Shown here: piece by piece, positions 1-64,000 of the stretch
How positions within the stretch are numbered: the stretch's first letter is position 1
Layout of the letters: every line of letters starts with the position of its first letter
Assembly (NCBI GenBank): GCA_964403585.1
Contig: CAYOFQ010000001.1
Location: 648,630 to 712,629, forward strand
Direction: 5' to 3'
Source: an uncultured Gammaproteobacteria bacterium
GTDB taxonomy: Bacteria > Patescibacteriota > Microgenomatia > JALYQM01
Length of the DNA: 64,000 bases
The notes under the pieces: model-generated
What the model was told of the DNA's origin: nothing
Seen by the model: only the letters and a program-made list of their open reading frames with translations
Databases searched by the model: none
Translations under genes and position numbers: made by a program

Positions 1-23
1 CAATTCACCAGTATAGTACAGAC

Positions 24-929
24 TTAGGAACACGTAAAGGTAAAGGTATTGCCGGCGTGAATTACCCCCGGCTTAATGAGCTTGTTTTGAGTTGCAATTG
101 AATTCCAGGCGTAGCCGTTATTGCATTTATCCCGGGCAATGCTCCACAAGGAGTCTCCATGGACGACGGTGTACGTGATACTTCCTGCAGGTGTTTGAGG
201 AGCAGGAGTTGTTACCGATGCACCACCGACTGCCGGAGATACGGATGTCTGCGGTTTCGCAGTGGAGGCAGGTGTCGCTTGAGCAATTTGACTCTTATCG
301 GTTGATGTTGCTGAAATAAGTTCGACCTTTGGCACAGTTAAGACCTGACCTTTCTCAAGGGTGTAGACGCCGGCTAATTTATTGGCAGTAGCAATTTGCT
401 TCCACTCATAACCGGTGCCATAAAAGCGCTCTGCTAGCTTCCAGAGCGAGTCACCATTCTGCACGGTATAGGTAGCCGGAAGTGTTTTTGAATCAGCTCC
501 GCCGACTGCCGGTGCAGGAGAAGTTGTTGCTTGAGCTACCTGAGTAGGCTTTGGCGATTCGCTTGGTTTTGCAGTTGCGGTTGCTTTAGCAATTTCGGTC
601 GGTTTCGCTGTAGCAGTTGCCTTAGGTGTGGCTGTTGGTTTCGGTGTTTCGGTTGGTTTGACTGTCGTTGTAGCTTTGGGGGTGGAAGTAGGCACTTTTG
701 TAGCTTGGGCAATCGATTTGGGTGAACCGCTTACCGATGCAATCTTAGCTGTGTCGCTCGGCATTGATGATGAGACTGCTACTGACTTTTGAGTTTGTTC
801 TTTCAATAAATTCGGGGTTTGGTTGTTGAAATAATTAAACAGTAAGATACCCGAAACTACGACGACCAAAGCACCCAATCCCATACTGATCAGGGAATCA
901 TCCCATTTTTTACCGGTATCTTCTGACAT
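24..929 (-). CDS. LysM-domain secreted/membrane-anchored protein (two LysM repeats, Thr/Pro-rich linker)
   Basis: N-terminal TM helix, long T/P/A-rich low-complexity linker, and two LysM motifs (YTVQNGDSLWKLAERFYG..., YTVVHGDSLWSIARDKCNNG...). The track ORF begins at 941, but the in-frame ATG at 929 has a GGAGG SD 6 nt upstream, so 929 is the preferred start. Confidence 0.8.
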   Translation of the reverse strand: MSEDTGKKWDDSLISMGLGALVVVVSGILLFNYFNNQTPNLLKEQTQKSVAVSSSMPSDTAKIASVSGSPKSIAQATKVPTSTPKATTTVKPTETPKPTATPKATATAKPTEIAKATATAKPSESPKPTQVAQATTSPAPAVGGADSKTLPATYTVQNGDSLWKLAERFYGTGYEWKQIATANKLAGVYTLEKGQVLTVPKVELISATSTDKSQIAQATPASTAKPQTSVSPAVGGASVTTPAPQTPAGSITYTVVHGDSLWSIARDKCNNGYAWNSIATQNKLIKPGVIHAGNTFTFTCS

Positions 930-977
930 AAAAACCTCCAAAAAAGTATAGAGGGCAGAAGGTAAGTAAATTATTTG

Positions 978-1051
978 CGGACCCGAGCGGATTCGAACCG
1001 CCGGTCTTCGCCGTGACAGGGCGACGTGTTAGGCCTCTACACCACGGGTCC
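978..1051 (-). tRNA. tRNA-Asp (anticodon GTC)
   Basis: Reverse complement folds as a cloverleaf: acceptor GGACCCG/CGGGTCC, D-stem GTGT/ACAC, anticodon stem TCGCC/GGCGA with loop CTGTCAC, T-loop TTCGAAT. No encoded CCA. Confidence 0.85.
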
Positions 1052-1214
1052 AATAAATGCGAGATTAACATAATTACATTCTCGCGTCAATAAAGCAATA
1101 ACGCAGCAGACAAAAGTTGACGTGAAAAATTATGTGAAAATTATTATATTTGCAATTTCCGGCATTCTCGATATACTTATTATAATTATTATAGAGACAG
1201 GGGAGTCTATTTTT

Positions 1215-1778
1215 ATGACACCGCTTTTGATTGTGTTAGCGTTGGTCGTTATTGTTCTATTATATATCTGGTCGCTCTACAATGGCCTGGTTGTTGCTAA
1301 GAAAAGGGTCGAAGTATCGTGGAACGATATCGATATCCAGTTGAAGAAACGGTACGATTTGCTTCCTGACCTGGTTGAAACAGCCAAAAAAGCAGCGAAT
1401 CTCGACGAGAGTATTTTTACCAAAGTTGCCCAGGTGCGTTCACAGGCGATGAGTACTGCCTCAACAACTGCAGATCCAACCGTTCGTGCACAGATTGAAA
1501 GCCAACTAAGTTCGGCAATAAACGGATTGCGCGTAGCAGTTGAAGCCTATCCTGACATTAAGTCTCATACCGAACTGCTCAATCTAATGAACCTTAACCG
1601 GGACATTGAAGATAAAATTGCCTATTCACGTCAGTTCTACAATCAAAATGTTTTGGACTATAACACCAAGATTGCGGTCTTCCCGGCAGTGCTTTTTGCA
1701 CCGTCGATGGGCTTCCTGCCGGCCAAGGCCTTTGAAGCTCAGGCTTCCGAGCGCGAGGATGTAAAGGTGACCTTTTAA
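1215..1778 (+). CDS. lemA: LemA family protein
   Basis: Single N-terminal TM followed by the LemA-typical region (NDIDIQLKKRYDLLPDLVETAKKAANLDE...). The track start at 1122 is GTG; the ATG at 1215 is preceded by a GGGGAG SD, so 1215 is used. Confidence 0.8.
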   Translation: MTPLLIVLALVVIVLLYIWSLYNGLVVAKKRVEVSWNDIDIQLKKRYDLLPDLVETAKKAANLDESIFTKVAQVRSQAMSTASTTADPTVRAQIESQLSSAINGLRVAVEAYPDIKSHTELLNLMNLNRDIEDKIAYSRQFYNQNVLDYNTKIAVFPAVLFAPSMGFLPAKAFEAQASEREDVKVTF

Positions 1779-1923
1779 GCGTCGTGAGCTTAACAGGTCA
1801 TCCTGAGAGAAACGAAGGATTTTCTTAGTTTAAACGAAACCTTTATCCCGGAACGAAGTGAACGGGATTACCTTAGCTTAAGCGACGTCAGCTTAAAATG
1901 TCATCCCGGAACACAGTGAGATT
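1778..1923 (+). repeat. Imperfect direct repeats (about 43 nt units, 103 bp period, plus an internal partial copy) in the lemA-htpX intergenic region
   Basis: Unit A agcgtcgtgagcttaacaggtcatcctgagagaaacgaaggatt (1778-1821) and unit B agcgacgtcagcttaaaatgtcatcccggaacacagtgagatt (1881-1923) are about 80% identical. A third partial copy, tatcccggaacgaagtgaacgggatta, lies between them. Confidence 0.6.
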
Positions 1924-1988
1924 ACTTGAGGAAGAATCTAGAGTTTAAATTCTCATTAATTTCTCAGTAAATCGGGTATAATAAAGAT

Positions 1989-2909
1989 ATGGCTCTACCA
2001 ACCGTTTACAACCAAATCACCGACAATAAGAATAAGACCTATTATCTAATGGGCGGGTTTGTTCTATTCATTTGTCTCGTGCTGTGGATTTTTGCCCGGG
2101 CAATGAACTTCGGCTCGGTCGATGCGCTTGGTGTAGTCGGTATCGCGTTTATTATTACCGGAATTATCAATCTCTTTTCCTACTACTATTCGGATAAGGT
2201 TGTACTTGGACTTTCCGGGGCCAAAGAAATCACTGAGCGGGACAATCCGGACTTATACCATCTGGTTGAGAACCTGAGTATCGGCGCCGGAGTTCCGGTG
2301 CCCAAAATTTATGTCATCGACGACTCGGCGCCAAATGCTTTCGCAACCGGCCGTGATCCGCAACATGCCTCGATTGCCTTTACAACCGGCATCATACAAA
2401 AGCTTGAACGTGCCGAACTCGAAGGAGTTGCCGCTCATGAGTTGAGCCACGTCCGTAACTATGACACCTTATATATGACCATTGTCGTCATTCTGGTCGG
2501 AATGATTGCGCTCGTGGCGGATATTTTTATGCGCTCACTGTGGTATGGAGGGCGCGGTCGCCGTGACGATAATAGTGGGGCAGGGAGCGGTGCGGGACTG
2601 TTCCTCCTTCTTGGAATAGTCTTCGCGGTACTTTCTCCGCTTATCGCCAACCTGATCAAGCTGGCCGTATCACGACAGCGTGAATACCTGGCCGATGCTT
2701 CGGCAGCTTTACTTACCAGGCATCCGGAAGGGTTAGCTAAAGCACTCATTAAGATTGACACCGATCGGGAACCGCTGGAAGTGGCCAACAAAGCCACCGC
2801 TCATATGTATATTGTGAATCCCCTGAAAGACTGGTCGGGAAAGCTAAACAATCTTTTTTCCACTCATCCGCCGATAAATGAGCGTGTAGCTCGACTACGT
2901 CAAATGTAG
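1989..2909 (+). CDS. htpX: HtpX-like M48 zinc metalloprotease
   Basis: Multi-TM protein with an HELSHV (HExxH) motif and a C-terminal NPxxSTHPP-like region; overall M48/HtpX architecture. TATAAT at 1977-1982 sits 6 nt before the ATG, suggesting a possibly leaderless transcript. Confidence 0.85.
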   Translation: MALPTVYNQITDNKNKTYYLMGGFVLFICLVLWIFARAMNFGSVDALGVVGIAFIITGIINLFSYYYSDKVVLGLSGAKEITERDNPDLYHLVENLSIGAGVPVPKIYVIDDSAPNAFATGRDPQHASIAFTTGIIQKLERAELEGVAAHELSHVRNYDTLYMTIVVILVGMIALVADIFMRSLWYGGRGRRDDNSGAGSGAGLFLLLGIVFAVLSPLIANLIKLAVSRQREYLADASAALLTRHPEGLAKALIKIDTDREPLEVANKATAHMYIVNPLKDWSGKLNNLFSTHPPINERVARLRQM

Positions 2910-3119
2910 ATTCAATCCTATAATATTTCCCTTTATTGAGTAGCCTTTGTCATCTTGCCTTTATTGGCCGGCGTAGTAGAATCGCTTCATGGACGACGGT
3001 ATTGAAGAAATAGAAGAATACGATATAGATTACTGGGTCCTACTGTTCTCGTAGGCCCTTCCCAAACTGTGCTGGATAGCATAAAATAAAGCCTATTGTT
3101 TACTATACGAGACTCACTT

Positions 3120-3410
3120 ATGTCACTTACCAGAGACGACGTACTTCACATTGCTAAATTATCCCGAATTAAATTAACCGACGCCGAAGTAGAGAAATTC
3201 AAGGACCAGCTTTCGGCGGTACTTGGCTATATCGACAAACTAAACGAAATTGATACTTCCGGAATCGAACCGACTATTAACACCACCGGTATAATCGACC
3301 GGATGCGGGAAGATGAGTTAAAACCATCATTTACCCAGGAAGAAGCTTTGGCAAACTCACAACAGACGTATAACGGTTTTTTTGCAGTGCCCAATGTATT
3401 TGAAAATTAG
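3120..3410 (+). CDS. gatC: Asp/Glu-tRNA amidotransferase subunit C
   Basis: About 96 aa with the GatC motif (LTRDDVLHIAKLSRIKLTDAEVEKFKDQLSAVLGYIDKLNEIDTSGIEPT). The track start at 3096 is TTG; the first ATG is at 3120. Followed directly by gatA and gatB. Confidence 0.85.
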   Translation: MSLTRDDVLHIAKLSRIKLTDAEVEKFKDQLSAVLGYIDKLNEIDTSGIEPTINTTGIIDRMREDELKPSFTQEEALANSQQTYNGFFAVPNVFEN

Positions 3411-3418
3411 GAGAATGA

Positions 3419-4882
3419 ATGGATACTAAAACGCTTACCATCAAAAAAGCGCATGAAGCACTCGCGCGAAAAGAAGTTTCCTCAGTTGAGTTGACTAAGA
3501 CCTTTCTCGATAAAATCAAAAAAAATAACGAAAAGTATAACGTATACTTAACTGTTACAGAAGAAAAAGCACTGGAACAGGCCAGAAAAGTCGATTCCCG
3601 GATCGCTGCGGGAGAACAGCTTTCACCAGTAACAGGTATACCGGCGTCTATCAAGGACGTGTTTATTACTAAAGAAGTCCGAACAACGGCTTCTTCTAAA
3701 ATGCTCGACAAATTTGTTCCCCCGTACGAATCCACTACCACAACCCGCCTGTTGGACAACGGCATGGTCATGCTTGGAAAAACCAATTGTGATGCCTATG
3801 CGTTCGGGGCGTCTACCGAAAACTCCGGCTATGGTCCAACTAAAAACCCCTGGAATGAGCAAAAGGTACCGGGAGGCTCAAGTGGCGGAGCTGCAGCATC
3901 CGTAGCAGCCGATATGGCTCTCTATGCAATTGGAACTGATACGGGTGGATCGATCCGCCAGCCGGCGGCTTTGTGTGGTGTAACCGGACTCAAGCTTACT
4001 TACGGACGGGCATCCCGCTTTGGCCTGATGGCCATGGCTTCCAGTTTTGACACCCCCGGACCGATAGCCAAAACAGTCGAAGACTGCGCGTTATTGGCAG
4101 AAGCAATTTCGGGGTACGATGAGCGGGATGGTACAACCATTGAATTGGACGTTCCTAAATTTTCACAAAACATTTCACACAGTATCAAAGGCAAAAAGAT
4201 CGGAGTGCTTCAGGAATCATTTGGGGAGGGTGTGGAAGATGGTGTGAAAAAAGCATTTGAAGCTTCTACTAAAGTGCTCAAAGAACTGGGTGCCGAATTA
4301 GTTGATATCTCTCTGCCGAAACTGGCGTACGGAATCGCCGCCTACTATATATTAGTTCCATCGGAAATTTCCTCCAACATGGCCCGCTATGATGGAGTCC
4401 GGTTTGGACACCGGTCAAACAAGGGAAATTCAATGGTTGATCTGCAAATGAATTCACGGGGAGAAGTATTGGAAGATGAAGTAAAACGTCGTATCATGTT
4501 GGGCAACTACGCGCTAAGTTCAGGGTATTATGACGCCTATTATCTTAAAGCAGCCAAAGTTCGTACGGTAATTAAACATGAATTTCACCAGGCCTTCGAA
4601 AAACTGGACGCGATTATTTGTCCAACCAGCCCGACCGTTGCCTTTGATATCGGCTCTAAAGCCGACGATCCTTTAGCAATGTACCTGGCCGATATCTTTA
4701 CCTGTCCGGTCAATATCGCCGGTATTCCGGGGCTTTCTGTCCCATGCGGATTCTCCGATGGATTACCGGTTGGACTCCAGATTATTGGTAAGGCTTTTGA
4801 CGAAGAAACAATTTTGCAAATCGGTCACGCCTACGAACAGGCAACTGAATGGCACACAAAATTCCCGGAGGTAGCAGCATGA
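3419..4882 (+). CDS. gatA: Glutamyl-tRNA(Gln) amidotransferase subunit A (amidase signature family)
   Basis: Amidase signature GGSSGGAAASVAA and the conserved GatA core; SD aggag 7 nt upstream. Stop overlaps the gatB start in an ATGA junction. Confidence 0.93.
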   Translation: MDTKTLTIKKAHEALARKEVSSVELTKTFLDKIKKNNEKYNVYLTVTEEKALEQARKVDSRIAAGEQLSPVTGIPASIKDVFITKEVRTTASSKMLDKFVPPYESTTTTRLLDNGMVMLGKTNCDAYAFGASTENSGYGPTKNPWNEQKVPGGSSGGAAASVAADMALYAIGTDTGGSIRQPAALCGVTGLKLTYGRASRFGLMAMASSFDTPGPIAKTVEDCALLAEAISGYDERDGTTIELDVPKFSQNISHSIKGKKIGVLQESFGEGVEDGVKKAFEASTKVLKELGAELVDISLPKLAYGIAAYYILVPSEISSNMARYDGVRFGHRSNKGNSMVDLQMNSRGEVLEDEVKRRIMLGNYALSSGYYDAYYLKAAKVRTVIKHEFHQAFEKLDAIICPTSPTVAFDIGSKADDPLAMYLADIFTCPVNIAGIPGLSVPCGFSDGLPVGLQIIGKAFDEETILQIGHAYEQATEWHTKFPEVAA

Positions 4883-6339
4883 AATATCAGCCGATAATCG
4901 GATTAGAAGTTCACGTCGAGTTAAATACGCAGTCAAAAATGTTCTGCTCGTGCAGTGCCGAACACTTCGCCGTAGCCCCCAACACCCATACGTGCCCAAC
5001 CTGTCTTGGTTTGCCCGGGGCCTTACCGGTTGTCAACAAAGCCGCTTGTGAATATTGTCTAAAAATTGGACTGGCGCTCAATTGCGAGCTACTTGATAAT
5101 GCGGTATTCGCGCGTAAACACTACGCGTATCCCGATCTGGCAAAGGGATTCCAAATCTCGCAATACGAATTACCGTTTTGTGTAAACGGGTGGATCGAAG
5201 TCGGAGGTCGCCAAATCCGGATTAAGCGCGTCCATATGGAAGAAGATACCGGCAAGCTCCAGCATGAAAATGTAAATGGCAAGAATATGTCGCTGGTGGA
5301 TTTTAACCGTTCAGGAGTGCCGCTCGTCGAAATAGTCACCGAAGCAGATTTCCGTTCAGCTGAAGAGGTTGAAGAATATGCGCGCAAGCTCCAGCAGTTA
5401 ATGCGCTATCTTAATGTCTCAACTGCCGATATGGAAAAAGGTTCAATGCGTTTTGAAGCCAACATCTCAGTTCTAAAGACTGATGAGGATATTACAGATA
5501 AGATCCTTGAAGACCGTGAACTGCCTAAGTTTAAGGTTGAAGTAAAAAATCTTAATTCTTTTAAAGCCTTGTCCGGGGCAGTTCGCTACGAAACAAAAGA
5601 ACAGGGTGAAACGCTTGATGCCGGAAAAATACCCAGCCAGGAGACAAAAGGTTGGGATGACATAAAACAAAAAACAGTTTCTCAGCGGGAAAAAGAAGAT
5701 GCTCATGATTACCGGTATTTCCCTGATCCGGACATCTCACCGATGCTCTGGATGGAGCCAACAAAGAATGACTTATTAAAAAGTTTGCCCGAACTACCCT
5801 GGGAAAAGAAGAAGCGATTTATGGAGGACCTCGGTCTCTCTGACTATGATGCATCGTTACTTACCGACGACCAGGCGTTCGCAGCCTTTTTTGAGTGCGG
5901 ACTTGCCAAAAATAAAGCCCACGCTAAAAAACTCTCCAACTGGTTACTCGGCGAGTTCCTTCGACTGAAAAACATTCACGGCACAACCCTTGATCAGGTA
6001 AAATTCACCGCTGCGGATATCGCCGAAATAATTGAGCTGGTTGATGCCCAAAAAGTTTCCTCAACCAATGCCAAGGTTATTTTTGAAGAGCTTTTTCTCA
6101 ATGGCGGCCATCCGGCCAAAATCATGACCGATAAAGGATTGGAACAAATCACCGATACCGCTGCTGTGGAAACGGTTGTGAAAAAGGTCATTAATGAACA
6201 GCCCAAAGCAGTCGCCGATTATAAAGGTGGGAAAACAACAGTGATCCAGTTTCTGATCGGTATGGTCATGAAAGAACTTAAAGGAAAAGGTACGGTCGAA
6301 ACAATCCGGGAGTACTTGGAGAAAAATCTCGCAGAGTAG
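4879..6339 (+). CDS. gatB: Asp/Glu-tRNA amidotransferase subunit B
   Basis: MKYQPIIGLEVHVELNTQSKMFCSC... typical GatB N-terminus and C-terminal GatB/YqeY domain. GGAGG SD precedes the ATG at 4879; the track start at 4849 lies inside gatA. Confidence 0.93.
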   Translation: MKYQPIIGLEVHVELNTQSKMFCSCSAEHFAVAPNTHTCPTCLGLPGALPVVNKAACEYCLKIGLALNCELLDNAVFARKHYAYPDLAKGFQISQYELPFCVNGWIEVGGRQIRIKRVHMEEDTGKLQHENVNGKNMSLVDFNRSGVPLVEIVTEADFRSAEEVEEYARKLQQLMRYLNVSTADMEKGSMRFEANISVLKTDEDITDKILEDRELPKFKVEVKNLNSFKALSGAVRYETKEQGETLDAGKIPSQETKGWDDIKQKTVSQREKEDAHDYRYFPDPDISPMLWMEPTKNDLLKSLPELPWEKKKRFMEDLGLSDYDASLLTDDQAFAAFFECGLAKNKAHAKKLSNWLLGEFLRLKNIHGTTLDQVKFTAADIAEIIELVDAQKVSSTNAKVIFEELFLNGGHPAKIMTDKGLEQITDTAAVETVVKKVINEQPKAVADYKGGKTTVIQFLIGMVMKELKGKGTVETIREYLEKNLAE

Positions 6340-6488
6340 CTGCAATAAGCATTCCCACTGCAGAAAATTCATTTTTCGAACAAACTTTTATCCTTTTATT
6401 TTTCCCCGCAAAAATCATACAATAATCATAAGTTCCATTAAAATTATTCAAGCGTAGAGCTGGATTTAGTTTAAAGGAAGCCATAAAT

Positions 6489-9400
6489 ATGGGTGACTTT
6501 GTTCATTTGCATGTCCACACCGAATACTCCTTACTCGACGGACTCTCCAAAATTAAAGATGCCATCAAACACATTAAAAAGCATGGCATGGATGCCCTGG
6601 CCATTACGGATCATGGTTCAATGTTTGGAGTAGTTGATTTTTATAAAGCCTGTTTAAAGGAAGAAATTAAACCGATCATTGGGGTAGAAACGTACGTGGC
6701 CCGTCGTGCCCATAATCTCAAGGAAGGCCGCCAGGATGCTGAACCGTATCACCTCTTGTTGCTCGCCAAGAATTACACCGGATATAAGAACCTGATGAAA
6801 ATGATTTCCATTGCGCATATTGAAGGGTATTACTATCGTCCTCGTGTGGACAAAGCCTTACTCCGGGAATTTCATGAAGGTATTATTGCAACCTCCGCAT
6901 GTCTGGCCAATGACATCGCGCGTGCGCACATCGCGGGCAACTACGACGAAGCCAAGCGCATTGCGCTGGAGTATCAGGAGATTTTCGGTGAGGGAAACTT
7001 TTTCTTGGAAATCCAGCGGCACCACTACCGTGAGTACCTAAAGGAACATACTCCCGGCGATGAAATTTATCAGGATCTCTCGGATACTCAAATTAAAGAA
7101 GATGCCGTGTACAACGGCAATATCCGCCTTTCCCGCGAGACCGGTATCCCTCTTGTATGCACCAACGACTGTCACTATGTGAACCAGGACGATGCTGAAG
7201 CACAGGATTGTCTCATTTGTATTGGTACCGGTAAACAAATGGCCGAGACCACTAAACGGTTGCGTATGGTCGATGCCCGGGCGTACTACCTGGCTACGCC
7301 GGACGAAATGAAAGAATGGTTCAAGGAAGTACCGGAAGCCCTGGAAAATACGGTCAAGATTGCCGAGATGTGTAATCTGGAAATCCCGATTGGCAAATCA
7401 CAATTTCCGATCTTTGAAATTCCCGAAGGGTATACTCCCGACGAATATCTCCGCCACCTCACCTATGAGGGAGCCAAAACCCGACTGGATCTCAATGATC
7501 CGGTTGTTGTGCAGCGGCTAGATTATGAACTGGAAGTTATCAAAATCAAAGGCTATCCGACGTATTTCATGATCGTTGCTGATTTTATGAACTGGGCAAG
7601 CAATAACGGCATCATTACCAATACCCGTGGCTCAGCTGCCGGATCGCTGGTTTCATATGCCATGGGTATCACTTCAGTTAACCCGCTTACCTACAACTTA
7701 CCATTTGAACGATTCCTTAATCCACTTCGTCCATCCACACCGGATATTGATGCCGACATGTCCGACATTCATCGTGACGATCTTATCAACTATGTGAAGG
7801 ATCGCTATGGCCACGATCGGGTCGCGCAGATCGGAACGTTTGGTAAGTTAATGGCCCGTGCTGCAGTTCGTGACGTTGCACGTACCTTAGGAATTCCAAT
7901 CAGCAAAGCCGATAAAATTGCTAAAATGGTTCCGGAGGGATCCCAGGGGTTTGCGATGACACTCACGCGTGCCCTCAACGAATCACCCGAACTGAAACAG
8001 TGGTATGACAGCGACTCGGAAGTCCGCAAAATAATCGATCTGGCAAAAAAAGTTGAAGGAAATGTCCGCAATCCGTCAGTCCATGCAGCCGGCGTCGTTG
8101 TTTCACCGGGACCGATGACCGACTTTACCCCGTTGCGAATAGACGACGGCAAGATAATTACCCAGTATGATATGCACGGCGTTGAAGACGTGGGGCTGGT
8201 AAAGTTCGACTTTCTTGGAATCCGTAACTTGTCTATCCTGGGACTTGCGGTAAAAATGGTGAAGCAGGAAAAAGATATTGAAATTGATCTGCACAAAATT
8301 CCGCTCGACGATCAAAAAACGTTTGATCTTCTTGCCAACGGGCAAACCATGGGGTTGTTCCAGTTAGGCGGATCGGGTATGACCAAATGGCTGGTCGAAC
8401 TCAAGCCCTCCCGTATTGATGATCTCATGGCTATGGTTGCGCTTTTCCGTCCGGGACCAATGGCGATTATCCCCGAATACATTAACCGCCGGTTCCACCC
8501 CGAAGCAGTGACTTACTTTGATCCCCGCATGGAATCATTTCTGAAAATGACCTACGGTCTGATTACCTATCAGGACGACGTTCTGATGTGTGCCATTAAC
8601 ATGGCCGGATACGACTGGCTTGAAGCAGACAAGTTCCGCAAAGCTATGGGTAAAAAAATTCCCGAGGAGATGGCCAAGCAGAAAGAGAAATTTCTCAAAG
8701 GGTATGTCGAATATGGCAAGGATTACGGCGTTACCGATCAAAAAGCCCAGGACCTATGGAAATTGATTGAGCCATTCTCAGCTTACGGATTCAATAAAGC
8801 ACACGCGGCCAGTTACGGTATTGTGGCGTATCAAACAGCTTATATGAAAGCCAACTTTCCGGTTGAGTTTATGATGGCCGTTATGACCTGCGAAGCCGGA
8901 AACATGGAAACCATTACCGAAGCCGTTGCCGAGTGTAAAAACATGGGAATTGAAGTGCTGCCGCCCGATGTTAACAAGTCCGGGATCGGCTTTACCATTG
9001 AAAACAGCAAAGACATCCGTTTTGGATTAAACGCTATTAAAAATGTCGGTGAGGCCGCGGTCGAGGCTATTATCAGGGGCCGCGACGCGCATGGTGATTT
9101 TACCTCTCTATATGACTTTTGTCGTAATGTCGATTTACGTCCGGTTAACAAAAAAACCATCGAATGTTTAATTAAAACCGGTGCCATGGACGCGTATGGT
9201 ACCCGCTCAGCACAATTATCTGTCCTGGAACAAATTATGCAGGCAGCCGGCGCCGAACAAAAAAGCAAAGAATCCGGTCAGTCATCATTATTTGAAATTT
9301 TAGCGGCCGAAGCCACCGAAGACGATCCGAATGCCGGTAATACCGAAATTCCCGTACCTAATTTACCGGAAATCAATAAGAAGGAATTACTGGGGTGGGA

Positions 9401-10208
9401 AAAGGAGTTACTGGGCTTTTACCTGACCGAACACCCATTAAAGGAAGCGCTGGAAAAAATAAATCCGGTAATCAATAAGAAGATCGGCGAAATTTCAATG
9501 GAATCCGACAGCGGCAAATATGTCCGGGTTGGTGGAGCTCTGGCCGAGTGCCGCAAAATAACCACCAAAGCCAGCGGCCAGGAAATGTGTTTTATAACGG
9601 TCGAAGATGATACCGGAAAACATGAAGGTGTGGTTTTCCCGCGACTCTATGCCGAGACAAAATTCTTCTGGGAACAGGATCGTATTCTGATTATGGAAGT
9701 AAAGGTCGAAAACCGCGAGGATAAAATCTCTCTGATTGTTGATAAGGTTTGGGATTTGGACCAGGTTGCGATCATCCCCGAATTCCAGGAGCGGACAGCC
9801 AAGCCCTCCGGCGGGTATGGCGGCGGAAATTGGCCAAAGAAAGGGGAAGGCGGGAGCGACGGAGGATTTACCCGAACTAAAATCAACCCCAATGACTACC
9901 AGATCGCCGACGACGAGCCGGCAGCACCGGCACTCCTTCGTGACAAGCAGAAAGAGGAGCGTAAAACCTCAGTTTCCTTAAAACGCAGTGATGAGGGGTG
10001 TATTGAAGTACTTGTCCCACCGGGAACTACGAAGGAAAAGCTCTCCGAATTAGCCATGTTACTTCGTGAGCATAAAGGACAGGATAAAATGGCCTTGCTG
10101 GTGCCAAATGGCGATGCCGAGCCCAAAAGGATTGAAGTCCCCTATGGCATCCAATACGGTATTGAGCTCAGAGAAATGGTTGAAGACCTCTTCCTTATTC
10201 AAAAATAG
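6489..10208 (+). CDS. dnaE: DNA polymerase III alpha subunit (PHP N-terminal domain) with C-terminal extension
   Basis: PHP motif [13 protein letters not shown], polymerase core and OB-fold region are all present. Length is 1239 aa, with a Gly-rich ([19 protein letters not shown]) and charged C-terminal tail of about 100 aa that is not typical of DnaE. Confidence 0.93.
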
Positions 10209-10255
10209 AACTCATTCTTGATTTTATTAGTAGTTATGTTAAAATCTCTATCTAT

Positions 10256-10627
10256 ATGGCATTAACCTTTCAACAAACCAAAGCAGCAACCGTTCGAGAT
10301 TCATCTCATCTTTCCGATTTTCAAGTTGGAGATTCAGTTGTTTTAGACACTAAAATTCAAGAAGGCGATAAGACTCGTGTTCAGAAATTCAAAGGAATCG
10401 TTATCCGAATTTCCGGCCGCGGCGAGAACAAAATGTTCACCGTTCGCCACATAAGTTCAGGTGGAGTTGGTGTTGAAAGAACTTTCCCGATTATTTCACC
10501 CTGGATTCAGAAATTAACCGTTGAAAAGCAAGGCGATGTACGCCGGGCAAAGCTCTACTACCTCCGCGACCGCAAAGGTAAAGCCGCTAAAGTCGTTAAA
10601 GCAAAAAATATTGCTAAAACTGCCTAA
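10256..10627 (+). CDS. rplS: 50S ribosomal protein L19
   Basis: Strong match to the L19 core ([59 protein letters not shown]). Confidence 0.93.
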
Positions 10628-10647
10628 TACCCGCTATACTGTATGTA

Positions 10648-10917
10648 ATGCTGGCAGTCGGAAATATCCTCATTCTTATCGGATTCATTAAGCTCATCTC
10701 CGGAGAGTATTCCGCACTATTCTGTGCAACGTTTTACGCGATCATCACATTTATATTCCGGTTGATGGTGGGTATTGAATTTGCCGATGCCTTCACGGCT
10801 GCGCTGATCTATTTTGTTACCTCATTGCTCTATTTTTTCTTACTTAAAAAAACACAACACTATCCGCTATTTTGGTGGATAATACTGGTAGGCGGACTCT
10901 TGATCGGTCTTATATAA
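10648..10917 (+). CDS. Small hydrophobic membrane protein (hypothetical)
   Basis: 89 aa with 2-3 predicted TM helices. Lies between rplS and rnhB on the same strand. No recognisable motif. Confidence 0.5.
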   Translation: MLAVGNILILIGFIKLISGEYSALFCATFYAIITFIFRLMVGIEFADAFTAALIYFVTSLLYFFLLKKTQHYPLFWWIILVGGLLIGLI

Positions 10918-10924
10918 TAGAATC

Positions 10925-11578
10925 ATGATTACTGCCCACTCTCAATTTGAACAAACCTACTGGACCCAGGGGAAGAAATATATCGCCGGCGTCGACGAAG
11001 TTGGCCGCGGGTGCTGGGCTGGTCCGGCAATAGTAGGCGCAGTTATCTTTCCGGCCGATGTTCCGCTGAATTTTGAACTAGCCGATTCCAAACTTCTGAC
11101 TAAAAAAAAGCGGGAAGAATTAGTTGCCCAAATCCAGAATGCGGCGGTATCGTATGCCATATCCGAAGTACCGCTCGAATATATTAACTCGGTTGGCGTG
11201 GGAAAAGCTATCCAACACGGATTTAAAACCACGGTTCAATCTCTGTCCACGGTACCTGATTTTATTTTGATCGATGCGTTTAAAATAAAAGAATATCCGG
11301 CCGAGAAGCAACTCAATATTATTAAAGGCGATCAACAATCAATCTCGATTGCCGCCGCGTCTATCATTGCCAAAGTTTTTCGGGATAACCTGATGTCCCA
11401 ATTGCATAAACTTGAGCCGCGTTTTGGATTTAACCAGAATAAAGGCTACGGTACCAAATCACACCGTACTGCAATTGCGCAGTTCGGACTATCTATGTAT
11501 CACCGGACAAGTTACAATTTAGAAAAATGGCTACCCAAGAAACCCGTCAACACCACAACCGGCACCTCGGACAAATAG
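10925..11578 (+). CDS. rnhB: Ribonuclease HII
   Basis: RNase HII N-terminal motif AGVDEVGRGCWAGPAIVGAVIF together with the conserved D/E catalytic context. Confidence 0.9.
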   Translation: MITAHSQFEQTYWTQGKKYIAGVDEVGRGCWAGPAIVGAVIFPADVPLNFELADSKLLTKKKREELVAQIQNAAVSYAISEVPLEYINSVGVGKAIQHGFKTTVQSLSTVPDFILIDAFKIKEYPAEKQLNIIKGDQQSISIAAASIIAKVFRDNLMSQLHKLEPRFGFNQNKGYGTKSHRTAIAQFGLSMYHRTSYNLEKWLPKKPVNTTTGTSDK

Positions 11579-11883
11579 GCGAAGAAATTGCCGCAAAATT
11601 TCTCATTCAAAACGGCTACTCGATCGTTGACCGGAATTGGCGAACTCGTTATGGCGAGATTGATATTATTGCGCAAAAAGATCGCACCATCTGCTTTATC
11701 GAAGTAAAAACGAGAAGCAATATTGGCTACGGTTATCCTGTCGAGGCAATTACACCAAGGAAACTCCATAAAATGAACGTTACTGCGCAGCTCTATTGTC
11801 TTAAACACAGGATCAATCTTCCCTGCAAACTGATTGTCATTGAAGTGATTAAGAACAGCTGTCACTTGATCGAAATTGAGTAA
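11527..11883 (+). CDS. yraN: YraN family (UPF0102) putative endonuclease
   Basis: GEEIAAKFLIQNGYSIVDRNWRTRYGEIDIIAQK...FIEVKTRS matches UPF0102. Overlaps the rnhB 3' end by about 50 nt, so the start is uncertain. Confidence 0.8.
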   Translation: MATQETRQHHNRHLGQIGEEIAAKFLIQNGYSIVDRNWRTRYGEIDIIAQKDRTICFIEVKTRSNIGYGYPVEAITPRKLHKMNVTAQLYCLKHRINLPCKLIVIEVIKNSCHLIEIE

Positions 11884-11901
11884 CCTCTCATAATATACCC
11901 C

Positions 11902-13134
11902 ATGAGCGAACCAAGCCTCGGCGCCCCCCGGGTAGAATCACCATTCATTGATTCAAAAGATCTCGATAAAGGCTTACCTGAAATTCCGTATTTATTTGAT
12001 AGCGTCGGTGCCATAATCACCGACCGCAATTCAATTTCGGAAATTGTCGCAACACCGGACGAGCAGGTACCTCCGGCGGTTAAAGAATTCGTCCTGGCAC
12101 ATAGCACTCACTATCCCGACAATACATCCCTTATTTCACTCCGAAATAGTGAATATTTTGCGTTAACAACGCAAATGGATACGCATGATCGTAAAATCGA
12201 TGTAAAAACAGTGTTCGAAGAATTAAATACCATTACTGACCTGTGTACTCAAATGCAGGAGATCGTTACTGTGGATCAGGAAACCACTGCCGAGCAGAAG
12301 CTGGCGCTGTTGTGCTTACTGGATTACGGAAAGGGGATTTCGCTTAAGATTCTGGACAATGAATTTACTGCCGCACGGACGAAGGTCGGCCCCGATTATC
12401 AACCGGCTCTAGAGCTGGCCCAAAATTATGTTGACGCGTACTATACGTTCTTACTTCAAGGGAGCACTGTCGAAATTTTACACCTAAAAAGTAATCTTGC
12501 GGCCGTAGATGCGGCACAACTGCACAATCCTAACGATAAAAACCGTACCGGGTATGCCGATTGGGTTCGGGAAATGGATAATCCTTTGCTAATAGTTTTT
12601 CAAATAAACCGGATCTGCAATGAGCTGCAAAACGGCGTACCGTGCGACGTGATACTAACCCCGTTTCAGGGGGCTTCGGAGATCGGGTTAGCCCTTAAAT
12701 CAAGAATAAAGATGCTGGGAAACTTACCCGTTCCGGAAGTTATCCCGATTAAATATGGCGGAAAGCAGGCGCGAGCAGGCACCGCCCCCGATAAACTCTT
12801 TGCTCACGGCTTCAATCCTGACCGGCAGATACGTGGTAAACACGTGTGGATTGTGGACGATAATATTGTGACCGGCAATACGCAAGTCAGACTAAGTCAA
12901 CATATCGAGTCGCAATACGCTCCTGCTGAGATGAGAGCTTCGGTGGTGCAAGTGTCTGACGGGGAGATTAAGGAGGATTTGGAACCGCAGCTCAAGAAAC
13001 TTCTCGCCACACGCGCTGTCTCGGCAACGTTTGCCGCGTACGCTGTGCCTGAAGATGATATCGAACTCTATCGGTTTAGCCTGCCGCTTGAGCCACACCA
13101 GTTCGCTCTACAAGAGCGTGAACTCGGCAGATGA
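11902..13134 (+). CDS. Hypothetical protein with C-terminal type I phosphoribosyltransferase (PRTase) domain
   Basis: The C-terminal 170 aa or so show the PRTase fold signature (DVILTPFQGASEIGLALKSR...GKHVWIVDDNIVTGNTQV, PRPP-binding loop). The N-terminal 230 aa or so have no recognisable motif. TAATAT lies 5 nt upstream of the ATG. Confidence 0.65.
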   Translation: MSEPSLGAPRVESPFIDSKDLDKGLPEIPYLFDSVGAIITDRNSISEIVATPDEQVPPAVKEFVLAHSTHYPDNTSLISLRNSEYFALTTQMDTHDRKIDVKTVFEELNTITDLCTQMQEIVTVDQETTAEQKLALLCLLDYGKGISLKILDNEFTAARTKVGPDYQPALELAQNYVDAYYTFLLQGSTVEILHLKSNLAAVDAAQLHNPNDKNRTGYADWVREMDNPLLIVFQINRICNELQNGVPCDVILTPFQGASEIGLALKSRIKMLGNLPVPEVIPIKYGGKQARAGTAPDKLFAHGFNPDRQIRGKHVWIVDDNIVTGNTQVRLSQHIESQYAPAEMRASVVQVSDGEIKEDLEPQLKKLLATRAVSATFAAYAVPEDDIELYRFSLPLEPHQFALQERELGR

Positions 13135-13217
13135 GAGAATATTCACTTCTGATATAGTAGGACAGTATTGCATACTATAGGACAAAGTAGTATGATACCC
13201 GCTATTGTTCTTACACT

Positions 13218-13844
13218 ATGGTCGAACATGAATACTACCAGTCTTATCGGCATACCGAGTCGCTTGGAGGGAATGCAGCCCTGCGGGAGTATTGCCGGCA
13301 CGAAAATGTCAGTCCGTATGAAGTCAGTAACGGAAACACACGCTCGCTTCGCGAGATAGTGAGCGACGCAGGGTTACGCGTGGCAGTTCACGCCGAACTG
13401 CTTCCGGCTCGGGCCTGGTATGCAACCAGAGACTTTTTTCGGGCCCATGTAGACAAAGACGGCCGTATCATGGCAAAATTCCCCTGGACTAATAAAGAAA
13501 TAACAACCGAAGCAGGGCAACTCACGCACTTCTTGGCCGAAGAAACCGCCCCCATACCCGAATCAGTAATTAATAATATGCTTACTATTGCGAAGAGAAG
13601 CAGTGATTTGCAATCTCAAATCTTAGTCGGACAAATAGAACAAAACCAGCAATTATTCAAAGCAAATATTGAAGGATTCATACAAAAGTATCCGAATTTG
13701 GCGCTCCTTAATATGGGGATTACGTCTTTGCTCGTAATTTCCGGGATGCATCCCGAGTATTTACCCGCACTGGCTCCACTTGGGCTAGGTATTGCCCAAG
13801 CTACGGTAGTCGAACGCAGCCGCATATGTTGCACAGCGCTTTAG
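13218..13844 (+). CDS. Hypothetical protein
   Basis: 208-aa ORF between the PRTase-fusion gene and the ABC-like gene. No motif recognised. Coding assignment rests on ORF length and position only. Confidence 0.45.
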   Translation: MVEHEYYQSYRHTESLGGNAALREYCRHENVSPYEVSNGNTRSLREIVSDAGLRVAVHAELLPARAWYATRDFFRAHVDKDGRIMAKFPWTNKEITTEAGQLTHFLAEETAPIPESVINNMLTIAKRSSDLQSQILVGQIEQNQQLFKANIEGFIQKYPNLALLNMGITSLLVISGMHPEYLPALAPLGLGIAQATVVERSRICCTAL

Positions 13845-13944
13845 TGATCTGTACTCATATAACAGCGACGGGCAGAATGTCCATGAAGATGTAGTCAAAG
13901 CCGGTGAGCAGTTATTTCAGATATACAACGGATTATTGACTGAA

Positions 13945-16230
13945 ATGGAAGACGCCGGATTAACACCAGGCGCGTTACTTGGGTCGGCTGGTACTGCCGC
14001 TTTAGGGGACCGCGGTTTATCTGCCGTACTCATTATTGGTGGCTGGCTAGTCTCAAAAAGAATGGTCAAAAAGTCCCAAAGCGGTAGTAAAGAATTCACC
14101 GAGTGGTTTGTTAATGCCCGCAACGGGGTGATTACTAAGATGGAAGCCGCTATCGCCGATCCGGCAGTGTCACAACAAAAACTGGATGAAATCTATGAAG
14201 ACTCCCGGTCAATGGCAGCGTATATTCGTGGGCATAACGCCATGTCCTCAACCTTTGAACAAGCGTTTCCCTGGATGGTTCAGTCTGCCGCTGCGGCGTT
14301 GTCTTTTATTACCGGCATCTCACAAAATATTTCCCAGTATATTATTGCCGGACGGGTTGGTGCTGCCGAGCAAAAGAAAATGCTGCGATCAGTGAGTTTT
14401 AACCAATCACTCATGACCATAGAACGATACCATGACCGGTTACGCAAAACCTTTGAATCAATACAAACCTTTCAACAGGCATTGTGCCAGATCGAGCCCG
14501 GAGTGTGTGCCGATACCCTTGATCAGGCACTTACTCATAATGTTGAGCTGGAGGAGGCAAGTGGTAGCATCACGGTCCACCGCTTTGTTGATGCCAAAGG
14601 CGTGATGCACGAAATCGGCGATATTCCGTTTATCAAAGGCGAAGTTCACCACATTGTCGGTGAATCGGGTTCCGGAAAATCGGCGTTACTGAACTATCTG
14701 CGAATATTCTACGGCTCACATGATATCCCATTCTCCTTTGCGGCAATTGAATCTTCCGTCAAAGATCAGAGCCTTGGTTTCAGGTTAGCCAAACAACTTT
14801 GTCAGGGAAAAAATAAGCGCATGGCTCGGTACATTGAGGAACAGTTGAACGCAACAGGATTGGTGAGTACCGAAGTTCCCATCAGTCAAATCTGGGAAGA
14901 CTGGAAAGCGTATCATGCGCCGAACAGTAAACGCACCGAATCAAGAACAAACAAATTCATCGACGGAGTTGTCCTGGAGTACACTTTATTCCGCATGAAT
15001 ATTCAGAGTGACCATATTCTTGAAGAAAGTGGATCAACGGGAGAAAACCTGCGTGCACAATTAATGCTCCTGGATTTGGATGCCGATGTCATCGTTCTTG
15101 ATGAAATAATATCCAATGTCGACCCGTACAACCTGCAAAAAATGATCGAATATCTTGTCGGCGAATTAGGTGAAGATATCCACCATAAAACAGTGATCAG
15201 CGTAACGCATAAACCGGAGGTTCTCAGACTCTTTCATCAGTTAATGCCCGAGGGCACAAACCAAAATATAACCGTAATTTATCCGGATGTCAGTTTTACC
15301 GAACCGTTAAGCAACCGATTTGTTGAAGTAAACCTTGATAATGACCCGAACCAGATCGAGGCACATATTGTTGACCAAACCATCAACCGGTTTAAAGCAA
15401 TTTTTTCCAAACCGATCGCGCCAAAAGACGTACACTCGGAACTATACGATTTTTGGGAAGAATTTTCGTTGCCGTTTGAATTACCTTTGGAAGGGAAATT
15501 AAAAGTAATTGCTGCGCTAACCCAATATCGTGACTATTGGGCAGGTGTACCGTTAACGGAAATTGAACGCTACTACCTTGGCGGGCTCATTGATGTAATG
15601 ATTTACCGATTATGCCCCGATTATAACTGGCAGGAACGTCAGACCGACCCATTTTGGCGACAGGCCACCTATTTAAAGTATCAAATGTTCGCCTCGATTC
15701 CCCAAGTATATCTTGAATTTAACAAAGGAAGTTTTGAATATCATTACCTGGACGATAACGAAAGAACAACTGTGCCGAAGGACCCGATTCCACCGTTTCT
15801 GGATGCGCCCCATTCGGTTGCGGTCGAACCGGGTGCGGCTGAAACCTTGGCCGTGATCAAAACGTTAACTGCAATGGTCAGACGGATTGATTACATATTG
15901 CCTGAGGATATGTTTAAACATATCCAGGATTTTGTGTATGAAATTGACCAGCACCCGTTTATTGCTCCGTTTGGCGTACAACTCCTTTCTATTGTGCACG
16001 AATTTCAAGACATCCTGTTCGAAAACCGACTACGCCATAACGACTGTGTTGAGTATGCGGTCATTATGTTAAAACTGGCCGAGTGGGCCGGAGCTGATCG
16101 GGCGATTGTGAACCAGATCAATGCCAGTCGGGATAGTGTGCTATCGCACTTTGGTGAACTTGATAAAATAAATTTTGAGCACATCGACGTTGAATGGTAT
16201 CTCAGGAACAGTAGACAGCTTGTTGCCTAG
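13945..16230 (+). CDS. ABC-type ATPase (NBD) domain protein with large N- and C-terminal extensions (hypothetical)
   Basis: Central ABC nucleotide-binding domain: Walker A GESGSGKS, degenerate signature ESGSTGENLRAQLMLL, Walker B ADVIVLDEIISNVD, H-loop VISVTHK. This is preceded by about 230 aa with one or two hydrophobic helices and followed by about 320 aa with no recognisable domain. The track start at 13936 is TTG; the ATG is at 13945. Confidence 0.7.
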   Translation: MEDAGLTPGALLGSAGTAALGDRGLSAVLIIGGWLVSKRMVKKSQSGSKEFTEWFVNARNGVITKMEAAIADPAVSQQKLDEIYEDSRSMAAYIRGHNAMSSTFEQAFPWMVQSAAAALSFITGISQNISQYIIAGRVGAAEQKKMLRSVSFNQSLMTIERYHDRLRKTFESIQTFQQALCQIEPGVCADTLDQALTHNVELEEASGSITVHRFVDAKGVMHEIGDIPFIKGEVHHIVGESGSGKSALLNYLRIFYGSHDIPFSFAAIESSVKDQSLGFRLAKQLCQGKNKRMARYIEEQLNATGLVSTEVPISQIWEDWKAYHAPNSKRTESRTNKFIDGVVLEYTLFRMNIQSDHILEESGSTGENLRAQLMLLDLDADVIVLDEIISNVDPYNLQKMIEYLVGELGEDIHHKTVISVTHKPEVLRLFHQLMPEGTNQNITVIYPDVSFTEPLSNRFVEVNLDNDPNQIEAHIVDQTINRFKAIFSKPIAPKDVHSELYDFWEEFSLPFELPLEGKLKVIAALTQYRDYWAGVPLTEIERYYLGGLIDVMIYRLCPDYNWQERQTDPFWRQATYLKYQMFASIPQVYLEFNKGSFEYHYLDDNERTTVPKDPIPPFLDAPHSVAVEPGAAETLAVIKTLTAMVRRIDYILPEDMFKHIQDFVYEIDQHPFIAPFGVQLLSIVHEFQDILFENRLRHNDCVEYAVIMLKLAEWAGADRAIVNQINASRDSVLSHFGELDKINFEHIDVEWYLRNSRQLVA

Positions 16231-16289
16231 CTATTCCCAATTACCTCAAATAAGGGTATAATCATCTGTACGGATAAAAAGATCTCTAT

Positions 16290-18134
16290 ATGGACCAGAA
16301 AAACATCAGAAATATCGCTATTATCGCTCACGTTGACCATGGAAAAACGACCTTGGTTGATGGTTTATTGAAGCAGTCGCACGTTTTTCGTGAGAACCAG
16401 GAAGAAATGCAGCAGACGACTATTTTAGACTCAAACACACTTGAGCGAGAGCGTGGTATTACTATTTTGGCCAAGAACACGGCTATTCACTGGGCGGACC
16501 ACAAAATCAATATTTTGGATACTCCAGGTCACGCTGATTTTTCCGGTGAGGTTGAACGTGTACTAAACATGGCCGACGGCTGTCTTTTAATTGTCGATGC
16601 TGCCGAAGGCGTCATGTCACAAACGCGTTATGTACTAAAACTGGCTTTTAACGCTCATTTAACCCCGATTGTTGTTATTAATAAGATTGATAAAAAAGAT
16701 GCCCGCCCGCAGGAAGTCCTGGAAGAAGTGAATGATCTCTTTTTGGAACTTGCGCAGGATGATAACCAACTCGATTTCTCAGTAGTATATGCTATTGGAC
16801 GCGAGGGAATAGCGTCAGAACATATCGAGCAAAATCCTGATGGCACCTGGAAAATTACCAAGGCAACCGACCTTTCGTATTTATTTGAAGTAATTATCAA
16901 CAAAATCCCCGCTCCGACCGGTGATGCATCCGGCACATTTCAGATGCAGGTAACGTCGCTCGATCGTGATGATTACAAGGGCAAGTATGTTATTGGTCGA
17001 ATTATGCGCGGTAAAGTAAAGAAAAATGACCAGCTCGCAATTTTACGCCCGGACGGTACAAGTCTTACGAAGCGAGTTGAATACCTGTTTACCTACGATG
17101 GATTACACAAAGTTGAGATAGATGAAGCATCTACCGGCGATATAGTGGCCTTAACAGGGTTCACGGAAGCGAACATTGGTGATACTCTTTCCGACCTGAA
17201 CGTCAAAGAACAGTTGCCCCCGCTGCCGATCGAAGAACCGACACTCAAGATGACATTTTCAGTGAATACGTCACCATTCGCCGGCAAAGAAGGGAAATAC
17301 TCCACATCCCGTCAGCTGCGTGAACGGCTCTATAAAGAACTGGAAGCCAATGTTGGTTTGCGAGTCGAAGACGCGCAGTCAACCGATTCCTTCATTGTCT
17401 CAGGGCGCGGAGAGCTACACTTATCAGTGCTTATCGAAACGATGCGCCGTGAAGGATATGAATTTTCCGTATCCCGTCCGGAAGTTATCTTCAAAGAAGA
17501 AAACGGCCAGACAACCGAGCCATGGGAATTGCTGACGATCGATGTTCCTGATGACTACACCGGTGTAGTTACTACCGAGATGGGCATTCGTAAAGCCGAA
17601 ATGGTGAATATGTTAAGTAATGGCAAGGGCGAGACCCGCTTTGACTATAAGATTGCTACCCGTCATTTGATCGGATTCCGCAACCAGTTTATGACTCAAA
17701 CTTCAGGTAGGGGAATAATGAACTCAATTTTTCTCGGATATGAACCCAAAGGTGACGATGTTCCTTTTAATCGAAATGGTGCACTGATCACATCTGAATC
17801 AGGTGTAACCACCACGTATGGATTGGCCAATGCGCAGGAGCGGGGAATAACTTTTGTTCCACCACAGACAAACATTTATGAAGGCATGGTTATTGGTATG
17901 AATGCCAAAAAGGAAGACATGCCGGTAAATGTATGTAAAGAGAAAAAACTAACCAACATGCGTGCTTCTTCGGCAGATATCGCCGTGAAGTTAACTCCGC
18001 CTGTTATTATGTCCCTTGAACAGTGTCTGGACTTCCTGGGACCGGACGAATTACTTGAAGTTACTCCAAAATCATTACGCTTACGTAAGCGCTTCCTGAC
18101 TGACGTAGAACGTCGCCGTGCTGCACGATCCTAA
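16290..18134 (+). CDS. typA: Translational GTPase TypA/BipA
   Basis: N-terminal G-domain IAIIAHVDHGKTTLVD with the DTPGHADF switch, and an EF-G-like domain order at BipA length (614 aa). TATAAT promoter-like box at 16256-16261. Confidence 0.92.
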   Translation: MDQKNIRNIAIIAHVDHGKTTLVDGLLKQSHVFRENQEEMQQTTILDSNTLERERGITILAKNTAIHWADHKINILDTPGHADFSGEVERVLNMADGCLLIVDAAEGVMSQTRYVLKLAFNAHLTPIVVINKIDKKDARPQEVLEEVNDLFLELAQDDNQLDFSVVYAIGREGIASEHIEQNPDGTWKITKATDLSYLFEVIINKIPAPTGDASGTFQMQVTSLDRDDYKGKYVIGRIMRGKVKKNDQLAILRPDGTSLTKRVEYLFTYDGLHKVEIDEASTGDIVALTGFTEANIGDTLSDLNVKEQLPPLPIEEPTLKMTFSVNTSPFAGKEGKYSTSRQLRERLYKELEANVGLRVEDAQSTDSFIVSGRGELHLSVLIETMRREGYEFSVSRPEVIFKEENGQTTEPWELLTIDVPDDYTGVVTTEMGIRKAEMVNMLSNGKGETRFDYKIATRHLIGFRNQFMTQTSGRGIMNSIFLGYEPKGDDVPFNRNGALITSESGVTTTYGLANAQERGITFVPPQTNIYEGMVIGMNAKKEDMPVNVCKEKKLTNMRASSADIAVKLTPPVIMSLEQCLDFLGPDELLEVTPKSLRLRKRFLTDVERRRAARS

Positions 18135-18164
18135 ACTCACGCCTACCTGCCTATTATTGCACAT

Positions 18165-18193
18165 AAAAAAGGCCGATCAAACGGCCATTTTTT
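18165..18193 (+). terminator. Rho-independent terminator, bidirectional-looking (A-tract, GGCCG stem, T-tract)
   Basis: aaaaaaGGCCGatcaaaCGGCCatttttt lies immediately after typA and before the convergent gene at 18226. Confidence 0.7.
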
Positions 18194-18225
18194 CAGACAT
18201 CCTACGCGAAGAGCTTTTCTGCAGA

Positions 18226-19809
18226 TCATGTTCCCGGAGCACAGCCACCTTTGCCGGCACCGGCAGGTCGCCCGGGGTTCTCAATCTTAATCGGCATTTG
18301 TAACACACCGGTATCGGTGCCACCTTTAAGGTCAACCGAACTGGTAACCATTGCCAGACAATGCCAGCCATTCGTAAATTGCGTTGAATCGAAGGTTACC
18401 GTTCCGGTGTAGGGACCGTTACCCTCATGTAGAATCTTTCCAAAATTATCAGCCGCAAACAACGCGTCCATATTCACGCTGTGATATCCGGTTGCTATTC
18501 CACCGGATCCCGGTTTCATTGCTGTTTTAAAAGTATACGTACCTGAAATTGGTCCGTAAGGAATAGGCGATAAGAACTGTGCGTTTTCATAGTTAGCTCC
18601 GGTAAACCAGCCACGTGCCTCCAGGAACGGCGGTGTGCGGTATTGTTTGCCATGACCGTGGAACCACGCCTGCCAACCGGTAGAGGCATTAAGCCGTTCA
18701 CCATTGGTAAAATCACTGAAGAACCGGATACGGATTTCTTCATACCCCGATAAATTTGAAGTTGGCACATCGATAGGCACCCACCAGGTACACGACGAAT
18801 TCATGTCGTTGCCGTCTTTGGTGCACTGTAACGGCGGATTAAACGTTTTTGCTATCAATTGCGTTCCACTTGGTCCTTTGCCGATATCCAATTTAGACAC
18901 TTTAGAGTTATTGCCTTTGTGCATCATCAAGCGTAAATCCAAATGCAGTTTTGAGTCATTAAAATCCTGGTCTTGAGGAAAACAGGTCGCCGTATGGGTA
19001 TGTCCGCCGATACCTTTAACCGGAAGTTGGGTATTGGTTTTAATTGAGGCTGTGTCCATCCACCAGGCCTGGGTTTCCAGAAAGATACGCTTTTCCGGAT
19101 ATCGGGAACAATCGGTAGTTCCTCCAACCGGTCCACCGGTTGGATCAGGTGATGGAGAAGGGCCGGCGGTTTGAGTCGGCGACGGTGTAGTCGTTGAACC
19201 GGGGTCAGGGACAAAAATAACAATATACATCGAGTATACTCCACCGGATATGTCGGATGCCGGTCCCATATCGAACGTTCCGGCATTAACGCGACGTTTG
19301 TAAATGTCATATAGTCCGATCAACCCCTGCTCATTTTTACGCAGCAGATATTGATTAACATTGGAACTGTCGTCATTTGTTTGCCGTGAGTACTGAGAGG
19401 TGACCCAGTTGGGGGCGGAAGATTGAAATATATGTCTGGTCGCAACAAACATCGTCCCGGGTTGTGTTACGGTAACTGACCAGTGCAAACTAGGATCGTC
19501 CTTTATCTCTGCATTCGGCGTCTGAATATAGGTGCCGCCTTCCATGGCCGGATCAATTTTGAAGAAGCTGTAACGGGAATCGGTACTGTAAATGGTTGAA
19601 TTCAATTGTAAACATTTCTTTGTAAAAGTCGTGCTTCCGTAGCTGGTCATACTGCTGACATCACTCGGGCATGCAGCTGCCTGAGTTGTATCGGCTTTGC
19701 GTAAATTCTTCAAGCTCGAAGAAACAACTACGGCTATCAGAAGCATAAACAGGCAGGTGACGATTATAAAGAATATATTAACGTCGGGGTTTTTTCTTCT
19801 AGGAGCCAT
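18226..19809 (-). CDS. Secreted/TM-anchored hypothetical protein; paralog of 37821-38789, with an extra C-terminal domain
   Basis: N-terminal signal anchor followed by about 200 aa that align clearly with ORF 37821-38789 (WSVTVTQPGTMFVATRHI...NWVTSQYSRQTNDDSSNVNQYLLRKNEQGLIGLYDIYKRR...YSMYIVIFVPDPG), then a T/P-rich linker and a roughly 300-aa C-terminal domain of unknown type. Confidence 0.75.
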   Translation of the reverse strand: MAPRRKNPDVNIFFIIVTCLFMLLIAVVVSSSLKNLRKADTTQAAACPSDVSSMTSYGSTTFTKKCLQLNSTIYSTDSRYSFFKIDPAMEGGTYIQTPNAEIKDDPSLHWSVTVTQPGTMFVATRHIFQSSAPNWVTSQYSRQTNDDSSNVNQYLLRKNEQGLIGLYDIYKRRVNAGTFDMGPASDISGGVYSMYIVIFVPDPGSTTTPSPTQTAGPSPSPDPTGGPVGGTTDCSRYPEKRIFLETQAWWMDTASIKTNTQLPVKGIGGHTHTATCFPQDQDFNDSKLHLDLRLMMHKGNNSKVSKLDIGKGPSGTQLIAKTFNPPLQCTKDGNDMNSSCTWWVPIDVPTSNLSGYEEIRIRFFSDFTNGERLNASTGWQAWFHGHGKQYRTPPFLEARGWFTGANYENAQFLSPIPYGPISGTYTFKTAMKPGSGGIATGYHSVNMDALFAADNFGKILHEGNGPYTGTVTFDSTQFTNGWHCLAMVTSSVDLKGGTDTGVLQMPIKIENPGRPAGAGKGGCAPGT

Positions 19810-19864
19810 AGCTTATTTAGCGTAAAGCAAAAAAGCAGTAATTTCAAGTGGTAGTGACAAAATG

Positions 19865-19938
19865 TAGCCCCGAGGGGAATCGAACCCCTGATCTTCAGGA
19901 TGAGAACCTGACGTCCTAGGCCGCTAGACGACGGGGCC
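19865..19938 (-). tRNA. tRNA-Glu (anticodon CTC)
   Basis: Reverse-complement cloverleaf: acceptor GGCCCCG/CGGGGCT, anticodon stem TCAGG/CCTGA with loop TTCTCAT, T-arm AGGGG-TTCGATT-CCCCT. No encoded CCA. Confidence 0.8.
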
Positions 19939-20284
19939 ATATCAGTGAATAACCGGTTAATTATACAAAAAGCAGCATTATTTATCAAACACCCAATGGT
20001 TTTCTTTACATTTTTCTGCCTAAAGTATATAATAATGGTATAAGTATTAAGCAGCAGGTCTTCGTGAGCCCAGGCGAAGCAATTGTATGCATGAGCAGCC
20101 ATGCCAAACGCTTTGGGACATCAATCATATTCCGGAAAAAAGTGCCTTTGATTCACTACCATTTATAGGGGGTGCAGCACTGTTAGCAATTCCGATTTTT
20201 TCCTTAATTGGATTTATCGACCTCCAGCAGCTCTGGGGCATCGCCGGTATAACCTATTTCAGTTCCGTTGCCGCTTTCGGCAAA

Positions 20285-22798
20285 TCACTCATTGCTACCT
20301 ATTAACTGGAGTTCTTTCCACACCAGCTGGTGAGATTCTTTACCTGCCGGATTAATTGAAATTTGCTGCGTTAATTCTCTCCAGCGGGAGTGCATCTCCA
20401 GTGGATGCGCGTACTGTTCGGCATTGGCATCAGTCATCTCTTCCGTGTAATGTATAGTTCTGCGACCCGTCGATTCAATGAGAATATTTTGCTTCTCAAA
20501 CATGCGATATGTGTTTTGAAAATTAATTACCGGCTCAGTCAGATACGCATACTCTTTAATCAAATCCCACAACACATCATTCACCGCTTCGGAAGTTTCC
20601 ACTACCGGCAGTCCTAAATTTTTTGCTTCAAAGTATACAATCGGATAATCGCTCGAAGGATAACTTTGAGTCAGTGTTTGAACAATCTGTGCTATTTGAG
20701 CATCGGTTCCAGGTGTTTTTCTCAGCTTTAAAAGATTGGTACAAATCCGTTGAACTAATGACAACTGTCGGTTTGCAGCTGCAGTAACTAACGGATGGAA
20801 TGTTTCAGGATCCTGGTTTACCACAGCAGTTGAGGCTTCTTTTTGTCTTGCCGTTGATTTAGACGGCAGCGGGTTTGATGCCTGGAAAATTTCGTTGAGC
20901 GGCACCGCTACTGATTCCTGGTCAAACGATTTGCTGAGCAATTTATGCGAGAACCAGGTGTCAACAGGTGAAAGAAATCCGAACGGATTCATAAGTATCG
21001 AATCACCCGATAACGCCATCATTGTTGTCGCAACCGAAGATTCTTCAGGTAAAATTACCGTCAACTCGTCACAAAACTCGCGAACCAATGTCGCCATTCT
21101 CCAGATAACAGTGCTGTCCGCATCCTGAATAATTGGCAACAAGTAGAGCGATTTCTTTTTTCCTAACTTTCGCAAGTGGCTATAGAGATAGCGCATATCC
21201 TCCATGGATACATAGGTATTGGCCGCATAATACACGAGAACTTTTCCGTGCAGAGATTCTTCCAGGCGTTCAATCGATTCCTGTGTTCGCTCCCAGGCAA
21301 CCGGAGGTTTGCGCGGCGGAAGTGACCCGCTTTGATTTTGAGTCTTTGCTTGTGGACGTTCGGCACGTTGTTCAGGGGCTGGGAGGCGCTGCTCGCGTTC
21401 TTGCTGACGTTGGTCCCGGTCCGGCTGGCGTTGCTCCCGTTCAGGTCGTTGTTCACGCTCCGGCGGACGCTGTTCGCGGTCTGCTCGTTGTTCACGATCT
21501 GCCTGCCGAGGCGGACGTTCTGATTGAGGCATCTCTTTTGGTGCTTCCGGTGTCGTAATATCATTCTCAAAGCGGGGCTCTTCCTGCCGTGCTCGTGGCG
21601 GTTCAGTCTGTATTTTTGGCGCGGGGGGTGCCACCGTTTTTTGTTCAGCACGAGGCATCTGTTCACGCTGTTTAGGCTGCTCAGGTTGCCGTGCAGGTTG
21701 TTGTTGCGACTGCTGCTTTGGTGCTGGCTGTTCCGCCAGCTGGGGAGCTGCTTGAGCCTTCGACTCTTTTTTGGGAGCTGCTGCTACCGGCGGTGCTGGT
21801 GGTTTCGACTGCTGCTGTTGTTGTTTTGGTTGTTGAGGTACCTGCTCAGGCGGCCGCTGCTGCTGTTGCTGAGGGGCTTTTGGCTGTTGCGTCTGCTGCT
21901 TCGGCTGCGGGGGTTGCTGGGGCTGTCGTGCCGGTGCGGGTTGGGGAACCGGTGGCATTTGCTGTGCAGGTTGATTTTGATTAAACGCAGCTTGAAGCGG
22001 CGGAATTGCCGGAGGGCGGCCCGGTGCCTGACCAGGCTGCATCTGTGCATTAAGTGGCGGCAATGACGGTACGCGCTGCGGTTCAGTAGCCTGCGGCATG
22101 GATGGCATCGTTAATGGCGGTAGTACGGGTGATTTATCGGCGACAGTACCGGAAGGGTCATCAAACTGTAAACCGCTGCTCTTCAGCAGATCGTCCAGAC
22201 TCGGTAACTCAAAGGGCACATTTTGCGGATTGGCCTGCTGTCCCTGGTTACTGAAAGGAAGCGGCGGAATCTGACTCTGCTGCGGTACCGGGTTTTCAAC
22301 AGGGGGACGTCCAGGTGGTTGGTTAGGCATAGGCGCTTGACGCTGCGGAGCTGCAGGCTGAGGTGCCGGCATTGGGGCCGGTGCCTCCGGAGCCGGTGCA
22401 GTTCCGTTTGTATAACTTTCCCAGGCTAAATCAGTGATTCTTTTGTAAATCAGGTCAAAGGGCGCTTTTCGCATCTCTCCTTTAAGCCGCTGATAGCTGG
22501 TCATCGTTACCGTATTGTTGCCCATCGCGTCAACGATACTCAAGGTAACATCGGGCACATTGGGAGACGATCCTGAATCATGAACAATATTCGGCAGCTG
22601 AAAAAAACCGACTTCCCTGGCATATTGCAGGACTTCGATAACTTTCTGTCGCTCAATCTGCCGTTCGACGATATCTGTATCAGACTCAAAAATGAGCATT
22701 CGCCCATTGTCGTAAATTTCAACATCCCCGGCACGGGAGTTTGGCGGCAACATACCACCACTCATTTTTACTAGAATAGCTAGATTTGAAACAGGCAT
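20285..22798 (-). CDS. Large (837 aa) protein: N-terminal globular region, very long P/Q/A-rich disordered segment with REQR/DREQR repeats, and a C-terminal ClpP/SDH-like (serine peptidase fold) domain
   Basis: Long, clean ORF. Low-complexity PQ-rich core (…PQPAPARQPQQPPQPKQQTQQPKAPQQQQQRPP…) and tandem DREQRADREQRPPEREQRPEREQRQPDRDQRQQEREQR. C-terminal region KVLVYYAANTYV…LPEESSVATTMMALSGDSILMNPFGFLSPVD resembles the SDH/ClpP-class serine peptidase fold. Confidence 0.7.
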   Translation of the reverse strand: MPVSNLAILVKMSGGMLPPNSRAGDVEIYDNGRMLIFESDTDIVERQIERQKVIEVLQYAREVGFFQLPNIVHDSGSSPNVPDVTLSIVDAMGNNTVTMTSYQRLKGEMRKAPFDLIYKRITDLAWESYTNGTAPAPEAPAPMPAPQPAAPQRQAPMPNQPPGRPPVENPVPQQSQIPPLPFSNQGQQANPQNVPFELPSLDDLLKSSGLQFDDPSGTVADKSPVLPPLTMPSMPQATEPQRVPSLPPLNAQMQPGQAPGRPPAIPPLQAAFNQNQPAQQMPPVPQPAPARQPQQPPQPKQQTQQPKAPQQQQQRPPEQVPQQPKQQQQQSKPPAPPVAAAPKKESKAQAAPQLAEQPAPKQQSQQQPARQPEQPKQREQMPRAEQKTVAPPAPKIQTEPPRARQEEPRFENDITTPEAPKEMPQSERPPRQADREQRADREQRPPEREQRPEREQRQPDRDQRQQEREQRLPAPEQRAERPQAKTQNQSGSLPPRKPPVAWERTQESIERLEESLHGKVLVYYAANTYVSMEDMRYLYSHLRKLGKKKSLYLLPIIQDADSTVIWRMATLVREFCDELTVILPEESSVATTMMALSGDSILMNPFGFLSPVDTWFSHKLLSKSFDQESVAVPLNEIFQASNPLPSKSTARQKEASTAVVNQDPETFHPLVTAAANRQLSLVQRICTNLLKLRKTPGTDAQIAQIVQTLTQSYPSSDYPIVYFEAKNLGLPVVETSEAVNDVLWDLIKEYAYLTEPVINFQNTYRMFEKQNILIESTGRRTIHYTEEMTDANAEQYAHPLEMHSRWRELTQQISINPAGKESHQLVWKELQLIGSNE

Positions 22799-22834
22799 AT
22801 CTAAAGTTTATTAAAGTAGCAATACTCTTGTCAA

Positions 22835-22863
22835 TTGACGAGGAGTGTACGCTGATTTATAAT
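22835..22863 (+). promoter_or_regulatory. Sigma70-like promoter for tRNA-Lys(TTT)
   Basis: TTGACG (22835-22840), 17-nt spacer, TATAAT (22858-22863). The tRNA starts about 22 nt downstream. Confidence 0.6.
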
Positions 22864-22884
22864 CATTACCTAGGAAATAGCTCC

Positions 22885-22956
22885 GGGTCGGTAGCTCAAC
22901 GGTAGAGCAGCAGCCTTTTAAGCTGTTGGTTCTGGGTTCGAATCCCAGCCGACCCA
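22885..22956 (+). tRNA. tRNA-Lys (anticodon TTT)
   Basis: Acceptor GGGTCGG/CCGACCC, D-arm GCTC-AACGGTA-GAGC, anticodon stem GCAGC/GCTGT with loop CTTTTAA, T-arm CTGGG-TTCGAAT-CCCAG. No encoded CCA. Confidence 0.85.
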
Positions 22957-22996
22957 CATCATTGCTTTTATACAACCTCTTTGAAATACTATCTCC

Positions 22997-23620
22997 ATGA
23001 ATAAACTACTGATGGTGTTTTGTTTAGTCGTTATTAGTTTAACGGCCTGTACTCCTGTTAGCGAGACCGTGGTTACCCCTGCTCCCGTCACAGCATCTCC
23101 AGCCCCAACACTCGCCCGCACGGCACCACCCAAAAAATCAGGATACATTCAATATGTAAATGAGGAATTGAAATATGGTTTTAGTTATCCTCAAACAGAA
23201 CAGCTATCAAAGTGTGCCGACTCTCACTGTCTTTCGATTGATCGTATTGGGCTGGTTGTTGAATTTTTAAGCGCCGAAGAAATTTCAGGAAACGACCGGC
23301 TGGCCAGTCTAACCTACAGTGATCTGATGTGCGCCGCTTCGGGGCCGAATGCCTCGATTGATTGTAAGAATCAGTCAGCCGTAGACTTTACCAACGAACT
23401 GGGGTTTAAGGGATACAAAGTAACCCGTACTAAGGAAATTGTCGGAAAAATTTCCTCAGCGGGTATCTATACAGATAGTGTCTATGTTTATCTGTTACCG
23501 GAAGTTGTGAAAGGTCCGGGTCTAACCGACTATGCTGCAGTATTTTTTACGGTTACCCGACCGGATAAAGCCAACCTGAAGTCTCTGGAATCTATTGCCC
23601 AAACAGCCTTTACGTTGTAA
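22997..23620 (+). CDS. Putative lipoprotein (hypothetical)
   Basis: Lipobox-like signal MNKLLMVFCLVVISLTAC followed by a T/P/A-rich stretch and a domain of unknown type. Confidence 0.6.
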   Translation: MNKLLMVFCLVVISLTACTPVSETVVTPAPVTASPAPTLARTAPPKKSGYIQYVNEELKYGFSYPQTEQLSKCADSHCLSIDRIGLVVEFLSAEEISGNDRLASLTYSDLMCAASGPNASIDCKNQSAVDFTNELGFKGYKVTRTKEIVGKISSAGIYTDSVYVYLLPEVVKGPGLTDYAAVFFTVTRPDKANLKSLESIAQTAFTL

Positions 23621-23683
23621 ATTCCGGCTTGTTTTGCAAATGTAAAGACTCCAACATCTTGCGCAATCTGTTAAAATATATAA

Positions 23684-24343
23684 ATGGTAATTAATAAAAG
23701 CAAAGTTATATCCTTGCCACGCGAATATCGCGATAACGAAGACCTTTTTGTTTGCCCGTGCCCTGTGTGCGTGGAGAGAATGTATTCAGACCAAGCCGAG
23801 AAGGCGCAGGTGGAACAAGCCAAAAATATCATTGAAGAAATTTTCCAAAACTCGGCGCTTAAAGTAAAAGACTTCCAGATTCAGGTGGCCTATGCTGACA
23901 CAATTCCAACTGCTCCGGCTAATAAGCCGCGTCCGGAGACTAGAGCTTCACGTGCCGCAATTAAAGCCGTCCTGGGATTAACCACCCGTTTTAACAAGAA
24001 ATACCGTCATCCACTGGTTTGCCAGTTAAATGCATTGGCTTTAGACACACAGACGGACATTCTCCATTACGAAGCCATGGTGGAATACGGTGATTTGGTT
24101 GAAAACCAATTATGGAAGCTGGAAGCAATTGCGACTCAGGTTACGCAAATTGCAGAGATCCTCAGCCAAATTGGTACCGAAGCTTTTCTCAGTCCCGAAA
24201 GAGTTGTTGCCCTGGATAAAAAAATTGAGGTTATCTCACGATCCAATAAAATTCAGCTTAAGAAACTTTTTATCAACGCACTGAAAATACCTGAATTTGA
24301 ACCGCATTGCACATTCGAAGATTTTCAACTACCCTATTATTAA
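23684..24343 (+). CDS. Hypothetical protein
   Basis: 219-aa ORF with no recognisable motif. TATATAAATG context suggests a -10-like box adjacent to the ATG. Confidence 0.5.
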   Translation: MVINKSKVISLPREYRDNEDLFVCPCPVCVERMYSDQAEKAQVEQAKNIIEEIFQNSALKVKDFQIQVAYADTIPTAPANKPRPETRASRAAIKAVLGLTTRFNKKYRHPLVCQLNALALDTQTDILHYEAMVEYGDLVENQLWKLEAIATQVTQIAEILSQIGTEAFLSPERVVALDKKIEVISRSNKIQLKKLFINALKIPEFEPHCTFEDFQLPYY

Positions 24344-24804
24344 TGAGACATCTAAAGACAGTCGTATCTTTCCTGCTCTTGGTGGTGGCAGTCGCTTCAT
24401 TTGGGGCAATAATGTATTCCCGCCGTGAAGTAATCGGCAAAAAATACCTACGCATCAATAACACTGATGTATTTGTCGAAGTAGTGGCTACACCGCAGGA
24501 CCGGGAGAAGGGGTTAAGCGGACATGCACCTCTGGCCCAAAACGAAGGGATGCTCTTTATTTTCGATGAGCCCAAACGCTGGTCGTTCTGGATGCAGGGA
24601 ATGACATTCGGGCTGGATTTTATCTGGATAAATGATAATAAAGTTATCGATCTGCATGAAAACGTCAAGCCTCCGATGCTCACCGATAATAACCCCGAAG
24701 TATTGAGCCCCCGGCTTGATGTTCGCTATGTTCTCGAAGTGAATGAAGGATGGATCAGCAAAAATAATGTAAAAATTGGTGACCTCGTAGAATTCCACAT
24801 CTAA
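24343..24804 (+). CDS. DUF192 (COG1430) family protein
   Basis: N-terminal TM helix plus the DUF192-like core (LSGHAPLAQNEGMLFIFDEPKRWSFWMQGMTFGLDFIWIND). ATG at 24343 overlaps the upstream stop (TAATG). The track start at 24307 is an alternative. Confidence 0.65.
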   Translation: MRHLKTVVSFLLLVVAVASFGAIMYSRREVIGKKYLRINNTDVFVEVVATPQDREKGLSGHAPLAQNEGMLFIFDEPKRWSFWMQGMTFGLDFIWINDNKVIDLHENVKPPMLTDNNPEVLSPRLDVRYVLEVNEGWISKNNVKIGDLVEFHI

Positions 24805-24906
24805 TTCAAAGATAACAGTAATGCTATCCTAAACCGGACACTTGATATTGTAAGATGATTTTTGCTAGTGTAAGCCTGTTAGTAATAACTTCCCATAGGA
24901 GGCCTC

Positions 24907-25044
24907 ATGGCACATCTATTTACTACATTAGAAAACTCTCCGGCAATTCTTGTTTCGATTGTTTTCTTTATTGGGTGGACTGCCTCTTTGTGGGGTTTAC
25001 CGGCTCTGAGAGAATTACTCAAGGGAACCGCAGATTCCGAATAA
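24907..25044 (+). CDS. Possible small membrane peptide (45 aa), unannotated in the ORF track
   Basis: ATG at 24907 preceded by a canonical AGGAGG at a good distance (taggaggcctcATG). Encodes MAHLFTTLENSPAILVSIVFFIGWTASLWGLPALRELLKGTADSE, with one hydrophobic helix. Confidence 0.4.
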   Translation: MAHLFTTLENSPAILVSIVFFIGWTASLWGLPALRELLKGTADSE

Positions 25045-25100
25045 CCATTTACAGTCAATGGCATGTGCTCCTATAATAACTATACTTGGAGAGAGTAATC

Positions 25101-26762
25101 ATGTCTGAACTGCCCACAATCAAAGTAACGTATATCGTTGATACGCTTTTACCTGAAAAATGTCACGATCTCATTGCCATCCATGCTCTTTATGGCGAAG
25201 TTGATGATCAGGATGTCGGTTCATTTGCCGAAAGTCTGATCCTGAACCGCTGGACAAAAGAAGTTGTATCACGCGAAAAATATTCTCAATCCTCCCAGGT
25301 CATTACGCTTAATGAGCATAAGTATTCGGTACCTGTGTCACGATTTAGCCAGAGCCAAACCTTATTTCCTGAAAAAATACTTTCGGAAATACTTTCCGAG
25401 ACGGAAAAGATTCGTATGCATGACCCGCTCACTAAACAGGTGCTACTTATCGTTACGGGAGATAATGTCTTGCATAATGTTTCTATCCGGAAACAGAGCC
25501 ATCTGCCGATTATTCATTTTACTCGCAATACTAACCAGCCACAAAAAATTATCACCGTTCACCCCAACCATTCCGGGATAGCACACGGATTTTTCCATAA
25601 GATTTCGACAAAATCAGAACTTTCCCGGGTAAAGAGGGATACAATCATCGCAGCACCATATCGGATTCTCAAAGAGTACCGGGGCAAATGCAACGGGATA
25701 CTCATTCTAAAAGATCAAACACATTCGGGACCTTATACGATGCACTTCTCGGGCCCGCATCTGGTCGTGGAATCCGCAGATCTTAAAGACATTCCCGAAC
25801 GTACCTATATTTCGCTCAACTCATCCCGGGGTGAGATAGCCATTATTGGCAAAAACGCCCAACTGCGTTCGACTCAGCTGACAGTAACGCAGAAACGCTT
25901 AATCAGAAAAGTTGAAACGGAACAGGTAAAATTCTTCCGGGATCTTTCCGCCGGATCAAAAGGCGAGACACCTACCGTGTACGGGTATAGTTTACTTAAT
26001 CCCACCGAATTGGTCAGATCCGTGCTTGAGCGTCATCGGTCCGGAAGTTTTACGCAAGCACTGATCGATTATATAATGGGGGATTTAAGGCTAACCCCTC
26101 GTAAGCCGTTAGTATACCAGTCACTTTGTGTCAGTTTGGGAACCAAAAATGTATTTGGCAAACACGGTGGGCAGTATTTGCGGGAAAGTCCGGACTTCTT
26201 CCTTGAAGAGTTGGAAGCCCTGCACCAATTATTGTATGTCTATAATTTCTCCGATATAACCCTTACTATTCCGTTTGTAAGAACGGTAAAGGAGCTCGAA
26301 GATATTAAGAAAATAATTGCCAGGCATAAGCTGACGCGTTCGCATAAATTCAAGTTGTTTATTACTGTGCAGGTACCCGCGAACATTCTGCAGTTGAACG
26401 AATATCTCGATGCCGGTTTGGATGGCGTTATTATTGATCTGCAGTGTCTTACCGATCTTACCCTGGGAATTGATTCACATCTATTCAGGAAAGAGTACCG
26501 ACAGGCGGCCCACACATACGAGTTTATGGATGAGACATTTCGCGCTATGCGCAGTGGAGGTGTCTGGGAGATCGATGCGGAGCTGTTTAGACAAGTAAAA
26601 CTCGATGCTGCCATCAATCGAATTTTGGAACATACACGGGAAATCTGCCGCCGTCGTAAGACACCTGTTTATTTATATTTACCGGATACCTATGAAGAAG
26701 AAGTGGAGCAGGAGCTCCGTAAGCAAACTTTGCCTCATTCAGTAATTCCCGCTTATGCCTAA
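25101..26762 (+). CDS. PEP-utilizing enzyme family protein (Enzyme I / PEP synthase-like phosphohistidine + TIM-barrel domains), highly divergent
   Basis: The C-terminal roughly 300 aa align to the PEP-utilizing TIM-barrel (ITLTIPFVRTVKELEDIKKII...LFITVQVPANILQLNEYLDAGLDGVIIDLQCLTDLTLGIDSH; compare MIEVP...FFSIGTNDLTQ). The central segment DQTHSGPYTMHFSGPHLVVES...GEIAI resembles the mobile phosphohistidine domain (GGRTSHAAI...P.VVG...G.V). Several canonical catalytic positions appear substituted. ATG at 25101 has a GGAGAG SD; the track start at 25086 is TTG. Confidence 0.65.
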   Translation: MSELPTIKVTYIVDTLLPEKCHDLIAIHALYGEVDDQDVGSFAESLILNRWTKEVVSREKYSQSSQVITLNEHKYSVPVSRFSQSQTLFPEKILSEILSETEKIRMHDPLTKQVLLIVTGDNVLHNVSIRKQSHLPIIHFTRNTNQPQKIITVHPNHSGIAHGFFHKISTKSELSRVKRDTIIAAPYRILKEYRGKCNGILILKDQTHSGPYTMHFSGPHLVVESADLKDIPERTYISLNSSRGEIAIIGKNAQLRSTQLTVTQKRLIRKVETEQVKFFRDLSAGSKGETPTVYGYSLLNPTELVRSVLERHRSGSFTQALIDYIMGDLRLTPRKPLVYQSLCVSLGTKNVFGKHGGQYLRESPDFFLEELEALHQLLYVYNFSDITLTIPFVRTVKELEDIKKIIARHKLTRSHKFKLFITVQVPANILQLNEYLDAGLDGVIIDLQCLTDLTLGIDSHLFRKEYRQAAHTYEFMDETFRAMRSGGVWEIDAELFRQVKLDAAINRILEHTREICRRRKTPVYLYLPDTYEEEVEQELRKQTLPHSVIPAYA

Positions 26763-27894
26763 AATCGAAAAACTTACTGCTATAAAGATTTCGCACGACA
26801 ATACGTCTCTCCTTGGGATTCAGCTGAAGCTGGATAATGGTTTGGTAGTCCAGTCAAATTTTCCGGTGCAGGGTAATGACCCTACACATGATGTTACTAA
26901 GGCTATGACGGTTATCAATGACATAGTCGCGCAAATCGTCGAAGGACTTAATCCGCTGCGCCAAAAAGAACTTGATAAAATGATCACCGAATTAAGTGCA
27001 ATTCACGAACAGTCGGCACTACGGGCAAATATATCACTTGCTCTCTCTCTCACTATATTAAAAGCCGCCGCCGCACTTAATAATCTTGATCCGGTTACCT
27101 ATATACGTACAATATATGGTTTCGATCAAGGTAGAGAGCATCGGCCGATCCTGGTTTTTACGTGTATCAAAAATGAAGGAGGCACGGGAGCTTTTAAAGA
27201 GTTTTTCGTGATCCCTGCACGCAGTAAATCAACTTCGGAGTCATTGCTGATGTTCCGGGGTGTTGCTGCTGCATTAAAATCCGATACTCCGCTGATCACC
27301 ACTCACCATGAAATCATGAATACGGTGCAAATCGAATTATTGGAAAAACAGATACTCTGTCTGGGATTTTCATTGCACCATGATGTGTATCTCGGATTCA
27401 AGCCGGATCTCATCTATGACGAACAAAGAGGGTACCGTTGTACTGATATGCTGCAGGATGTCAGTGCCAACCAGATGGTTGAATATTACAAGGAACTCCA
27501 GACGTTATATTCACCATTAATTCAAGAAAATCTGTTTGCCTCTCATGACCTTATTTCGCTCGTAACACTCCATAAAGAGATTGGTGATCAAACAATACTC
27601 ACCGTGAGTTCCGAACGTGTCACCACGCCGGTTGAGTGCCGCAGGTATGCTGCTGCGCTGCCCACAGCGATGCTGAATTTAACGCATCAATCAGTTCCTT
27701 CGGTAACACAGTATATCGAGCTAATCGATGCCGCTAAAAAAGCTGATTGGAAGGTAATGATCGATACGAATGGCTGCAGTGATTATGGATTGTTATTCGC
27801 CCTCTCAGCTGCCGCTCAGGTGGACTTTATAAAAATGGATAGGTGTGACTTAGAAATAGAAAAGGAACTCTCATATGTTGGACAAAGCGATTAA
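26755..27894 (+). CDS. Enolase-family protein, divergent (probable pseudo-enolase lacking most catalytic residues)
   Basis: Clear enolase-specific similarity in the N-terminal and central regions (VTKAMTVINDIVAQIVEG...ANISLALSLTILKAAAALNNLDPVTYIRTIYG vs enolase VTKAVAAVNGPIAQALIG...GANAILAVSLANAKAAAA...PLYEHIAELNG, and ILVFTCIKNEGGTGAFKEFFVIPARSKSTSESLLMFRGVAAALK vs [30 protein letters not shown]...EVFHHLAKVLK). It is only 379 aa, the SGASTG loop is deleted, and the catalytic Glu/Lys/Asp positions appear replaced when compared by eye. Confidence 0.7.
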   Translation: MPKIEKLTAIKISHDNTSLLGIQLKLDNGLVVQSNFPVQGNDPTHDVTKAMTVINDIVAQIVEGLNPLRQKELDKMITELSAIHEQSALRANISLALSLTILKAAAALNNLDPVTYIRTIYGFDQGREHRPILVFTCIKNEGGTGAFKEFFVIPARSKSTSESLLMFRGVAAALKSDTPLITTHHEIMNTVQIELLEKQILCLGFSLHHDVYLGFKPDLIYDEQRGYRCTDMLQDVSANQMVEYYKELQTLYSPLIQENLFASHDLISLVTLHKEIGDQTILTVSSERVTTPVECRRYAAALPTAMLNLTHQSVPSVTQYIELIDAAKKADWKVMIDTNGCSDYGLLFALSAAAQVDFIKMDRCDLEIEKELSYVGQSD

Positions 27895-29452
27895 GCCGGT
27901 GGTACTGCTCATCTTTGATGGATTTGGTATCGCTCCGGCCAGCAACGGCAATGCGGTAACTCAGGCCAATATGCCTAACTTCCATAATTTTTCAGCACGG
28001 TTCCCGCACGGTCGGCTACAGTCAAGCGGAACCGCAGTTGGACTTACTCCCGGTGAAGTCGGTTCAACCGAGGTCGGTCACCTCAATATGGGCGCCGGGC
28101 GGGTTGTGTATCAGGATTTACCGCGGATCAATATGTCTATTTCCGAAGGAACATTTCTGACCATCCCGGCACTGGTATCTGCCGCAAATCACGCCCGCGA
28201 AAATAATTCTAATCTCCATTTAATGGGGCTGGTCAGTAACGGCAATGTGCATGCCTCTATTGAGCATCTCTATGCATTATTATGGTTTGCCCGGGCGCAG
28301 GGACTATCTCAAAATCAGGTAAAAATCCATGCTTTTTTGGATGGTCGGGATACTCCGCCAACATCGGGGAAAATGTTCCTGGCTCAAGTTGAAGAGAAGG
28401 CCAGTGCCCTACAAATTGGACAGATCGCCAGCATCGCCGGAAGATATTATGCCATGGATCGCGACAACCGATGGGAGCGTATCGAAAAAGCATACCGTGC
28501 ACTGGTTTTTGGTCAGGGTGACACAGCACATTCGGCTCAGGAGGCTATCCAAAACAGTTACAGTAAGAACGTCACTGATGAATTTGTCGTGCCAACCGTA
28601 ATCCTTGATGATCAGAACCAGCCTGTAGGCCAAATAAAAGATAACGATGCGGCGATTTTCTTCAACTTTCGTACCGACCGCCCGCGTGAGTTAACCAAGG
28701 CCATTGTTCTGGATAATTTTAATACTACCGATCGGCCCGCCTTTGACCGCGGAACTAAAGTAAGCAATCTGTTTTTCGTCACCATGACTGAATATGACCG
28801 GGAACTTACGGTGAATGGAATTGCCTTCCCACAGGAAAAAATTAACATGCCGTTGTGCCGTGTCCTTTCTAACCACGATTTACGGCATCTTCATATCGCC
28901 GAAACTGAAAAGGAACGATTTACGACATTCTTTTTCAATGGCATGCGCGAGGACCCGTTCCCGGGAGAGGAACGTATTTTTATTCCGTCACCCAAGATTC
29001 CGACATATGATTTAAAACCTGAAATGTCGAGTTTTGAAATTACCGACGCCTTTCTGAAAAAACTCGATCAGCAGTCTTTCGATTTTTGTGTTATCAACTT
29101 CGCTGCTTCCGACATGGTTGCCCATACCGGAAAGCTTGATGCCGCTATTAAAGCCTGCGAAGCCCTAGATATTTGCCTTGGAAAAATCGTCAATGCCGTT
29201 TTAAATGTTGGCGGAGCAGTGTTGCTGACAGCCGATCACGGCAACGTCGAAAAAATGATCGATGAAAACAATGTTCCGGATCCCGAACATACCAACAATC
29301 CTGTTCCGTTTTTAATTATGGCTAAAGAATTAAACTCACTCCAGCTCCCGTATGGAATTCTCGCCGATGTTGCTCCAACGATTTTGGCTTTAATGGGAGT
29401 TCCAAAGCCATCTGAAATGACCGGACGGAACTTGTTACCGAGCTCACATTAA
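27875..29452 (+). CDS. gpmI: 2,3-bisphosphoglycerate-independent phosphoglycerate mutase (iPGM)
   Basis: Near-canonical iPGM: PVVLLIFDGFG, GRYYAMDRDNRWERIEKAY, NFRTDRPRE, FAASDMVAHTG, LLTADHGN. The nucleophile context reads GSTEVGH rather than GNSEVGH, placing Thr at the Ser position. Confidence 0.88.
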   Translation: MLDKAIKPVVLLIFDGFGIAPASNGNAVTQANMPNFHNFSARFPHGRLQSSGTAVGLTPGEVGSTEVGHLNMGAGRVVYQDLPRINMSISEGTFLTIPALVSAANHARENNSNLHLMGLVSNGNVHASIEHLYALLWFARAQGLSQNQVKIHAFLDGRDTPPTSGKMFLAQVEEKASALQIGQIASIAGRYYAMDRDNRWERIEKAYRALVFGQGDTAHSAQEAIQNSYSKNVTDEFVVPTVILDDQNQPVGQIKDNDAAIFFNFRTDRPRELTKAIVLDNFNTTDRPAFDRGTKVSNLFFVTMTEYDRELTVNGIAFPQEKINMPLCRVLSNHDLRHLHIAETEKERFTTFFFNGMREDPFPGEERIFIPSPKIPTYDLKPEMSSFEITDAFLKKLDQQSFDFCVINFAASDMVAHTGKLDAAIKACEALDICLGKIVNAVLNVGGAVLLTADHGNVEKMIDENNVPDPEHTNNPVPFLIMAKELNSLQLPYGILADVAPTILALMGVPKPSEMTGRNLLPSSH

Positions 29453-29806
29453 ACTTGACAAATTTTTACAGAACAGTCACAGTGGAGTCACAACTCTATG
29501 ATAGACTATCTGCTCAAACTCTATTATTTTGCAACGAGTTCCTGCATTTATTGTGGAGGATTTGTTGAAGAATACAGTTGGAAAAAAGCATTTTGTATCG
29601 ATTGTGATAAACGAAACTAGTTATGATAAAATCTACTGCCAATATCATTCTGTTTATCGTCCTGCTCCCAATGGTTTTATTACTGCGTTTTGCAGTAGCT
29701 CAACAGGAAGAATAATAACAAGTGTTATATAAAAAGAGCCCTCATTTCTGAGAGCTCTTGGTGACTGTTACTCACTTGGCAGCAAAGTAATTGAGTCTTC
29801 AAAATT

Positions 29807-30424
29807 CTATTGATACTTACGGATCACACCAACAACTTTACCTTGAATTTGAACATCGGTTGCATAGATAGGTTGCATGGTACTGTTGGCCGGTTCAAGA
29901 CGAATACGGTTTGGCTCTTTGTAAAATCGTTTTAATGTAGCTAATCCGTTTTCAAGCAAAGCTACAACTATTTCACCGTTGCGGGCTGTCTCCTGACGCT
30001 CAATAATAACGAAATCGCCATCTAAAATCCCGTCTTCAATCATCGACTCGCCTTTAACTTGCAGTACATAAGTCGGCTTTTTACCTGAAATCATTCCTGA
30101 ACTGACTGTCATTGCTGCGTTCGGGTCGGTAAATGTAGCAATCGGCTGACCAGCGGCAATGTACCCGAGAATCGGTAACTCTACGCCTTCCAGCATATTG
30201 CCCATCTTTTTTTCCAGAACCTCAATCCCGCGCACCATACCTTCGTATTTCCTGATTAATTTTTTCTTCGTCAATGCCTGTAAATGTTCGTGAACAGTGG
30301 CCAACGACTTTACATTGATCGCATCGGCAATTTCCTGCAAGGTAGGAGAGTAGCCATTCTTCTGAATATATTGTGAAATAAAATCTAATATCTGACGCTG
30401 CTTTCGGTATACTATAACGGGCAT
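29807..30424 (-). CDS. lexA: LexA repressor (S24 peptidase)
   Basis: N-terminal winged HTH (ILDFISQYIQKNGYSPTLQEIADAINVKSLATVHEHLQALTKKKLI) and C-terminal S24 autoprotease domain with GESM Ser and KR Lys. Confidence 0.9.
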   Translation of the reverse strand: MPVIVYRKQRQILDFISQYIQKNGYSPTLQEIADAINVKSLATVHEHLQALTKKKLIRKYEGMVRGIEVLEKKMGNMLEGVELPILGYIAAGQPIATFTDPNAAMTVSSGMISGKKPTYVLQVKGESMIEDGILDGDFVIIERQETARNGEIVVALLENGLATLKRFYKEPNRIRLEPANSTMQPIYATDVQIQGKVVGVIRKYQ

Positions 30425-30488
30425 GGTATCCTCCTGCTTTAAACTAATGTATAAAAGTAATTTTTTCTCTTTTCGGTATATCCCTATT

Positions 30489-30509
30489 AAACCCGAAAGC
30501 TTCGGGTTT
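30489..30509. promoter_or_regulatory. Palindromic hairpin AAACCCGAA-agc-TTCGGGTTT in the lexA / LPXTG-gene divergent intergenic region (candidate operator or orphan terminator)
   Basis: Perfect 9-bp inverted repeat with a 3-nt loop, followed by TTTTG. Located about 65 nt upstream of the lexA start (divergent orientation). Confidence 0.45.
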
Positions 30510-30671
30510 TGTCAATACTAAATATTTGGGTTTTTGACGGGTTTTTCTAAATAATCGAAGGTAAAAAGATTTAAAATACAATTTAAATAGAGTTAAGAGG
30601 GCTAATTGTACAATGTAAATAGTGTGTTATAATAAGAGTATCATTAATTATAAGTACAAGTGTTTACATAT

Positions 30672-31121
30672 ATGAGAATCGCAGCTGGCGTTATCGGTGT
30701 ACTTTTATTATTAGCGATAATATACTTTTTTCTTCCGGCAGGAGTTAAGAGAGTCGTTAATCCATTCTATCGTCCAACAACAACTGCTGTTCGAACCTCT
30801 CCATCTCCGTCCGCAGGTGTTACGATCACCCCTCCGGTAGGATCAGCAGCTCCCGACGCGTTTGTTAATGCTACAGGGACACCACGTCCGTCAGGATCGG
30901 TACTTGCTCAGGCTACCGGTACTGCTCGTGCTACCGCCACACCACGGGCTTCAACGACCGTTGATCCATTTGCATCCGCTTCACCAAGCGGGACCCAGAT
31001 CGCGTCCGCTAATTTACCGGGCACCGGTGATGAAGAACGCAATCCTGAACTACTCGTAATCCAGCTCTTAGCCAGTATACTGGTTATAATGTTCGGGTAT
31101 AAACTGAGTAGACATCTTTAA
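30672..31121 (+). CDS. LPXTG-type cell-surface protein (sortase-substrate-like sorting signal)
   Basis: N-terminal signal/TM (MRIAAGVIGVLLLLAIIYFF) and a T/P/S/A-rich mature region. The C-terminus is LPGTG, then hydrophobic LLVIQLLASILVIMFGY, then basic KLSRHL, which is the classic sorting-signal architecture. The track start at 30660 is GTG. Confidence 0.7.
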   Translation: MRIAAGVIGVLLLLAIIYFFLPAGVKRVVNPFYRPTTTAVRTSPSPSAGVTITPPVGSAAPDAFVNATGTPRPSGSVLAQATGTARATATPRASTTVDPFASASPSGTQIASANLPGTGDEERNPELLVIQLLASILVIMFGYKLSRHL

Positions 31122-31265
31122 TATACTACTTCAAAGCCGCTAAAAATTTAATCAAATATTCTATCGGGAAAAATCATGTATGAGTAATCCAGTGGGATAC
31201 AAATTGTATATTAATACAAAGTGTACCCCACCGGGTCTCATCAGCTATGACGATTTGCGAAAAAA

Positions 31266-31949
31266 CTAGGAAGCGGTAGGGGTACAGCCGGCTGCTAATG
31301 CCGTTAATAAGGCTTGTTCGGCTTCGTTTTCAGCTGCAAGAAGAGCTTCTGCTGCATTATCAGCCTTTGCCCCAGCGGCGGCAGCTCCGGCTTTGGCATT
31401 ATTAAGCGCAGCAACCGCGTTTTCATGCGCCAACTTAGTCGCGTTAACTTCTGCCTGAAGCAACGTGATTAGCCCTTCGTCACCTGGTCTCGGATAACGA
31501 TCAATTCGCCTCAAGGCAGATGCCAATCGATCCTGGGCACCCTGATAATTTGCCCAAGCTAAGTCAACAGCAACGACTGCTTGGCGCACCCTTTCATCTG
31601 CAAGGAGACTGTCTGACTCAGCAGCATTGTACGCAGCTTCAGCGGCAGTTTTAGCAGATTCAGCTTGTTTCCAATCTGCAATCAGTTGCTCGCACTGGGT
31701 TGGCGCAACAACAGGCGCGGGCACAGGTTCGGGTAGAGCGGGTTGTCCAGGCTCAGGGGCAGGCGCAGATTCAGGCTCCTGAGGTTTTGCTTCGTCATTC
31801 GAGGAAGCCGGGCTGCCGTCGTAATTCACGACACATACTCCAGGCCCCGCCCAGACTTGACAAGATGACGAAGGCCGAGCGTACACACTCCCCGGTAGAT
31901 TTAATAATCCACCGAGGGCCAGGATCAAAGCTGCATATCGCAGTCCCAT
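31266..31949 (-). CDS. Secreted Ala-rich coiled-coil-like protein (hypothetical); locally elevated GC
   Basis: Signal peptide MGLRYAALILALGGLLNLPGSVYA, a P/E-rich linker and an Ala-rich, heptad-like C-terminal half. Sampled GC is about 55%, above the roughly 45% baseline. Confidence 0.6.
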   Translation of the reverse strand: MGLRYAALILALGGLLNLPGSVYARPSSSCQVWAGPGVCVVNYDGSPASSNDEAKPQEPESAPAPEPGQPALPEPVPAPVVAPTQCEQLIADWKQAESAKTAAEAAYNAAESDSLLADERVRQAVVAVDLAWANYQGAQDRLASALRRIDRYPRPGDEGLITLLQAEVNATKLAHENAVAALNNAKAGAAAAGAKADNAAEALLAAENEAEQALLTALAAGCTPTAS

Positions 31950-32253
31950 GATCCCCTCCTTGAAATAAGGTTGATAAAAGGCGACAGTGTAGTGTTAGGA
32001 CGAATAAGATCACTTAAATTTGAGCTCGATACTTAAAGAGAGCTTATTTATCCCAACAATACAAGTCGTTTAATTTCGCAATTGTCAAAGAACTGATGAT
32101 AAAAAGAACTAATCAACTGCCAAAGTAAGGCTAAATCACCCTACACTGAGAATTGATAAGGGTAAACTGTAGCATGAAATAGTTGAAAAGCCAATATTAT
32201 AGGCTTATTAGTGTGCCGTTGACAGCTATTAAAGGATCCTTAATCATAGAGAT

Positions 32254-33612
32254 ATGAAATCTGCTATTACTTCTTTATCCTTAGTTATTATTTTTCTGGC
32301 TGTCTCTATAGTCAGCATCCAATCTAATAATTTACCTCTAGAGCAAGACGTAGCCGGTGCGGCAGGATACTCGGCATCTACGTCAGATTGCAGAACATTT
32401 ACAATAAATGTTCCAACTCCAGGAGGAGACACTTCAATCGCAACGCAGTACTATTTAGACGCACGGGATATAAATGCAAAATTTTCTATTTACACCTCAC
32501 CTCCGTTTGAATTCAAAGATAATTCGGGGAACTTGCTCTTGAAAAAAGATGTAACACTAATCGGGAGGTTAATCCCGGCAACTTGGAATATATCTATTAA
32601 ACGGGTTATCAATAGGACTGTTCTCGCAACTATCAGTAATGTAACGTGTTCATTCCCGACCTCATTTCTTTTTACTGCGGTAGGCGACAGTGGTGCAAGT
32701 GCGAATGCAGCCAATGTTTTTAAAGGAATAGGTAAAGTCCGTCCTAATTTTTCAGTCCATCTTGGAGATATGGGATATGGAGAGATTTTACCCGAAAGCG
32801 AATGGGCAAAATTTGTAAACAATAATATTGACACAGGCGCAGGAACACAACTTTCTGCAAGCTTACCGTATATGCTGATTGCGGGTAATCATGAGTCAGG
32901 AGGAGAAAGCCCGGGTGGAGGGCTCATTGAAAATTATGCCACGTATTTAACTAACCGTGATGTGCCTATCTCAGGTACGTATTCTAAACAATACTATTTT
33001 GATTATCCTTCTTATTCTACATCAGTGACGGGACAAAAGTTGGCCCGCTTCATTGAAATTTCACCCGGGATTACATTTTCTAATGGAGGATTATTTACGT
33101 ACACAACAGGGACATCACGGTATAACTGGGTAAGTTCCACTATTGATCAGGCAAGAACTGCAGGCATTCCCTGGGTAATTGTAAGTACGCATAAAAACTG
33201 CATTACTATGGGAAAAAAAAGATGTGAAATCTCAGCTGACCTAATGAACTTGTTGATATCTAAAAGAGTTGACCTCGTATTGCAGGGACACGAGCACGAT
33301 TACCAGCGCAGTAAGCAATTAAGATTATCGTCAAGTTGCGTAGCGGTGCCAATTAATCTATATCAATCAAATTGTGTGGTTGATGATGGCAGTGACAAAC
33401 TATATACCAAAAATGCAGGTACAATCTTTGTTGTAGCTGGCACAGGTGGCAGGAATTTAGACCTTTTAAACACCGCGGATTCCGAGGCAGGTTACTTCGC
33501 AGCCACAAGTTCGCAATATGGATTTCTTAAAGTTAATGGAACTGCAACTTCTCTAAATGTATCCCAACTATCTGCTTCAGGAAGTACGATAGACTCATTT
33601 TCAATCAGGTAA
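32254..33612 (+). CDS. Secreted calcineurin-like metallophosphoesterase (purple-acid-phosphatase-like)
   Basis: Signal peptide plus the metallophosphoesterase motifs GDMGYGE, AGNHE and GHEHDYQR in canonical order. Strongly AT-rich gene (about 30-35% GC sampled). Confidence 0.75.
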   Translation: MKSAITSLSLVIIFLAVSIVSIQSNNLPLEQDVAGAAGYSASTSDCRTFTINVPTPGGDTSIATQYYLDARDINAKFSIYTSPPFEFKDNSGNLLLKKDVTLIGRLIPATWNISIKRVINRTVLATISNVTCSFPTSFLFTAVGDSGASANAANVFKGIGKVRPNFSVHLGDMGYGEILPESEWAKFVNNNIDTGAGTQLSASLPYMLIAGNHESGGESPGGGLIENYATYLTNRDVPISGTYSKQYYFDYPSYSTSVTGQKLARFIEISPGITFSNGGLFTYTTGTSRYNWVSSTIDQARTAGIPWVIVSTHKNCITMGKKRCEISADLMNLLISKRVDLVLQGHEHDYQRSKQLRLSSSCVAVPINLYQSNCVVDDGSDKLYTKNAGTIFVVAGTGGRNLDLLNTADSEAGYFAATSSQYGFLKVNGTATSLNVSQLSASGSTIDSFSIR

Positions 33613-33625
33613 ATAATACACTAAT

Positions 33626-34306
33626 CTAATTGAAAGGTTTCTTAATAACAGTAATAAGTTGAAATAACCATCCAATTGATACGACGCCGATCATATTCGT
33701 GATCAGAGATATATAACTTTCGCGAAGTTCCGGATTGGCATCAATATACCCAAGCAATCCTACCCCGGCAAACAGAGGAACTAACATTAGTATTAGAATT
33801 ACTCCAATTGGCAGATGTAGTTTATTGCCGACAAAACTTATCCCACTCATTCCCATCGTTAAAAGAAACAGCAACAGCGGTATCAAAAAAAACTCACTGA
33901 CTAATCGATAGTATTCGGGAGCGATAAAAAGGAGCGCGGTGAGTTCTGAACGATATTCACTAAACAGAAATGATTCCAGGTACACACTCAGCGCGAATGA
34001 GATCCAGAAAAACTTATACGGATAAGAAAATAACCAAGACAATAAGGTACCTTCTTTCACAGAAATTAGCTGACGCTTTTTTGGTATCGAGATTTTTTTA
34101 GGAAGTAATTGATGCAGAGAAAAAGGCACAAGTATTGCTAGGATAATTGGAAGAAAGAGGATAAAACCAGGCAACTCACCGGTGTAAAAATGAACCATGC
34201 TCCGCACGACAACAAGCACTGCAAAACCGGTCAAGGCAAAGTCAATAAATGATGTCACATATTCATCCCAATAGCCTAAATAACGTGCATACGGTTGCGG
34301 TTCCAT
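33626..34306 (-). CDS. Integral membrane protein (hypothetical, about 6 TM)
   Basis: Multiple hydrophobic helices. AT-rich like its neighbour. No motif recognised. Confidence 0.55.
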   Translation of the reverse strand: MEPQPYARYLGYWDEYVTSFIDFALTGFAVLVVVRSMVHFYTGELPGFILFLPIILAILVPFSLHQLLPKKISIPKKRQLISVKEGTLLSWLFSYPYKFFWISFALSVYLESFLFSEYRSELTALLFIAPEYYRLVSEFFLIPLLLFLLTMGMSGISFVGNKLHLPIGVILILMLVPLFAGVGLLGYIDANPELRESYISLITNMIGVVSIGWLFQLITVIKKPFN

Positions 34307-34542
34307 ACTCCTATGGTAACAAAAGCAGAAAAATAAACCAGGCAGCGAATTTTGCGACAGTTTACAATGATAGTATAATATTCCCGCTCAATTATTTTAG
34401 CGCTTCACTTTCTCAATGAGAGGAATCTGAGGAAAATAATAATTCGGCAATGCTAGTACGTTGAAAATTAATCGTCACTTGGGTTGCAGAAAAATGAACA
34501 TGAATTGTCGTGTTCAGAAACTGCAACTCAGGAGGCAACAGA

Positions 34543-35367
34543 ATGGGTAGACGAATTCGGAAAGTCCCAGGCCTGGTATGGCTGGCACTGATCGCGCTGC
34601 TGCTGGCGTCGTGTGAGGGAAGTCCCCTCACGTCGGAGCCGACAGCCCAACCGGCCATCGCAGTCACCGGCATCACCGCGGCACCGAGCCCAACCACGCC
34701 GCCAACGGACGCGCCAACGGCCACAACTGCCCCGAGCCCAACGCCGCTGCCACCCAGCCCGACCGCAACACTGACGGTAACACTACTACCGACGGGCACA
34801 CCCATCCCAGTTGAGCTGCCGACATTGATTCCTGCCACCGCGTCTCCAAACACGGTGATTCTTGGCGGCACGTTTGAGGCCGGTACATCCCAAGGCTGGC
34901 TGACATCCTCGCCCGATGTAACGAATGCCATTGGCACTACCGACGAGCACCACACTGGTGCTGGCGCACTGCAGATCAACGTCAGGGCCGGCCAAAAGGC
35001 AACCTTCATCTCTACCTGGATCGATACGGGGCGGAACTTGCCGGAGGGGGTTGATTCTCTTGGCCCTCGGGATCTGAACAACGCGCCGATGGAGGCGTGG
35101 GTGAAGGTCACCTTCGCTAGCGACAAGAAGGTAGCCATTCGCGCCTTCGCGCGCGATACTACCGGTGCCAATAACCTCGGCGAAATGGAATGGGTGAGCA
35201 GTGGTGAATGGCACAAAGTTGAACTCCTGATTGGCAGCGGCCAACAGGATAGCGGGTTTAACCCTAGGAATGTCACCGCGTTTGGCGTCATGCTCGACAG
35301 CTATGAGTATGAACTCGGAGAAGGTGACCATCTCTACATCGACGACTTGAAGATCATCGACGACTAG
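34543..35367 (+). CDS. GC-rich putative lipoprotein with T/P-rich linker and C-terminal beta-sandwich (CBM-like) domain
   Basis: Lipobox LIALLLASC and a long TTPPTDAPTATTAPSPTPLPPSPT linker. The C-terminal domain (GGTFEAGTSQGW...YIDDLKIIDD) resembles carbohydrate-binding/jelly-roll modules. Sampled GC is about 63% versus about 45% background. The overlapping minus-strand ORFs are judged to be GC artefacts. Confidence 0.65.
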   Translation: MGRRIRKVPGLVWLALIALLLASCEGSPLTSEPTAQPAIAVTGITAAPSPTTPPTDAPTATTAPSPTPLPPSPTATLTVTLLPTGTPIPVELPTLIPATASPNTVILGGTFEAGTSQGWLTSSPDVTNAIGTTDEHHTGAGALQINVRAGQKATFISTWIDTGRNLPEGVDSLGPRDLNNAPMEAWVKVTFASDKKVAIRAFARDTTGANNLGEMEWVSSGEWHKVELLIGSGQQDSGFNPRNVTAFGVMLDSYEYELGEGDHLYIDDLKIIDD

Positions 35368-35439
35368 CATCGCATAAAGTAAATCAACGCAAAACAGCGA
35401 CTGAGCTGGTGAGCAAATACACGCAACTTTATGCCTATC

Positions 35440-35472
35440 GGTAGGTGTCACTTGAAAGGGTAGACACCTACC
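35440..35472 (+). terminator. Hairpin (perfect 10-bp stem GGTAGGTGTC / GACACCTACC, 13-nt loop) downstream of the GC-rich lipoprotein gene
   Basis: Inverted repeat read directly from the sequence. The downstream T-tract is weak (ctcacttatattctt), so terminator function is tentative. Confidence 0.45.
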
Positions 35473-35557
35473 CTCACTTATATTCTTAAATAATTGAGGA
35501 TATAAATGAGGGAGTCTTGCACTAGTATTTGATGGAAGAAAAACGCATACTAATGGT

Positions 35558-35722
35558 ATGCAACGGTATAAACTTCTATTACTCTTATTTATTTGTACCT
35601 TTCTTATTACGGCAGCTACGGTAGTAATTCCGTATACCGGATTAAATTGCCCAGGATACGCCGCCACCTGCTATAACGCCGGTTCGTTACTAACTGGATG
35701 CTCTTTACCATACTCGGCTTAG
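35558..35722 (+). CDS. Possible small secreted Cys-containing peptide (54 aa)
   Basis: MQRYKLLLLLFICTFLITAATVV signal-like N-terminus, then IPYTGLNCPGYAATCYNAGSLLTGCSLPYSA. No clear SD. Below the ORF-track size cutoff. Confidence 0.3.
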   Translation: MQRYKLLLLLFICTFLITAATVVIPYTGLNCPGYAATCYNAGSLLTGCSLPYSA

Positions 35723-35812
35723 GCATTATGAAGGTATCCACGCTCATTACATCCAAGAATATCTAACATCTGTGGTGTGGACTTTCGGTTTTTATTGGGT
35801 TACAATAGAAAG

Positions 35813-37813
35813 ATGGACGAAAATACATTTCATCTTGAATCTGAGTTCAAACCAACAGGCGACCAGCCGCTGGCGATTGAAAAATTGACTAAAGGAGTTC
35901 TCGCTGGAGACAAAAATCAAACATTGTTAGGTGTTACCGGAAGTGGAAAAACATTCTCAATTGCGAACGTAATTCAGCAGGTTCAAAAGCCAACCCTGGT
36001 AATCTCTCATAACAAAACGCTGGCTGCACAACTGTATCAGGAATTCCGAGACTTTTTTCCGAAGAATGCTGTAGAGTATTTTGTTTCGTACTACGACTAT
36101 TATCAGCCGGAGGCCTATGTCCCGCAAACCGATACTTATATTGAAAAAGAAACCGAAATCAACGAAGAAATAGATAAACTTCGTCTTTCTGCCACAACGT
36201 CATTACTAACCCGTAGAGATGTAATTGTCGTTGCATCAGTCTCGTGTATCTATAACATCGGTTCACCAAAAGAATATCAGGAAGCCATTCTTACTGCGCA
36301 TGTCGGGCAATTTACCAACATGGATTTAGCCATGAAGGTGCTTTCCCGCATGTCGTATGTTCGCAATGATTTCGAGTTTCAACGCGGCATGTACCGCCGC
36401 AGAGGTGATACGCTGGATGTGTATCCGTCCTACACCGACTATTTTGTCCGTATCGAATTTCTCGGTGACCAAATCGACCGGATCAGTCAAATTGATCCGA
36501 TGAGTGGCGAAATATTGGACCGGCCAAAAATGATTTCAGTATATCCGGCTAAACACTATGTTACTCCACTGGATAAAATGCAGTCGGCAATCGAAGAAAT
36601 CCGTCGGGATCTCGAAATACGCGTTGAACAGCTGAAAGCCGAAGGGAAAACAATGGAGGCCTACCGCCTTAACCAGCGTACGAATTATGATCTGGAGATT
36701 ATTCAGGAAATCGGTTACTGCAACGGTATCGAAAACTATTCCCGCTATTTTGACGGCCGTCCTCCGGGAGCCGCGCCAAATTCGTTACTTGAATTCTTTC
36801 CCAAGGATTATCTCCTGGTTATCGATGAATCGCACATTACCATCCCGCAGATTCGCGGCATGTACAACGGCGACCAGGCACGTAAGAAGACGCTTGTCGA
36901 TTTCGGTTTCCGCTTACCGGCAGCCATGGATAACCGCCCACTCAAATTTGATGAATTTTTACGCCGGATTAATCAGACCATCTATGTATCTGCAACACCG
37001 AATGAGTATGAACTAAGTCTTTCTGATCAGGTCGTCGAACAACTTATCCGGCCAACCGGTATTGTTGACCCGGAAATAGAAGTACGACCAACCGAAGGTC
37101 AAATCAAAGACTTAATGAATGAAATTATTATTCGGGCTGAACGCAAAGAAAAGGTACTCGTTACAACCTTAACTAAGCGCATGTCCGAAGATCTCACGAC
37201 CTTCCTAACTGAGAAAAAAGTAAAAGTAGCTTATTTGCACTCCGAAGTCGAAACATTAGACCGAAGCGACATTCTGGATGATCTCCGCCGGGGAACCTAT
37301 GACGTGGTCGTCGGGGTAAACCTGCTTCGTGAGGGTCTCGATTTGCCCGAAGTCTCGCTGGTCGCGATTCTTGACGCCGACAAGGAAGGATTTTTACGCT
37401 CACATACATCACTAGTCCAAACCATGGGGCGTGCCGCCCGCCATATTAACGGTAGGGTTATTATGTATGCCGATACCATGACCAAGTCAATGAAATCTTC
37501 AATTGATGAAGTTAACCGCCGGCGCGAAGTGCAATTGGCATACAATCAGGAACACAATATTACGCCTCAACAGATTTCCAAAAAAATTCGTGAAAAGCTG
37601 ATCGACCGGATAGTCGAGGAGGAACCTGAGAAGGTCAAAGAGAATCGAGCAGAGGCTGTATATAACCAGGCGATAGCCGGTGAGTTAATACCACAGGACA
37701 AAACCAAGCTCGTAACCTATCTGACAAAGAAGATGAAGGAAGCTGCTAAAGAGTTTCGGTTTGAAGAAGCAGCGGTAATTCGGGATAAAATAGCCAAGCT
37801 CAGGGATCAGTAA
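35813..37813 (+). CDS. uvrB: Excinuclease ABC subunit B
   Basis: Helicase motifs (GVTGSGKT), a beta-hairpin region and a C-terminal UvrB/UvrC interaction motif (EFRFEEAAVIRDKI). The track start at 35777 is upstream; the first ATG giving the canonical N-terminus is at 35813. Confidence 0.93.
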   Translation: MDENTFHLESEFKPTGDQPLAIEKLTKGVLAGDKNQTLLGVTGSGKTFSIANVIQQVQKPTLVISHNKTLAAQLYQEFRDFFPKNAVEYFVSYYDYYQPEAYVPQTDTYIEKETEINEEIDKLRLSATTSLLTRRDVIVVASVSCIYNIGSPKEYQEAILTAHVGQFTNMDLAMKVLSRMSYVRNDFEFQRGMYRRRGDTLDVYPSYTDYFVRIEFLGDQIDRISQIDPMSGEILDRPKMISVYPAKHYVTPLDKMQSAIEEIRRDLEIRVEQLKAEGKTMEAYRLNQRTNYDLEIIQEIGYCNGIENYSRYFDGRPPGAAPNSLLEFFPKDYLLVIDESHITIPQIRGMYNGDQARKKTLVDFGFRLPAAMDNRPLKFDEFLRRINQTIYVSATPNEYELSLSDQVVEQLIRPTGIVDPEIEVRPTEGQIKDLMNEIIIRAERKEKVLVTTLTKRMSEDLTTFLTEKKVKVAYLHSEVETLDRSDILDDLRRGTYDVVVGVNLLREGLDLPEVSLVAILDADKEGFLRSHTSLVQTMGRAARHINGRVIMYADTMTKSMKSSIDEVNRRREVQLAYNQEHNITPQQISKKIREKLIDRIVEEEPEKVKENRAEAVYNQAIAGELIPQDKTKLVTYLTKKMKEAAKEFRFEEAAVIRDKIAKLRDQ

Positions 37814-37820
37814 TACCTGA

Positions 37821-38789
37821 CTACTGCACCATAAATATTCTCAAAATATCGTTTGACGCATTTGTATGCTTATGCGGAGCGCCGCCTGAAGCTTCCGGAA
37901 AGGCGGCATCACCAGTATCATACTGTGCAGTCATATCGGTTCCACATCCTGAAACAATCGAGGGCTTCCCTCCGGAATGAAACTTAATATAGTCGGTAAT
38001 GTTATAGAGGTGTCGTCCGTCGGTTTTATCGGTATAGACGACGTAGCAATCAGTTTCCCTATTGTGAAGCTTCGCAATCTCAAGCAGTGGGTCAGGTGTC
38101 GGCGTTGGTACCGGCGTAGGGCTTGGGGTGCGAGTCGGAGTAGGGGAGGGAGTTGGTGATACTTCCGGGCCGGGTACAATCGCAACAATATACATTGAGT
38201 AGGCCGCAGCCTGAGCATCGGAAGCTGCTCCAAAAGTAATAGTCCCTGCAGGTGCTGTCCTGGAATAAAAATCGTAAATACCAATCAATCCGAGCTCATT
38301 TTTCCGTTTTGCGTACTGATTAATATGTGAAAGATCATCGTTGGTCGAGCGCGAATAGCCGTTTTTTATCCAATTGGGTACCTGATTAATACTCGGGATG
38401 TGCCGGGTAAGAATATAGACTGTCGATTGGACTGCTGTCGTTACCGACCAACTCAACGTGGTCGAATCTTTTATTTCGGAATTGGGTGTCAATACAAAGG
38501 CAGCGTTATTAATTGACTGGTCAGGCAGGAAGAAAAGAAAGCGGCTATCCGTAGAATACATTTGAACATTATTCTCAATACAGCCTTTGTTGAATGTGTA
38601 CCCGGCAGGACTGTTTATTGAAAAAAATGAGGTTGAACATCCAATCTGAGCATCGGTGTCGTCGGTATGGTTAAGTTCAGATTTGGTTATCCTTGTTGAG
38701 GCGTAGACTCCAAAAGTCAGGATACTCCCAACCAGCACTACCACGAGTAACTCGTTCATATAAGCATTTTTCATTTTCATCGGTTGCAT
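37821..38789 (-). CDS. Secreted/TM-anchored hypothetical protein; paralog of 18226-19809, with a C-terminal cytochrome-b5-like segment
   Basis: The N-terminal 200 aa align with ORF 18226-19809 (WSVTTAVQSTVYILTRHI...NWIKNGYSRSTNDDLSHINQYAKRKNELGLIGIYDFYSR...YSMYIVAIVPGPE), followed by a TPSPTPTRTPSPTPVPTPTPDP linker. The C-terminus LEIAKLHNRETDCYVVYTDKTDGRHLYNITDYIKFHSGG resembles the cytochrome b5 heme-binding motif (...HPGG). Confidence 0.7.
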   Translation of the reverse strand: MQPMKMKNAYMNELLVVVLVGSILTFGVYASTRITKSELNHTDDTDAQIGCSTSFFSINSPAGYTFNKGCIENNVQMYSTDSRFLFFLPDQSINNAAFVLTPNSEIKDSTTLSWSVTTAVQSTVYILTRHIPSINQVPNWIKNGYSRSTNDDLSHINQYAKRKNELGLIGIYDFYSRTAPAGTITFGAASDAQAAAYSMYIVAIVPGPEVSPTPSPTPTRTPSPTPVPTPTPDPLLEIAKLHNRETDCYVVYTDKTDGRHLYNITDYIKFHSGGKPSIVSGCGTDMTAQYDTGDAAFPEASGGAPHKHTNASNDILRIFMVQ

Positions 38790-38970
38790 TACTTTTATAA
38801 TTGCCTAATTTAATGCAAAGCGCAAGAGTAAAATGTACATCAAACAGAAAAAGACAACATTCTTAGTCTGGAAATTTCTTTACAAACATGATACACTGAT
38901 TAACGCTTTATACCCGAAAATTACCAGAAAGCATCATACACTATTACTGTAAATCCTAAGGAGATTCTGC

Positions 38971-41900
38971 ATGTCCAGAGACCTCATTTCAATCAAAGGT
39001 GCACGCGAGAACAATCTTAAAAACGTCGATATAGAAATACCCAAGCATAAATTGGTAGTCTTTACCGGACTGTCAGGATCAGGAAAGTCCTCTCTTGCTT
39101 TTGATACTATTTATGCCGAAGGCCAGCGCCGGTATGTTGAATCACTTTCATCGTATGCACGTCAATTTTTAGGAGTAATGGATAAACCTGATGCAGATTA
39201 TATTGAAGGACTATCTCCGGCAATCTCTATCGATCAGAAAGCAGCTTCACATAACCCTCGTTCCACTGTGGGAACTACAACCGAAATATATGATTACCTC
39301 CGTCTACTGTTCGCCCGTGTCGGCCACCCACATTGTCCGAAATGCGGACGGGAAATTCAACACATGTCGATCGATCAGATCGTCGATTCAGCCTTCCGCT
39401 TAGCCGGAGATATAATGTCCAAGAACAAACAAGTTTCTTTGCGGGGAGCACGGCTTTTCATATTGTCTCCTGTCGTCAAAGAAAGAAAAGGCGAGTTTAG
39501 TAACTTGTTCTCTGACCTCCGCAAAAAAGGTTTTGCCCGAGCACGTATCGATGGCACCGTTCGTGACTTATCTGACGATTTCGGACTGATTAAAACCAAC
39601 AAACACTCCATCGATGCACTGGTTGACCGTTTAGTAATCTCACAGGAAATTGTTGACTTATTCACCAAACAAGCCGCTGAAGGTAAAGACGCTTTGTCTC
39701 TAGAAGACTTTGAAAAGTTACAAAGCATCCGTACCCGATTGTCACAGTCACTGGAACAAGCACTCAAGCTTTCCGAAGGAACTGCCATTGTAGCTGAAAT
39801 TCAAGACGATGACATTAATTTTCCTCAGGACCCAAAGAAAATGGAAGATCATCTCTTTTCGGAAAATTTTGCCTGTCCGTTTGACAACATTTCGTTACCC
39901 GAGATTGAACCGCGTACATTCTCTTTTAATTCACCACAGGGAGCCTGCCCTAACTGTGCGGGCTTAGGAACAGAATTAAAAATTGATGCGGATCTGATCT
40001 TGAATCCCAATCTCAGTATTTCCGAAGGGGGAATTCTACCGTGGAATCGACTCTCCAGCACTGAAACCTGGTTTACCAGAATTATAAATGAAGTAGCTAC
40101 TGCTAAAGGTTTTTCAGTAAAAACACCGATCAAGGACTTATCTGAAGAGGCAAAAAATATTCTGCTCAACGGTACCGGAACCGAAACATTTTTTGTGAAA
40201 GGTGAAAACCGGCAGGGAAGACAAACCGGATTCGAGACAACCTTTGAAGGCGTAATCCCGAATCTGTTACGCCGCTATAAAGAAACAGAATCCGATTATG
40301 TGCGCGGTGAAATTGAAAAATACATGCGCTCGGAATTATGTCCTGTTTGTGAAGGTAAACGCTTAAAGCCGGAGGCACTTTCGGTGACAATCAACAAAGA
40401 TTCAATTTATGATATCACCAATAATTCAATTAAAAATGCCTTAACCTGGGTACATTCTCTCCAAAACGGCAAGATTCTATCCGATCGTGAAACGGTAATC
40501 GGCAAACCTATTCTCAAAGAAATTGTCAACCGACTTCAGTTCTTAATTGATGTCGGCTTAGACTACTTAACTCTCAACCGTACTTCAGCAACACTCGCCG
40601 GTGGAGAAGCCCAGCGTATCAGATTGGCATCACAAATCGGCTCGGGATTAACCGGCGTTCTCTATGTGCTCGACGAGCCGTCTATCGGGTTACACCAGCG
40701 CGATAACACCAAACTTATTAAAACATTGAAGCGTTTACGCGACCTTGGTAACAGTGTCATCGTTGTTGAGCACGATGAAGAAACAATGGAAGACTCCGAT
40801 TACATATTTGATTTTGGACCGGGGGCAGGTGAACATGGAGGACAAATTATTGCCCATGGAACGCCTGAGGAAATTAAGAGCAATAAAAAATCAATCACTG
40901 GTCAATATTTATCGGGTAAAAAAGTTGTGGAAGTAGATAAAAACTTCTCAGTGAAAGAACTGATGGATTTTGATCAGCGAAGGCGTAAGAAAGTCAATGA
41001 AGCGATTGCCGAAGTAAAAATACTCGGAGCCCGGGAACATAATCTAAAAGGGATTGATGTTTCCATCCCACTGAGTAAATTTGTCTGCGTTACCGGCGTT
41101 TCCGGATCAGGTAAGTCCACTTTGGTCCACGACATATTATATAAATCGCTATCCGAACATTTCTTTCATTCCAAAGATAAACCGGGCAAACATGATACGA
41201 TCGTCGGACTGGAGGCACTGGATAAATGCGTCATGATCGACCAGTCGCCAATTGGCCGAACGCCTCGTTCAAATCCTGCAACGTATACCGGTGCGTTTAC
41301 CTATATTCGTGAGCTTTTCGCCCGGACGACTGAAGCACAGGTTCGCGGATATGGACCGGGACGGTTCAGTTTTAATGTCAAAGGCGGCCGCTGCGAAGTA
41401 TGCCAGGGAGACGGCATGATCAAAATCGAAATGCAGTTTCTTCCCGATGTGTATGTAAATTGTGACGCCTGTGAGGGGAAGCGGTATAACCGTGAAGCAC
41501 TGGAAGTGCATTATCGCGGCAAAAACATCTTTGACGTGTTAAACATGACAGTCGAGGAAGGCCTCGATTTCTTCGGAAGCATCCCGGCATTACGCAATAA
41601 ACTTGAGACCTTATACGATGTCGGTCTTGGGTATATTCGTTTGGGACAGCCCGCAACCCAATTGTCCGGAGGAGAAGCCCAACGTATTAAGCTCGCCTCG
41701 GAGTTATCAAAACGACCGACCGGCCATACCATGTACATTCTCGATGAACCGACCACCGGGTTGCACTTTGCGGATATTTCGCGCTTGTTATCAATTCTGC
41801 GACGTTTAGTGAACCACGGAAATACTGTTCTGGTTATCGAGCATAATTTGGATGTGATCAAAAACGCCGACTGGCTTATCGATCTTGGCCCGGAAGGTGG

Positions 41901-42015
41901 CGATGGTGGTGGTACTTTAGTCGCCGAAGGAGCACCTGAACTAATCGCAGAAGTAAAGGAAAGTTATACAGGCAAATACCTGAAAAAAATCTTCGACAAG
42001 CAAAAGAACGCCTGA
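38971..42015 (+). CDS. uvrA: Excinuclease ABC subunit A
   Basis: Two ABC ATPase modules ([12 protein letters not shown]; [11 protein letters not shown]), zinc-finger Cys clusters and signature motifs ([12 protein letters not shown]; [12 protein letters not shown]), at a length of 1014 aa. Confidence 0.95.
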
Positions 42016-42036
42016 CTTGTGCTATAGTAACTAGAG

Positions 42037-43851
42037 ATGAAAAATATACTTTTAGGCTTAATCCTGGTTACTATAGTAATCGTCGTGCCAAGAAGTGCTT
42101 ATGGCGCCTCAGAATTTACTGAAAAAGATGTGGTAACCTATACTATTCAGGACGATGGTACTACTCACGTTACCTACGACATAAAAATCACCAACAATAC
42201 CGCTGAATATTACACCAACAAATATTCACTCGGTATCGGCTCGCAAAAAATCAGCAACCTAAAAGCAACAGACAAATCCAGAACAATCAAAACCGAATTA
42301 AAACAGGATGCCACAACGTCAGCAATCCACCTTATGTTCGGAGATCAAATAGTAGGGAAAAATACCACCCGAAGTTTTTCTATTGAATACGATTCCACCT
42401 CGGTAACACAGAAGTTAGGAACCTCCTGGAATATTACCATACCAAGAATATTAGGTACGGATTTGGCCGAATATAGTGTTAAAGTTCTGGTGCCGGAATC
42501 ATTTGGTGCCGCCTCAACCGTATACCCAAAACCTGCACAACTGAACAAAAAAAGTGCCAGTACCGAGTATCAATTCACTACCGAGCAGCTGAAAAAGTCG
42601 GGAATAACCATGAACTTTGGAGACAAACAAGTCTATAACATGGGCTTAACATATCACCTTGCTAATTCGCAAAGTAACAGTGTCTACACGGAAATCGCGT
42701 TGCCAATGAATACCGCCTATCAGACTATCGTCTATGATTCGATTAGTCCTAAGCCAACTTCGGTGGTTGTGGATGAAGACGGCAATTACATCGCTCGGTA
42801 TATTCTCAAGCCAAAAGAAGACATCCAGGTGCAGGTCATTGCCAAAGCGATCGTATTTCTTAATAAACAACATACCGAAAAAATAACCGGAGCGGAGAGG
42901 AGCATGTATACGCAGAAACAACCGTATTGGGAAACCGACGATGAACACATTGCTTCTCTGGCAGCAAGCCTGAAAACACCGGAAAATATCTATCGCTATG
43001 TTGTAACCGGCTTGACTTACAATAGTTCAAAAGTAAATAACAATTTTGATCGCATCGGAGCAAAAAAAATTCTCAGTAGCCCGGAAAATAGTGTGTGCAT
43101 GGAGTTTACCGACCTCTTCGTGGCGATTGCGCGGGCAGCCGGAATCCCTGCCCGGGAAATTAACGGATTTGCCTATACCAATGATACAAAACTCCGACCA
43201 GCTTCACTTTCTCAGGATACTCTACACGCCTGGCCGGAGTATTATGATGAAGAACGAGGATGGATACAAGTAGATCCAACCTGGGAAAATACGACCAACG
43301 GGGTAAACTATTTTAATACATTTGACTTAAACCATATCGCCTTTGTCCGAAAGGGCAAAAGTAGTATTACGCCCTATCCGGCAGGTGCCTATAAAGGAAG
43401 CTACGATAACACCCGTGATGTCGTCATCAACTTCACGGCGGAGGAGCCGGAAATACAAAATACGATAGATACCGAAATTGAAATGTCGCAAAGTTTTGTG
43501 GCCGGGGTCACGCCAACGTGGAAGTACACCATGGTTAATAAAGGAAATACGGGGTATGTGGAACTAGTCACTGAAGAACAGGTGATTGGCGGTATACGAA
43601 CTGAGGAACAAATTCCCGTTGTCGTCCCACCATTTGGTTCGATTACCATTTCGCGAAGCGGAACTAAAACAAATTATTTGGATTCGCTCGATATCCTCCT
43701 TGCATTAAAAGTTGCGGAGAAGATTGAGTCAAAAGAGAGTAGGATTATCCCGTTTTATCGTCATTCGGTTACGCTGATCGGGTTTGCTTATTTATTAGGT
43801 GTCCCAGCCGTGGCGTTATTTTCTTATAAAGTGCTGCACAAAAATAAATAA
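42037..43851 (+). CDS. Secreted transglutaminase-like (papain-fold) domain protein with C-terminal TM anchor
   Basis: Signal peptide and a transglutaminase-core-like segment (ENSVCMEFTDLFVAIARAAGIPAREINGFAY...HAWPEYYDEERGWIQVDPT), with a C-terminal hydrophobic helix. Confidence 0.65.
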   Translation: MKNILLGLILVTIVIVVPRSAYGASEFTEKDVVTYTIQDDGTTHVTYDIKITNNTAEYYTNKYSLGIGSQKISNLKATDKSRTIKTELKQDATTSAIHLMFGDQIVGKNTTRSFSIEYDSTSVTQKLGTSWNITIPRILGTDLAEYSVKVLVPESFGAASTVYPKPAQLNKKSASTEYQFTTEQLKKSGITMNFGDKQVYNMGLTYHLANSQSNSVYTEIALPMNTAYQTIVYDSISPKPTSVVVDEDGNYIARYILKPKEDIQVQVIAKAIVFLNKQHTEKITGAERSMYTQKQPYWETDDEHIASLAASLKTPENIYRYVVTGLTYNSSKVNNNFDRIGAKKILSSPENSVCMEFTDLFVAIARAAGIPAREINGFAYTNDTKLRPASLSQDTLHAWPEYYDEERGWIQVDPTWENTTNGVNYFNTFDLNHIAFVRKGKSSITPYPAGAYKGSYDNTRDVVINFTAEEPEIQNTIDTEIEMSQSFVAGVTPTWKYTMVNKGNTGYVELVTEEQVIGGIRTEEQIPVVVPPFGSITISRSGTKTNYLDSLDILLALKVAEKIESKESRIIPFYRHSVTLIGFAYLLGVPAVALFSYKVLHKNK

Positions 43852-43865
43852 GTTATAATATATTC

Positions 43866-45176
43866 ATGCTTGAAGTCAAATCCCAACTCAAAGAAACACT
43901 TTCAACACTTCCGGAGAAACCCGGAGTGTATTTGTATCATGATTCAGATAACCGCATTATTTATGTTGGCAAAGCAGTGAACCTAAAAAACCGCGTACGA
44001 TCATATTTCCAGGCACCCGAAAAACTTGGACCTAAAACAGCCGCATTAGTTTCAAACATTGACCGAATAGAATATTGGGAAGTCGATAGCGAAATTGAAG
44101 CCTTGTTACTTGAAGCAGAGCTTATCAAACTCCATAAGCCGCGGTACAACATCATCCTAAAAGACGATAAATCCTATTTATATATCAAAATTGCTACCAA
44201 TGAAGATATTCCAAATGTCACAACTTCGCGTCGGGAAAACATCAAAGGTGTCACTTATTTCGGTCCATTCCCCAGTGCCCAAACCGCCAAAAGTGTTTTA
44301 AAAACTATCAGACGCGTATTTCACTATTGTTCGTGTAAAGCCGGGCAAAATACACAAAAGCCGTGTTTTTATAATCACATTAATCTCTGTCCTGCTCCAC
44401 GGGCAGCTGAGATATCCGAAAAAGAGTATCGCGATGAATACCTTAAACAGATTATCCTGTTCCTCAGTGGAAAAAAGAAGCAGTTGATTAAAGAACTGGA
44501 AAAAGAGATGAATGTTGCTTCCGAAGAACTAAACTTTGAAGAAGCTGCCAAAATCAAGAAAAAAATCGACGATTTACTCTATATCACACAATCTTTCCGC
44601 AAACCTGAGGACTATATTGAAAATCCAAATCTGGTTGAAGATCAGCGTACCAAAACACTCGAGGAACTTCGTCACCACGTAGCACAGTATTTACCATTAA
44701 AGAATCTCCCGCAACGCATCGAATGTTATGACATCTCTAATATTCAAGGTAAACAGGCAGTAGGCGCCATGGTCGTGTTTACCAATGCCGAACCCGACAA
44801 ACGCGAATATCGCAAGTTTAAAATCCGCGTTAAGGATACTCCGGATGATTTCACCATGATGTCCGAAATGCTCCGCCGCCGTTTTAATAACGACTGGGCC
44901 ACCCCCGATTTACTCGTCATTGACGGAGGAAAAGGGCAGTTACAAGCCGCACTGGACACCTTAAATGCCGCCGGAGTGACCATTCCGGTAATTTCCCTTG
45001 CAAAAAGATTCGAAGAGATATACCTTAAAGTAGGAAATGATTTCGAAAAAATAGTTCTGCCGCGTAATGCGAAAGCATTACAATTACTGCAACACATGCG
45101 CGACGAAGCCCACCGTTTTGGAATCACCTTCCACCGATCATTGCGAAGTAAGAAATTGTTATCTGAAAAAGTATAG
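43866..45176 (+). CDS. uvrC: Excinuclease ABC subunit C, short form (GIY-YIG + UvrBC + RNaseH-like domains; no C-terminal HhH2)
   Basis: GIY-YIG motif (GVYLYHDSDNRIIYVGKAVNLKNRVRSYF), a UVR-like motif (NFEEAAKIKKKIDDL) and an endonuclease-V-like region (ECYDISNIQGKQAVGAMVVF...YRKFKIR). It is 436 aa against roughly 600 aa for typical UvrC. Confidence 0.8.
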   Translation: MLEVKSQLKETLSTLPEKPGVYLYHDSDNRIIYVGKAVNLKNRVRSYFQAPEKLGPKTAALVSNIDRIEYWEVDSEIEALLLEAELIKLHKPRYNIILKDDKSYLYIKIATNEDIPNVTTSRRENIKGVTYFGPFPSAQTAKSVLKTIRRVFHYCSCKAGQNTQKPCFYNHINLCPAPRAAEISEKEYRDEYLKQIILFLSGKKKQLIKELEKEMNVASEELNFEEAAKIKKKIDDLLYITQSFRKPEDYIENPNLVEDQRTKTLEELRHHVAQYLPLKNLPQRIECYDISNIQGKQAVGAMVVFTNAEPDKREYRKFKIRVKDTPDDFTMMSEMLRRRFNNDWATPDLLVIDGGKGQLQAALDTLNAAGVTIPVISLAKRFEEIYLKVGNDFEKIVLPRNAKALQLLQHMRDEAHRFGITFHRSLRSKKLLSEKV

Positions 45177-45367
45177 TTCTGCAAAGCAGATTAGCTTTTT
45201 ATTGATCTAAGTAGCGAAGCGCAATTGTTTTACGAAGCTGAACTTCCGCCCTGGATAAAGATTATGAATGAATTAAGCTTGTGGTGCGTTATCCTTTAAG
45301 GAAGAGAAACTGGAGCATGTGAGGCGAGTAAAACAATTCGCAAGCGATTGATAAAACGATTATTAGA

Positions 45368-45796
45368 GTGACATCTATGAAACATATCATCCGCAACATC
45401 TTAATCGCCGTCGGCACCATCTACCTCTTAACCTACCTCAATGGCGGCTTCACCTATTCCGGCGACTACCGTACCCTCTTCCTGGCCGGATTTGTGATGT
45501 TCTTTCTGGATACTATTGTCGAACCCATACTCAATATCATCTTTATACCTATTAATTTTCTCACTGCCGGCATATTTAAATGGGTGGTGGCAGTTGGACT
45601 GTTTTATGCGCTGGTTTATTTCGTCCCTGCAGTACACATCAGTCAGTGGACCTTTCCCGGCTATTCGCTGGTTGTTCCGCGACTGAACACCGTTCAGATC
45701 CCGTCATATACCTTCGCTTTTTGGCCGAACCTCGTACTGCTTTCCTTCACCTATAACTTCATTGCCGGGCTCCTTAAATGGCTCTGCAGCGACTAG
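45368..45796 (+). CDS. Small 4-TM membrane protein (phage-holin-4-like family, hypothetical)
   Basis: 142 aa with four hydrophobic helices. Preceded by a 190-nt structured leader. Confidence 0.55.
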   Translation: MTSMKHIIRNILIAVGTIYLLTYLNGGFTYSGDYRTLFLAGFVMFFLDTIVEPILNIIFIPINFLTAGIFKWVVAVGLFYALVYFVPAVHISQWTFPGYSLVVPRLNTVQIPSYTFAFWPNLVLLSFTYNFIAGLLKWLCSD

Positions 45797-45845
45797 AAGA
45801 GCGCATTTGCACTCAAGCTGGGCTTAGTATATAATCCTCAGGTAT

Positions 45846-46064
45846 ATGAAAATATTGCAAATCATACAGATCGCTCAAATAATAGTTTCAGTGCTTTTAA
45901 TCGCAGTTGTATCTATTCAGGGTAAAGGTGCCGGGCTTTCTTCCACATTTGGGGGCGGAGCCTTATACAGCACACGCCGGGGTGCAGAAAAATTCGTATT
46001 TTACGCCACAATCGTGCTTGGAGTATTGTTTGCAGGCCTCTCACTCGCCGCATTATTTATATAA
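45846..46064 (+). CDS. secG: Preprotein translocase subunit SecG
   Basis: 72 aa with two TM helices and a Gly-rich loop (GKGAGLSSTFGGGALYSTRRGAEK), as in SecG. Confidence 0.75.
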   Translation: MKILQIIQIAQIIVSVLLIAVVSIQGKGAGLSSTFGGGALYSTRRGAEKFVFYATIVLGVLFAGLSLAALFI

Positions 46065-46089
46065 TCCATTCTGATATAATACTTTTGCT

Positions 46090-47499
46090 ATGAATAAGAA
46101 AATCCGGTTCTATTTCTGGATGCTTCAAGGATATATTCGTAAACATACCCTCAAAACTGTAATTTTTCTGGCCGTGGTTGGTGGAATTAGCTACGGAATT
46201 TCAGTATGGGTCCCTACGCTCACAAAACCAAATGACGACGTCTATATCGAGGGCTATGTGGGTGCATTTACCAAAAAACAACTACCGCCTCAAATAATGG
46301 ACTATATTAGCTACGGACTCGTTACCACCGACGCGCACGGTAATCCAGTACCTAAAGCTGCCGAATCCATTGAAGCAGATAGTTCAGGCAAAAAGTTCAC
46401 TGTTCGCTTGCGCAAGGATATCCAGTGGCATAATGGGACCCCACTCCTTTCCAAGGATCTTACCTACAATTTGGCTGATGTCCAAATCGACAGACCCGAC
46501 GATCACACGTTAACGTTTACGCTAAAAGACTCATTTGCGCCGTTCCCGACACTTCTCACCGGGCCACTGGTAAAAATTACCTCCGATGATGTCTATGGAA
46601 TAGGGGATTATTATCTTTCCAGTGTCGAATATCGGCAAACACAGTATTTAACCTCCATCGAACTTCGCTCTGAAACAAAATCGCCGCATGTTGTTAGAAT
46701 CAAATTCTATCCTACCGAACAGGATGCTATTACTGCACTGAAGCTCGGTCAGATTCACGGGTTACGTCTCACTGATGCCAATGAAGTTCAGAGCTGGAAC
46801 AATGCGGTGATCTACGAAAAAGTATCACCCAAACGCTTTGTTGGAGTATTTTTCCAACTAAAAGACCCCTTGGTTGGAGGCAAAGACGCCTTGCTGCGTC
46901 AGGTACTTGCTTCAGCCATTCAGGATGTTCCCGGCCAAATCCCGTTTATTGGACCATTTCCGCCAAACTCCTGGGCATCAACCAACACTGAAAGTAAGTA
47001 CCGAAATAACCCGGAAAAAGCCAAACAGCTACTGGAACAATATAAGAAAAATAACAAAGGTTCAACACAGGAACTGGAAGTCAAAATCTCAACGCTTCCT
47101 TCGTACAAAGACACTGCCGATTACGTAGCCTTATCCTGGGCCAATATTGGCATAAAAACCCAAATCGAAGTTGTCGAAAAAATACCCGAGAATTTCCAGG
47201 CCTTAATTATAGGACAGGAACTGCCGGCCGATCCCGATCAATACAGTTTATGGCATTCAACACAGAAACAATCGAACCTAACGAACTATGATTTCAATAA
47301 GCGGGTCGACAAAGATTTGGAAGATGCTCGTAAAACAATCGACCAGAATGTACGCAAAGAAAAATATGCCGACTTTGAAAAACAAATTCTCGAAGATGTT
47401 CCGGTAATTTATTTATATCAGCCGTACTATCAATATGTGTTGTTGAAAAAATATAATACTGAAAATGTAAAGCAGTTTAAGCAGCTTTCTTCCCAGTAG
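46090..47499 (+). CDS. Extracellular solute-binding protein, family 5 (oligopeptide/nickel SBP-like)
   Basis: N-terminal TM/signal and an SBP_bac_5-like core (KKFTVRLRKDIQWHNGTPLLSKDLTYNL...). No adjacent permease or ATPase genes were seen. Confidence 0.7.
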   Translation: MNKKIRFYFWMLQGYIRKHTLKTVIFLAVVGGISYGISVWVPTLTKPNDDVYIEGYVGAFTKKQLPPQIMDYISYGLVTTDAHGNPVPKAAESIEADSSGKKFTVRLRKDIQWHNGTPLLSKDLTYNLADVQIDRPDDHTLTFTLKDSFAPFPTLLTGPLVKITSDDVYGIGDYYLSSVEYRQTQYLTSIELRSETKSPHVVRIKFYPTEQDAITALKLGQIHGLRLTDANEVQSWNNAVIYEKVSPKRFVGVFFQLKDPLVGGKDALLRQVLASAIQDVPGQIPFIGPFPPNSWASTNTESKYRNNPEKAKQLLEQYKKNNKGSTQELEVKISTLPSYKDTADYVALSWANIGIKTQIEVVEKIPENFQALIIGQELPADPDQYSLWHSTQKQSNLTNYDFNKRVDKDLEDARKTIDQNVRKEKYADFEKQILEDVPVIYLYQPYYQYVLLKKYNTENVKQFKQLSSQ

Positions 47500-48169
47500 T
47501 TAATCGAGCACTTTTACGCTTTTGTTCCTTTAATTTTTGTTTGTGCTCATATCCGTGGAGAACATAATCAATCAGCCCGTATTTTATCGCCTCATCGGCT
47601 GACATCCAATAGTCCTTTTTCAGATCTTCCTCTATTTTTGATAACGGTTGTCCGGTTCGTTTACTCATAACTTCATAGAGAATTCCCTGCAGAATGCGTG
47701 TCTCCTGTATGCGAATATCCAAATCCGAAACGGTTCCTTTCACTGAATTGGAAACTTCGTGAAGCAGAATACGGGTATGCTCATAACAATACCGCTTACC
47801 GGGTGTGCCTGAAGCCAACAACACCGCACCTGACGAAGCACAGACACCGATACCAATAGTCCAAACATCACAGGCAAGATTATCAATACAGTCGATAATT
47901 GCCAGGAGATCAATAACACTACCACCGTATGAATTGATATACAGAAATATATCCTTTTCCGGATTCTCCTCTTCTAAAGCGAGTAGATTCGAAATTGCCA
48001 ACTGTGAAGTTTTGGCGTCAAATTCTTTGAATAAATAAATGTTTCTGGAACGCTGCTCAATATCACTATCCATTTTTCCCAGAAAATCCCCCGATGGAGA
48101 TGAATCGGGTTCATCTCCATCATAGTTATAACCATGTTTAAAGAAGGGGGATGTTTTTATCATATGCAA
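47477..48169 (-). CDS. clpP: ClpP-family serine protease subunit with N-terminal extension and Lys-rich C-terminal tail
   Basis: ClpP core (IFLYINSYGGSVIDLLAIIDCIDNLACDVWTIGIGVCASSGAVLLASGTPGKRYCYEHTRILLHEV) with Ser and His in the expected places. There is an N-terminal extension of about 35 aa (start uncertain; alternative ATG at 48073) and a C-terminal KQKLKEQKRKSARLTTGKKAA tail. No clpX is adjacent. Confidence 0.8.
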   Translation of the reverse strand: MHMIKTSPFFKHGYNYDGDEPDSSPSGDFLGKMDSDIEQRSRNIYLFKEFDAKTSQLAISNLLALEEENPEKDIFLYINSYGGSVIDLLAIIDCIDNLACDVWTIGIGVCASSGAVLLASGTPGKRYCYEHTRILLHEVSNSVKGTVSDLDIRIQETRILQGILYEVMSKRTGQPLSKIEEDLKKDYWMSADEAIKYGLIDYVLHGYEHKQKLKEQKRKSARLTTGKKAA

Positions 48170-48211
48170 TTAACTAAGCTGTAACATTATTGTATACACT
48201 AACTATATAGT

Positions 48212-48349
48212 TTAGCGAGCATTTTGTCTAGCTCTATTCTGTGCATATTTTTCTGCGCGGGCGCGACCACCGCTGCGTGCAACTCGTTTTCTTGTTTCAT
48301 CATCCGCGTAATAAAGTCCACGTGGTTTAGACTTTTGACTTCGTGCCAT
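48212..48349 (-). CDS. Small basic protein (45 aa), unannotated in the ORF track
   Basis: Perfect SD (AGGAGGcaactATG) on the minus strand. Encodes MARSQKSKPRGLYYADDETRKRVARSGGRARAEKYAQNRARQNAR. Arg-rich and reminiscent of small stress-induced (KGG-like) proteins, but family is not established. Confidence 0.45.
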   Translation of the reverse strand: MARSQKSKPRGLYYADDETRKRVARSGGRARAEKYAQNRARQNAR

Positions 48350-48502
48350 AGTTGCCTCCTAAAGTTATATCAAACATATAATAATAATATATATTAATAA
48401 TATCATAAAATATTGTCTTTTTCAACCCGAAAAATGCGAAAAAAGTAAGCATTTTTATCAGAAATCACGTGTGATATAATCATTAGCGAACACAAACTAT
48501 CC

Positions 48503-48575
48503 GCCTTCGTAGCTTAATGGATAGAGCAGCTGGCTTCGAACCAGCCGGTTGGGGGTTCGAGTCCCTCCGAAGGCA
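48503..48575 (+). tRNA. tRNA-Arg (anticodon TCG)
   Basis: Acceptor GCCTTCG/CGAAGGC, anticodon stem GCTGG/CCAGC with loop CTTCGAA, T-arm GGGGG-TTCGAGT-CCCTC. An extended -10 TGTGATATAAT lies about 25 nt upstream. No encoded CCA. Confidence 0.85.
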
Positions 48576-48713
48576 CGTCATTACTTCTTATATTTTTCTC
48601 AACTAATTTTCAGTCCGCTCTTGCTATTACAGCTATTTTTTTGTTAAAATATGCATATAATGATATAACATTATCATTAATTAATAGTAACAATACAATT
48701 TAAGGGAGGTGTT

Positions 48714-49427
48714 ATGTACACACTTAATACAACTCAGGCCATACTTAACAATGCCTTGCTGCGGTTTACGAACTACATGCCTCAGTTCATTGCAGGACTG
48801 ATATTACTCATTATCGGATTCATTGTCGCAGCGGTTGCCCGAAGTATCGCGTTACGTGTACTAAAAATATTCCGGATAGATCGCTGGATCAACAGTGCTG
48901 AGGAAATTTTCAAAAAGGCTGAAAATGCTGATACAAAGACCGCTGGCCTTTGGCCTGGAATATTAGCTCAGTTACTGTATCTGACTATTTTGGTGCTCTT
49001 CCTGATGCCTGCCTTTGATGCCTGGGGTTTAAATCGTGTTACTCAGATATTAAATCAGTTCATTTTATTCTTACCTAATATCTTTATCGCAGTGGTAGTA
49101 GGTTTTATTGGTTTGGGATTAGCTCGTCTGGTATCAGACATAGTTGAGCGCACGACATCAGATTTAGGCAGTAGCTCATCTCGTGTTCTTGCCAATATTG
49201 CCCGATATTCACTGGTATTCTTTACCGCATTAATTGTACTTAACCAGCTCGGAGTAGCAGCTAATTTAGTGCAAATTCTCTTCACCGGAATCGTTGCGAT
49301 GCTCGCAATCGCCGGAGGTTTAGCTTTTGGTATCGGTGGTCAGGATAAAGCGCGCCAGTTGCTCGACAGCTTAACACAGAAGGTCCAGGAAACCCGCCAG
49401 GTACGCGGAAACCGTACTAACGGATAA
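48714..49427 (+). CDS. Integral membrane protein (hypothetical, about 5 TM)
   Basis: 237 aa with repeated hydrophobic helices and a C-terminal polar tail. No motif recognised. Confidence 0.55.
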   Translation: MYTLNTTQAILNNALLRFTNYMPQFIAGLILLIIGFIVAAVARSIALRVLKIFRIDRWINSAEEIFKKAENADTKTAGLWPGILAQLLYLTILVLFLMPAFDAWGLNRVTQILNQFILFLPNIFIAVVVGFIGLGLARLVSDIVERTTSDLGSSSSRVLANIARYSLVFFTALIVLNQLGVAANLVQILFTGIVAMLAIAGGLAFGIGGQDKARQLLDSLTQKVQETRQVRGNRTNG

Positions 49428-49486
49428 GAGAGCGCATATTGATCTCTCTAGGCAAAATATAGTAAACTCTATTCAAGAAAAGCTAA

Positions 49487-49509
49487 AGCCAGTCATATGA
49501 CTGGTTTTT
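49487..49509 (+). terminator. Rho-independent terminator (CCAGTCA-ta-TGACTGG + TTTTT)
   Basis: Perfect 7-bp stem with a 2-nt loop and a T-run, between the membrane-protein gene and tRNA-Lys(CTT). Confidence 0.65.
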
Positions 49510-49518
49510 AGCTGTTTA

Positions 49519-49593
49519 GGGCTGGTAGCTCAGCGGTAGAGCAGTTGCCTCTTAAGCAATTGGTCCTGGGTTCGAATCCCAGTCAGCCCACCA
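49519..49593 (+). tRNA. tRNA-Lys (anticodon CTT), CCA encoded
   Basis: Acceptor GGGCTGG/TCAGCCC, anticodon stem GTTGC/GCAAT with loop CTCTTAA, T-arm CTGGG-TTCGAAT-CCCAG. The 3' ACCA is genomically encoded. Confidence 0.85.
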
Positions 49594-49622
49594 AATTTCG
49601 TTCAAATACGCTTTAATGGATT

Positions 49623-50261
49623 ATGCAAAAGGCCCCCCTTGCAAACACTCTTATATCGTGGAATACTTTGGTCATGGCCAAGAAAACTGTCACAGTAACA
49701 TCCATCGTTGTCGTCGCCATCATCGGACTAATAATTTATATGAAGAGTACCGCATCTTCAGTGCCGATCGAATCATTAGATCAAGTAGATGAAAGCCAAA
49801 AGTGGGAGAAAAATGGTTCATACGAATATCAATTGCTGCCAAACGGTACAAAAGTTGCTAAGCAAGTATTCAATAATTCCTCTATTAGCTTAGGAAAAAA
49901 TGTTATAGATAATGTGACTATGCACTACCAATTTGGAAACCCTGCCTTCAATCCTAAAAGCGGGGTTTACAATCCAGCTTTATACGAAAAAAATGACGGT
50001 GTCTATACAATTAAGGTACAAGAAATTCGGGGGTATAAAGCATTATATTTCTACTCTGAACAGTCACAGAGCAACAGAATGGCTAACTTACATTTGCTTG
50101 ATAACGATCTGCGTGATAGTCCTGCGGTGGAGGGGATGATTATTGAGAAAAAACCGGAAAGCATTTTGGAACTAGTGCACTATGCTCCTGTTGGAAAGAC
50201 CATACAAGACTTTAAGAGTGACTCTACCGCCTTCCAAAACATCGCAACCAATAGTTTATAG
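49623..50261 (+). CDS. Secreted/TM-anchored hypothetical protein
   Basis: N-terminal hydrophobic anchor (MAKKTVTVTSIVVVAIIGLIIY) and a globular extracytoplasmic region. No motif recognised. Confidence 0.55.
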   Translation: MQKAPLANTLISWNTLVMAKKTVTVTSIVVVAIIGLIIYMKSTASSVPIESLDQVDESQKWEKNGSYEYQLLPNGTKVAKQVFNNSSISLGKNVIDNVTMHYQFGNPAFNPKSGVYNPALYEKNDGVYTIKVQEIRGYKALYFYSEQSQSNRMANLHLLDNDLRDSPAVEGMIIEKKPESILELVHYAPVGKTIQDFKSDSTAFQNIATNSL

Positions 50262-50456
50262 GCAACGTTCATCTACGCGATTTGCCATCTGCATGATATA
50301 ATTCAAGCGTTCTGTCCGGAAAGAAGGGCAGATGGCACAGTTTTATGAACCACTCTCTCATAAAGAAAAATTAATCCATGCAGCGCTTATCTCTGTTTTG
50401 CTCACCATAGTCTACGCCATATTGCACATTCAATAAGAAAATAGCACAATACTAGT

Positions 50457-51056
50457 ATGAACAAAATATACTACCTTCTCCTTCTATTCCTTGTTACTTT
50501 TCTTGCCGCCTGCACTTCGAATACCCCCGTAAGTGAATCTTCTCCCGAACCCGCGGTAAATCAAAGTTCGGCAAGCTCCATGCCCTCATCTTCGGCAACA
50601 GCTTCTCCGAACCTCCTTACTTGGAACAGCTGGACTAATACAACACAAAACTATGTAGTTTCATATCCGTCAACCTGGTTTATATATAAAAACGGGGAGG
50701 CAGCCGTTGGTACAAACACGACTGCTATCTCTAACTCCGACCTTACCGTAGCAAAGAAGGCACCATCTGATTTTATGCGAATTAACATTTCTATTTTTGA
50801 CGCCACGGAAAAAACGGCAAGCGATTTAAAAACTCAATTGACTAAAGATAAGGATAACGTATTGAAAGCCGAAACAGTTAGCGTAAATGGAATGGAAGGC
50901 GTACGAATCGTAACCGAAGGGCTGGGTAAAAATACGAGCTATTATCTTATTGGTAAGAAGAACTCATATTATCTTTCTTTTGGTGCAGATTATACAGACA
51001 AAAGTACACAAGTCCAAACTGCATTACAAATAGTTGATTCCTTTAAAGAAAAATAG
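50457..51056 (+). CDS. Putative lipoprotein (hypothetical)
   Basis: Lipobox LFLVTFLAAC and an S/A/P-rich linker. Unknown domain. Confidence 0.6.
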   Translation: MNKIYYLLLLFLVTFLAACTSNTPVSESSPEPAVNQSSASSMPSSSATASPNLLTWNSWTNTTQNYVVSYPSTWFIYKNGEAAVGTNTTAISNSDLTVAKKAPSDFMRINISIFDATEKTASDLKTQLTKDKDNVLKAETVSVNGMEGVRIVTEGLGKNTSYYLIGKKNSYYLSFGADYTDKSTQVQTALQIVDSFKEK

Positions 51057-51077
51057 ATCTGATTTTAATTTAATCAA

Positions 51078-51106
51078 ATTAATAGTACTTGACCGGTACT
51101 ATTAAT
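51078..51106. promoter_or_regulatory. Perfect 11-bp inverted repeat ATTAATAGTAC-n7-GTACTATTAAT (candidate operator / stem-loop)
   Basis: Read directly from the sequence. Lies about 50 nt upstream of the IMPDH-family gene start. Confidence 0.5.
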
Positions 51107-51129
51107 TCTTGTATTAAATAATAAAGGGA

Positions 51130-51153
51130 CCCCTCATAGCAGGGGCATTTTTT
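51130..51153 (+). terminator. Stem-loop CCCCT-catagc-AGGGG + TTTTTT abutting the ATG of the downstream gene
   Basis: Terminator-like hairpin with a U-run ending at 51153. The downstream gene's ATG is at 51154. Confidence 0.5.
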
Positions 51154-52221
51154 ATGAAACAGCAATCCTTACCGTTAGCCTTATCGTACGGAGATGTATT
51201 ATTAGTTCCGCAGTATTCAACTGTCCGGTCGCGCAAAGACATTAGCCTCAAAACTAAAATAGCTTCGGGACTTGAATTGCAGTCACCCTTGATGTCAGTC
51301 AATATGGATACCGTGACCGATGTTGAAATGGCCGTCGCATTAAGCGAAAACAATGCCATCGGTTGCCTGCCGCGTTTCGATAAACCTGAGCTTCAGGCAG
51401 AAAAGATGCAGCAGATCACCAACGCAGGTGCCCAGGCTATCGGCGCGATCGAGGTTAACGGTGACTTTGTAACGCGTTCGGAGATGTTATTAAAAGCCGG
51501 AGCAGTTGGACTAACTATCGATACACCACACGCACACACAGCTTTTACCGTTGAAGCAATAAAAACGTTTAAGAGCCACTTTAAAGACATTCCGCTTATT
51601 GTTGGAACGATCGCAACGTACCAGGCGGCGTACGACCTCTTTGAAGCCGGTGCTGATGCAGTGCGTGTTGGAATCGGCGCCGGAACTATCTGTACAACCC
51701 GTATTGTTGCCGGTTCCGGAGTTCCACAAATAACTGCCATTATGGAAGCAGCACGTGCCCGCGAGCACTTCCCGGATCGCTATGTGATTGCCGATGGCGG
51801 CACATCCAGCTCCGGCGATATGGTCAAAGCACTGGCCGCCGGCGCCAGTGCCGTAATGGTCGGTTCATTGCTTTCAGGTACCGATGAAGCACCGGGAGAT
51901 ATCCTGGAGATAGGCGGAAAGCTGTATAAAGAATATAACGGTTCTACTTCACGCAAAGAAAAGCTTCGACAGATGGGCAAAGATTTAAAAGGCAAAGAGA
52001 AGCACTTTATAACCCATGTTGAAGGGGTTGAGGCCATGGTACCGTACAAAGGACCGGTCGCTCAAGTTGTGGAAAGCTTACTCGCCGGAGTCCGTTCCGG
52101 TATGAGTTACAGCGGTGCACTAACGATTGAAGAATTTTGGGAAAAAGCGGAGTTTGTCCAAATCACCGCTGCCGGATTGCGCGAAAGTCAGAGTCACGAC
52201 GTTGTACTTCAGTCGTTTTAG
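51154..52221 (+). CDS. IMP dehydrogenase / GMP reductase family protein (TIM barrel, no CBS pair)
   Basis: IMPDH-family core with the catalytic Cys loop [13 protein letters not shown] and a conserved C-terminal region. At 355 aa it lacks the CBS subdomain. Confidence 0.8.
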
Positions 52222-52272
52222 CGTATTTATGGTATAATTAGGACATAAACTTACTCGTAAAGGTGATGTACC

Positions 52273-52740
52273 GTGCTCAGAAAAATAATTTATACCGTTG
52301 CTTTTGTCCTCATAGTCTCGGCAGGATACGTTCTGCCGCCACTAATTCTCAGCGACACACCCGCCGAAGCAAGTCAGCCCGCACAACAGAAAGTCAACGC
52401 TATACATCTCCCGACACCGTCGCCTTCACCATCCATCGCAGCTGCAACCACTCCAACGGCAACTCCGGCAACAGCTGTTAGTAAAATTGCGGCCAAGACC
52501 GCAGAAAAAATTGTTACGCAGCAAGAACAATCCGTTCGGGCAGAGCAGCGTGAAGAACGGACAGAGGAGTCGTTTGAACAGGATTCAAGCCCGGAAACAG
52601 CCGTAATAGATGAGCCACAGGCGTTTGCCCTTGAACCTGAAATCGAATCCTCGGAAGAACAGGAAGATTTTCCATTGGAAGAGGAAGACATCTCCACTGC
52701 CGACACGAACGACCCCAACGATCAACCGCTGGAAGAGTAA
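52273..52740 (+). CDS. Secreted acidic low-complexity protein (hypothetical)
   Basis: Signal anchor, a TP/A-rich segment and a highly acidic C-terminal half (EESFEQDSSPE...SEEQEDFPLEEED). Confidence 0.5.
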   Translation: MLRKIIYTVAFVLIVSAGYVLPPLILSDTPAEASQPAQQKVNAIHLPTPSPSPSIAAATTPTATPATAVSKIAAKTAEKIVTQQEQSVRAEQREERTEESFEQDSSPETAVIDEPQAFALEPEIESSEEQEDFPLEEEDISTADTNDPNDQPLEE

Positions 52741-52760
52741 TATTTGGTATAATAACTCCT

Positions 52761-54131
52761 ATGCACTACTTTATTCAGACTTTTGGCTGTCAAGCCAACA
52801 AAGCCGATTCCGAGCGCATGGCCGGTGTACTTGAAGCCATGGGGTTCGAAGAAAGTAAAGAAATCCAGGCAGCTGATGTCGTGGTGTTAAACACCTGTTC
52901 AGTCCGTCAGTCAGCTGAAGACCGTGTCTACTCGCGCATGACGTCACTCCGGGAGCTGAAGAAAACAAAGCCGAATTTGAAAGTCGTCGTCGCCGGCTGC
53001 ATGATTGGTCCGCACGGGAATACGCCGCGCGACAGTAGAATAACCGAGCGTCTGCAGGGTGCTGACAAACTTGTCGGGACTCAGGATTACTCCCGCTTGT
53101 GGGAGATCTTCCGTGATTTAAAACCAACACCCGGTGAGTATTTATCGAAGCGAATTCCCTACAAAAAAATGGAGAAGGATCAGGGATTTGTACTGATTTC
53201 ATCGGGCTGCAATAACTTTTGTACGTTTTGTATTGTTCCGTACGCGCGGGGTAAAGAAATCTCCCGGCCATTCGCCGAAATTCTGGCGGAAGTACGGGAG
53301 TTAGCCACTAAAGGATATAAAAAAATAACCTTGCTCGGCCAAAATGTTAATTCCTATGGTGCTGACTTGATTCTGGGAAAGCCGCTTGGGGGAGATAGAT
53401 TACAGATTAATGAACTGAAGCGACGAAAGAAATTAGGACTACCGCTCGTTAAGACCAGCGAAGACACGGTTGCAGGACCATATGAAGACATGAATGCCGT
53501 GCAAAAAGCCGCCGATCAGGCAGGGACCTTTGTGCTGCCCGATGGTCGGACAGTAGCTCCCGTATATGTACAGCATCTCGGAAAAACCCGTGTCCCAACG
53601 CTTTTTCCCTTTCTGCTTGAAGAGGTCTGCAAAATTGATGGTGTCGAGGAACTTTCATTTTTGTCCTCTAACCCCTGGGATTTCTCCGACGAATTAATCG
53701 AAACCATTGCCCGGAACAAGAAAATCATCCGTGAATTGCATTTACCAATACAGTCGGGGGACAATGAAATCCTTAAAAAAATGAACCGCTGGTATACAAG
53801 AGAAGAATATCTGGCACTGACGGAAAGGATCAGACGGGCGATTCCTGATGTTCGCTTTACTACCGATATTATCGTTGGCTTTCCGGGTGAAACTGAAGAA
53901 CAGTTTGAAAATACGGTTGATCTGTGTAAGCAGGTCGGATTTAAAGTGGCCTATATTGCCGAATATTCAATCCGACCCGGAACAGCAGCGTCATTAATGA
54001 AGGATGATGTTAAAAACTGGGATAAAAAACGCCGTTTCCAAATTCTTGATGAATTAATCAACGGTGTTAAGCACTCCGAATTCTCTCATGTTAAGATTGG
54101 AAACACTAATCAGCGAAGCATAGCTTCCTAA
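52761..54131 (+). CDS. miaB: MiaB-family radical-SAM tRNA methylthiotransferase
   Basis: MTTase N-terminal Cys motif (FGCQANKADSERMAG...NTCSVR), radical SAM CNNFCTFC, and a TRAM-like C-terminus. Confidence 0.88.
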   Translation: MHYFIQTFGCQANKADSERMAGVLEAMGFEESKEIQAADVVVLNTCSVRQSAEDRVYSRMTSLRELKKTKPNLKVVVAGCMIGPHGNTPRDSRITERLQGADKLVGTQDYSRLWEIFRDLKPTPGEYLSKRIPYKKMEKDQGFVLISSGCNNFCTFCIVPYARGKEISRPFAEILAEVRELATKGYKKITLLGQNVNSYGADLILGKPLGGDRLQINELKRRKKLGLPLVKTSEDTVAGPYEDMNAVQKAADQAGTFVLPDGRTVAPVYVQHLGKTRVPTLFPFLLEEVCKIDGVEELSFLSSNPWDFSDELIETIARNKKIIRELHLPIQSGDNEILKKMNRWYTREEYLALTERIRRAIPDVRFTTDIIVGFPGETEEQFENTVDLCKQVGFKVAYIAEYSIRPGTAASLMKDDVKNWDKKRRFQILDELINGVKHSEFSHVKIGNTNQRSIAS

Positions 54132-54447
54132 CAGACCGCCCATTAGAACGCTTCCATGCACCCTCGTCACAGAGAATCAGATCTCCACCGGCATAATCTC
54201 CACGAAAATAGTACGCAATCCAGTTGCGCGGAACATGCGTATCCAAATTTATTTCGTGATAGACCCGAACGGCTGCCCGGTACGGGTCTTCTTCCAGGTC
54301 AATTTTACCACCGACTGTCTGGACAATATTCGGCCAGAATTTTTTCAAATGCGAACGGCGCATCACCAGGTATTTGCCGTCCTTGCGTATTAACATGTTC
54401 GCGACCATTACAACTTGATGAATATCAGGTTCGGTATTTACTGCCAT
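54106..54447 (-). CDS. NUDIX-like hydrolase (degenerate Nudix box)
   Basis: Nudix-box-like GGKIDLEEDPYRAAVRVYHEINL. The preferred start is the ATG at 54447, which avoids overlap with the upstream gene. The 3' end overlaps the miaB end by about 25 nt (convergent). Confidence 0.55.
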   Translation of the reverse strand: MAVNTEPDIHQVVMVANMLIRKDGKYLVMRRSHLKKFWPNIVQTVGGKIDLEEDPYRAAVRVYHEINLDTHVPRNWIAYYFRGDYAGGDLILCDEGAWKRSNGRSVRKLCFAD

Positions 54448-54451
54448 GTGT

Positions 54452-56425
54452 TTATTTCCAACTTGGTAGCCAATAATAATTCTCGCGCTGTTTTTCCGGC
54501 ACCAGCATTCCCGTGACATGCGGATAAAGGTACCCAAAAGTCAACACTATCAAAGCCATATATACGAATACGGCAGTTCTGCCGGTACCCTTTAACTTTT
54601 TGGCAATCGTATAGAGGGCAAAGGCGAGTAATGGATAGAAAAACGTTACCGGCGGGAAAAAGTGATAGAAGAACATAATGCGCGGCGAACGTGCCCAGGG
54701 AAGCCATAATCCGGCGAAAGCCAGGAAAAATATAAACAGTGGCACAACCTTTTTCAATAACCGCTTATCATCGTCAGCTTTGGCAAAGAGTAATTCAATC
54801 AGATGTACACCAACCAAAAAGACATATAAAAGCATGCCAAATAACATTATTTGAGGCAGTGTTCCATACACAACCACACCAATCTGATCAAAGATGCTTT
54901 TTACTTCGGTAGGACGTTGATAATTAAAGTTCCATTGCATCAGCAACAGCAGAACTGCAGGTATTAAAGCATAAAACCAGGTCTTATATCTGCCAACCAG
55001 AAAGTATGCCACGACGGCCAGCGTCGGGAAAATCATCCAGAATATTGCCGGATTACCCATCGTATAGATATCACCAATCGTGCGGTCGGTGTTATATCGT
55101 GCAAAGCTTTCCTTGCAGCGCATTGAATTCGGTGTCGCAGGTTTATCATCGCCCGGGCTGCAATATTGAACGTAGAACCATACCGGGCGCAGATCCATCG
55201 GCCACATCCACCATTGTGATTGGTATCCGTGAGTTGCTTTTAAATTCGTGTGATACCACCACATCTGCTTCTGGAGACCCCACCAGATATAATACCGTTC
55301 GGCGAAATTTTTATTCATTTGATAAAGAGGCGTCCAGAATGAGATAGCTCTGGTTTTTTCTGTTATTTCCTTACGAACTTTTTTAAGGTCACAATAATCC
55401 GGAATTGATTCGTACCCCTTACATTTGTTCTCGACGATCATTTTCTCACGATCACGCAACCCCTTGAGATCGTTTGTCCATTGCTGCGACTGCATAACGT
55501 CGGTCAGAGAGTTCCCTTTATAGTCGTATATGGGTAATGTAAATAACTGCCAATACGACAACAAATAAATTACATACGGAATAAGTACCATGCACAACAC
55601 TCCGAGCAATCCCTGGCGGAGAATCAGCGTGAGGATTGCACTGATTTTTGCTTTTCGAGCGTGTTGTGAGTGGATGAAATAATAGGTAAGCGTCAGAATA
55701 TGGTAAGCTCCCAAAATCCCAATGGTGAATAACGCCGTCCACTTTGAGGCAATTGCGCATCCCAGGAAAAAACCGGTTAGTAACCAGTTGATCAGACTAA
55801 GCTGATGATTCAATAAATGCGACGGAAGAGAAGGGTCATCTTTGCGTTTAGTAAAAAAGTAGAACGCGAAGAGCAAAAACGTTACGGCAAAAATATCATT
55901 CATTGCTGTACGAGATTGTACGAGTGGTAATAAATCGAAGGTAAACAGAAATGCGCTAATTACGCCGATCCACTTATTTCTGAATACCGAAGATGAAAGC
56001 AGAAATATTGCGAATGTTCCGATCACTCCAAAAAGAGCAGGAAAAAAGCGCCAGCCAAAGCTGGAATTCGCCAGAACCTTGTTGGTTTTTTTCTCGGCCT
56101 CCTCCTGATCTTTAGTCAAAACCTGCTCAGGGTGTGTCACTTTAGTGGGGAGTTCACCGGGACCTCCAATCATCCCGACGCCCCATGACATAATAACTTT
56201 GGCCAACGGCGGATGAGTCCATTCATAGGCTACGCCATCCGGTGGGGTTTCCCACCATACCCAGGCTTCGTAGCGATTCAACGCGTACATTTTAGCCGTG
56301 AATGCATGGTAAACTTCATCAAACACATATTCCCGAATTGAACCTAATTGCCAAAAGCGAGTAAATGTACACAGAAGTAGTACTATTACAAGCCAAAACT
56401 GCCACTTTTGAATATAGTTTTTCAT
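54452..56425 (-). CDS. GT39/PMT-family (dolichyl-phosphate-mannose-protein mannosyltransferase-like) membrane glycosyltransferase
   Basis: Multi-TM, 657 aa, with PMT-family loop-1 motifs (FDEVYHAFTAKMY ... THPPLAK) matching the DE...HPPLGK signature of protein O-mannosyltransferases. Confidence 0.75.
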   Translation of the reverse strand: MKNYIQKWQFWLVIVLLLCTFTRFWQLGSIREYVFDEVYHAFTAKMYALNRYEAWVWWETPPDGVAYEWTHPPLAKVIMSWGVGMIGGPGELPTKVTHPEQVLTKDQEEAEKKTNKVLANSSFGWRFFPALFGVIGTFAIFLLSSSVFRNKWIGVISAFLFTFDLLPLVQSRTAMNDIFAVTFLLFAFYFFTKRKDDPSLPSHLLNHQLSLINWLLTGFFLGCAIASKWTALFTIGILGAYHILTLTYYFIHSQHARKAKISAILTLILRQGLLGVLCMVLIPYVIYLLSYWQLFTLPIYDYKGNSLTDVMQSQQWTNDLKGLRDREKMIVENKCKGYESIPDYCDLKKVRKEITEKTRAISFWTPLYQMNKNFAERYYIWWGLQKQMWWYHTNLKATHGYQSQWWMWPMDLRPVWFYVQYCSPGDDKPATPNSMRCKESFARYNTDRTIGDIYTMGNPAIFWMIFPTLAVVAYFLVGRYKTWFYALIPAVLLLLMQWNFNYQRPTEVKSIFDQIGVVVYGTLPQIMLFGMLLYVFLVGVHLIELLFAKADDDKRLLKKVVPLFIFFLAFAGLWLPWARSPRIMFFYHFFPPVTFFYPLLAFALYTIAKKLKGTGRTAVFVYMALIVLTFGYLYPHVTGMLVPEKQRENYYWLPSWK

Positions 56426-56435
56426 AAGCTCCCTA

Positions 56436-57779
56436 TTAGTGTGTATGAATATGTGCTAATCGTTTTAAATAATACGGCAAGGTTACAACAAAGAACAAAT
56501 AGACAAGAACTTGGATATACGACCAGGTTGACAGCACCGATTCAACAAAATGATAAAACCGGTTGCTGCTCGGAACGCTAATACGTGACTCCTGCAGGAA
56601 GTAAAGATAGAATACATACACATAATAAAGGTTAATCCAATGTAAGAGCATGGTTATTCCATAGAGTGTCCAAACTAAAACTACCGGCCAGTAACTCTTG
56701 CGGGCGGCCGGTGCCTGGTTTAAGTAATGAAAGGTGTACAAACCCGCTGCTAAAATGAAGTAGACAAAGAGCGGGAATAAATAACGCTCGTGCATGCGGG
56801 TCATAAACATCACCGCCGAAAAGATGAAGTAAGTTGCCAGAAAAGCAGCATTTTTCTCATCAAGGTAATGTTTACGCGGGTATAAATAGCGAAATCCAAA
56901 ATAGAACCCGTAACACAGAGTTATCCCCCAGGCCAGATAGCCAATTACTCGTGCGGGGAGCCCGAGGAATAGCTGATCGGTATCCGGTTTCCAGAAACCA
57001 AAAATTCCCCAGTAATTGAAGGTATTTATTGAAGTATACGGATACACATTAATCGAACTTTCCAGCAACTTCCAAACATTCTGAAGAGCGGAAATTCCAA
57101 AAAATGGCATCGTCAAAATGTAAAATGTAACAATTCCCCACAATGCCGAGCGCATTAACAGTTTGAGGTTATACTCTTTGATAAATACCAGCAAATATAA
57201 GGGTGCCAAAACCACCGCCTGGGGCTTAATGACACCGGCAATTACGTAGACTATTATTGCGGCGGAGAATGAGCGCTGTATGAGGTAATAAAAGGAAAGC
57301 AGCAGAAAAAATACGTACACTGAATCCACCTGCCCCCAGATCGCACTATTAAGGAATGTAAACGGACCAAACATATAGGCTGCCGCTACTATCTCCGGGA
57401 GGTAATACGTTTTGAGTTTTTCCCCGGAAGCATACCTGCGGGCTACCAGGCGCATTATTTTATATAAAAGGAGTCCGGTTGCGATATCAAAAATCATCGG
57501 AACGAGCTTATGCAAAAACTCATAGGCCTCCCGAGTCGCTAAGGGAAAGAATAGATGCTTAATTGCCGCGACTACCCACATAAAATACATGTAACCGGGT
57601 GCATAATCGGTCCATATCCCACTGCCATAGAATTTAGCCGGACCGGTGGTCAGCATTTGTTCGCCCCAGGCTATGAATGAGTCCATATCAGACTTGAACG
57701 GCGGAAAAGAAGCAAAGAATAGACGGACAAGAACAGCTAACCCGACAATTGTAATTATTCGTAAATGTCTCTGGATCAT
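56436..57779 (-). CDS. GT-C-type integral membrane protein (possible mannosyltransferase, DUF2029/GT87-like)
   Basis: 447 aa, about 10 TM, with an early extracytoplasmic loop carrying acidic/aromatic residues (DMDSFIAWGEQ...WTDYAPGYMYFMW). Family assignment is tentative. Confidence 0.5.
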   Translation of the reverse strand: MIQRHLRIITIVGLAVLVRLFFASFPPFKSDMDSFIAWGEQMLTTGPAKFYGSGIWTDYAPGYMYFMWVVAAIKHLFFPLATREAYEFLHKLVPMIFDIATGLLLYKIMRLVARRYASGEKLKTYYLPEIVAAAYMFGPFTFLNSAIWGQVDSVYVFFLLLSFYYLIQRSFSAAIIVYVIAGVIKPQAVVLAPLYLLVFIKEYNLKLLMRSALWGIVTFYILTMPFFGISALQNVWKLLESSINVYPYTSINTFNYWGIFGFWKPDTDQLFLGLPARVIGYLAWGITLCYGFYFGFRYLYPRKHYLDEKNAAFLATYFIFSAVMFMTRMHERYLFPLFVYFILAAGLYTFHYLNQAPAARKSYWPVVLVWTLYGITMLLHWINLYYVYVFYLYFLQESRISVPSSNRFYHFVESVLSTWSYIQVLVYLFFVVTLPYYLKRLAHIHTH

Positions 57780-57866
57780 AGTGTGAGTATTTCCTTCTTA
57801 TATATTATATCTGAAAAAAGCACCTTGTCACTTGTATGGTATTATTATTGAGAAAGGTAGGGTAGT

Positions 57867-58703
57867 ATGAAAATTCTTATCGTCGGACGAGGCTATATAG
57901 GACAACGTTGTGCAGAAAGCTGGAATGACGCAGTTATCAGTGATGTCAGAATCCAATCTGTTGACGATATGACTAAATTAATAGAGGAACACCGCCCGGA
58001 CGCTATCTTAAATACCGCCGGGGTCACAGGTAAGCCCAATGTCGACTGGTGCGAAACGAATCAGGTTCTTACCGTTAACGGCAATACACTACTTCCATGG
58101 ATGATTGCCCAGGCATGCCAAAAGCACAATGTCTATCTACTTCATGTTGGAACAGGGTGCATTTTTTACGGACCGGCTCCGGATCCAAAGGGGTGGAAAG
58201 AAGATGATTTTGCGAATCCAATCTCGGTGTATTCGAAAGCCAAATATGCAGGTGACATCATTCTCTCAACGCTGCCCAACGTCGGAATCGCCCGAATTCG
58301 CCTGCCAATCGATTATATCCCCTCGGATAAGAATCTGATTACCCGCTTTACCAAATATAAAACCATCCTTGATGTCGAAAACAGTATTACCGTTGTCGAG
58401 GATATGATGCGGGTTTTTCATGAACTCATGGAAAAGAATGCTGAGGGAATCTTTCATTGCACTCAAAAGGGGAGTATTCATTACCGCAAGTTTATCGAGC
58501 TGTACAATAAATATATTAATCCTGAAGATCAGAAGGAATTTATTACTGAGGAAGAACTGGTTAATCGCGGCAGTGTCTCCAAAAATCGTGCAACCAATAA
58601 ACTTCAGTCGTTTAATTTGGAAAAATACGGTATCCGGATGCGGGAGACGGAAGAGATTGTGGCTGAGACAATGAAGAAATATGCGGAGCAGGTAAAGAAA
58701 TAG
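57867..58703 (+). CDS. rmlD: dTDP-4-dehydrorhamnose reductase-like (RmlD substrate-binding fold) NAD(P)-dependent reductase
   Basis: Rossmann N-terminus MKILIVGRGYIG, catalytic YSKAK (YxxxK) and overall RmlD-like topology at 278 aa. Confidence 0.7.
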   Translation: MKILIVGRGYIGQRCAESWNDAVISDVRIQSVDDMTKLIEEHRPDAILNTAGVTGKPNVDWCETNQVLTVNGNTLLPWMIAQACQKHNVYLLHVGTGCIFYGPAPDPKGWKEDDFANPISVYSKAKYAGDIILSTLPNVGIARIRLPIDYIPSDKNLITRFTKYKTILDVENSITVVEDMMRVFHELMEKNAEGIFHCTQKGSIHYRKFIELYNKYINPEDQKEFITEEELVNRGSVSKNRATNKLQSFNLEKYGIRMRETEEIVAETMKKYAEQVKK

Positions 58704-58887
58704 AACTTCGCAAGCCATTGTGCTCGGCGACACGTTTAACACTTCGCTTCGCTCGTGTTTAAACCCCTTCACTTATAGCTCAGGGTCTCGGGCTCCGCAA
58801 AGTGCGTTCGCCCTCGATCTGCTTTGCCGGCTAAGGTATGGTAAAGAGGGTCGCCTAACACTAATATCTTGCTTTATGGCATGGTCT

Positions 58888-59895
58888 TTATTGGTTCTTC
58901 GCTCGCTGAGTCTTCGGGTCAACATCCGGGCGGCCCTGTTTCAACGGCTCCCACCACCAGGCATTATCTTTATACCATTCAATAGTCTCAGTAATACCTT
59001 TTTCAAAGGTATATGAAATAGTCCAACCCATATTCAACAATTTTGACGCATTAATCGAATAGCGCAGATCGTGACCAAGCCGGTGATCTATCCGTTCAAT
59101 CCAGGACTCGTCTTTGCCAAAATGCTTCAGAATTACATCGGTGATCTCACGGTTGGTATGTTCCTCGTTGCCGCCAATACAATATCGCTCTCCAATCGTT
59201 CCTTTATGAATAATAAAGTCGATTGCCCGGCAGTGGTCTTTTACATGCAACCAGTCACGGATATTCTCTCCGTTACCCATCAGGGGAAGCTTCTTTCCTT
59301 CAATTAAGTTAGTAATAAACCGGGGAATTAATTTTTCCGGATCCTGATACGGGCCATAATTATTTGAACAGTTTGAAACGGTAACCGCCAATCCATATGC
59401 AGTTCCGTAGCTAAAGGTAAGCAGGTCGGATCCGGCTTTTGATGCCGAATACGGCATGCGGGGTTTAATTGGCGAAGTCTCACTAAAAGAAGGTTCATCC
59501 AAGGTAAGTTGTCCAAAAACCTCATCGGTGGAAACATGGTGATACCGGCTCACTTTATGTCGACGAGCTGCGTCCAGTAAAACACCTGAACCCAACACAT
59601 TCGTTTTAACAAACGTCATTGGCTCCAGTAATGACCGGTCAACATGCGATTCTGCGGCAAAGTGAACAACTAAATCAACGCCCTGCATCACCTCGTCAAC
59701 CAAAGCCGCGTCGGTAATATCACCCTTAACAAAGGTATAGTTGGGATTATTCTCGATATCTTTTAAGTTGGTTAAATGTCCTGCATAGGTTAGAACATCC
59801 AGGTTTACTACAGTATCATCAGGATGATTCTCCAGCCAGTGATGAACAAAGTTAGATCCGATAAATCCTGCACCACCGGTAATGAGTACCTTCAT
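58888..59895 (-). CDS. rmlB: dTDP-glucose 4,6-dehydratase
   Basis: MKVLITGGAGFIGSNFV, catalytic YSASK and a strong RmlB-like sequence throughout (335 aa). Confidence 0.9.
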   Translation of the reverse strand: MKVLITGGAGFIGSNFVHHWLENHPDDTVVNLDVLTYAGHLTNLKDIENNPNYTFVKGDITDAALVDEVMQGVDLVVHFAAESHVDRSLLEPMTFVKTNVLGSGVLLDAARRHKVSRYHHVSTDEVFGQLTLDEPSFSETSPIKPRMPYSASKAGSDLLTFSYGTAYGLAVTVSNCSNNYGPYQDPEKLIPRFITNLIEGKKLPLMGNGENIRDWLHVKDHCRAIDFIIHKGTIGERYCIGGNEEHTNREITDVILKHFGKDESWIERIDHRLGHDLRYSINASKLLNMGWTISYTFEKGITETIEWYKDNAWWWEPLKQGRPDVDPKTQRAKNQ

Positions 59896-59902
59896 AAACC
59901 TC

Positions 59903-60982
59903 CTAAACTTGTACTTGGCATTTCTCGCCTATGAATAATTTTATAGAAGATGTCGGGCCTTCAGAATGACCGATTTCGCTTTCGGCGCCGATCAGGCTTG
60001 AGTCAATTGGTTGAGGTACGTTAAGAATCTTAACACCGTTCATAACTACACTGTTCTCAATATCACTACCTTCGATTATGCAGTTATCACTAATAGAGGT
60101 AAATGGCCCAACAAAAGCATTATTAAGGATAACATTGTCTCCAATGGTTACAGGTCCTCGAATATGAGAGTTAATAACTTGACAATTTTTTCCGATATGG
60201 ACTCTGTTCTCAATAATTGAAGTTTCATCAGGAACACTCTCTATTTTTTCCTCGAGAGTACGATCCAAAATATATTGATTTGATTCAATCCAGTCACCGA
60301 ATTTGCCCGGATCCAGCCACTTACCCTTATATTCTAAAGCTTCAACAGTATAGCCGTGTCCAAGGAGCCAATTATAAAGTTCACCAATTTCCAACTCCCC
60401 ACGGTCGGACGGCTTTAACGGATCTTCACCCCTAAATGCTTTATAAACATTCTTATCAAAGAAATATATTCCGGGAATACCAAAATTATTGGGTGGGTTC
60501 TCCGGTTTTTCAACATATTCTAGTAATTTACCACTTTCATCTAAATACGGGACACCAAGTCGTGTATTATCTTTATGTTGAACCATCGTGACTAATGCAT
60601 TATCGGAAGAACTGTCAAAACCTTTGACCAAGTCCACAATTCCATCAAGAAAAATATTATCTCCTAAATGTAGGAAAAATTTTTCATCACCGGTAAACTC
60701 TTCGCAGACCTGGATGATATTTGCTAATCCAAGAGGTTTCTCTTGTAATATATAGGTAAAGCGAACTCCCCATTGTGAACCGTCTCCGAGTAACGACTTT
60801 ACTGAGTCATAGTAAGCCGGATCATAAGTTATCGCAATTTCATTTATACCTGCTGATTTAATTGTTTCTATCGGGTAATAAATCAGAGGCTTGTTAGCGA
60901 CCGGGATAAAGTGCTTATTAGAAGAAAACGTCAATGGCCGCATGCGAGTACCACGACCACCTGTCGGTATAATTGCTTTCAT
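59903..60982 (-). CDS. rmlA: Glucose-1-phosphate thymidylyltransferase (long form with C-terminal left-handed beta-helix)
   Basis: Nucleotidyltransferase motif MKAIIPTGGRGTRMRPLT plus a C-terminal hexapeptide-repeat-like region (359 aa). Confidence 0.85.
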   Translation of the reverse strand: MKAIIPTGGRGTRMRPLTFSSNKHFIPVANKPLIYYPIETIKSAGINEIAITYDPAYYDSVKSLLGDGSQWGVRFTYILQEKPLGLANIIQVCEEFTGDEKFFLHLGDNIFLDGIVDLVKGFDSSSDNALVTMVQHKDNTRLGVPYLDESGKLLEYVEKPENPPNNFGIPGIYFFDKNVYKAFRGEDPLKPSDRGELEIGELYNWLLGHGYTVEALEYKGKWLDPGKFGDWIESNQYILDRTLEEKIESVPDETSIIENRVHIGKNCQVINSHIRGPVTIGDNVILNNAFVGPFTSISDNCIIEGSDIENSVVMNGVKILNVPQPIDSSLIGAESEIGHSEGPTSSIKLFIGEKCQVQV

Positions 60983-61015
60983 GTAGGGCTATACTATAAA
61001 CAAATGAGTAAAATG

Positions 61016-61891
61016 TCAAATCTTCCTGGCATACACAATCATATTATCTCCAAAGAAAAGGTAAAACCAGCGGTCTTTAAAAATTTTCATCATGATGCGG
61101 GAATTCATAATTCGTTCGAAGAACGGAATATTAAAATGTTTGGCGACGCGGGCGATATAAGGGAACGTTAACCATTTACCCATACTTTGTATTTTTATCA
61201 CTTCATACCCTGATTGCTTCAGCAGTTCGGTAATCGTTTTGCGCGAAAAGAAAAAGTAGTGATGCGGTGGCGCAAAAAAATGGTTATGCGTTCCAAGCAG
61301 TTTGGCATACCAGGATCCAACATCACCGGTACCAATCACCACGAGACCATTTTTTTTAACTGATTTAGCCAATTGAGTAAGATCATGTATAGGGTCAGAC
61401 AAGTGTTCGATCAGATCAAACATAATCACAACATCAAACTCTTTATTCCCAAACTGGGCTTTATGCAGCGGTGTTGTTTGAATTCGTGACTGTAAGTGCG
61501 CCGGTGCCAGTTTAGTTATAAATTCTGAGGTGTCGATACCCCACACATCATAGCCTTGTTTTTGTGCCTCATCCATAAAAAATCCGGCCGCGCAGCCCAC
61601 GTCCAAAAGAGTGCCGGCGGGCTGCAGTTGTCTAATATTAGTTAGATAGTGATCGGCATTCTTTCGCACCATCGGTTCTTCGGCTAAATAGTTGGCATAT
61701 CCGAACTTCTCGTCCTTACCCATAAAATAGCCTTCTTTATAATACTCTGCCAGGAAGGCATCATAATTGACATCGGTTTCCAAAGCAAACAAATGGCACC
61801 CGTTGCACTGCACTATCCCAAACCCGTTTTTAGTGAATTTTCTAATAAAAACACCTCCACAGCGGAGGTAACAATAGTCTAGATGCTTCAT
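61016..61891 (-). CDS. Class I SAM-dependent methyltransferase with N-terminal Cys4 zinc-ribbon
   Basis: Cys cluster CYLRCGG...CNGCH and SAM-binding motif I LLDVGCAAGFF. Cotranscribed-looking with rmlA and rmlB, since the three are contiguous on the same strand. Confidence 0.75.
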   Translation of the reverse strand: MKHLDYCYLRCGGVFIRKFTKNGFGIVQCNGCHLFALETDVNYDAFLAEYYKEGYFMGKDEKFGYANYLAEEPMVRKNADHYLTNIRQLQPAGTLLDVGCAAGFFMDEAQKQGYDVWGIDTSEFITKLAPAHLQSRIQTTPLHKAQFGNKEFDVVIMFDLIEHLSDPIHDLTQLAKSVKKNGLVVIGTGDVGSWYAKLLGTHNHFFAPPHHYFFFSRKTITELLKQSGYEVIKIQSMGKWLTFPYIARVAKHFNIPFFERIMNSRIMMKIFKDRWFYLFFGDNMIVYARKI

Positions 61892-61939
61892 TCGTAATTA
61901 TCTTGCTATTTCAAACTATAAAATTATAATAACTATATC

Positions 61940-63817
61940 ATGCTTTTATTCCTGCTGCTCATCGTTACAATTTTTCCAACAGTAATAAGCTTTTTCCTTC
62001 TCAAAAAATACATACACTCGTTTGATTATCTCGAATATCTTGCTGCATCATTTCTTATTGGCCAGCTGGGGCTGGTCGAAATAGTTTTTGTACTTTCTTT
62101 GATTTTTGGATTCACCTTACCGCTGCTAGCGGTGGTATTGCTCGCTGTTACCGGGTTCGGCTTATATAAACTGTATTATAACCGAAGCAGAGGTAGATCA
62201 TATCTGTCGGAAAGTCTTAACTCGTTAGCGACGCGTGACAAATATATTGCCATTACTTATCTGATTTTTGCCTTTATTTTTATGGCGCTACTTTCCAAAC
62301 ACATGCTGCTTGAAAAGGACTTGGGGCTCTACACCTCACACACAACCTACGGCGACTTGCCGTATCACGTTGCCATGGTTACTTCGATGAGTGAAGGGAA
62401 TTTCCCGCCTGAAAACCCCATATATAGTGGACAACGCCTGTCGTATCCGTTTCTGACGAACTTTTATTCATCCATTTTTTATAAATTAGGGATTCCGATT
62501 CAGGCGGCTCTGATCTGGCCATTATTTTTCTTCTTCTCGGCATTAACGCTCATGGCGATGGTATTCATGCGGCGCTTTTTGGGAAGTAGTGCCGGTGCGG
62601 CCTTAGGCATGAGCATGTACTACTTAAATGGCGGTATTGGCGGTTTCGCAGTCATGCGGGATGCAATGAAAATGGAGGAGTGGATTCCGGCATTGGGGGG
62701 TGCGCTTGGCGCCGACGTGGGGGTAGGTCGACTCAACATTATTTTTACCAATAACCTCAGTAGTGTATTAATCTCACAACGGTCGCTGGCTGCCGGTTTA
62801 GCTGTGCTCAGCCTGGTGGCACTCGTACTCTGGATCGCCTTTGAGAAAAAACACGTACGTAATGAATTTATCCTTACCGGGCTCGTAATCGGACTGCTGC
62901 CGCTCTGGCACACGCATACCTTAATCGCGTTAGGTATTACCCTTCCATTTTATGCGCTGATCCTGGCTTTCCTCAGGCGGTCACTGTTAGGCACAGTCAA
63001 AGAACTACTTCCCATCTTATATTTCTCAGTACCGCTCGGAGTACTGGGGATTTTGTGGCATGTCGGGCAAGTTTTCTCGGGTGGTCATTTTTTCTCGGTT
63101 AATATCGGATGGATCGTTGGCCAGGAAGGGCAACTGGCATTCTGGTACCGGAATCTATTCTTATTTTTACCGTTATTACCGGTCGGCATCTATTTCTTGA
63201 ACAGGAAGCAGTTACTATATTTCATCCCATTTTGTATTCTACTTTTGGCAGCGAATATCTATCAATTCCAACCGCTGGTGTACGACAACTATAAAATTGT
63301 GATGATGTGGCATTTGATTGCCTGCGCGGTAGTCGCTAAAGCACTAATCTCATTTGGTGTGCAGCATAAAATAGGCGTAAGCCTTAACGCACTGCTTTTT
63401 TCACTAATAATTTTTAGTGGTGTGGTACTGGTGTTGGCCGATTATGTGACTTCATATCAATTATTTGGTCCGGAGGAGATTCAACTCTCACGTTGGGTGC
63501 AGCAGGCTATCCCTGCCAAGTCGGTAGTACTATCCGGAGCACAGCATAACTCGGTTATGAACCTGGCTGGACGCAAAATATTTTTAGGGTATGGCGGCTT
63601 TATTTGGACGCAGGGTATTGATCAAACAGTCCGTGAAGCTGAAGTTCAGCGGATGTACCATGGAGATACTGAACTTATTCATAAAAATCATATTGACTAT
63701 ATTCTCGTTGGCAATTTTGAAGAGGAACACCTAACGCCCGATAAAACGTTCCTGGAAAATACGTACCCTCTTGTCGGTTCGACTGATAACTATAAAATAT
63801 ACAAAGTAAAAAAATAG
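61940..63817 (+). CDS. Large polytopic membrane protein (possible GT-C glycosyltransferase)
   Basis: 625 aa with at least 12 TM. Conserved-looking loop YGDLPYHVAMVTSMSEGNFPPENPIYSG. Family not established. Confidence 0.5.
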   Translation: MLLFLLLIVTIFPTVISFFLLKKYIHSFDYLEYLAASFLIGQLGLVEIVFVLSLIFGFTLPLLAVVLLAVTGFGLYKLYYNRSRGRSYLSESLNSLATRDKYIAITYLIFAFIFMALLSKHMLLEKDLGLYTSHTTYGDLPYHVAMVTSMSEGNFPPENPIYSGQRLSYPFLTNFYSSIFYKLGIPIQAALIWPLFFFFSALTLMAMVFMRRFLGSSAGAALGMSMYYLNGGIGGFAVMRDAMKMEEWIPALGGALGADVGVGRLNIIFTNNLSSVLISQRSLAAGLAVLSLVALVLWIAFEKKHVRNEFILTGLVIGLLPLWHTHTLIALGITLPFYALILAFLRRSLLGTVKELLPILYFSVPLGVLGILWHVGQVFSGGHFFSVNIGWIVGQEGQLAFWYRNLFLFLPLLPVGIYFLNRKQLLYFIPFCILLLAANIYQFQPLVYDNYKIVMMWHLIACAVVAKALISFGVQHKIGVSLNALLFSLIIFSGVVLVLADYVTSYQLFGPEEIQLSRWVQQAIPAKSVVLSGAQHNSVMNLAGRKIFLGYGGFIWTQGIDQTVREAEVQRMYHGDTELIHKNHIDYILVGNFEEEHLTPDKTFLENTYPLVGSTDNYKIYKVKK

Positions 63818-63830
63818 AGTATGAACTTAA

Positions 63831-64000
63831 AAGCAGTAACAATTTCGTTAATCATCTTCACTGTGGCGTACGGAATCTACATCAATACCGCTATTTCCGG
63901 TTCAACCCCGTATAACTATTTCACCCGTCTGTCGGAAAGTTTTCTGCAGGGAAAAGTGTACCTGGAGGAAAATCCCGCCTGGCTCAACGAACTGATTCCT
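63831..64000 (+). CDS. Membrane protein, 5' partial (continues beyond window)
   Basis: ATG at 63831 and an N-terminal TM (MNLKAVTISLIIFTVAYGIYI). The ORF is open to the end of the window. Confidence 0.5.

Follow-up and report, generated by a model that had tools for sequence, protein, structure and literature searches.

What do three consecutive, tightly joined genes of lower-glycolytic ancestry do when two of their products appear to have lost the residues on which catalysis depends? This question is raised by a locus within a 64,000-nucleotide stretch of DNA (the window) from an uncultured bacterium of the Patescibacteriota, where homologues of phosphoenolpyruvate (PEP) synthase (PEPS), enolase, and 2,3-bisphosphoglycerate-independent phosphoglycerate mutase (iPGM, encoded by gpmI) are encoded in succession. 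The original prediction, made by reading the sequence, was that these genes form a repurposed module rather than part of ordinary glycolysis, in an arrangement that did not correspond to a described system. The explanation favored here, with moderate confidence, is that the triad is an in-situ descendant of the ppsA-eno-gpmI operon of Patescibacteria, in which the first two proteins have become pseudoenzymes that depend on each other and are retained for a role other than catalysis.

Organization of the locus

The features of the locus are collected in Table 1. The three genes are co-directional, and direct reading of the sequence confirms the predicted overlaps at both junctions: 8 nt between ORF1 and ORF2 (ATGCCTAA) and 20 nt between ORF2 and ORF3 (ATGTTGGACAAAGCGATTAA). 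Among related loci (designated by L and P numbers), L002 has the 20-nt second overlap as well, L005 one of 11 nt, and the context of P0170 one of 29 nt. An in-frame TTG is located at position 25086, upstream of the ORF1 ATG; the ATG is favored as the start codon by the GGAGAGAG ribosome-binding site and by orthologues beginning with MSELP. A promoter-like site, identified by consensus match alone, ends 24 nt before this codon. The region overall is not enriched in such sites, with 15 found against 12.6 expected.

Table 1. Genes, small open reading frames, and promoter-like site of the locus (positions in the window).
Feature	Position	Strand	Description
45-aa small ORF	24907-25044	+	One hydrophobic stretch; putative single-pass membrane peptide; MAHLFTTLENSPAILVSIVFFIGWTASLWGLPALRELLKGTADSE
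Promoter-like site	25048-25077	+	TTTACA-18 nt-TATAAT; 11/12 consensus matches
ORF1	25101-26762	+	553 aa; putative PEP-synthase-derived pseudoenzyme
ORF2	26755-27894	+	379 aa; putative enolase-fold pseudoenzyme
ORF3	27875-29452	+	525 aa; 2,3-bisphosphoglycerate-independent phosphoglycerate mutase (GpmI), probably active
40-aa small ORF	29498-29620	+	CxxC...CxxC; putative zinc-ribbon mini-protein; MIDYLLKLYYFATSSCIYCGGFVEEYSWKKAFCIDCDKRN

The triad is flanked by two small ORFs, neither of which matched a Pfam family. The 45-aa ORF has its own GGAGG ribosome-binding site; in L002/3/4/7, L005/6/8, L011, and L012, a homologue of it (tblastn E 1e-16 to 3e-6) directly precedes the ORF1 counterpart. 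In L002-L008, L011, and L012, gpmI is directly followed by a homologue of the 40-aa ORF (tblastn E 7e-13 to 3e-9). The 45-aa ORF was not found in L010 or in the outgroups L014-L016, which carry a canonical operon, and the 40-aa ORF was likewise not found in L010 or the outgroups. Every sequenced lineage examined with homologues of ORF1/ORF2 also carries both mini-ORFs, and no lineage without such homologues carries either. Judged by this co-occurrence only, they may be members of the same module.

The PEP synthase homologue

The assignment of ORF1 to the PEP synthase/Enzyme I type, proposed in the original prediction, is supported by profile and structure comparisons. The ORF1 family aligns with PEP synthases with an hhalign probability of 99.65 (E 4.6e-25), and the best Foldseek match is the PEPS structure 2OLS (E 1e-14). 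Residues 9-459 of ORF1 align with PEPS residues 194-670. Three parts can be distinguished: a retained tail of the ATP-grasp domain (approximately aa 1-132), a swivel domain whose catalytic His is gone (approximately aa 150-250), and a TIM barrel of the PEP-binding type with a remodeled pocket (approximately aa 290-530). About 190 N-terminal ATP-grasp residues are missing; a complete ATP-grasp domain is not present, as ORF1 gave no PPDK_N match and has no counterpart to the VGGK..NLGE or RSSA..ED regions. The swivel fold aligns, but a variable loop replaces the phospho-histidine motif GGxTSHAA. This H189 loop is not conserved in the family, and the orthologue P0006 has no His there.

The pocket is altered to a similar extent. 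In E. coli Enzyme I numbering, assigned by way of the motifs, R296 is replaced by N300, R332 by Q340, D335 by C343, R358 by Q358, E431 by Q424, N454 by Q448, D455 by C449, and R465 by S459; the replacement of C502 by Y526 was assigned by eye, outside the stretch aligned by hhalign. The replacements affect nine mapped PEP/Mg or proton-donor positions, among them the three Arg that bind the PEP phosphate, the two Mg ligands, and the proton-donating Cys. With the absent ATP-grasp residues and phospho-histidine motif, these replacements bear out the suspected catalytic alteration. ORF1 scores 51-54 bits against NCBIfam equivalog cutoffs of 598-740 (including TIGR01418), and 22.6 against a threshold of 22.8 for PF02896.

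Within the core clade of relatives, ORF1 aa 346-480 show 68-79% identity, compared with 20-50% elsewhere. The pocket residues N300, Q340, C343, Q358, Q424, Q448, C449, S459, and Y526 are invariant in this clade; this tells against the favored explanation, as they might just as well belong to a new ligand-binding or active site.

The enolase homologue

ORF2 has the two-domain enolase fold, with an N-terminal capping domain and a TIM barrel. Its AF2 model (pLDDT 93.1, pTM 0.92) matches bacterial enolases in Foldseek at TM 0.84 (E 1e-21, 15-20% identity), and hhalign aligns the ORF2 family with canonical enolases at a probability of 100 (E 8e-46), in agreement with the predicted homology. The TIGR01060 score is 68.4 bits against an equivalog cutoff of 300. 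Pfam Enolase_N and Enolase_C (PF03952 and PF00113) pass narrowly, with 38.5 against 35 and 26.3 against 21.5. No library family covers either ORF1 (51-54 against 598-740) or ORF2 (68 against 300).

Residues of ORF2 were mapped by hhalign and are given in yeast numbering, with E. coli numbers in brackets. The S39 loop is shortened by a deletion of 16 aa, and the 7-aa loop DEGGFAP, which carries E211 (E209), is deleted. H159 is replaced by T144, Q167 by K148, H373 by D337, and R374 by T338. Of the Mg ligands, E295 (E290) is kept as E258, D246 is replaced by K216, and D320 (D317) by S286; across the family, the first of these positions is K, R, or N and the third S, T, V, or P. K345 (K342) corresponds to T310, which varies among T, N, Q, Y, and D, whereas E168 is retained as E149 and K396 (K393) as K360. 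None of the three features expected of an enolase, namely three carboxylate Mg ligands, the catalytic base and acid, and a mobile S39 loop, is present in intact form. The mapping by hmmalign agrees except in the E211 loop, where H186/E187 of ORF2 are placed at D210/E211 and the other core members are gapped. At the D246 column, the HMMER mapping was two residues off a MAFFT-only alignment, and the MAFFT-only assignment was set aside because of this difference; hhalign and hmmalign agree on K216. The predicted loss of the catalytic loop and of Mg and catalytic residues is confirmed.

Among the polar positions of the former pocket, most are conserved (K148, E149, K216, E258, E287, D337, and K360), while T310, which replaces the catalytic Lys, varies. 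This conserved charged network fits a metal site that has been filled by side chains.

The phosphoglycerate mutase

ORF3 exceeds the TIGR01307 cutoff by a wide margin (614.5 bits against 330.65), contains PF06415 (iPGM_N, 268 bits) and PF01676 (Metalloenzyme, 218.6 bits), and matches the B. stearothermophilus iPGM 1EJJ with 547 bits. In the alignment, with residues numbered as in 1EJJ, ORF3 keeps the equivalents of D12, D403, H407, D444, H445, and H462, as well as those of H123, R153, R191, R261, R264, and K336. The sole difference among the Mn, substrate, and nucleophile residues checked is the nucleophile itself, Ser62 being replaced by Thr65. This replacement was considered as a sign of a functional shift and rejected, because a Thr nucleophile is common among outgroup iPGMs (38 of 102). 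In the clade to which ORF3 belongs, named GSTEVGH after an iPGM motif, only five clade-specific substitutions occur at outgroup-conserved positions, and none affects the catalytic or substrate positions listed. Members of the core clade share 77-83% identity in ORF3, compared with 46-52% in ORF1 and ORF2. The description of ORF3 as a near-canonical iPGM thus stands, given the TIGR01307 score and the 1EJJ alignment; it is a canonical iPGM and is probably active.

Ancestry and decay of the operon

The origin of the triad is visible in more distant relatives. In L015 (Logan SRR13394437), a PEPS of 762 aa with all motifs (GGRTSHAA, LLRAEF, YRATD, GYRGCYR, EIPS, GTND, and CGQ) is followed by an enolase with its catalytic residues and then by gpmI. 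In L016 (Logan SRR22388250), where the contig ends within the PEPS gene, the C-terminus of PEPS is followed by a canonical eno and then gpmI; lexA and a transglutaminase gene are close by, just as they are in the window. A canonical eno precedes gpmI in L014, and GCA_023485445.1 carries eno-gpmI of the canonical type. The iPGMs of these outgroup operons are 54-56% identical to ORF3. The genes, their order, their orientation, and their tight spacing are the same as in the window. The difference lies in the content: the canonical operon encodes the full-motif 762-aa PEPS and an enolase with its catalytic residues, whereas in the window both are gutted, ORF1 is about 200 aa shorter, and flanking mini-ORFs absent from the canonical operons are present. 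A newly assembled or undescribed arrangement is therefore not supported.

The shared gene order, the name "enolase" given by JGI to ORF2 homologues, and the Pfam enolase domains above their gathering thresholds would be expected if ORF1 and ORF2 were very divergent but active enzymes of ordinary lower glycolysis or gluconeogenesis. ORF1, however, is without some 190 aa of ATP-grasp domain, the phospho-histidine motif, the PEP-phosphate Arg, the Mg ligands, and the Cys donor; ORF2 has neither the S39 nor the E211 loop, has lost K345, and carries Lys at the position of the Mg ligand D246; and NCBIfam scores reach 51-68 bits against cutoffs of 300-740. As far as the sequences allow a judgment, ordinary glycolysis is highly improbable as an explanation and close to refuted.

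In a neighbor-joining tree of iPGMs, the GSTEVGH clade has a bootstrap of 100. L012 is basal within it and L010 branches next. In L012, the ORF1 and ORF2 homologues are cut to 395 and 191 aa; in L010, a 150-aa remnant of ORF1 persists and ORF2 is absent, with the iPGM intact and in place. At least six lineages have uninterrupted ORF1 and ORF2 homologues. Because L010 keeps the iPGM without ORF2, the triad is not an obligate three-part machine, and the iPGM is independent of the ORF1/ORF2 pair. Any role of the pair must be non-essential, since two lineages have dispensed with it. Among relatives, the gene arrangement of the triad is the usual one. The solitary gpmI of L010 also prompted the idea of a foreign ORF1-ORF2 cassette inserted upstream of gpmI; it was rejected because the 150-aa ORF is an ORF1 remnant and the outgroups have the canonical operon.

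Selection and distribution

In the core clade, the proportion of nonsynonymous differences (pN) is 0.35 for ORF1 and ORF2 and 0.10-0.11 for ORF3, with its synonymous counterpart (pS) saturated at 0.74-0.85. Since dS is saturated, pN and pS are given in place of dN/dS. The pair evolves approximately 3-4 times faster than the iPGM, and the two proteins diverge at an equal rate (47/47, 48/46, and 26/25% identity). From these comparisons, ORF1 and ORF2 are under purifying selection. In pseudoenzymes, the fold of an enzyme persists and selection continues although catalytic residues have gone; ORF1 and ORF2 match this operational definition on all three counts.

The decay series invites another view, in which the pair have no function and are in the course of being lost, kept open only to carry the promoter and translational coupling of an essential gpmI. 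Such a view accommodates the progression in sister lineages from full length to 395 + 191 aa to a 150-aa remnant, the position of the sole 11/12 promoter-like site upstream of ORF1, the ORF2/ORF3 overlaps of 20, 11, and 29 nt, and the fast evolution of the pair. A coupling constraint, however, would not hold an amino-acid sequence, as is seen here over the full length (pN 0.35 with saturated pS) and in blocks of 68-79% identity. The frames have also stayed intact despite the distance between the iPGMs (64-83%), and L010 and the outgroups show that expression of gpmI does not require the pair. Relics heading for loss are consequently regarded as quite unlikely.

The family appears to be of narrow distribution. 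A k-mer protein search with ORF2 returned itself and one relative, and ORF2 is considered rare because an exhaustive HMMER search yielded three relatives below 1e-30. A GTDB genome scan gave two loci only, and two JGI metagenome scans, queried with alignments of the two families (ORF2 and ORF1), gave no confirmed relatives. A second canonical enolase or PEPS was not found in the 64-kb window. Membership in an anti-phage defense system was also considered and rejected, as none of the three ORFs matched a PADLOC-DB defense model at E <= 0.01.

Possible roles of the ORF1/ORF2 pair

One or both proteins might instead have become enzymes for a new, probably metal-independent reaction on a metabolite related to glycolysis, which would provide the 2-phosphoglycerate (2-PG) produced by the iPGM with a new fate in a lineage lacking enolase. 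Both are under purifying selection; the former PEP pocket is the most conserved part of ORF1, with invariant Gln, Asn, and Cys and two Cys in place of two Asp; ORF2 keeps the equivalents of E168, E295, and K396 and gains K148 and K216 in its pocket; and a highly conserved iPGM is tightly coupled downstream. Against this, no common new catalytic set is visible across the family. The wider family does not share the replacements in the ORF1 pocket: the core-clade residues Q,Q,Q,Q,C,D,D,Y correspond to E,K,S,K,K,E,H,K in L011. In ORF2, the D246, D320, K345, and H373 positions of P0015 and P0016 are unlike those of the core proteins. Enolase-superfamily chemistry all depends on a metal site, which ORF2 lacks, and two lineages truncated or lost the pair yet kept the iPGM. 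Neofunctionalization is therefore unlikely.

The favored explanation, descent in situ with retention of a pseudoenzyme pair, would proceed as follows. Starting from an ordinary ppsA-eno-gpmI operon in a patescibacterial ancestor, the PEP synthase would have lost its ATP-binding half, phospho-histidine, and PEP/Mg-binding residues at the base of the GSTEVGH clade. At the same point, the enolase would have been deprived of its two catalytic loops, of the base and acid used in catalysis, and of some of its Mg site, where Lys has replaced one ligand. The two proteins, predicted from residue loss to be catalytically inactive, would have kept their folds and been retained by purifying selection as a co-dependent pair. 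Co-dependence is proposed because the two diverge at the same rate, shrink jointly, and co-occur with the mini-ORFs. Their role would not be catalytic; an oligomeric complex for binding or scaffolding is the likeliest form, and the two conserved flanking mini-proteins may take part in it. GpmI would have stayed an active enzyme, needed independently, and the tight gene junctions would be inherited operon architecture. Of this account, the homologies, the residue losses, the ancestral gene order, selection, and joint loss are shown by the analysis, whereas lack of catalysis, assembly into a complex, and a part for the mini-ORFs are inferred. A more specific suggestion, that the dead PEPS and enolase form with the 45-aa and 40-aa peptides a new non-catalytic module for metabolite sensing, regulation, or structure beside an active iPGM, is tentative and somewhat doubtful. 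Of the repurposed module in the original prediction, the altered proteins and the departure from ordinary glycolysis are supported by the residue losses and scores; a newly assembled arrangement is contradicted by the ancestral operon. Repurposing of the pair itself remains plausible, given its purifying selection and its co-occurrence with two mini-ORFs.

Relation to known systems and significance

A parallel is found in archaea. Enolase paralogues of Methanococci and Thermococci are fast-evolving, remain in their ancestral context, a ribosomal superoperon, and are inferred to have a non-glycolytic role, with a second, slow-evolving glycolytic enolase present (Makarova et al. 2015, PMC4390880). 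Like ORF2, these paralogues have kept the ancestral position and evolve much faster. ORF2 is not a member of their family (NCBIfam NF006223/PRK08350, 20.6 bits against a cutoff of 624), and, unlike them, has a seemingly dead PEPS as its neighbor. Across CPR bacteria (the Patescibacteria), enolase is patchy and missing in some lineages, PEPS is a possible stand-in for pyruvate kinase, and divergent enzymes could not be excluded (Jaffe et al. 2020, PMC7304191). The present clade fits this pattern of patchy loss. That survey, however, scores presence or absence by HMM thresholds, whereas here the genes are present, conserved, and, as predicted from their residues, catalytically dead. In limited literature searches, no equivalent system was found, nor a described pair of consecutive pathway enzymes that are dead yet co-retained in their original operon.

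These findings bear first on annotation. Because ORF2 homologues are called "enolase" and the Pfam domains exceed their thresholds, CPR reconstructions would wrongly close lower glycolysis, and in presence/absence surveys (e.g., PMC7304191) the dead-but-conserved state would be scored as present or missed. The loci also form an operon-decay series, from the canonical operon through apparently dead full-length proteins under selection to truncated forms and finally a remnant or nothing, with gpmI untouched throughout, which is useful for studying the origin of pseudoenzymes in reductive genomes. If these genomes contain no other enolase, a highly conserved iPGM without enolase would raise the question of what becomes of 2-phosphoglycerate in these bacteria, which are putative episymbionts.

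Gene layout and surroundings

Three consecutive genes encode homologues of PEP synthase (PEPS, PpsA; ORF1), enolase (ORF2) and cofactor-independent phosphoglycerate mutase (iPGM, GpmI; ORF3), together referred to as the triad. Coordinates and overlaps read directly from the sequence agree with the original prediction. ORF1 and ORF2 overlap by 8 nt at ATGCCTAA, and ORF2 and ORF3 by 20 nt at ATGTTGGACAAAGCGATTAA. The ATG of ORF1 has the ribosome-binding site GGAGAGAG 5 nt upstream, and the equivalent Met is the start in all ORF1 orthologues; there is also an in-frame TTG at 25086. Outside the triad, the window has a housekeeping character, with gatA/B, dnaE, rnhB, bipA, uvrA/B/C, lexA, clpP, IMPDH-family and methylthiotransferase-type radical-SAM genes, five tRNAs and a gene cluster for sugar-nucleotide biosynthesis. 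No second enolase is present within the 64-kb window. The 837-aa protein encoded upstream of the cluster is syntenic in all related loci; lexA adjoins gpmI, and the DNA-repair neighbourhood (uvrB/uvrA/uvrC, lexA) is likewise syntenic across the clade.

Features of the triad and its surroundings
Feature	Position	Strand	Length	Remarks
837-aa protein gene	20285-22798	-	837 aa	Very long Pro/Gln-rich low-complexity middle; weak ClpP-like SDH-protease match in the C-terminal part
45-aa ORF	24907-25044	+	45 aa	Single hydrophobic stretch; own GGAGG site
Promoter-like site	25048-25077			TTTACA-18 nt-TATAAT; 11/12 positions match
ORF1	25101-26762	+	553 aa	Length counted from ATG
ORF2	26755-27894	+	379 aa	
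ORF3	27875-29452	+	525 aa	
40-aa ORF	29498-29620	+	40 aa	CxxC...CxxC, zinc-ribbon-like
uvrB, uvrA, uvrC	35777-45176		~10 kb	Cytochrome-b5-domain and transglutaminase-like genes in between

Catalytic state of the three proteins

Judged by its sequence, ORF3 is a canonical iPGM, much as predicted. It scores 614.5 bits with TIGR01307 (cutoff 330.65) and 547 bits against the Bacillus stearothermophilus enzyme 1EJJ, and alignment to the latter, with residue numbers that we take to be those of 1EJJ, shows the Mn-ligand and substrate-binding positions to be kept. The sole deviation is Thr65 at the position of the Ser62 nucleophile (GSTEVGH instead of GNSEVGH). Since 38 of 102 outgroup iPGMs also carry Thr as the nucleophile, this is a normal variant. 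The exact GSTEVGH motif, which includes ORF3 residues 64-65, is shared by each of the 16 full-length iPGMs from the clade whose ppsA/eno genes are decayed or appear dead, and five other substitutions at outgroup-conserved positions are specific to this clade (P58T, Q338H, V350T, Y402F and N411A/C).

ORF1 falls marginally below the gathering score of PF02896 (22.6 vs 22.8 bits) and far below the cutoffs of the PEPS equivalogs (51-54 vs 598-740 bits). Its homology is nevertheless clear when the profile of its family is compared with that of PEP synthases (probability 99.65, E 4.6e-25), and its AF2 model (pLDDT 74.5) matches PEPS 2OLS, PPDKs and Enzyme I in Foldseek. PEPS residues 194-670 map to ORF1 residues 9-459; because the match begins only at PEPS residue 194, ORF1 is without approximately the first 190 residues of the ATP-grasp part. 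A variable loop stands in place of the phospho-histidine motif GGxTSHAA, and one orthologue, P0006, lacks a His at this place. In what we take to be Enzyme I numbering, nine positions mapped to PEP/Mg binding or proton donation are replaced: R296 by N300, R332 by Q340, D335 by C343, R358 by Q358, E431 by Q424, N454 by Q448, D455 by C449, R465 by S459 and, with the position assigned by eye, C502 by Y526. Residues 346-480, the barrel half that carried the PEP/Mg site, show 68-79% identity within the core clade (lineages with iPGMs 77-83% identical) vs 20-50% elsewhere. The replaced pocket residues are invariant across the core clade and different in L011, a more distant relative.

A separate lineage encodes a 730-aa full-length PEPS-like protein with degenerate catalytic motifs (P0010; L017, 3969-6161), its gene being the last before the contig end. 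GGxTSHAA is missing, R is replaced by K/Q, E by N and GSND by DYYD. This protein may represent PEPS decay at an earlier stage.

ORF2 retains the enolase fold. Its AF2 model has a pLDDT of 93.1 and a pTM of 0.92, Foldseek aligns it with bacterial enolases at a TM-score of 0.84 although identity is just 15-20%, and hhalign against 16 canonical enolases reaches a probability of 100. Residue mappings by hhalign and hmmalign agree, with the exception of the E211 loop.

Enolase catalytic positions in yeast numbering (E. coli numbering in brackets) and their equivalents in ORF2
Enolase position	ORF2
S39 loop	Shorter, 16 aa deleted
H159	T144
Q167	K148
E168	E149, retained
E211 (E209) loop DEGGFAP	Deleted (hhalign); hmmalign places H186/E187 of the window here, with gaps in other core members
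D246	K216; K/R in core clade, N in distant members
E295 (E290)	E258, retained
D320 (D317)	S286
K345 (K342)	T310; varies across family
H373, R374	D337, T338
K396 (K393)	K360, retained

Since ORF2 has lost the catalytic acid and base, the two mobile loops and two of its three Mg ligands, enolase chemistry by this protein is not credible on the aligned residues. The expectation that the first two proteins are catalytically altered is thus confirmed by the replaced residues and lost loops, and it is most improbable that ORF1 and ORF2 are divergent but active enzymes. Most polar pocket positions of ORF2, T310 being variable, are conserved as a charged network, which looks like side chains filling the former metal site. 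The N-domain helices 46-105 are the best-conserved part, and the replacements in the core clade differ from those in the related proteins P0015 and P0016. The invariance of the remodelled ORF1 pocket within the core clade would suit a new catalytic activity of the pair. However, in neither family do the replacements add up to a new catalytic residue set common to all members, and the metal site is destroyed, so that this explanation appears unlikely.

Altered enolases are also encountered among metagenomic enolase-like proteins of 390-440 aa, many of which have at least one catalytic position changed (P0021, P0022, P0026, P0029, P0031, P0035, P0036, P0038 and others). P0035 has the D246 to K pattern in common with ORF2. 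Degenerate enolases may be spread more widely than the clade of the window.

Origin of the arrangement

The gene order SDH-protease-like gene, 219-aa ORF, DUF192, triad, lexA (opposite strand), uvrB, uvrA recurs in a number of MAGs and assemblies: 'MAG: bacterium MDV bin63' (L002/L003/L004/L007), GCA_964535655.1 (L005/L006/L008), a JGI contig with P0002 and P0004, and a Logan contig with P0005 and P0168. In more distant relatives, proteins of 543 aa and 393 aa ('Enolase_C') are encoded upstream of gpmI in the P0170 context (iPGM 69% identical to ORF3), and proteins of 554 and 389 aa in L011 (P0172; 64%). In L012 (P0179; 59%), a 395-aa ORF1 homologue and a 191-aa protein matching the C-terminal half of ORF2 only lie 5' of gpmI. 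In L010 (GCA_026004375.1, 'Patescibacteria group bacterium'; P0176; 62%), all that is left there is 150 aa from the C-terminus of ORF1, and an ORF2 homologue is absent upstream of gpmI.

The outgroups have canonical genes in the same order. L015 carries a full 762-aa PEPS with every motif, an enolase with its catalytic residues kept, and gpmI; in L016, gpmI is preceded by a canonical eno and, where the contig breaks off, by the C-terminal part of a PEPS gene, and lexA and a transglutaminase gene are close by; L014 carries canonical eno followed by gpmI. The L015 enolase (4542-5759), whose neighbour is the fully canonical PEPS, shares just 35% identity with that of L014 and has SDDGG in place of GDEGG (E211 to D), all other catalytic residues being kept; this divergent enolase is probably active.

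In a neighbour-joining tree of iPGMs, the 16 GSTEVGH sequences form one clade (bootstrap 100). Within it, the L012 group diverges first, followed by the L010 group, and the crown consists of the full-length triads (bootstrap 84). In an ancestral ppsA-eno-gpmI operon, catalysis by both PEPS and enolase would have disappeared once, at the root of the GSTEVGH clade; the dead pair would then have been kept at full length and independently truncated or lost in two lineages. A single loss followed by two such independent events is the most parsimonious history. The pathway order and tight junctions are inherited, with no new assembly. The original interpretation holds in that two enzymes appear catalytically dead and the module is not ordinary glycolysis, and fails as to a novel assembly, since the outgroups carry the canonical operon. 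The triad is best classed as a case of pseudoenzyme formation during the reductive evolution of a standard operon.

Two database records deserve comment. The contig with L005/L008 (GCA_964535655.1, CAZHTP010000002.1) bears the title 'uncultured Gammaproteobacteria bacterium'; by gene order and an iPGM identity of 83%, these loci belong with the Patescibacteria-like clade of the window, and the label is probably wrong. GCA_030154765.1 holds both L002 and L011, two triad versions with iPGMs ~65% identical, so this 'MAG' mixes at least two related organisms.

Selection and co-dependence

Comparison of the window, L002 and L005 shows saturation at synonymous sites (pS 0.74-0.85), with pN values of 0.33-0.36 in ORF1 and ORF2 and of 0.10-0.11 in ORF3. 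Low pN against saturated pS, together with frames intact in at least six lineages, indicates purifying selection on the ORF1/ORF2 pair, which evolves ~3-4 times faster than iPGM. The decay series among lineages would be expected if ORF1 and ORF2 were functionless relics kept open by operon constraints, but purifying selection extends over their full length; this explanation is rather doubtful, somewhat more so than a new activity. The rate of divergence is the same in ORF1 and ORF2, and where one is shortened or lost so is the other, iPGM being unaffected; this argues that the two are functionally tied to each other and that iPGM does not depend on them.

Both mini-ORFs flanking the triad are present in every sequenced locus with ORF1/ORF2 homologues, including L011 and L012, and absent from L010 and the canonical-operon outgroups. 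The homologue of the 45-aa ORF lies immediately 5' of the ORF1 homologue, even the truncated one in L012, and that of the 40-aa ORF immediately 3' of gpmI in L002-L008, L011 and L012. Neither has a Pfam family. The favoured explanation, held with moderate confidence, is that ORF1 and ORF2 are a co-dependent pseudoenzyme pair, descended in situ from PpsA and Eno and retained as non-catalytic binding or scaffold proteins, perhaps together with the mini-proteins, beside an active and independent GpmI.

Relation to known systems and implications

The closest known system is the canonical Patescibacteria ppsA-eno-gpmI operon. The closest precedent is an archaeal in-situ enolase paralogue, fast-evolving and with an inferred shift of function, where a second copy retained glycolysis (PMC4390880); ORF2 lies outside that family (20.6 vs 624 bits). 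Searches of the literature turned up no account of a dead PEPS paired with a dead enolase, and PADLOC gave no matches. The family is rare: three relatives below 1e-30 in an exhaustive search of 1.84 billion representatives, two loci in a scan of 185,579 species genomes, and no relatives in two JGI metagenome scans.

These results have practical consequences for annotation. JGI annotates ORF2 homologues as 'enolase'. Jaffe et al. (2020) described enolase as patchy across CPR, with divergent enzymes left as a possibility (PMC7304191); a present-but-dead enolase/PEPS state is invisible to surveys of this type. If the clade has no other enolase, the triad also raises the physiological question of an iPGM operating without enolase.

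Follow-up and report, generated by a model that had tools for sequence, protein, structure and literature searches.

Enolase is among the most universal and slowly evolving of enzymes, and few proteins are as well conserved as real enolases. The locus described here raises the question of what a gene is doing that, throughout a clade of uncultivated bacteria, still specifies the enolase fold but appears to have lost the residues of its chemistry. We found no published description of such a clade-wide bacterial enolase. The gene lies within a 64,000-nucleotide stretch of DNA (the window), where it is the second of three overlapping genes, behind a degenerate homologue of PEP synthase (PpsA) and ahead of an intact cofactor-independent phosphoglycerate mutase (iPGM); this unit is kept throughout the clade.

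Homology and fold of the enolase-like protein

The open reading frame occupies positions 26755–27894 on the + strand, exactly as originally predicted, and encodes 379 aa, 52 aa fewer than E. coli enolase (Eno), in agreement with the predicted shortfall of about 50 aa. Homology to enolase had been called secure, and it proved to be far above chance. The protein matches the enolase equivalog model TIGR01060 with an E-value of 4.5e-19, although at 68.4 bits against a curated cutoff of 300 it ranks below equivalog. Pfam Enolase_N (PF03952; residues 45–116, 38.5 bits against a gathering threshold of 35, E 1.5e-9) and Enolase_C (PF00113; 26.3 bits against 21.5, E 5.4e-6) are both detected, a membership to be read at the level of domain homology only. 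A phmmer search against enolases in the PDB gave a best E-value of 1.9e-15, BLASTP against E. coli Eno an E-value of 1e-9 at 23% identity, and profile–profile comparison with hhalign a probability of 100 and an E-value of 1.1e-47 over 361 columns; the two enolase-specific blocks quoted in the original prediction align as claimed in both BLASTP and hhalign. Scored with our own HMM of canonical enolases, the protein reaches 120 bits, against 468–500 for the operonic enolases of a sister clade and 590 for the E. coli enzyme.

The AF2 model (pLDDT 92.3, pTM 0.91) has the two-domain fold, with the same capping domain and barrel as enolase (EC 4.2.1.11), and its top Foldseek matches in the PDB were all true enolases (E ~5e-22, TM 0.81–0.86). 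The N-terminal capping domain (residues 1–126, 26755–27132, + strand), delimited by AF2 secondary structure, hhalign and Pfam Enolase_N, is the part best conserved relative to real enolases, with the Mg(II)-binding loop of Ser41 and about 16 flanking residues deleted. The C-terminal barrel (residues 127–379, 27133–27891, + strand), delimited by AF2 and hhalign, is predicted to have all eight strands, its C-terminal helix region falling some 20 aa short of that of E. coli Eno.

Two other affiliations were rejected. The barrel fold is shared with the mandelate racemase and muconate lactonizing enzyme (MR/MLE) subgroups (PF13378), but MR_MLE_C scores 19.1 bits, below its gathering threshold of 29.4, and the best structural neighbours are all true enolases. 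The archaeal model NF006223 (PRK08350, 341 aa, ‘hypothetical protein’) is likewise short and enolase-related, yet it gives 20.6 bits against a cutoff of 624, and the match is confined to residues 47–121 in the N-terminal domain.

Active-site residues

Catalytic positions are numbered as in mature E. coli enolase, and were located with four alignment methods (BLASTP, MAFFT L-INS-i, hmmalign and hhalign), which were concordant on the losses; all codons given below are on the + strand. Of the 11 catalytic or ligand residues, the protein lacks eight. The SGASTG loop with Ser41, which serves Mg(II) and substrate, is deleted in all four alignments, as had been proposed. The original prediction also described a shortening of the GGEHAD region, which stands, and placed the catalytic Glu there, which does not: catalytic Glu167 belongs to DIQEF, and its counterpart Glu149 is kept (FKEF vs IQEF, 27199–27201), and the residue lost with the shortened loop is His158, which falls in a gap in hhalign. 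Glu208, the catalytic acid, is gone with the deletion of the VGDEGGYAP segment, and none of the three lid loops that shut the active site is intact, each being deleted or shortened.

All four alignments replace the Mg(I) triad Asp245/Glu289/Asp316 with Lys216 (27400–27402), Glu258 (27526–27528) and Ser285, leaving a single ligand, and Glu258 is invariant in the nine full-length members of the family to which the protein belongs. The replaced Asp of VGDDL and Lys of LIKFNQ, both foreseen, correspond to Asp316-Asp317-Leu, which has become Ser285-Ser286-Glu287 (27607–27615; hhalign), and to Ile-Lys341-Phe, which has become Leu309-Thr310-His311 (27679–27687), the catalytic base Lys341 itself aligning with Leu309 (hhalign, BLASTP) or Thr310 (MAFFT). 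Likewise, His369-Arg370-Ser371 reads Asp337-Thr338-Asn339 (27763–27771; hhalign), whereby the phosphate-binding Arg370 and Ser371 are lost. The losses of Glu208, Asp245 and His369/Arg370/Ser371 had not been noticed before, nor had the retention of equivalents of Glu289 and of Lys392 (as Lys360; DFIK vs GQIK, 27832–27834), which together with Glu167 are the only ones kept. Glu167 is thus the sole survivor among the catalytic residues Lys341, Glu167 and Glu208, and the metal-binding carboxylates that the enolase superfamily carries at the ends of barrel strands 3, 4 and 5 are cut to the one on strand 4. In none of the four alignments do the catalytic positions hold the residues they require, which supports the proposal of a pseudoenzyme as far as the essential residues can be judged from alignment.

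A degenerate operon and its canonical sister

The upstream gene (25101–26762, + strand) encodes a truncated, degenerate PEP synthase homologue of 553 aa, hereafter pseudo-PpsA; its ATG at 25101 is taken from the L002 gene call, the mechanical ORF beginning with TTG at 25086. Its ancestry is indicated by Pfam PEP-utilizers_C (22.6 bits), the PpsA NCBIfam models (E 1e-14), the PDB PpsA entries 2ols/9dae (E 3e-5), BLASTP matches to the full-length PpsA of loci L015 and L016 (E 8e-19 and 4e-17) and an AF2 model (pLDDT 74.5) for which the top Foldseek matches are PpsA/PPDK (E 1e-14). The protein lacks the CGQ Cys, the GGxTSHAAI phospho-His motif and roughly the N-terminal 210 aa of the ATP-grasp domain, the Mg ligands are substituted (Glu by Gln in TVQVPAN, Asn-Asp by Gln-Cys in DLQCLT), and Asn, Gln or His stand in place of the PEP-binding Arg residues. 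No member of the degenerate clade retains any of the PpsA catalytic motifs.

The ATG of the enolase-like gene overlaps the pseudo-PpsA stop by 8 nt (ATGCCTAA), with no Shine-Dalgarno sequence found ahead of it, and the start of the iPGM gene (27875–29452, + strand, 525 aa) overlaps its end by 20 nt, an arrangement in which the iPGM gene would be translationally coupled to it. The iPGM scores 614 bits with TIGR01307 (cutoff 331) and 547 bits against the iPGM of B. stearothermophilus (1ejj); in the alignment with the latter, metal and substrate ligands are all intact and the nucleophile Ser62 is replaced by Thr65 (codon 28067–28069), in a GSTEVGH motif. A promoter-like site (TTTACA-18 nt-TATAAT, 25048–25077, + strand), a consensus match only with 11 of 12 positions, is the best-scoring one in the region and lies in the 280-nt gap ahead of the PpsA-like gene, the total of such sites in the region being no higher than in shuffles. 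Further upstream, a 219-aa protein with a CPCPVC motif and a DUF192 protein (23684–24804, + strand) keep their place in every relative whose flanks are available, and synteny is also conserved for the convergent downstream neighbour, LexA (29807–30424, − strand).

In the sister clade (L019, L021, L022 and L023), PpsA, Eno and iPGM follow in the same overlapping order as in the window. There, PpsA is 778–785 aa long with all motifs and Eno 422–431 aa; the partial contig L024 has the same gene order, with an Eno of 430 aa (481 bits) and a PpsA cut by the contig end. Among the catalytic residues of these enolases only Ser371 is changed, to Leu, and the accompanying iPGMs share the Thr variant at the nucleophile position. 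Since the same operon holds a canonical enolase in the sister clade, the window gene is the positional orthologue of a working enolase. By the same comparison, PpsA and enolase, which together lead from 2-phosphoglycerate through PEP to pyruvate, would have lost their chemistry jointly on the stem of the degenerate clade, both proteins retaining their reading frames and folds.

Constraint on the family and possible functions

The check proposed with the original prediction, whether orthologues share the losses, was positive: they are common to nine full-length members (19–59% pairwise identity) and a truncated tenth. At least ten relatives combine them with the same operon, and the ORF is intact in at least ten independent assemblies. 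Eighteen residues are invariant in the nine, whereas the former catalytic positions vary: position 216 is Lys or Arg in seven and Asn in two (P0004, P0005), and at the former Lys341 position relatives carry T, Y, N, Q or D. Among the window, L014 and L006, the enolase-like protein and pseudo-PpsA are the fastest-evolving products of the locus, at 46–49% identity, compared with 82–85% for iPGM and 99–100% for LexA. Third codon positions of lexA are only 42–56% identical among the three and thus near saturation, so that an open frame and 46–49% identity argue for selection on the enolase-like protein. The strong constraint on iPGM counts against an inactive enolase beside it, being hard to explain without a maker or consumer of 2-phosphoglycerate.

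To locate this selection, pairwise conservation of the active-site face of the barrel was compared with that of the rest of the protein. The face was markedly favoured in canonical enolases (0.70 vs 0.34, ratio 2.05, p<0.0002) and in the sister-clade operonic enolases (0.83 vs 0.52, ratio 1.61, p<0.0002), but not significantly so in the degenerate family (0.32 vs 0.28, ratio 1.16, p=0.28) or in its closer subclade of five members (0.55 vs 0.46, p=0.09), while the barrel core and bottom face of the family are conserved (0.43). The constraint specific to the active site of active homologues has therefore been lost, and the open frames, sequence identity, invariant residues and confident AF2 model point to purifying selection on a folded protein.

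Together with the missing residues, from which the protein's inactivity is judged, these findings make a pseudoenzyme the probable reading: a protein descended from the enolase of the cell's operon, folded and under selection but without catalytic activity. In such a protein, Lys216 and Lys148 probably fill the vacant metal site, paired with the surviving Glu149 and Glu258, which would explain why the two acids persist. The protein would now be non-catalytic, most likely serving pseudo-PpsA, and possibly iPGM, as a structural or regulatory partner; what points to such a partnership, as a likely one, is gene order and parallel evolution. Alternatively, it may retain an ancestral moonlighting interaction of enolase. 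PpsA-like and enolase-like proteins shrink in parallel in the deepest branches (553/379, 423/355 and 395/226 aa), the L017 homologue of 226 aa having lost the whole N-terminal domain and the Glu289 equivalent. Such progressive shrinkage could also be slow decay.

An unlikely alternative is that the protein is a neofunctionalised enzyme or ligand-binding protein, its barrel remodelled into a new, possibly metal-independent, site composed of the cations Lys148, Lys216 and Lys360 and the acids Glu149, Glu258, Asp218, Glu287 and Asp337, which together with the remodelled PpsA-like protein and the Thr-type iPGM would handle a substrate other than 2-PG/PEP. The five closer relatives do conserve a polar set at the strand ends (Lys148/Glu149; Lys216-x-Asp/Glu218, with His in one of the five; Ser/Thr286-Asp/Glu287; Asp337; Lys360-x-Asp362), and most, not all, relatives have an acidic residue two positions past each of the lost Asp ligands of strands 3 and 5. 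Both former PEP enzymes altered their metal ligands in the same clade, within a conserved, tightly coupled operon that includes the highly constrained iPGM. No replacement residue is conserved family-wide, however, with Asn216 in P0004 and P0005 and with P0050, P0058 and L017 deviating at positions 287, 311 and 337–339; nor does the active-site face show significant excess conservation, the lid loops are deleted, and L017 dispenses with the N-terminal domain and Glu289. Moreover, the Thr-type iPGM does not belong to a new pathway, as the sister clade has it alongside a canonical enolase. A polar pocket does remain in the protein (Glu149, Glu258, Lys360 and, in the subclade, the wider set) and may be a remodelled binding site.

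On a broader and similarly doubtful view, this small-genome clade would perhaps be without any enolase or PEP synthase, and the dead PpsA, the dead enolase and the Thr-nucleophile iPGM would form a new assembly replacing the segment from 2-phosphoglycerate to pyruvate; this might act as a scaffold or regulator, or be an enzyme that needs no metal and is made from two former PEP-binding barrels.

It seems very improbable that the gene is a functionless relic, decaying slowly or with its frame held open only to let ribosomes pass to the coupled iPGM gene. Such a state would fit the start/stop overlaps with both neighbours, the missing Shine-Dalgarno sequence, the fastest rate in the locus and the stepwise shortening across lineages, but the identity maintained despite near-saturated synonymous sites, the invariant residues among such divergent members, the confident model and the conserved barrel core indicate selection on a folded protein beyond an open frame, and small genomes usually shed useless DNA. 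That the organism still relies on this protein as its enolase, through an unorthodox active site, is hardly credible. It does occupy the exact slot of the sister-lineage enolase between PpsA and iPGM and keep three of the 11 residues, and neither the 64-kb window nor some 90 kb of related loci yielded another enolase. Yet Lys341 and Glu208 are gone, as are the Mg(II) Ser loop, Arg370/Ser371 and all but one of the three Mg(I) ligands. In yeast enolase, a single substitution of Lys345, Glu168 or Glu211 is enough to lower activity about 10^5-fold. The family itself varies at the former catalytic positions, and the adjacent PpsA, the would-be PEP user, is apparently dead as well.

A pseudoenzyme would not be the first non-catalytic use of this fold, enolase being known, across eukaryotes and bacteria, as lens tau-crystallin, as the N-terminally truncated ENO1 product MBP-1 and as a component of the RNA degradosome; among the structural matches of the window protein was PDB 9no4, an enolase bound in a Csm/anti-CRISPR complex. 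In these cases the fold does structural or binding work that does not depend on catalysis, and the truncated L017 homologue resembles MBP-1 in outline. We draw the likeness by analogy and not as membership, because moonlighting enolases come from the same gene as, or a near-identical paralogue of, a still active enzyme, whereas here the catalytic residues are gone clade-wide. The Caulobacter citrate synthase CitA, one of the bacterial paralogues of metabolic enzymes, is reported to have a role independent of its enzymatic activity (bioRxiv 10.1101/799742), likewise a central-metabolism fold retained for a non-enzymatic role; fold and pathway differ, and in the window protein catalytic loss is deduced from residues.

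With a working sister operon for comparison, the locus amounts to a natural experiment, in which two consecutive enzymes appear to have jointly lost catalysis and yet been retained, and it may lead to a function of the enolase fold outside catalysis. The gene is a genuine pseudoenzyme candidate that annotation pipelines would miscount as ‘enolase’, the JGI name of family members P0002 and P0058. Given such labels and Pfam domains above threshold, metabolic reconstructions would score lower glycolysis as complete in these uncultivated bacteria, where two consecutive steps are probably missing. The mislabelling may reach beyond the clade. In an hmmalign survey, 65 of 128 full-length homologues had at least two of the 11 catalytic residues changed, in a set skewed to divergent sequences by a query that is itself degenerate. 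Some degenerate homologues, P0016 and P0019, adjoin a fully canonical PpsA in glycolysis clusters, a setting that hints at a relevance of degenerate homologues to PEP metabolism.

Homology to enolase and loss of active-site residues

The open reading frame at 26755–27894 (+) encodes a protein of 379 aa that is securely homologous to enolase, yet far from canonical. It passes the Pfam thresholds for Enolase_N (38.5 bits) and Enolase_C (26.3 bits) and reaches 68 bits against the NCBIfam enolase equivalog, for which the cutoff is 300. A phmmer search of the PDB returned enolases only (best E 1.9e-15), BLASTP with E. coli Eno gave E 1e-9 at 23% identity, and profile-profile comparison of nine family members with 18 canonical enolases yielded a probability of 100 and E 1.1e-47 over 361 columns. 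The AlphaFold2 model, built on 73 homologues (pLDDT 92.3, pTM 0.91), contains a complete N-terminal domain and eight barrel strands, and its best Foldseek matches are true enolases throughout (TM 0.81–0.86, 16–20% identity). Score and structural neighbours ruled out membership of both the MR/MLE subgroup and the archaeal PRK08350 family. At the level of Pfam domains the protein is a member of the enolase homology family, and it departs from enolase and from the enolase superfamily on every mechanistic point that could be tested.

Active-site residues (E. coli mature numbering) were mapped by BLASTP, MAFFT L-INS-i, hmmalign and hhalign, all in agreement, and the codons were verified. The Ser41 loop (SGASTG), which serves as the Mg(II)/substrate loop in enolase, is deleted along with about 16 residues, and the active-site loop residue His158 falls inside a five-residue deletion. 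The catalytic acids of enolase are Glu167, which is retained as Glu149, and Glu208, whose whole segment (VGDEGGYAP) is deleted; the catalytic base Lys341 is replaced by Leu309 or Thr310. Among the Mg(I) ligands, Asp245 has become Lys216 and Glu289 persists as Glu258, next to which Asp290 is now Asn259; the third ligand, Asp316, together with Asp317, is replaced by Ser285/Ser286. The phosphate-binding His369/Arg370/Ser371 read Asp337/Thr338/Asn339, and Lys392, which stabilises the substrate/enolate, is retained as Lys360. The residue losses named in the original prediction thus hold under four alignment methods, with the exception of its "catalytic Glu" in GGEHAD, as the catalytic Glu167 lies in IQEF and is retained. 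None of the alignments put Glu, Asp or Lys back at the catalytic positions, and the protein keeps its standing as a candidate pseudoenzyme on these grounds.

The degenerate family and its selective constraint

A word-indexed homologue search recovered the protein itself and a single relative at 49% identity, and repeating it with a family profile (A6) brought no further members, its hit P0164 being a canonical enolase; a profile of the three closest enolase-like sequences (A2) had no match in species-representative genome contigs, among which the window's genome is therefore not included. An exhaustive search of 1.84 billion representatives retrieved the homologues P0003 (47%), P0004 (28%), P0005 (25%), and P0050 and P0058 (about 20% each), with ordinary enolases ranking below these. 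Four further loci (L006, L014, L017 and L038) were added through the neighbouring, well-conserved gene for cofactor-independent phosphoglycerate mutase (iPGM) in a scan of species-representative genomes and metagenomes. A neighbour-joining tree of the hits was set aside as evidence, since distances were saturated and most family members fell below the coverage filter. Sequencing or frameshift artefacts are ruled out, since no fewer than 10 independent assemblies show this shortened architecture.

The orthologues share the losses: the Ser41 loop, Asp245, Asp316 and Lys341 are absent from all nine full-length members. Eight of the nine have lost Glu208; in P0004 a Glu is still aligned to this position by hmmalign and MAFFT. 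Most members have also lost Arg370/Ser371, with P0058 retaining His-Arg at 369/370 and a Ser aligning at 371 in a few. Glu289 is invariant, and Lys392 is retained in 8/9 (MAFFT). The former catalytic positions vary from member to member, position 341 reading T, Y, T, N, Q, D, N, D and D. Eighteen residues are invariant across the nine, all of them except Arg156 found in canonical enolases too and, as read from the alignment and the barrel topology, mostly at core or structural positions.

Between the window and the relatives L014 and L006, the enolase-like protein is 46–49% identical; the values for the neighbouring genes are 47–49% for a PpsA-like protein, 52–61% for a DUF192 protein, 55–57% for a 219-aa protein, 64–71% for a Clp-fold protease and 82–85% for iPGM. 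Synonymous sites are near saturation, as third codon positions of lexA are only 42–56% identical among the three genomes. Given an open frame, an intact fold and the identity of 46–49%, we conclude that the enolase-like protein is under purifying selection, albeit far weaker than that acting on iPGM. Genome-wide fast evolution is ruled out, as DnaE, TypA, UvrA, UvrB and iPGM score as canonical.

We then set pairwise conservation at 40 positions surrounding the active-site ends of the barrel's strands against that of the rest of the protein, with p values obtained by permutation. The active-site face was more conserved than the rest in 18 canonical enolases (0.70 vs. 0.34, p <0.0002) and in the enolases of the sister clade described below (0.83 vs. 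0.52, p <0.0002). The corresponding values were 0.32 vs. 0.28 (p 0.28) for the nine members of the degenerate family and 0.55 vs. 0.46 (p 0.09) for the five closest members; among the nine, higher conservation (0.43) was seen on the opposite barrel face. Constraint specific to the active site has been lost.

The operon, its neighbours and the sister clade

The enolase-like gene lies between two overlapping neighbours: its ATG and the stop of the upstream 553/558-aa frame share 8 nt (ATGCCTAA), and its final 20 nt overlap the start of the 525-aa iPGM frame (27875–29452). The region's best promoter-like site (11/12 matches, 25048–25077) is just 5' of the first of these three operon genes. No RNA element such as a riboswitch was found in the leader of the operon, Rfam matches in the window being five tRNAs only. 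Wherever flanks are available, the gene order is an unknown protein of about 220 aa, DUF192, PpsA-like, enolase-like, iPGM and, on the opposite strand, lexA. The first two, which in the window (23684–24804, +) encode the DUF192 protein and the 219-aa protein, the latter without a family match and bearing a 55–57% conserved CPCPVCVE motif, always stand ahead of the operon in the degenerate clade. Further upstream, at 20285–22798 (-), an 837-aa protein has a long, low-complexity linker rich in Pro and Gln and, at its C-terminus, a Clp-fold serine protease domain of the SDH family; its gene coincides with a strong AT-skew dip at 20–22 kb of the window and is kept beside the locus in L006 and L014.

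The upstream operon gene (25101–26762, +) encodes a homologue of PEP synthase (PpsA) truncated to 553 aa. It aligns with full-length PpsA from the swivel domain on (E 8e-19, 4e-17), and PpsA and PPDK are the best structural matches of its AF2 model (pLDDT 74.5). Missing are roughly 210 residues from the start of the ATP-grasp domain, the conserved phospho-His motif, the PEP-binding arginines and the catalytic CGQ cysteine, and the Mg ligands are substituted (Glu to Gln, Asn-Asp to Gln-Cys). From this truncation and these missing or altered motifs, the gene adjoining the enolase-like one appears to encode a second pseudoenzyme, and the two are conserved and co-degenerate throughout the clade.

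The downstream iPGM, by comparison, is strongly constrained despite its dead-looking operonic neighbours. It scores as canonical (614 bits; cutoff 331) and aligns with the B. stearothermophilus enzyme at 547 bits with all metal and substrate ligands matched, the one change being that the phospho-accepting nucleophile Ser62 is Thr65 (codon 28067–28069; GSTEVGH vs. GNSEVGH) in all clade members. Both the window's clade and its sister clade are fixed for the Thr variant, which is absent from all other iPGMs fetched; the nearest named outgroup is a Patescibacteria MAG. In view of this outgroup, the public label of L014 (CAZHTP010000002.1), 'uncultured Gammaproteobacteria bacterium', looks doubtful, the L014 locus being collinear with the window and with a MAG that is labelled simply 'bacterium'.

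The sister clade comprises metagenomic lineages that carry the same overlapping operon (L019, L021, L022, L023, a partial L024 and the contig-end fragment L018). Their iPGMs are about 50% identical to that of the window and share the Thr variant; their PpsA proteins (778–785 aa) have all catalytic motifs; and their enolases (422–431 aa) retain all catalytic residues bar Ser371, scoring 468–500 bits against an HMM of canonical enolases built here, with which members of the degenerate clade score 32–157 bits. It follows that the window gene corresponds, as a positional orthologue, to a working enolase of the operon, that catalytic residues disappeared from PpsA and enolase jointly, on the stem of the window's clade, and that the Thr-type iPGM is older than this loss and compatible with a normal pathway. 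The Thr-for-Ser replacement was therefore rejected as part of the degeneration, since it is also found alongside canonical Eno and PpsA.

In the five sister-clade enolases from L019, L021, L022, L023 and L024, the phosphate-contacting Ser371 is Leu (HRLGE for HRSGE). Ahead of the operon, two sister-clade loci carry genes for phosphoglucomutase and glucose-6-phosphate isomerase, at the position held by the 219-aa and DUF192 genes in the window's clade. In the deepest branches of the degenerate clade, both proteins are shorter, with PpsA-like and enolase-like lengths of 423 and 355 aa in L005 and of 395 and 226 aa in L017. Erosion of the pair has gone furthest at L017:8079–9989, where the enolase-like protein is a barrel only, without the N-terminal domain and with Leu for Glu289, and where a 4-nt overlap between its gene and the iPGM start is still present.

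The lexA gene at 29807–30424 (-) has counterparts at L014:11876–12493 and L006:11928–12545, and the three proteins are 99–100% identical. Keeping in mind the third-position values, and that the lexA DNA of the same genomes is only 79–84% identical, this indicates extraordinarily strong purifying selection on LexA rather than recent transfer.

Interpretation and known non-catalytic enolases

We consider it probable that the enolase-like protein is a pseudoenzyme, that is, a folded descendant of enolase kept for a non-catalytic purpose. Lys216 and Lys148, pairing with Glu149/Glu258, would fill the former metal site, and the protein may act with the pseudo-PpsA and/or iPGM. That the site was instead remodelled for new binding or catalysis is rather unlikely; a polar constellation is conserved in the closer subclade, as such remodelling would have it, but is absent in deeper members. 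There is a slim chance that the frame is functionless, retained for translational coupling or decaying slowly, against which stands its conservation at the protein level. Residual enolase activity is the least credible explanation, given the loss of the base, of an acid, of metal ligands and of the phosphate site.

Searches by tblastn with E. coli Eno and with sister-clade Eno and PpsA found no second enolase or PpsA in the window, L003, L005, L006, L014 or L017, each only a small fraction of its genome, and a canonical eno may lie elsewhere in the genome.

Enolase has non-catalytic uses as crystallin, as MBP-1 and in the degradosome, and an enolase in an anti-CRISPR complex is among the PDB matches of the 379-aa protein. 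In all of these cases the active enzyme persists. We found no description of a catalytically dead bacterial enolase in the literature. Pseudoenzymes as such are already known; what would be new, judging from sequence, is an enolase-family member in a pair with a pseudo-PpsA.

Other enolase homologues have changed as well. Of 128 full-length homologues retrieved by the window protein, a sample that the degenerate query biases to divergent sequences, 65 are altered at two or more of the eleven catalytic residues (hmmalign). P0016 (L015:10001–11212) and P0019 (L016:6254–7453), with 8–9 of the 11 residues changed, are encoded directly 3' of fully canonical, full-length PpsA genes. Degenerate enolase homologues may therefore be widespread in small-genome uncultivated bacteria. 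The P0016 cluster, one of sugar and pyruvate metabolism, also contains genes for phosphoglucomutase, phosphoglucose isomerase, pyruvate:ferredoxin oxidoreductase and an AMP-forming ligase.

Follow-up and report, generated by a model that had tools for sequence, protein, structure and literature searches.

The open reading frame at positions 25101..26762 encodes a truncated, degenerate homologue of PEP synthase (PpsA), here called PpsL. PpsL is probably a pseudoenzyme that descends from PEP synthase and has been kept for a non-catalytic role in an eroding pps-eno-gpmI cluster. The features of the locus are listed below; the window is the whole stretch of DNA that was analysed, 64 kb in length.

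25048..25077, forward strand: sigma-70-type promoter-like site, TTTACA-18 nt-TATAAT, 11 of 12 positions matching (consensus match only)
25088..25093, forward strand: Shine-Dalgarno-like GGAGAG, 7 nt ahead of the start codon ATG (25101), read from the sequence itself
25101..26762, forward strand: PpsL, 553 aa, truncated degenerate PEP synthase homologue; open frame
25167..25550, forward strand: ATP-grasp remnant, C-terminal lobe (PpsL residues 23 to about 150), collinear with PpsA residues 206-340 in hhalign; MAFFT alignments A1 and A4 agree
25551..25850, forward strand: degenerate swivel (phospho-histidine) domain (residues about 151-250), from the alignment and hhalign; the position of the catalytic His is G210
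25923..26693, forward strand: PEP-utilizers_C-type TIM barrel (residues about 275-531), without the last strand and the C-terminal helix
26106..26477, forward strand: conserved barrel core (residues 336-459), 75 % mean pairwise identity, 73 of 124 columns invariant
26478..26600, forward strand: family-specific insertion after GIDSH (residues 460-500), with the conserved pattern LFxKxYxxxxHxYxFM
26755..27894, forward strand: EnoL, degenerate enolase homologue, 379 aa; 8-nt overlap between its start and the PpsL stop
27875..29452, forward strand: iPGM, 2,3-bisphosphoglycerate-independent phosphoglycerate mutase; its start overlaps the end of EnoL by 20 nt

The promoter-like site lies just past the stop codon of a small ORF, at a distance of 24 nt from the ATG, and by its consensus match it is a candidate promoter for a PpsL-EnoL-iPGM unit. 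The ATG at 25101 was chosen as the start over the TTG at 25086 because the GGAGAG supports the ATG. The ppsL frame is a real ORF, preceded by a promoter-like site and a Shine-Dalgarno sequence of its own.

PpsL belongs to the PEP-utilising enzyme superfamily with homology far beyond chance, and the preliminary description of it as a divergent member of this superfamily was borne out by NCBIfam, phmmer, hhalign and Foldseek. The best NCBIfam match was PEP synthase (E 8e-15), with 51 and 53.9 bits for TIGR01418 and NF005057 against cut-offs of 739.75 and 598, respectively. The best sequence matches in the PDB (phmmer) were the PEP synthases 2OLS and 9DAE, with E values of about 3e-05. Alignment of the PpsL family with canonical PpsA by hhalign gave a probability of 99.8 % and an E value of 1.6e-28, and PpsL residues 23-459 were collinear with PpsA residues 206-674. 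Foldseek with an AF2 model of moderate quality (pLDDT 73, pTM 0.50, built from a nine-sequence alignment) ranked the PEP synthase 2OLS first (E 6e-15), then PPDKs and then Enzyme I. Searches of PpsL against Pfam, NCBIfam and PADLOC matched no family other than PpsA. The PpsA profile match was significant; among the Pfam profiles, the PEP-utilizers_C barrel (PF02896) was reached only marginally (22.6 bits against a gathering score of 22.8), PF05524 was not matched at E <= 1, and PF00391 was not matched. The nearest intact relatives are the canonical CPR PpsA proteins P0006 and P0007, and the barrel-core motifs IPFVRTVKELE, LxRSxxFKL and DG of PpsA (TIGR01418, NF005057; 2OLS, 9DAE, 8A8E) are also present in PpsL. 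PpsA is the clear evolutionary parent of PpsL. The proposal that the domain order resembles Enzyme I rather than PPDK or PEP synthase does not hold, as the sequence and profile methods point to PEP synthase and Foldseek places PpsA and PPDK above Enzyme I.

The PpsL start corresponds to PpsA residue 185-205 or so in both MAFFT and hhalign, and the first 205 or so residues of PpsA, which include the nucleotide-binding part, are missing. PPDK_N (PF01326) was not matched in Pfam, and the complete ATP-grasp of a PEP synthase is not present. The ATP-grasp domain, previously said to be lacking, is thus truncated and not absent: in the N-terminal segment of about 210 residues, which had been compared to that of Enzyme I, residues 23 to about 150 align in hhalign with the C-terminal lobe of the ATP-grasp, and the segment has no PF05524 match. 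The segment containing THSG, described earlier as phosphohistidine-like, is indeed a swivel domain, in degenerate form, but the His of THSG is not the catalytic one, as the PpsA His aligns with G210. This domain is modelled at a pLDDT of 73-90 and has only 36 % mean pairwise identity among PpsL orthologues. No GGxT(S/C)H motif was found, and the GGRTSH phospho-histidine site of PpsA is lost. Another His near the swivel loop, H208, is not conserved, and the orthologue P0004 has no His at all in the segment.

The barrel has lost its active site as well. Relative to PpsA, the replacements are R to N300, E to T302, R to Q340, D to C343, R to H355, E to Q424, N to Q448, D to C449 and R to S459; position 355 is H, Q or S among the orthologues, and no conserved Cys occupies the proton-donor position. 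Of the PpsA site residues, the LLRAEF Arg, the YRTTD Arg, the GYRG Arg, the VEVP Glu, the GSNDLT Asn-Asp, the DRD Arg and the ICG Cys were all absent. TVQVP and IIDLQCLTD map as first claimed, with Q424 in place of the Mg-binding Glu and Q448/C449 in place of Asn/Asp. This confirmed the substitutions at the positions equivalent to E431, N454 and D455, and five more PEP-site residues were also found to be replaced. All eight PEP/pyruvate-site residues are replaced, as is the phospho-histidine, and careful alignment found no conserved catalytic residue (0 of 11 PpsA columns kept). The degeneration goes further than first stated: none of the PEP/pyruvate-site residues that were examined survives, and the phospho-histidine and the ATP site are lost too. 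PpsL also differs from PpsA in lacking the last barrel strand and helix, the Mg ligands and the proton-donor Cys, and in carrying an insertion of about 40 residues after strand 6. This insertion is missing from PpsA and from the class B orthologues described below. Given the losses at the ATP site, the His and the PEP/pyruvate site, none of the transfer from ATP to His, the swivelling of the His and the transfer from His to pyruvate or PEP would be possible. From its residues, PpsL should be read as a catalytically dead derivative and not as a variant phosphotransferase. The pocket replacements Q340, S341, C343, Q424, D446, Q448, C449, S459 and H460 lie in the best-conserved part of PpsL and are invariant in five close orthologues. 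The family comprises only five sequences, with two representatives among 1.84 billion, so that invariance is judged from a small set of relatives.

Despite these losses, PpsL is under protein-level purifying selection focused on the barrel core and is not a dying pseudogene. As dS was saturated in every pair, pN was compared with pS, and relative dN was used instead of dN/dS. Synonymous sites of PpsL were saturated (pS 0.72-0.88), with an overall pN of 0.34-0.38. Along the protein pN ranged from 0.18 to 0.42, a strongly uneven constraint, and in the barrel core (residues 336-459) it was 0.18 against a pS of 0.86. Nucleotide-level constraint or an antisense gene was ruled out as the cause of the conserved core, since the core pS is 0.86 and the antisense ORFs showed no conservation. 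In the same genomes, identity was 47 % for PpsL, 82-83 % for iPGM, 90-92 % for UvrA/UvrB and 99 % for LexA, and dN was 0.45-0.53, 0.11-0.16, 0.05-0.08 and 0.02, respectively. Compared with iPGM or UvrB, PpsL evolves about 4-7 times faster, and its constraint is relaxed relative to the housekeeping genes of the same genomes. Like metabolic-enzyme pseudoenzymes, PpsL is homologous to an enzyme family, and it combines lost catalytic residues with purifying selection, the two features that operationally define a pseudoenzyme.

The gene order SDH-protease (reverse strand)/about 225-aa protein/DUF192/PpsL/EnoL/iPGM/LexA (reverse strand)/UvrB/UvrA is conserved. The PpsL frame is intact in five class A genomes and in five more divergent loci (L011, L012, L013/L014, L015 and L016), ten loci in all. 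Class B orthologues (P0016-P0024) are short and have the swivel domain deleted altogether; the contigs of P0016 and P0019 are too short for informative gene context. Conservation of the pocket Cys and His residues does not extend to class B, and Q340, S341, Q424 and D446 are invariant across class A and eight class B proteins (alignment A5). In L013 and L016, EnoL is cut to 233-239 aa and iPGM is absent, but PpsL is still an ORF of 394-399 aa. In L015 EnoL is absent, and the orthologue there has YQS changed to FNS, QxP to LDT and D446 to N. A PpsL-like gene was present in every related-genome locus examined, despite loss of the swivel domain, EnoL or iPGM, and the same slot is eroding stepwise in related genomes of this Microgenomates-related lineage, a small group of ultra-small CPR bacteria. 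A scan of GTDB genomes, a collection without the genome of the window itself, returned only two loci, both among those otherwise found. A profile search with the class A and B alignment in a set of 5.8 billion proteins added nothing to the results of the first search and missed class B.

The gene downstream of ppsL is degenerate as well. EnoL scored 68 bits against the enolase (TIGR01060) cut-off of 300, and iPGM, which carries Thr65, scored 614 bits against its family cut-off of 331. In yeast numbering, K345 of enolase is T, Y, T and Q in four EnoL orthologues, E211 falls in a deletion or at an unconserved position, H373 is replaced by D or a gap, and T stands for R374. Among the metal ligands, D246 is G or K and D320 is S or T, and two or three ligands are lost in all; the Ser39 loop is about 15 residues shorter than in enolase. 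Only the equivalents of E168, E295 and K396 are kept among the enolase residues checked. These positions come from HMM (profile-vs-PDB) alignments only, as the single-sequence AF2 model (pLDDT 43) was unusable. By this mapping, EnoL lacks the catalytic base and acid of enolase. In PADLOC, PpsL, EnoL, the 219-aa protein, DUF192 and the SDH-type protease gave no defence-system match, and a defence-system reading was rejected on this ground.

Loss of catalytic residues extends beyond PpsL. All 11 PpsA catalytic residues are kept in only 15 of the 158 nearest representative proteins, which hints at a wider, undescribed class of dead PpsA homologues. In full-length metagenome proteins such as P0025, P0029, P0030 and P0008 the catalytic set is likewise depleted (E is A, S or N, ND is QM, SD or YD, and the His is gone), and some have the xIDxxxL form of the SIGSNDL motif, as PpsL does. 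However, they differ from PpsL in being 700-775 aa long, in having a recognisable ATP-grasp and a complete barrel, in scoring 384-484 bits on the PpsA models and in lying in other genomic contexts (L006). In the literature searched (CPR glycolysis, enolase and PEP synthase; pseudoenzymes; inactive PEP synthase homologues), no bacterial pseudoenzyme case with PpsA or with a PpsA and enolase pair was found.

On the favoured reading, a Microgenomates-related lineage of CPR/Patescibacteria would have started from an ancestral cluster for lower glycolysis, pps-eno-gpmI, which has been eroding. The PpsA gene would have lost its first 205 or so codons, the nucleotide-binding part of the ATP-grasp, and the ancestral protein would also have lost the swivel His, the barrel Arg, Glu, Asn, Asp and Cys residues that bind Mg-PEP or pyruvate, and the last barrel strand. 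PpsL would then have been kept as an intact, translated ORF despite the loss of catalysis, and its retained function would be non-catalytic. The likeliest case is a barrel core that keeps its fold and associates with itself, or that interacts with a partner or a small uncharged ligand, and PpsL would serve as a scaffold or regulatory subunit. Since PpsL is retained in related genomes from which EnoL or iPGM has been lost, this function would be independent of both.

The invariant substituted residues in the best-conserved region could instead mean a re-tooled active site, in which Gln, Ser, Cys, His and Asp would handle another, less anionic substrate with neither a phospho-histidine relay nor ATP. 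We regard such a new enzyme as unlikely. Conservation in PpsL peaks precisely where the active site used to be (75 % identity, pN 0.18), the replacements there are invariant in class A and four of them extend to class B, and a conserved family-specific insertion follows strand 6. However, the Cys and His residues vary in class B, even YQS, QxP and D446 are changed in L015, the last barrel strand is gone, PpsL evolves 4-7 times faster than the bona fide enzymes of the same genomes, and no family besides PpsA was matched. It is distinctly improbable that PpsL is a functionless relic whose frame is open by chance, or is open since premature stops would be polar on a translationally coupled iPGM. 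The very high rate relative to the neighbouring genes, the progressive loss of domains across the lineage and the overlaps of stop and start codons with the downstream genes are all in keeping with a relic. However, pN values of 0.18-0.42 are far below the pS of 0.75-0.86, which is saturated, and the constraint varies strongly along the protein; bare open-frame constraint is insufficient, because it would produce neither. In addition, PpsL persists in L013 and L016 in the absence of iPGM, and its frames stay intact across genomes with full saturation at synonymous sites.

There is very little chance that PpsL is still a PEP-utilising phosphotransferase, either an Enzyme-I-like PTS protein or one part of a split PEP synthase with a separately encoded ATP-grasp. 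PTS Enzyme I (PtsI; TIGR01417; PF05524 + PF00391 + PF02896) shares the PEP-utilizers_C barrel fold with PpsL, has a similar total length and a superficially similar three-part order (N-terminal domain, His-like domain, barrel), and its structures were among the lower-ranked Foldseek matches; H208 also lies near the swivel loop. Unlike Enzyme I, PpsL lacks the HPr-binding N-terminal domain and an equivalent of His189, and the equivalents of R296, R332, R358, E431, N454, D455, R465 and C502 are all replaced. Its N-terminus aligns with the PpsA ATP-grasp remnant, neither PF05524 nor PF00391 was matched, H208 is missing in P0004, class B lacks the whole domain, and sequence and profile searches return PpsA and no Enzyme I. 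Neither Pfam scans, applied to ORFs of 150 aa or longer, nor six-frame motif scans of the 64-kb window found an HPr, EIIA or other PTS signature in any frame, in agreement with the earlier statement that no PTS component is nearby. The phosphotransferase reading is contradicted because residue mapping shows the catalytic residues, including every Mg-PEP ligand, to be replaced, and identity as PTS Enzyme I was rejected.

A broader and rather doubtful view is that PpsL, mostly together with the dead EnoL, forms an exapted module. Two consecutive glycolytic enzymes, now non-catalytic or re-tooled, would have taken on a lineage-specific role, as a metabolite-sensing or scaffold complex or through a Gln/Cys/His pocket for new chemistry. 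PpsL would also mark the far end of an extensive radiation of catalytically degenerate PpsA-like proteins that has yet to be described.

Metabolic reconstructions of CPR/Patescibacteria depend on HMM matches at relaxed thresholds, and a patchy occurrence of enolase, pyruvate kinase and PEP synthase is then taken either as absence or as homologues 'too divergent to detect' (Jaffe et al. 2020, PMC7304191). The PpsL/EnoL locus would represent a third state, in which recognisable homologues are retained and the reaction can probably not be catalysed. If PpsL and EnoL were scored as PEP synthase and enolase, they would wrongly close lower glycolysis in these genomes. One orthologous slot holds a natural series from full-length PpsA to a truncated form to a form without the swivel domain, and on the enolase side a short form, a fragment and finally no gene at all. 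This series could show how enzymes of central metabolism are dismantled or exapted during genome reduction.

PpsL, the protein under study, is encoded ahead of an enolase homologue (EnoL) and a phosphoglycerate mutase (iPGM), in the following setting:

20285–22798, reverse strand: 837-aa protein with an SDH-type ClpP-like protease region at its C-terminus
24907–25044, forward strand: 45-aa ORF that looks unannotated, with a strong Shine-Dalgarno sequence (AGGAGG)
25048–25077, forward strand: near-consensus promoter-like site (TTTACA, 18 nt, TATAAT; sequence match)
25101–26762, forward strand: PpsL, open ORF of 553 aa
26755–27894, forward strand: EnoL, 379-aa enolase homologue (68 bits vs a cut-off of 300)
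27875–29452, forward strand: 2,3-bisphosphoglycerate-independent phosphoglycerate mutase (iPGM), 525 aa (614 bits vs a cut-off of 331)
29807–30424, reverse strand: LexA, also in the related loci L001, L003 and L013
37821–38789, reverse strand: 322-aa protein with a C-terminal cytochrome b5-like haem/steroid-binding domain, also in L001

The promoter-like site and a GGAGAG Shine-Dalgarno sequence 7 nt upstream of the ATG support these PpsL coordinates over an alternative TTG start at 25086, which would lengthen the protein by five codons. There is an 8-nt overlap between the PpsL stop and the EnoL start, and a 20-nt one between EnoL and iPGM. Pfam scans identified the other ORFs of the window as ordinary housekeeping genes (GatA/B, DnaE, BipA, UvrABC, LexA, ClpP and others). 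A motif scan of every frame of the window found no canonical enolase signature, no PEP-utiliser His or ND motif and no HPr signature, and the earlier remark that no HPr lies nearby thus holds within these 64 kb.

The 45-aa ORF encodes a hydrophobic single-helix peptide with the core FFIGWTxxLWGLPAL. It is kept just upstream of PpsL with 63–69 % identity in L001, L003 and L005, and with 37–48 % identity at the same position in L011, L013 and L016, and is better conserved than PpsL. In the 837-aa protein, several hundred residues make up a very long low-complexity region rich in Pro and Gln, and only the C-terminal ~345 residues are conserved in relatives (65–68 %). The protein keeps its synteny with the PpsL slot across all related loci. 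The cytochrome b5-like domain of the 322-aa protein was judged unexpected for a CPR-type genome. In iPGM, a Thr at codon 65 (about 28067–28069) is aligned to the catalytic nucleophile Ser62 of the Bacillus stearothermophilus enzyme, within GSTEVGH in place of GNSEVGH; the GSTEVGH motif is also found in L012 and L015, and PDB entry 1O99 is an S62A mutant at the aligned position.

The sole Pfam match of PpsL was a marginal one to PEP-utilizers_C (residues 358–459, 22.6 bits vs a gathering score of 22.8), NCBIfam matched the C-terminal part of PEP synthase (E 8e-15, 54 bits vs a cut-off of 598), and the phmmer matches in the PDB were all PEP synthases (2OLS, 9DAE, 8A8E). PpsL and four orthologues (P0002–P0005, 536–548 aa, 47–52 % identity) form a tiny family, with just two representatives among 1.84 billion in an exhaustive profile search. 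The profile of these five sequences, the only close members behind statements about the family, matched the canonical profile of PEP synthase (PpsA) with a probability of 99.8 % and E 1.6e-28, and family positions 23–459 were collinear with PpsA 206–674. In the profile alignment, PpsL residues 23 to ~150, ~151–250 and ~275–531 corresponded to the C-terminal lobe of the ATP-grasp domain, the swivel (phospho-histidine) domain and the PEP/pyruvate TIM barrel, respectively. The barrel is without its last strand and C-terminal helix and carries a ~40-residue insertion after strand 6. A structure search with an AlphaFold2 model of moderate confidence (pLDDT 73, pTM 0.50) placed the predicted fold closest to PEP synthase 2OLS (E 6e-15), followed by PPDKs and then Enzyme I, and no Enzyme I N-terminal domain was matched in the Pfam scan. 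On collinearity, structural ranking and the missing Enzyme I match, PpsL is a truncated PpsA derivative and not a protein of the Enzyme-I-like architecture proposed in the preliminary description. The ATP-grasp domain, described there as lacking, is partly present: the first ~205 residues of PpsA are missing, but the C-terminal lobe is kept.

Residues were mapped by alignment with canonical PpsA proteins (P0006, P0007 and P0009–P0011). The catalytic His (GGRTSH) was aligned to G210, the Arg and Glu of LLRAEF to N300 and T302, the Arg and Asp of YRTTD to Q340 and C343, the Arg of GYRG to H355 (H/Q/S across the family), the Glu of VEVP to Q424, the Asn-Asp of GSNDLT to Q448-C449, and the Arg of DRD to S459; the proton-donor Cys (ICG) had no conserved counterpart. 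H208, two residues before G210, is not conserved in the family, and the segment lacks any His in P0004. By established knowledge of the family, the mapped positions are equivalent to Enzyme I R296, R332, R358, E431, N454, D455, R465 and C502. The motifs quoted earlier (TVQVP, IIDLQCLTD and THSG) are all present in PpsL, and the substitutions anticipated at the E431/N454/D455 equivalents were recovered as Q424 and Q448-C449. In the retained ATP-grasp lobe, the residues that bind ATP/Mg (DIEW and VQTRP motifs) have been replaced as well. These alignments show that every catalytic residue examined has been lost, and with the His, the PEP/pyruvate site and the ATP/Mg residues gone, all three dikinase partial reactions would be disabled.

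EnoL was mapped by profile (HMM) alignments to solved enolases only (yeast numbering). The Ser39 loop is shorter by ~15 residues, H159 is absent, E211 is deleted or not conserved, D246 is G or K, D320 is S or T, K345 is T/Y/T/Q across four orthologues, and H373/R374 are D (or a gap) and T; only E168, E295 and K396 have kept equivalents, and two or three metal ligands are lost. As judged from these alignments, EnoL appears to be a dead enolase, and the residue losses rule out a conventional one.

The five genomes of PpsL and its four close orthologues (class A) all share the gene order SDH-type protease (reverse), ~220-aa protein, DUF192, PpsL, EnoL, iPGM and LexA (reverse), with UvrB and UvrA farther along. 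The next-best matches in the exhaustive search (class B; P0016–P0024, 378–464 aa) start and stop at the same points as PpsL and share its YQS (Arg to Gln) and Q-x-P (Glu to Gln), and the swivel domain is wholly missing from them.

Contents of the same slot in more divergent relatives, for loci on long-enough contigs
L011: PpsL 464 aa; EnoL at least 253 aa, 31 % identity; contig ends before iPGM
L012: PpsL 423 aa; EnoL 355 aa, 20 % identity; iPGM present
L013/L014: PpsL 394 aa; EnoL 233-aa fragment; iPGM absent
L016: PpsL 399 aa; EnoL 239-aa fragment; iPGM absent
L015: PpsL 483 aa, very divergent; EnoL absent; iPGM present

PpsL was the sole component found at all these loci, which represent one orthologous locus at different stages of stepwise erosion. 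L013 also encodes (1..317, forward strand), ~8 kb upstream of its PpsL, a 782-aa protein with PPDK_N, Rph_4th and PEP-utilizers domains and no PEP barrel, a rifampin-phosphotransferase-like architecture; the window showed no counterpart.

When proteins of the window were compared with those of genomes L001 and L003, identities were 99 % for LexA, 90–92 % for UvrA/UvrB, 82–83 % for iPGM, 47 % for PpsL and about 46 % (46–47 %) for EnoL. Synonymous sites were saturated in every gene compared (pS 0.72–0.88), and dN was 0.45–0.53, 0.43–0.51, 0.11–0.16, 0.05–0.08 and 0.02 for PpsL, EnoL, iPGM, UvrB and LexA, respectively. EnoL evolves as fast as PpsL. LexA was 94–99.5 % identical among the window, L001, L003 and L013 despite this saturation, a much stronger conservation than that of UvrA/B or iPGM within the same genomes. 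Constraint on PpsL was very uneven: the barrel core (residues 336–459) had a mean pairwise identity of 75 % (pN 0.18, pS 0.86), and the remainder had 27–55 % (pN about 0.4). Antisense ORFs were not conserved. With pN far below saturated pS, this uneven constraint and no conserved antisense ORFs, PpsL is a protein under purifying selection, relaxed outside the barrel core.

A decaying pseudogene was rejected on the basis of this protein-level selection, and an ORF kept open for polarity alone was rejected because loci without iPGM still carry PpsL. We infer that PpsL retains a non-catalytic function, independent of EnoL and iPGM; it may self-associate through the barrel, bind a partner or bind an uncharged ligand. 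The main rival reading is a pocket re-tooled for new chemistry. It is favoured by replacement residues that do not vary within class A and that sit in the most conserved region of PpsL; against it, class B does not keep the Cys and His residues, and L015 has changes even at Q340, Q424 and D446.

The UvrB of the window belongs to a tight clade of relatives at 76–92 % identity, followed by a drop to 65 %, where the named matches are Candidatus Daviesbacteria, Candidatus Curtissbacteria and 'Patescibacteria group', placing the host in a Microgenomates-related CPR/Patescibacteria lineage. The genome of L001/L008 (GCA_964535655.1, contig CAZHTP010000002.1) is labelled 'uncultured Gammaproteobacteria bacterium'; its UvrB is 92 % identical to that of the window and the nearest named relatives of its clade are Microgenomates (Daviesbacteria, Curtissbacteria), and the label is probably wrong. 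Enolase and pyruvate kinase are patchy across CPR surveys, and PEP synthase has been proposed as the PEP/pyruvate link (PMC7304191), which makes an ancestral pps–eno–gpmI cluster plausible.

The 158 nearest PpsA-like representatives, mostly of full length (700–775 aa), were aligned to the canonical PpsA profile. All 11 catalytic residues were kept in 15 and none in 16, and most of P0025–P0162 were without several to all of them; the query profile favours degenerate sequences, and these proportions are not population estimates. P0025, P0029 and P0030, for example, matched PpsA models along their entire length with 384–484 bits, under the 598-bit cut-off. These alignments suggest that degenerate PpsA-like proteins form a sizeable, undescribed radiation, with PpsL as its extreme member; no description of such proteins was found in the literature searched. 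In practice, PpsL is relevant to the metabolic annotation of CPR genomes, and its slot provides a natural series of central-metabolism enzymes being dismantled or exapted.
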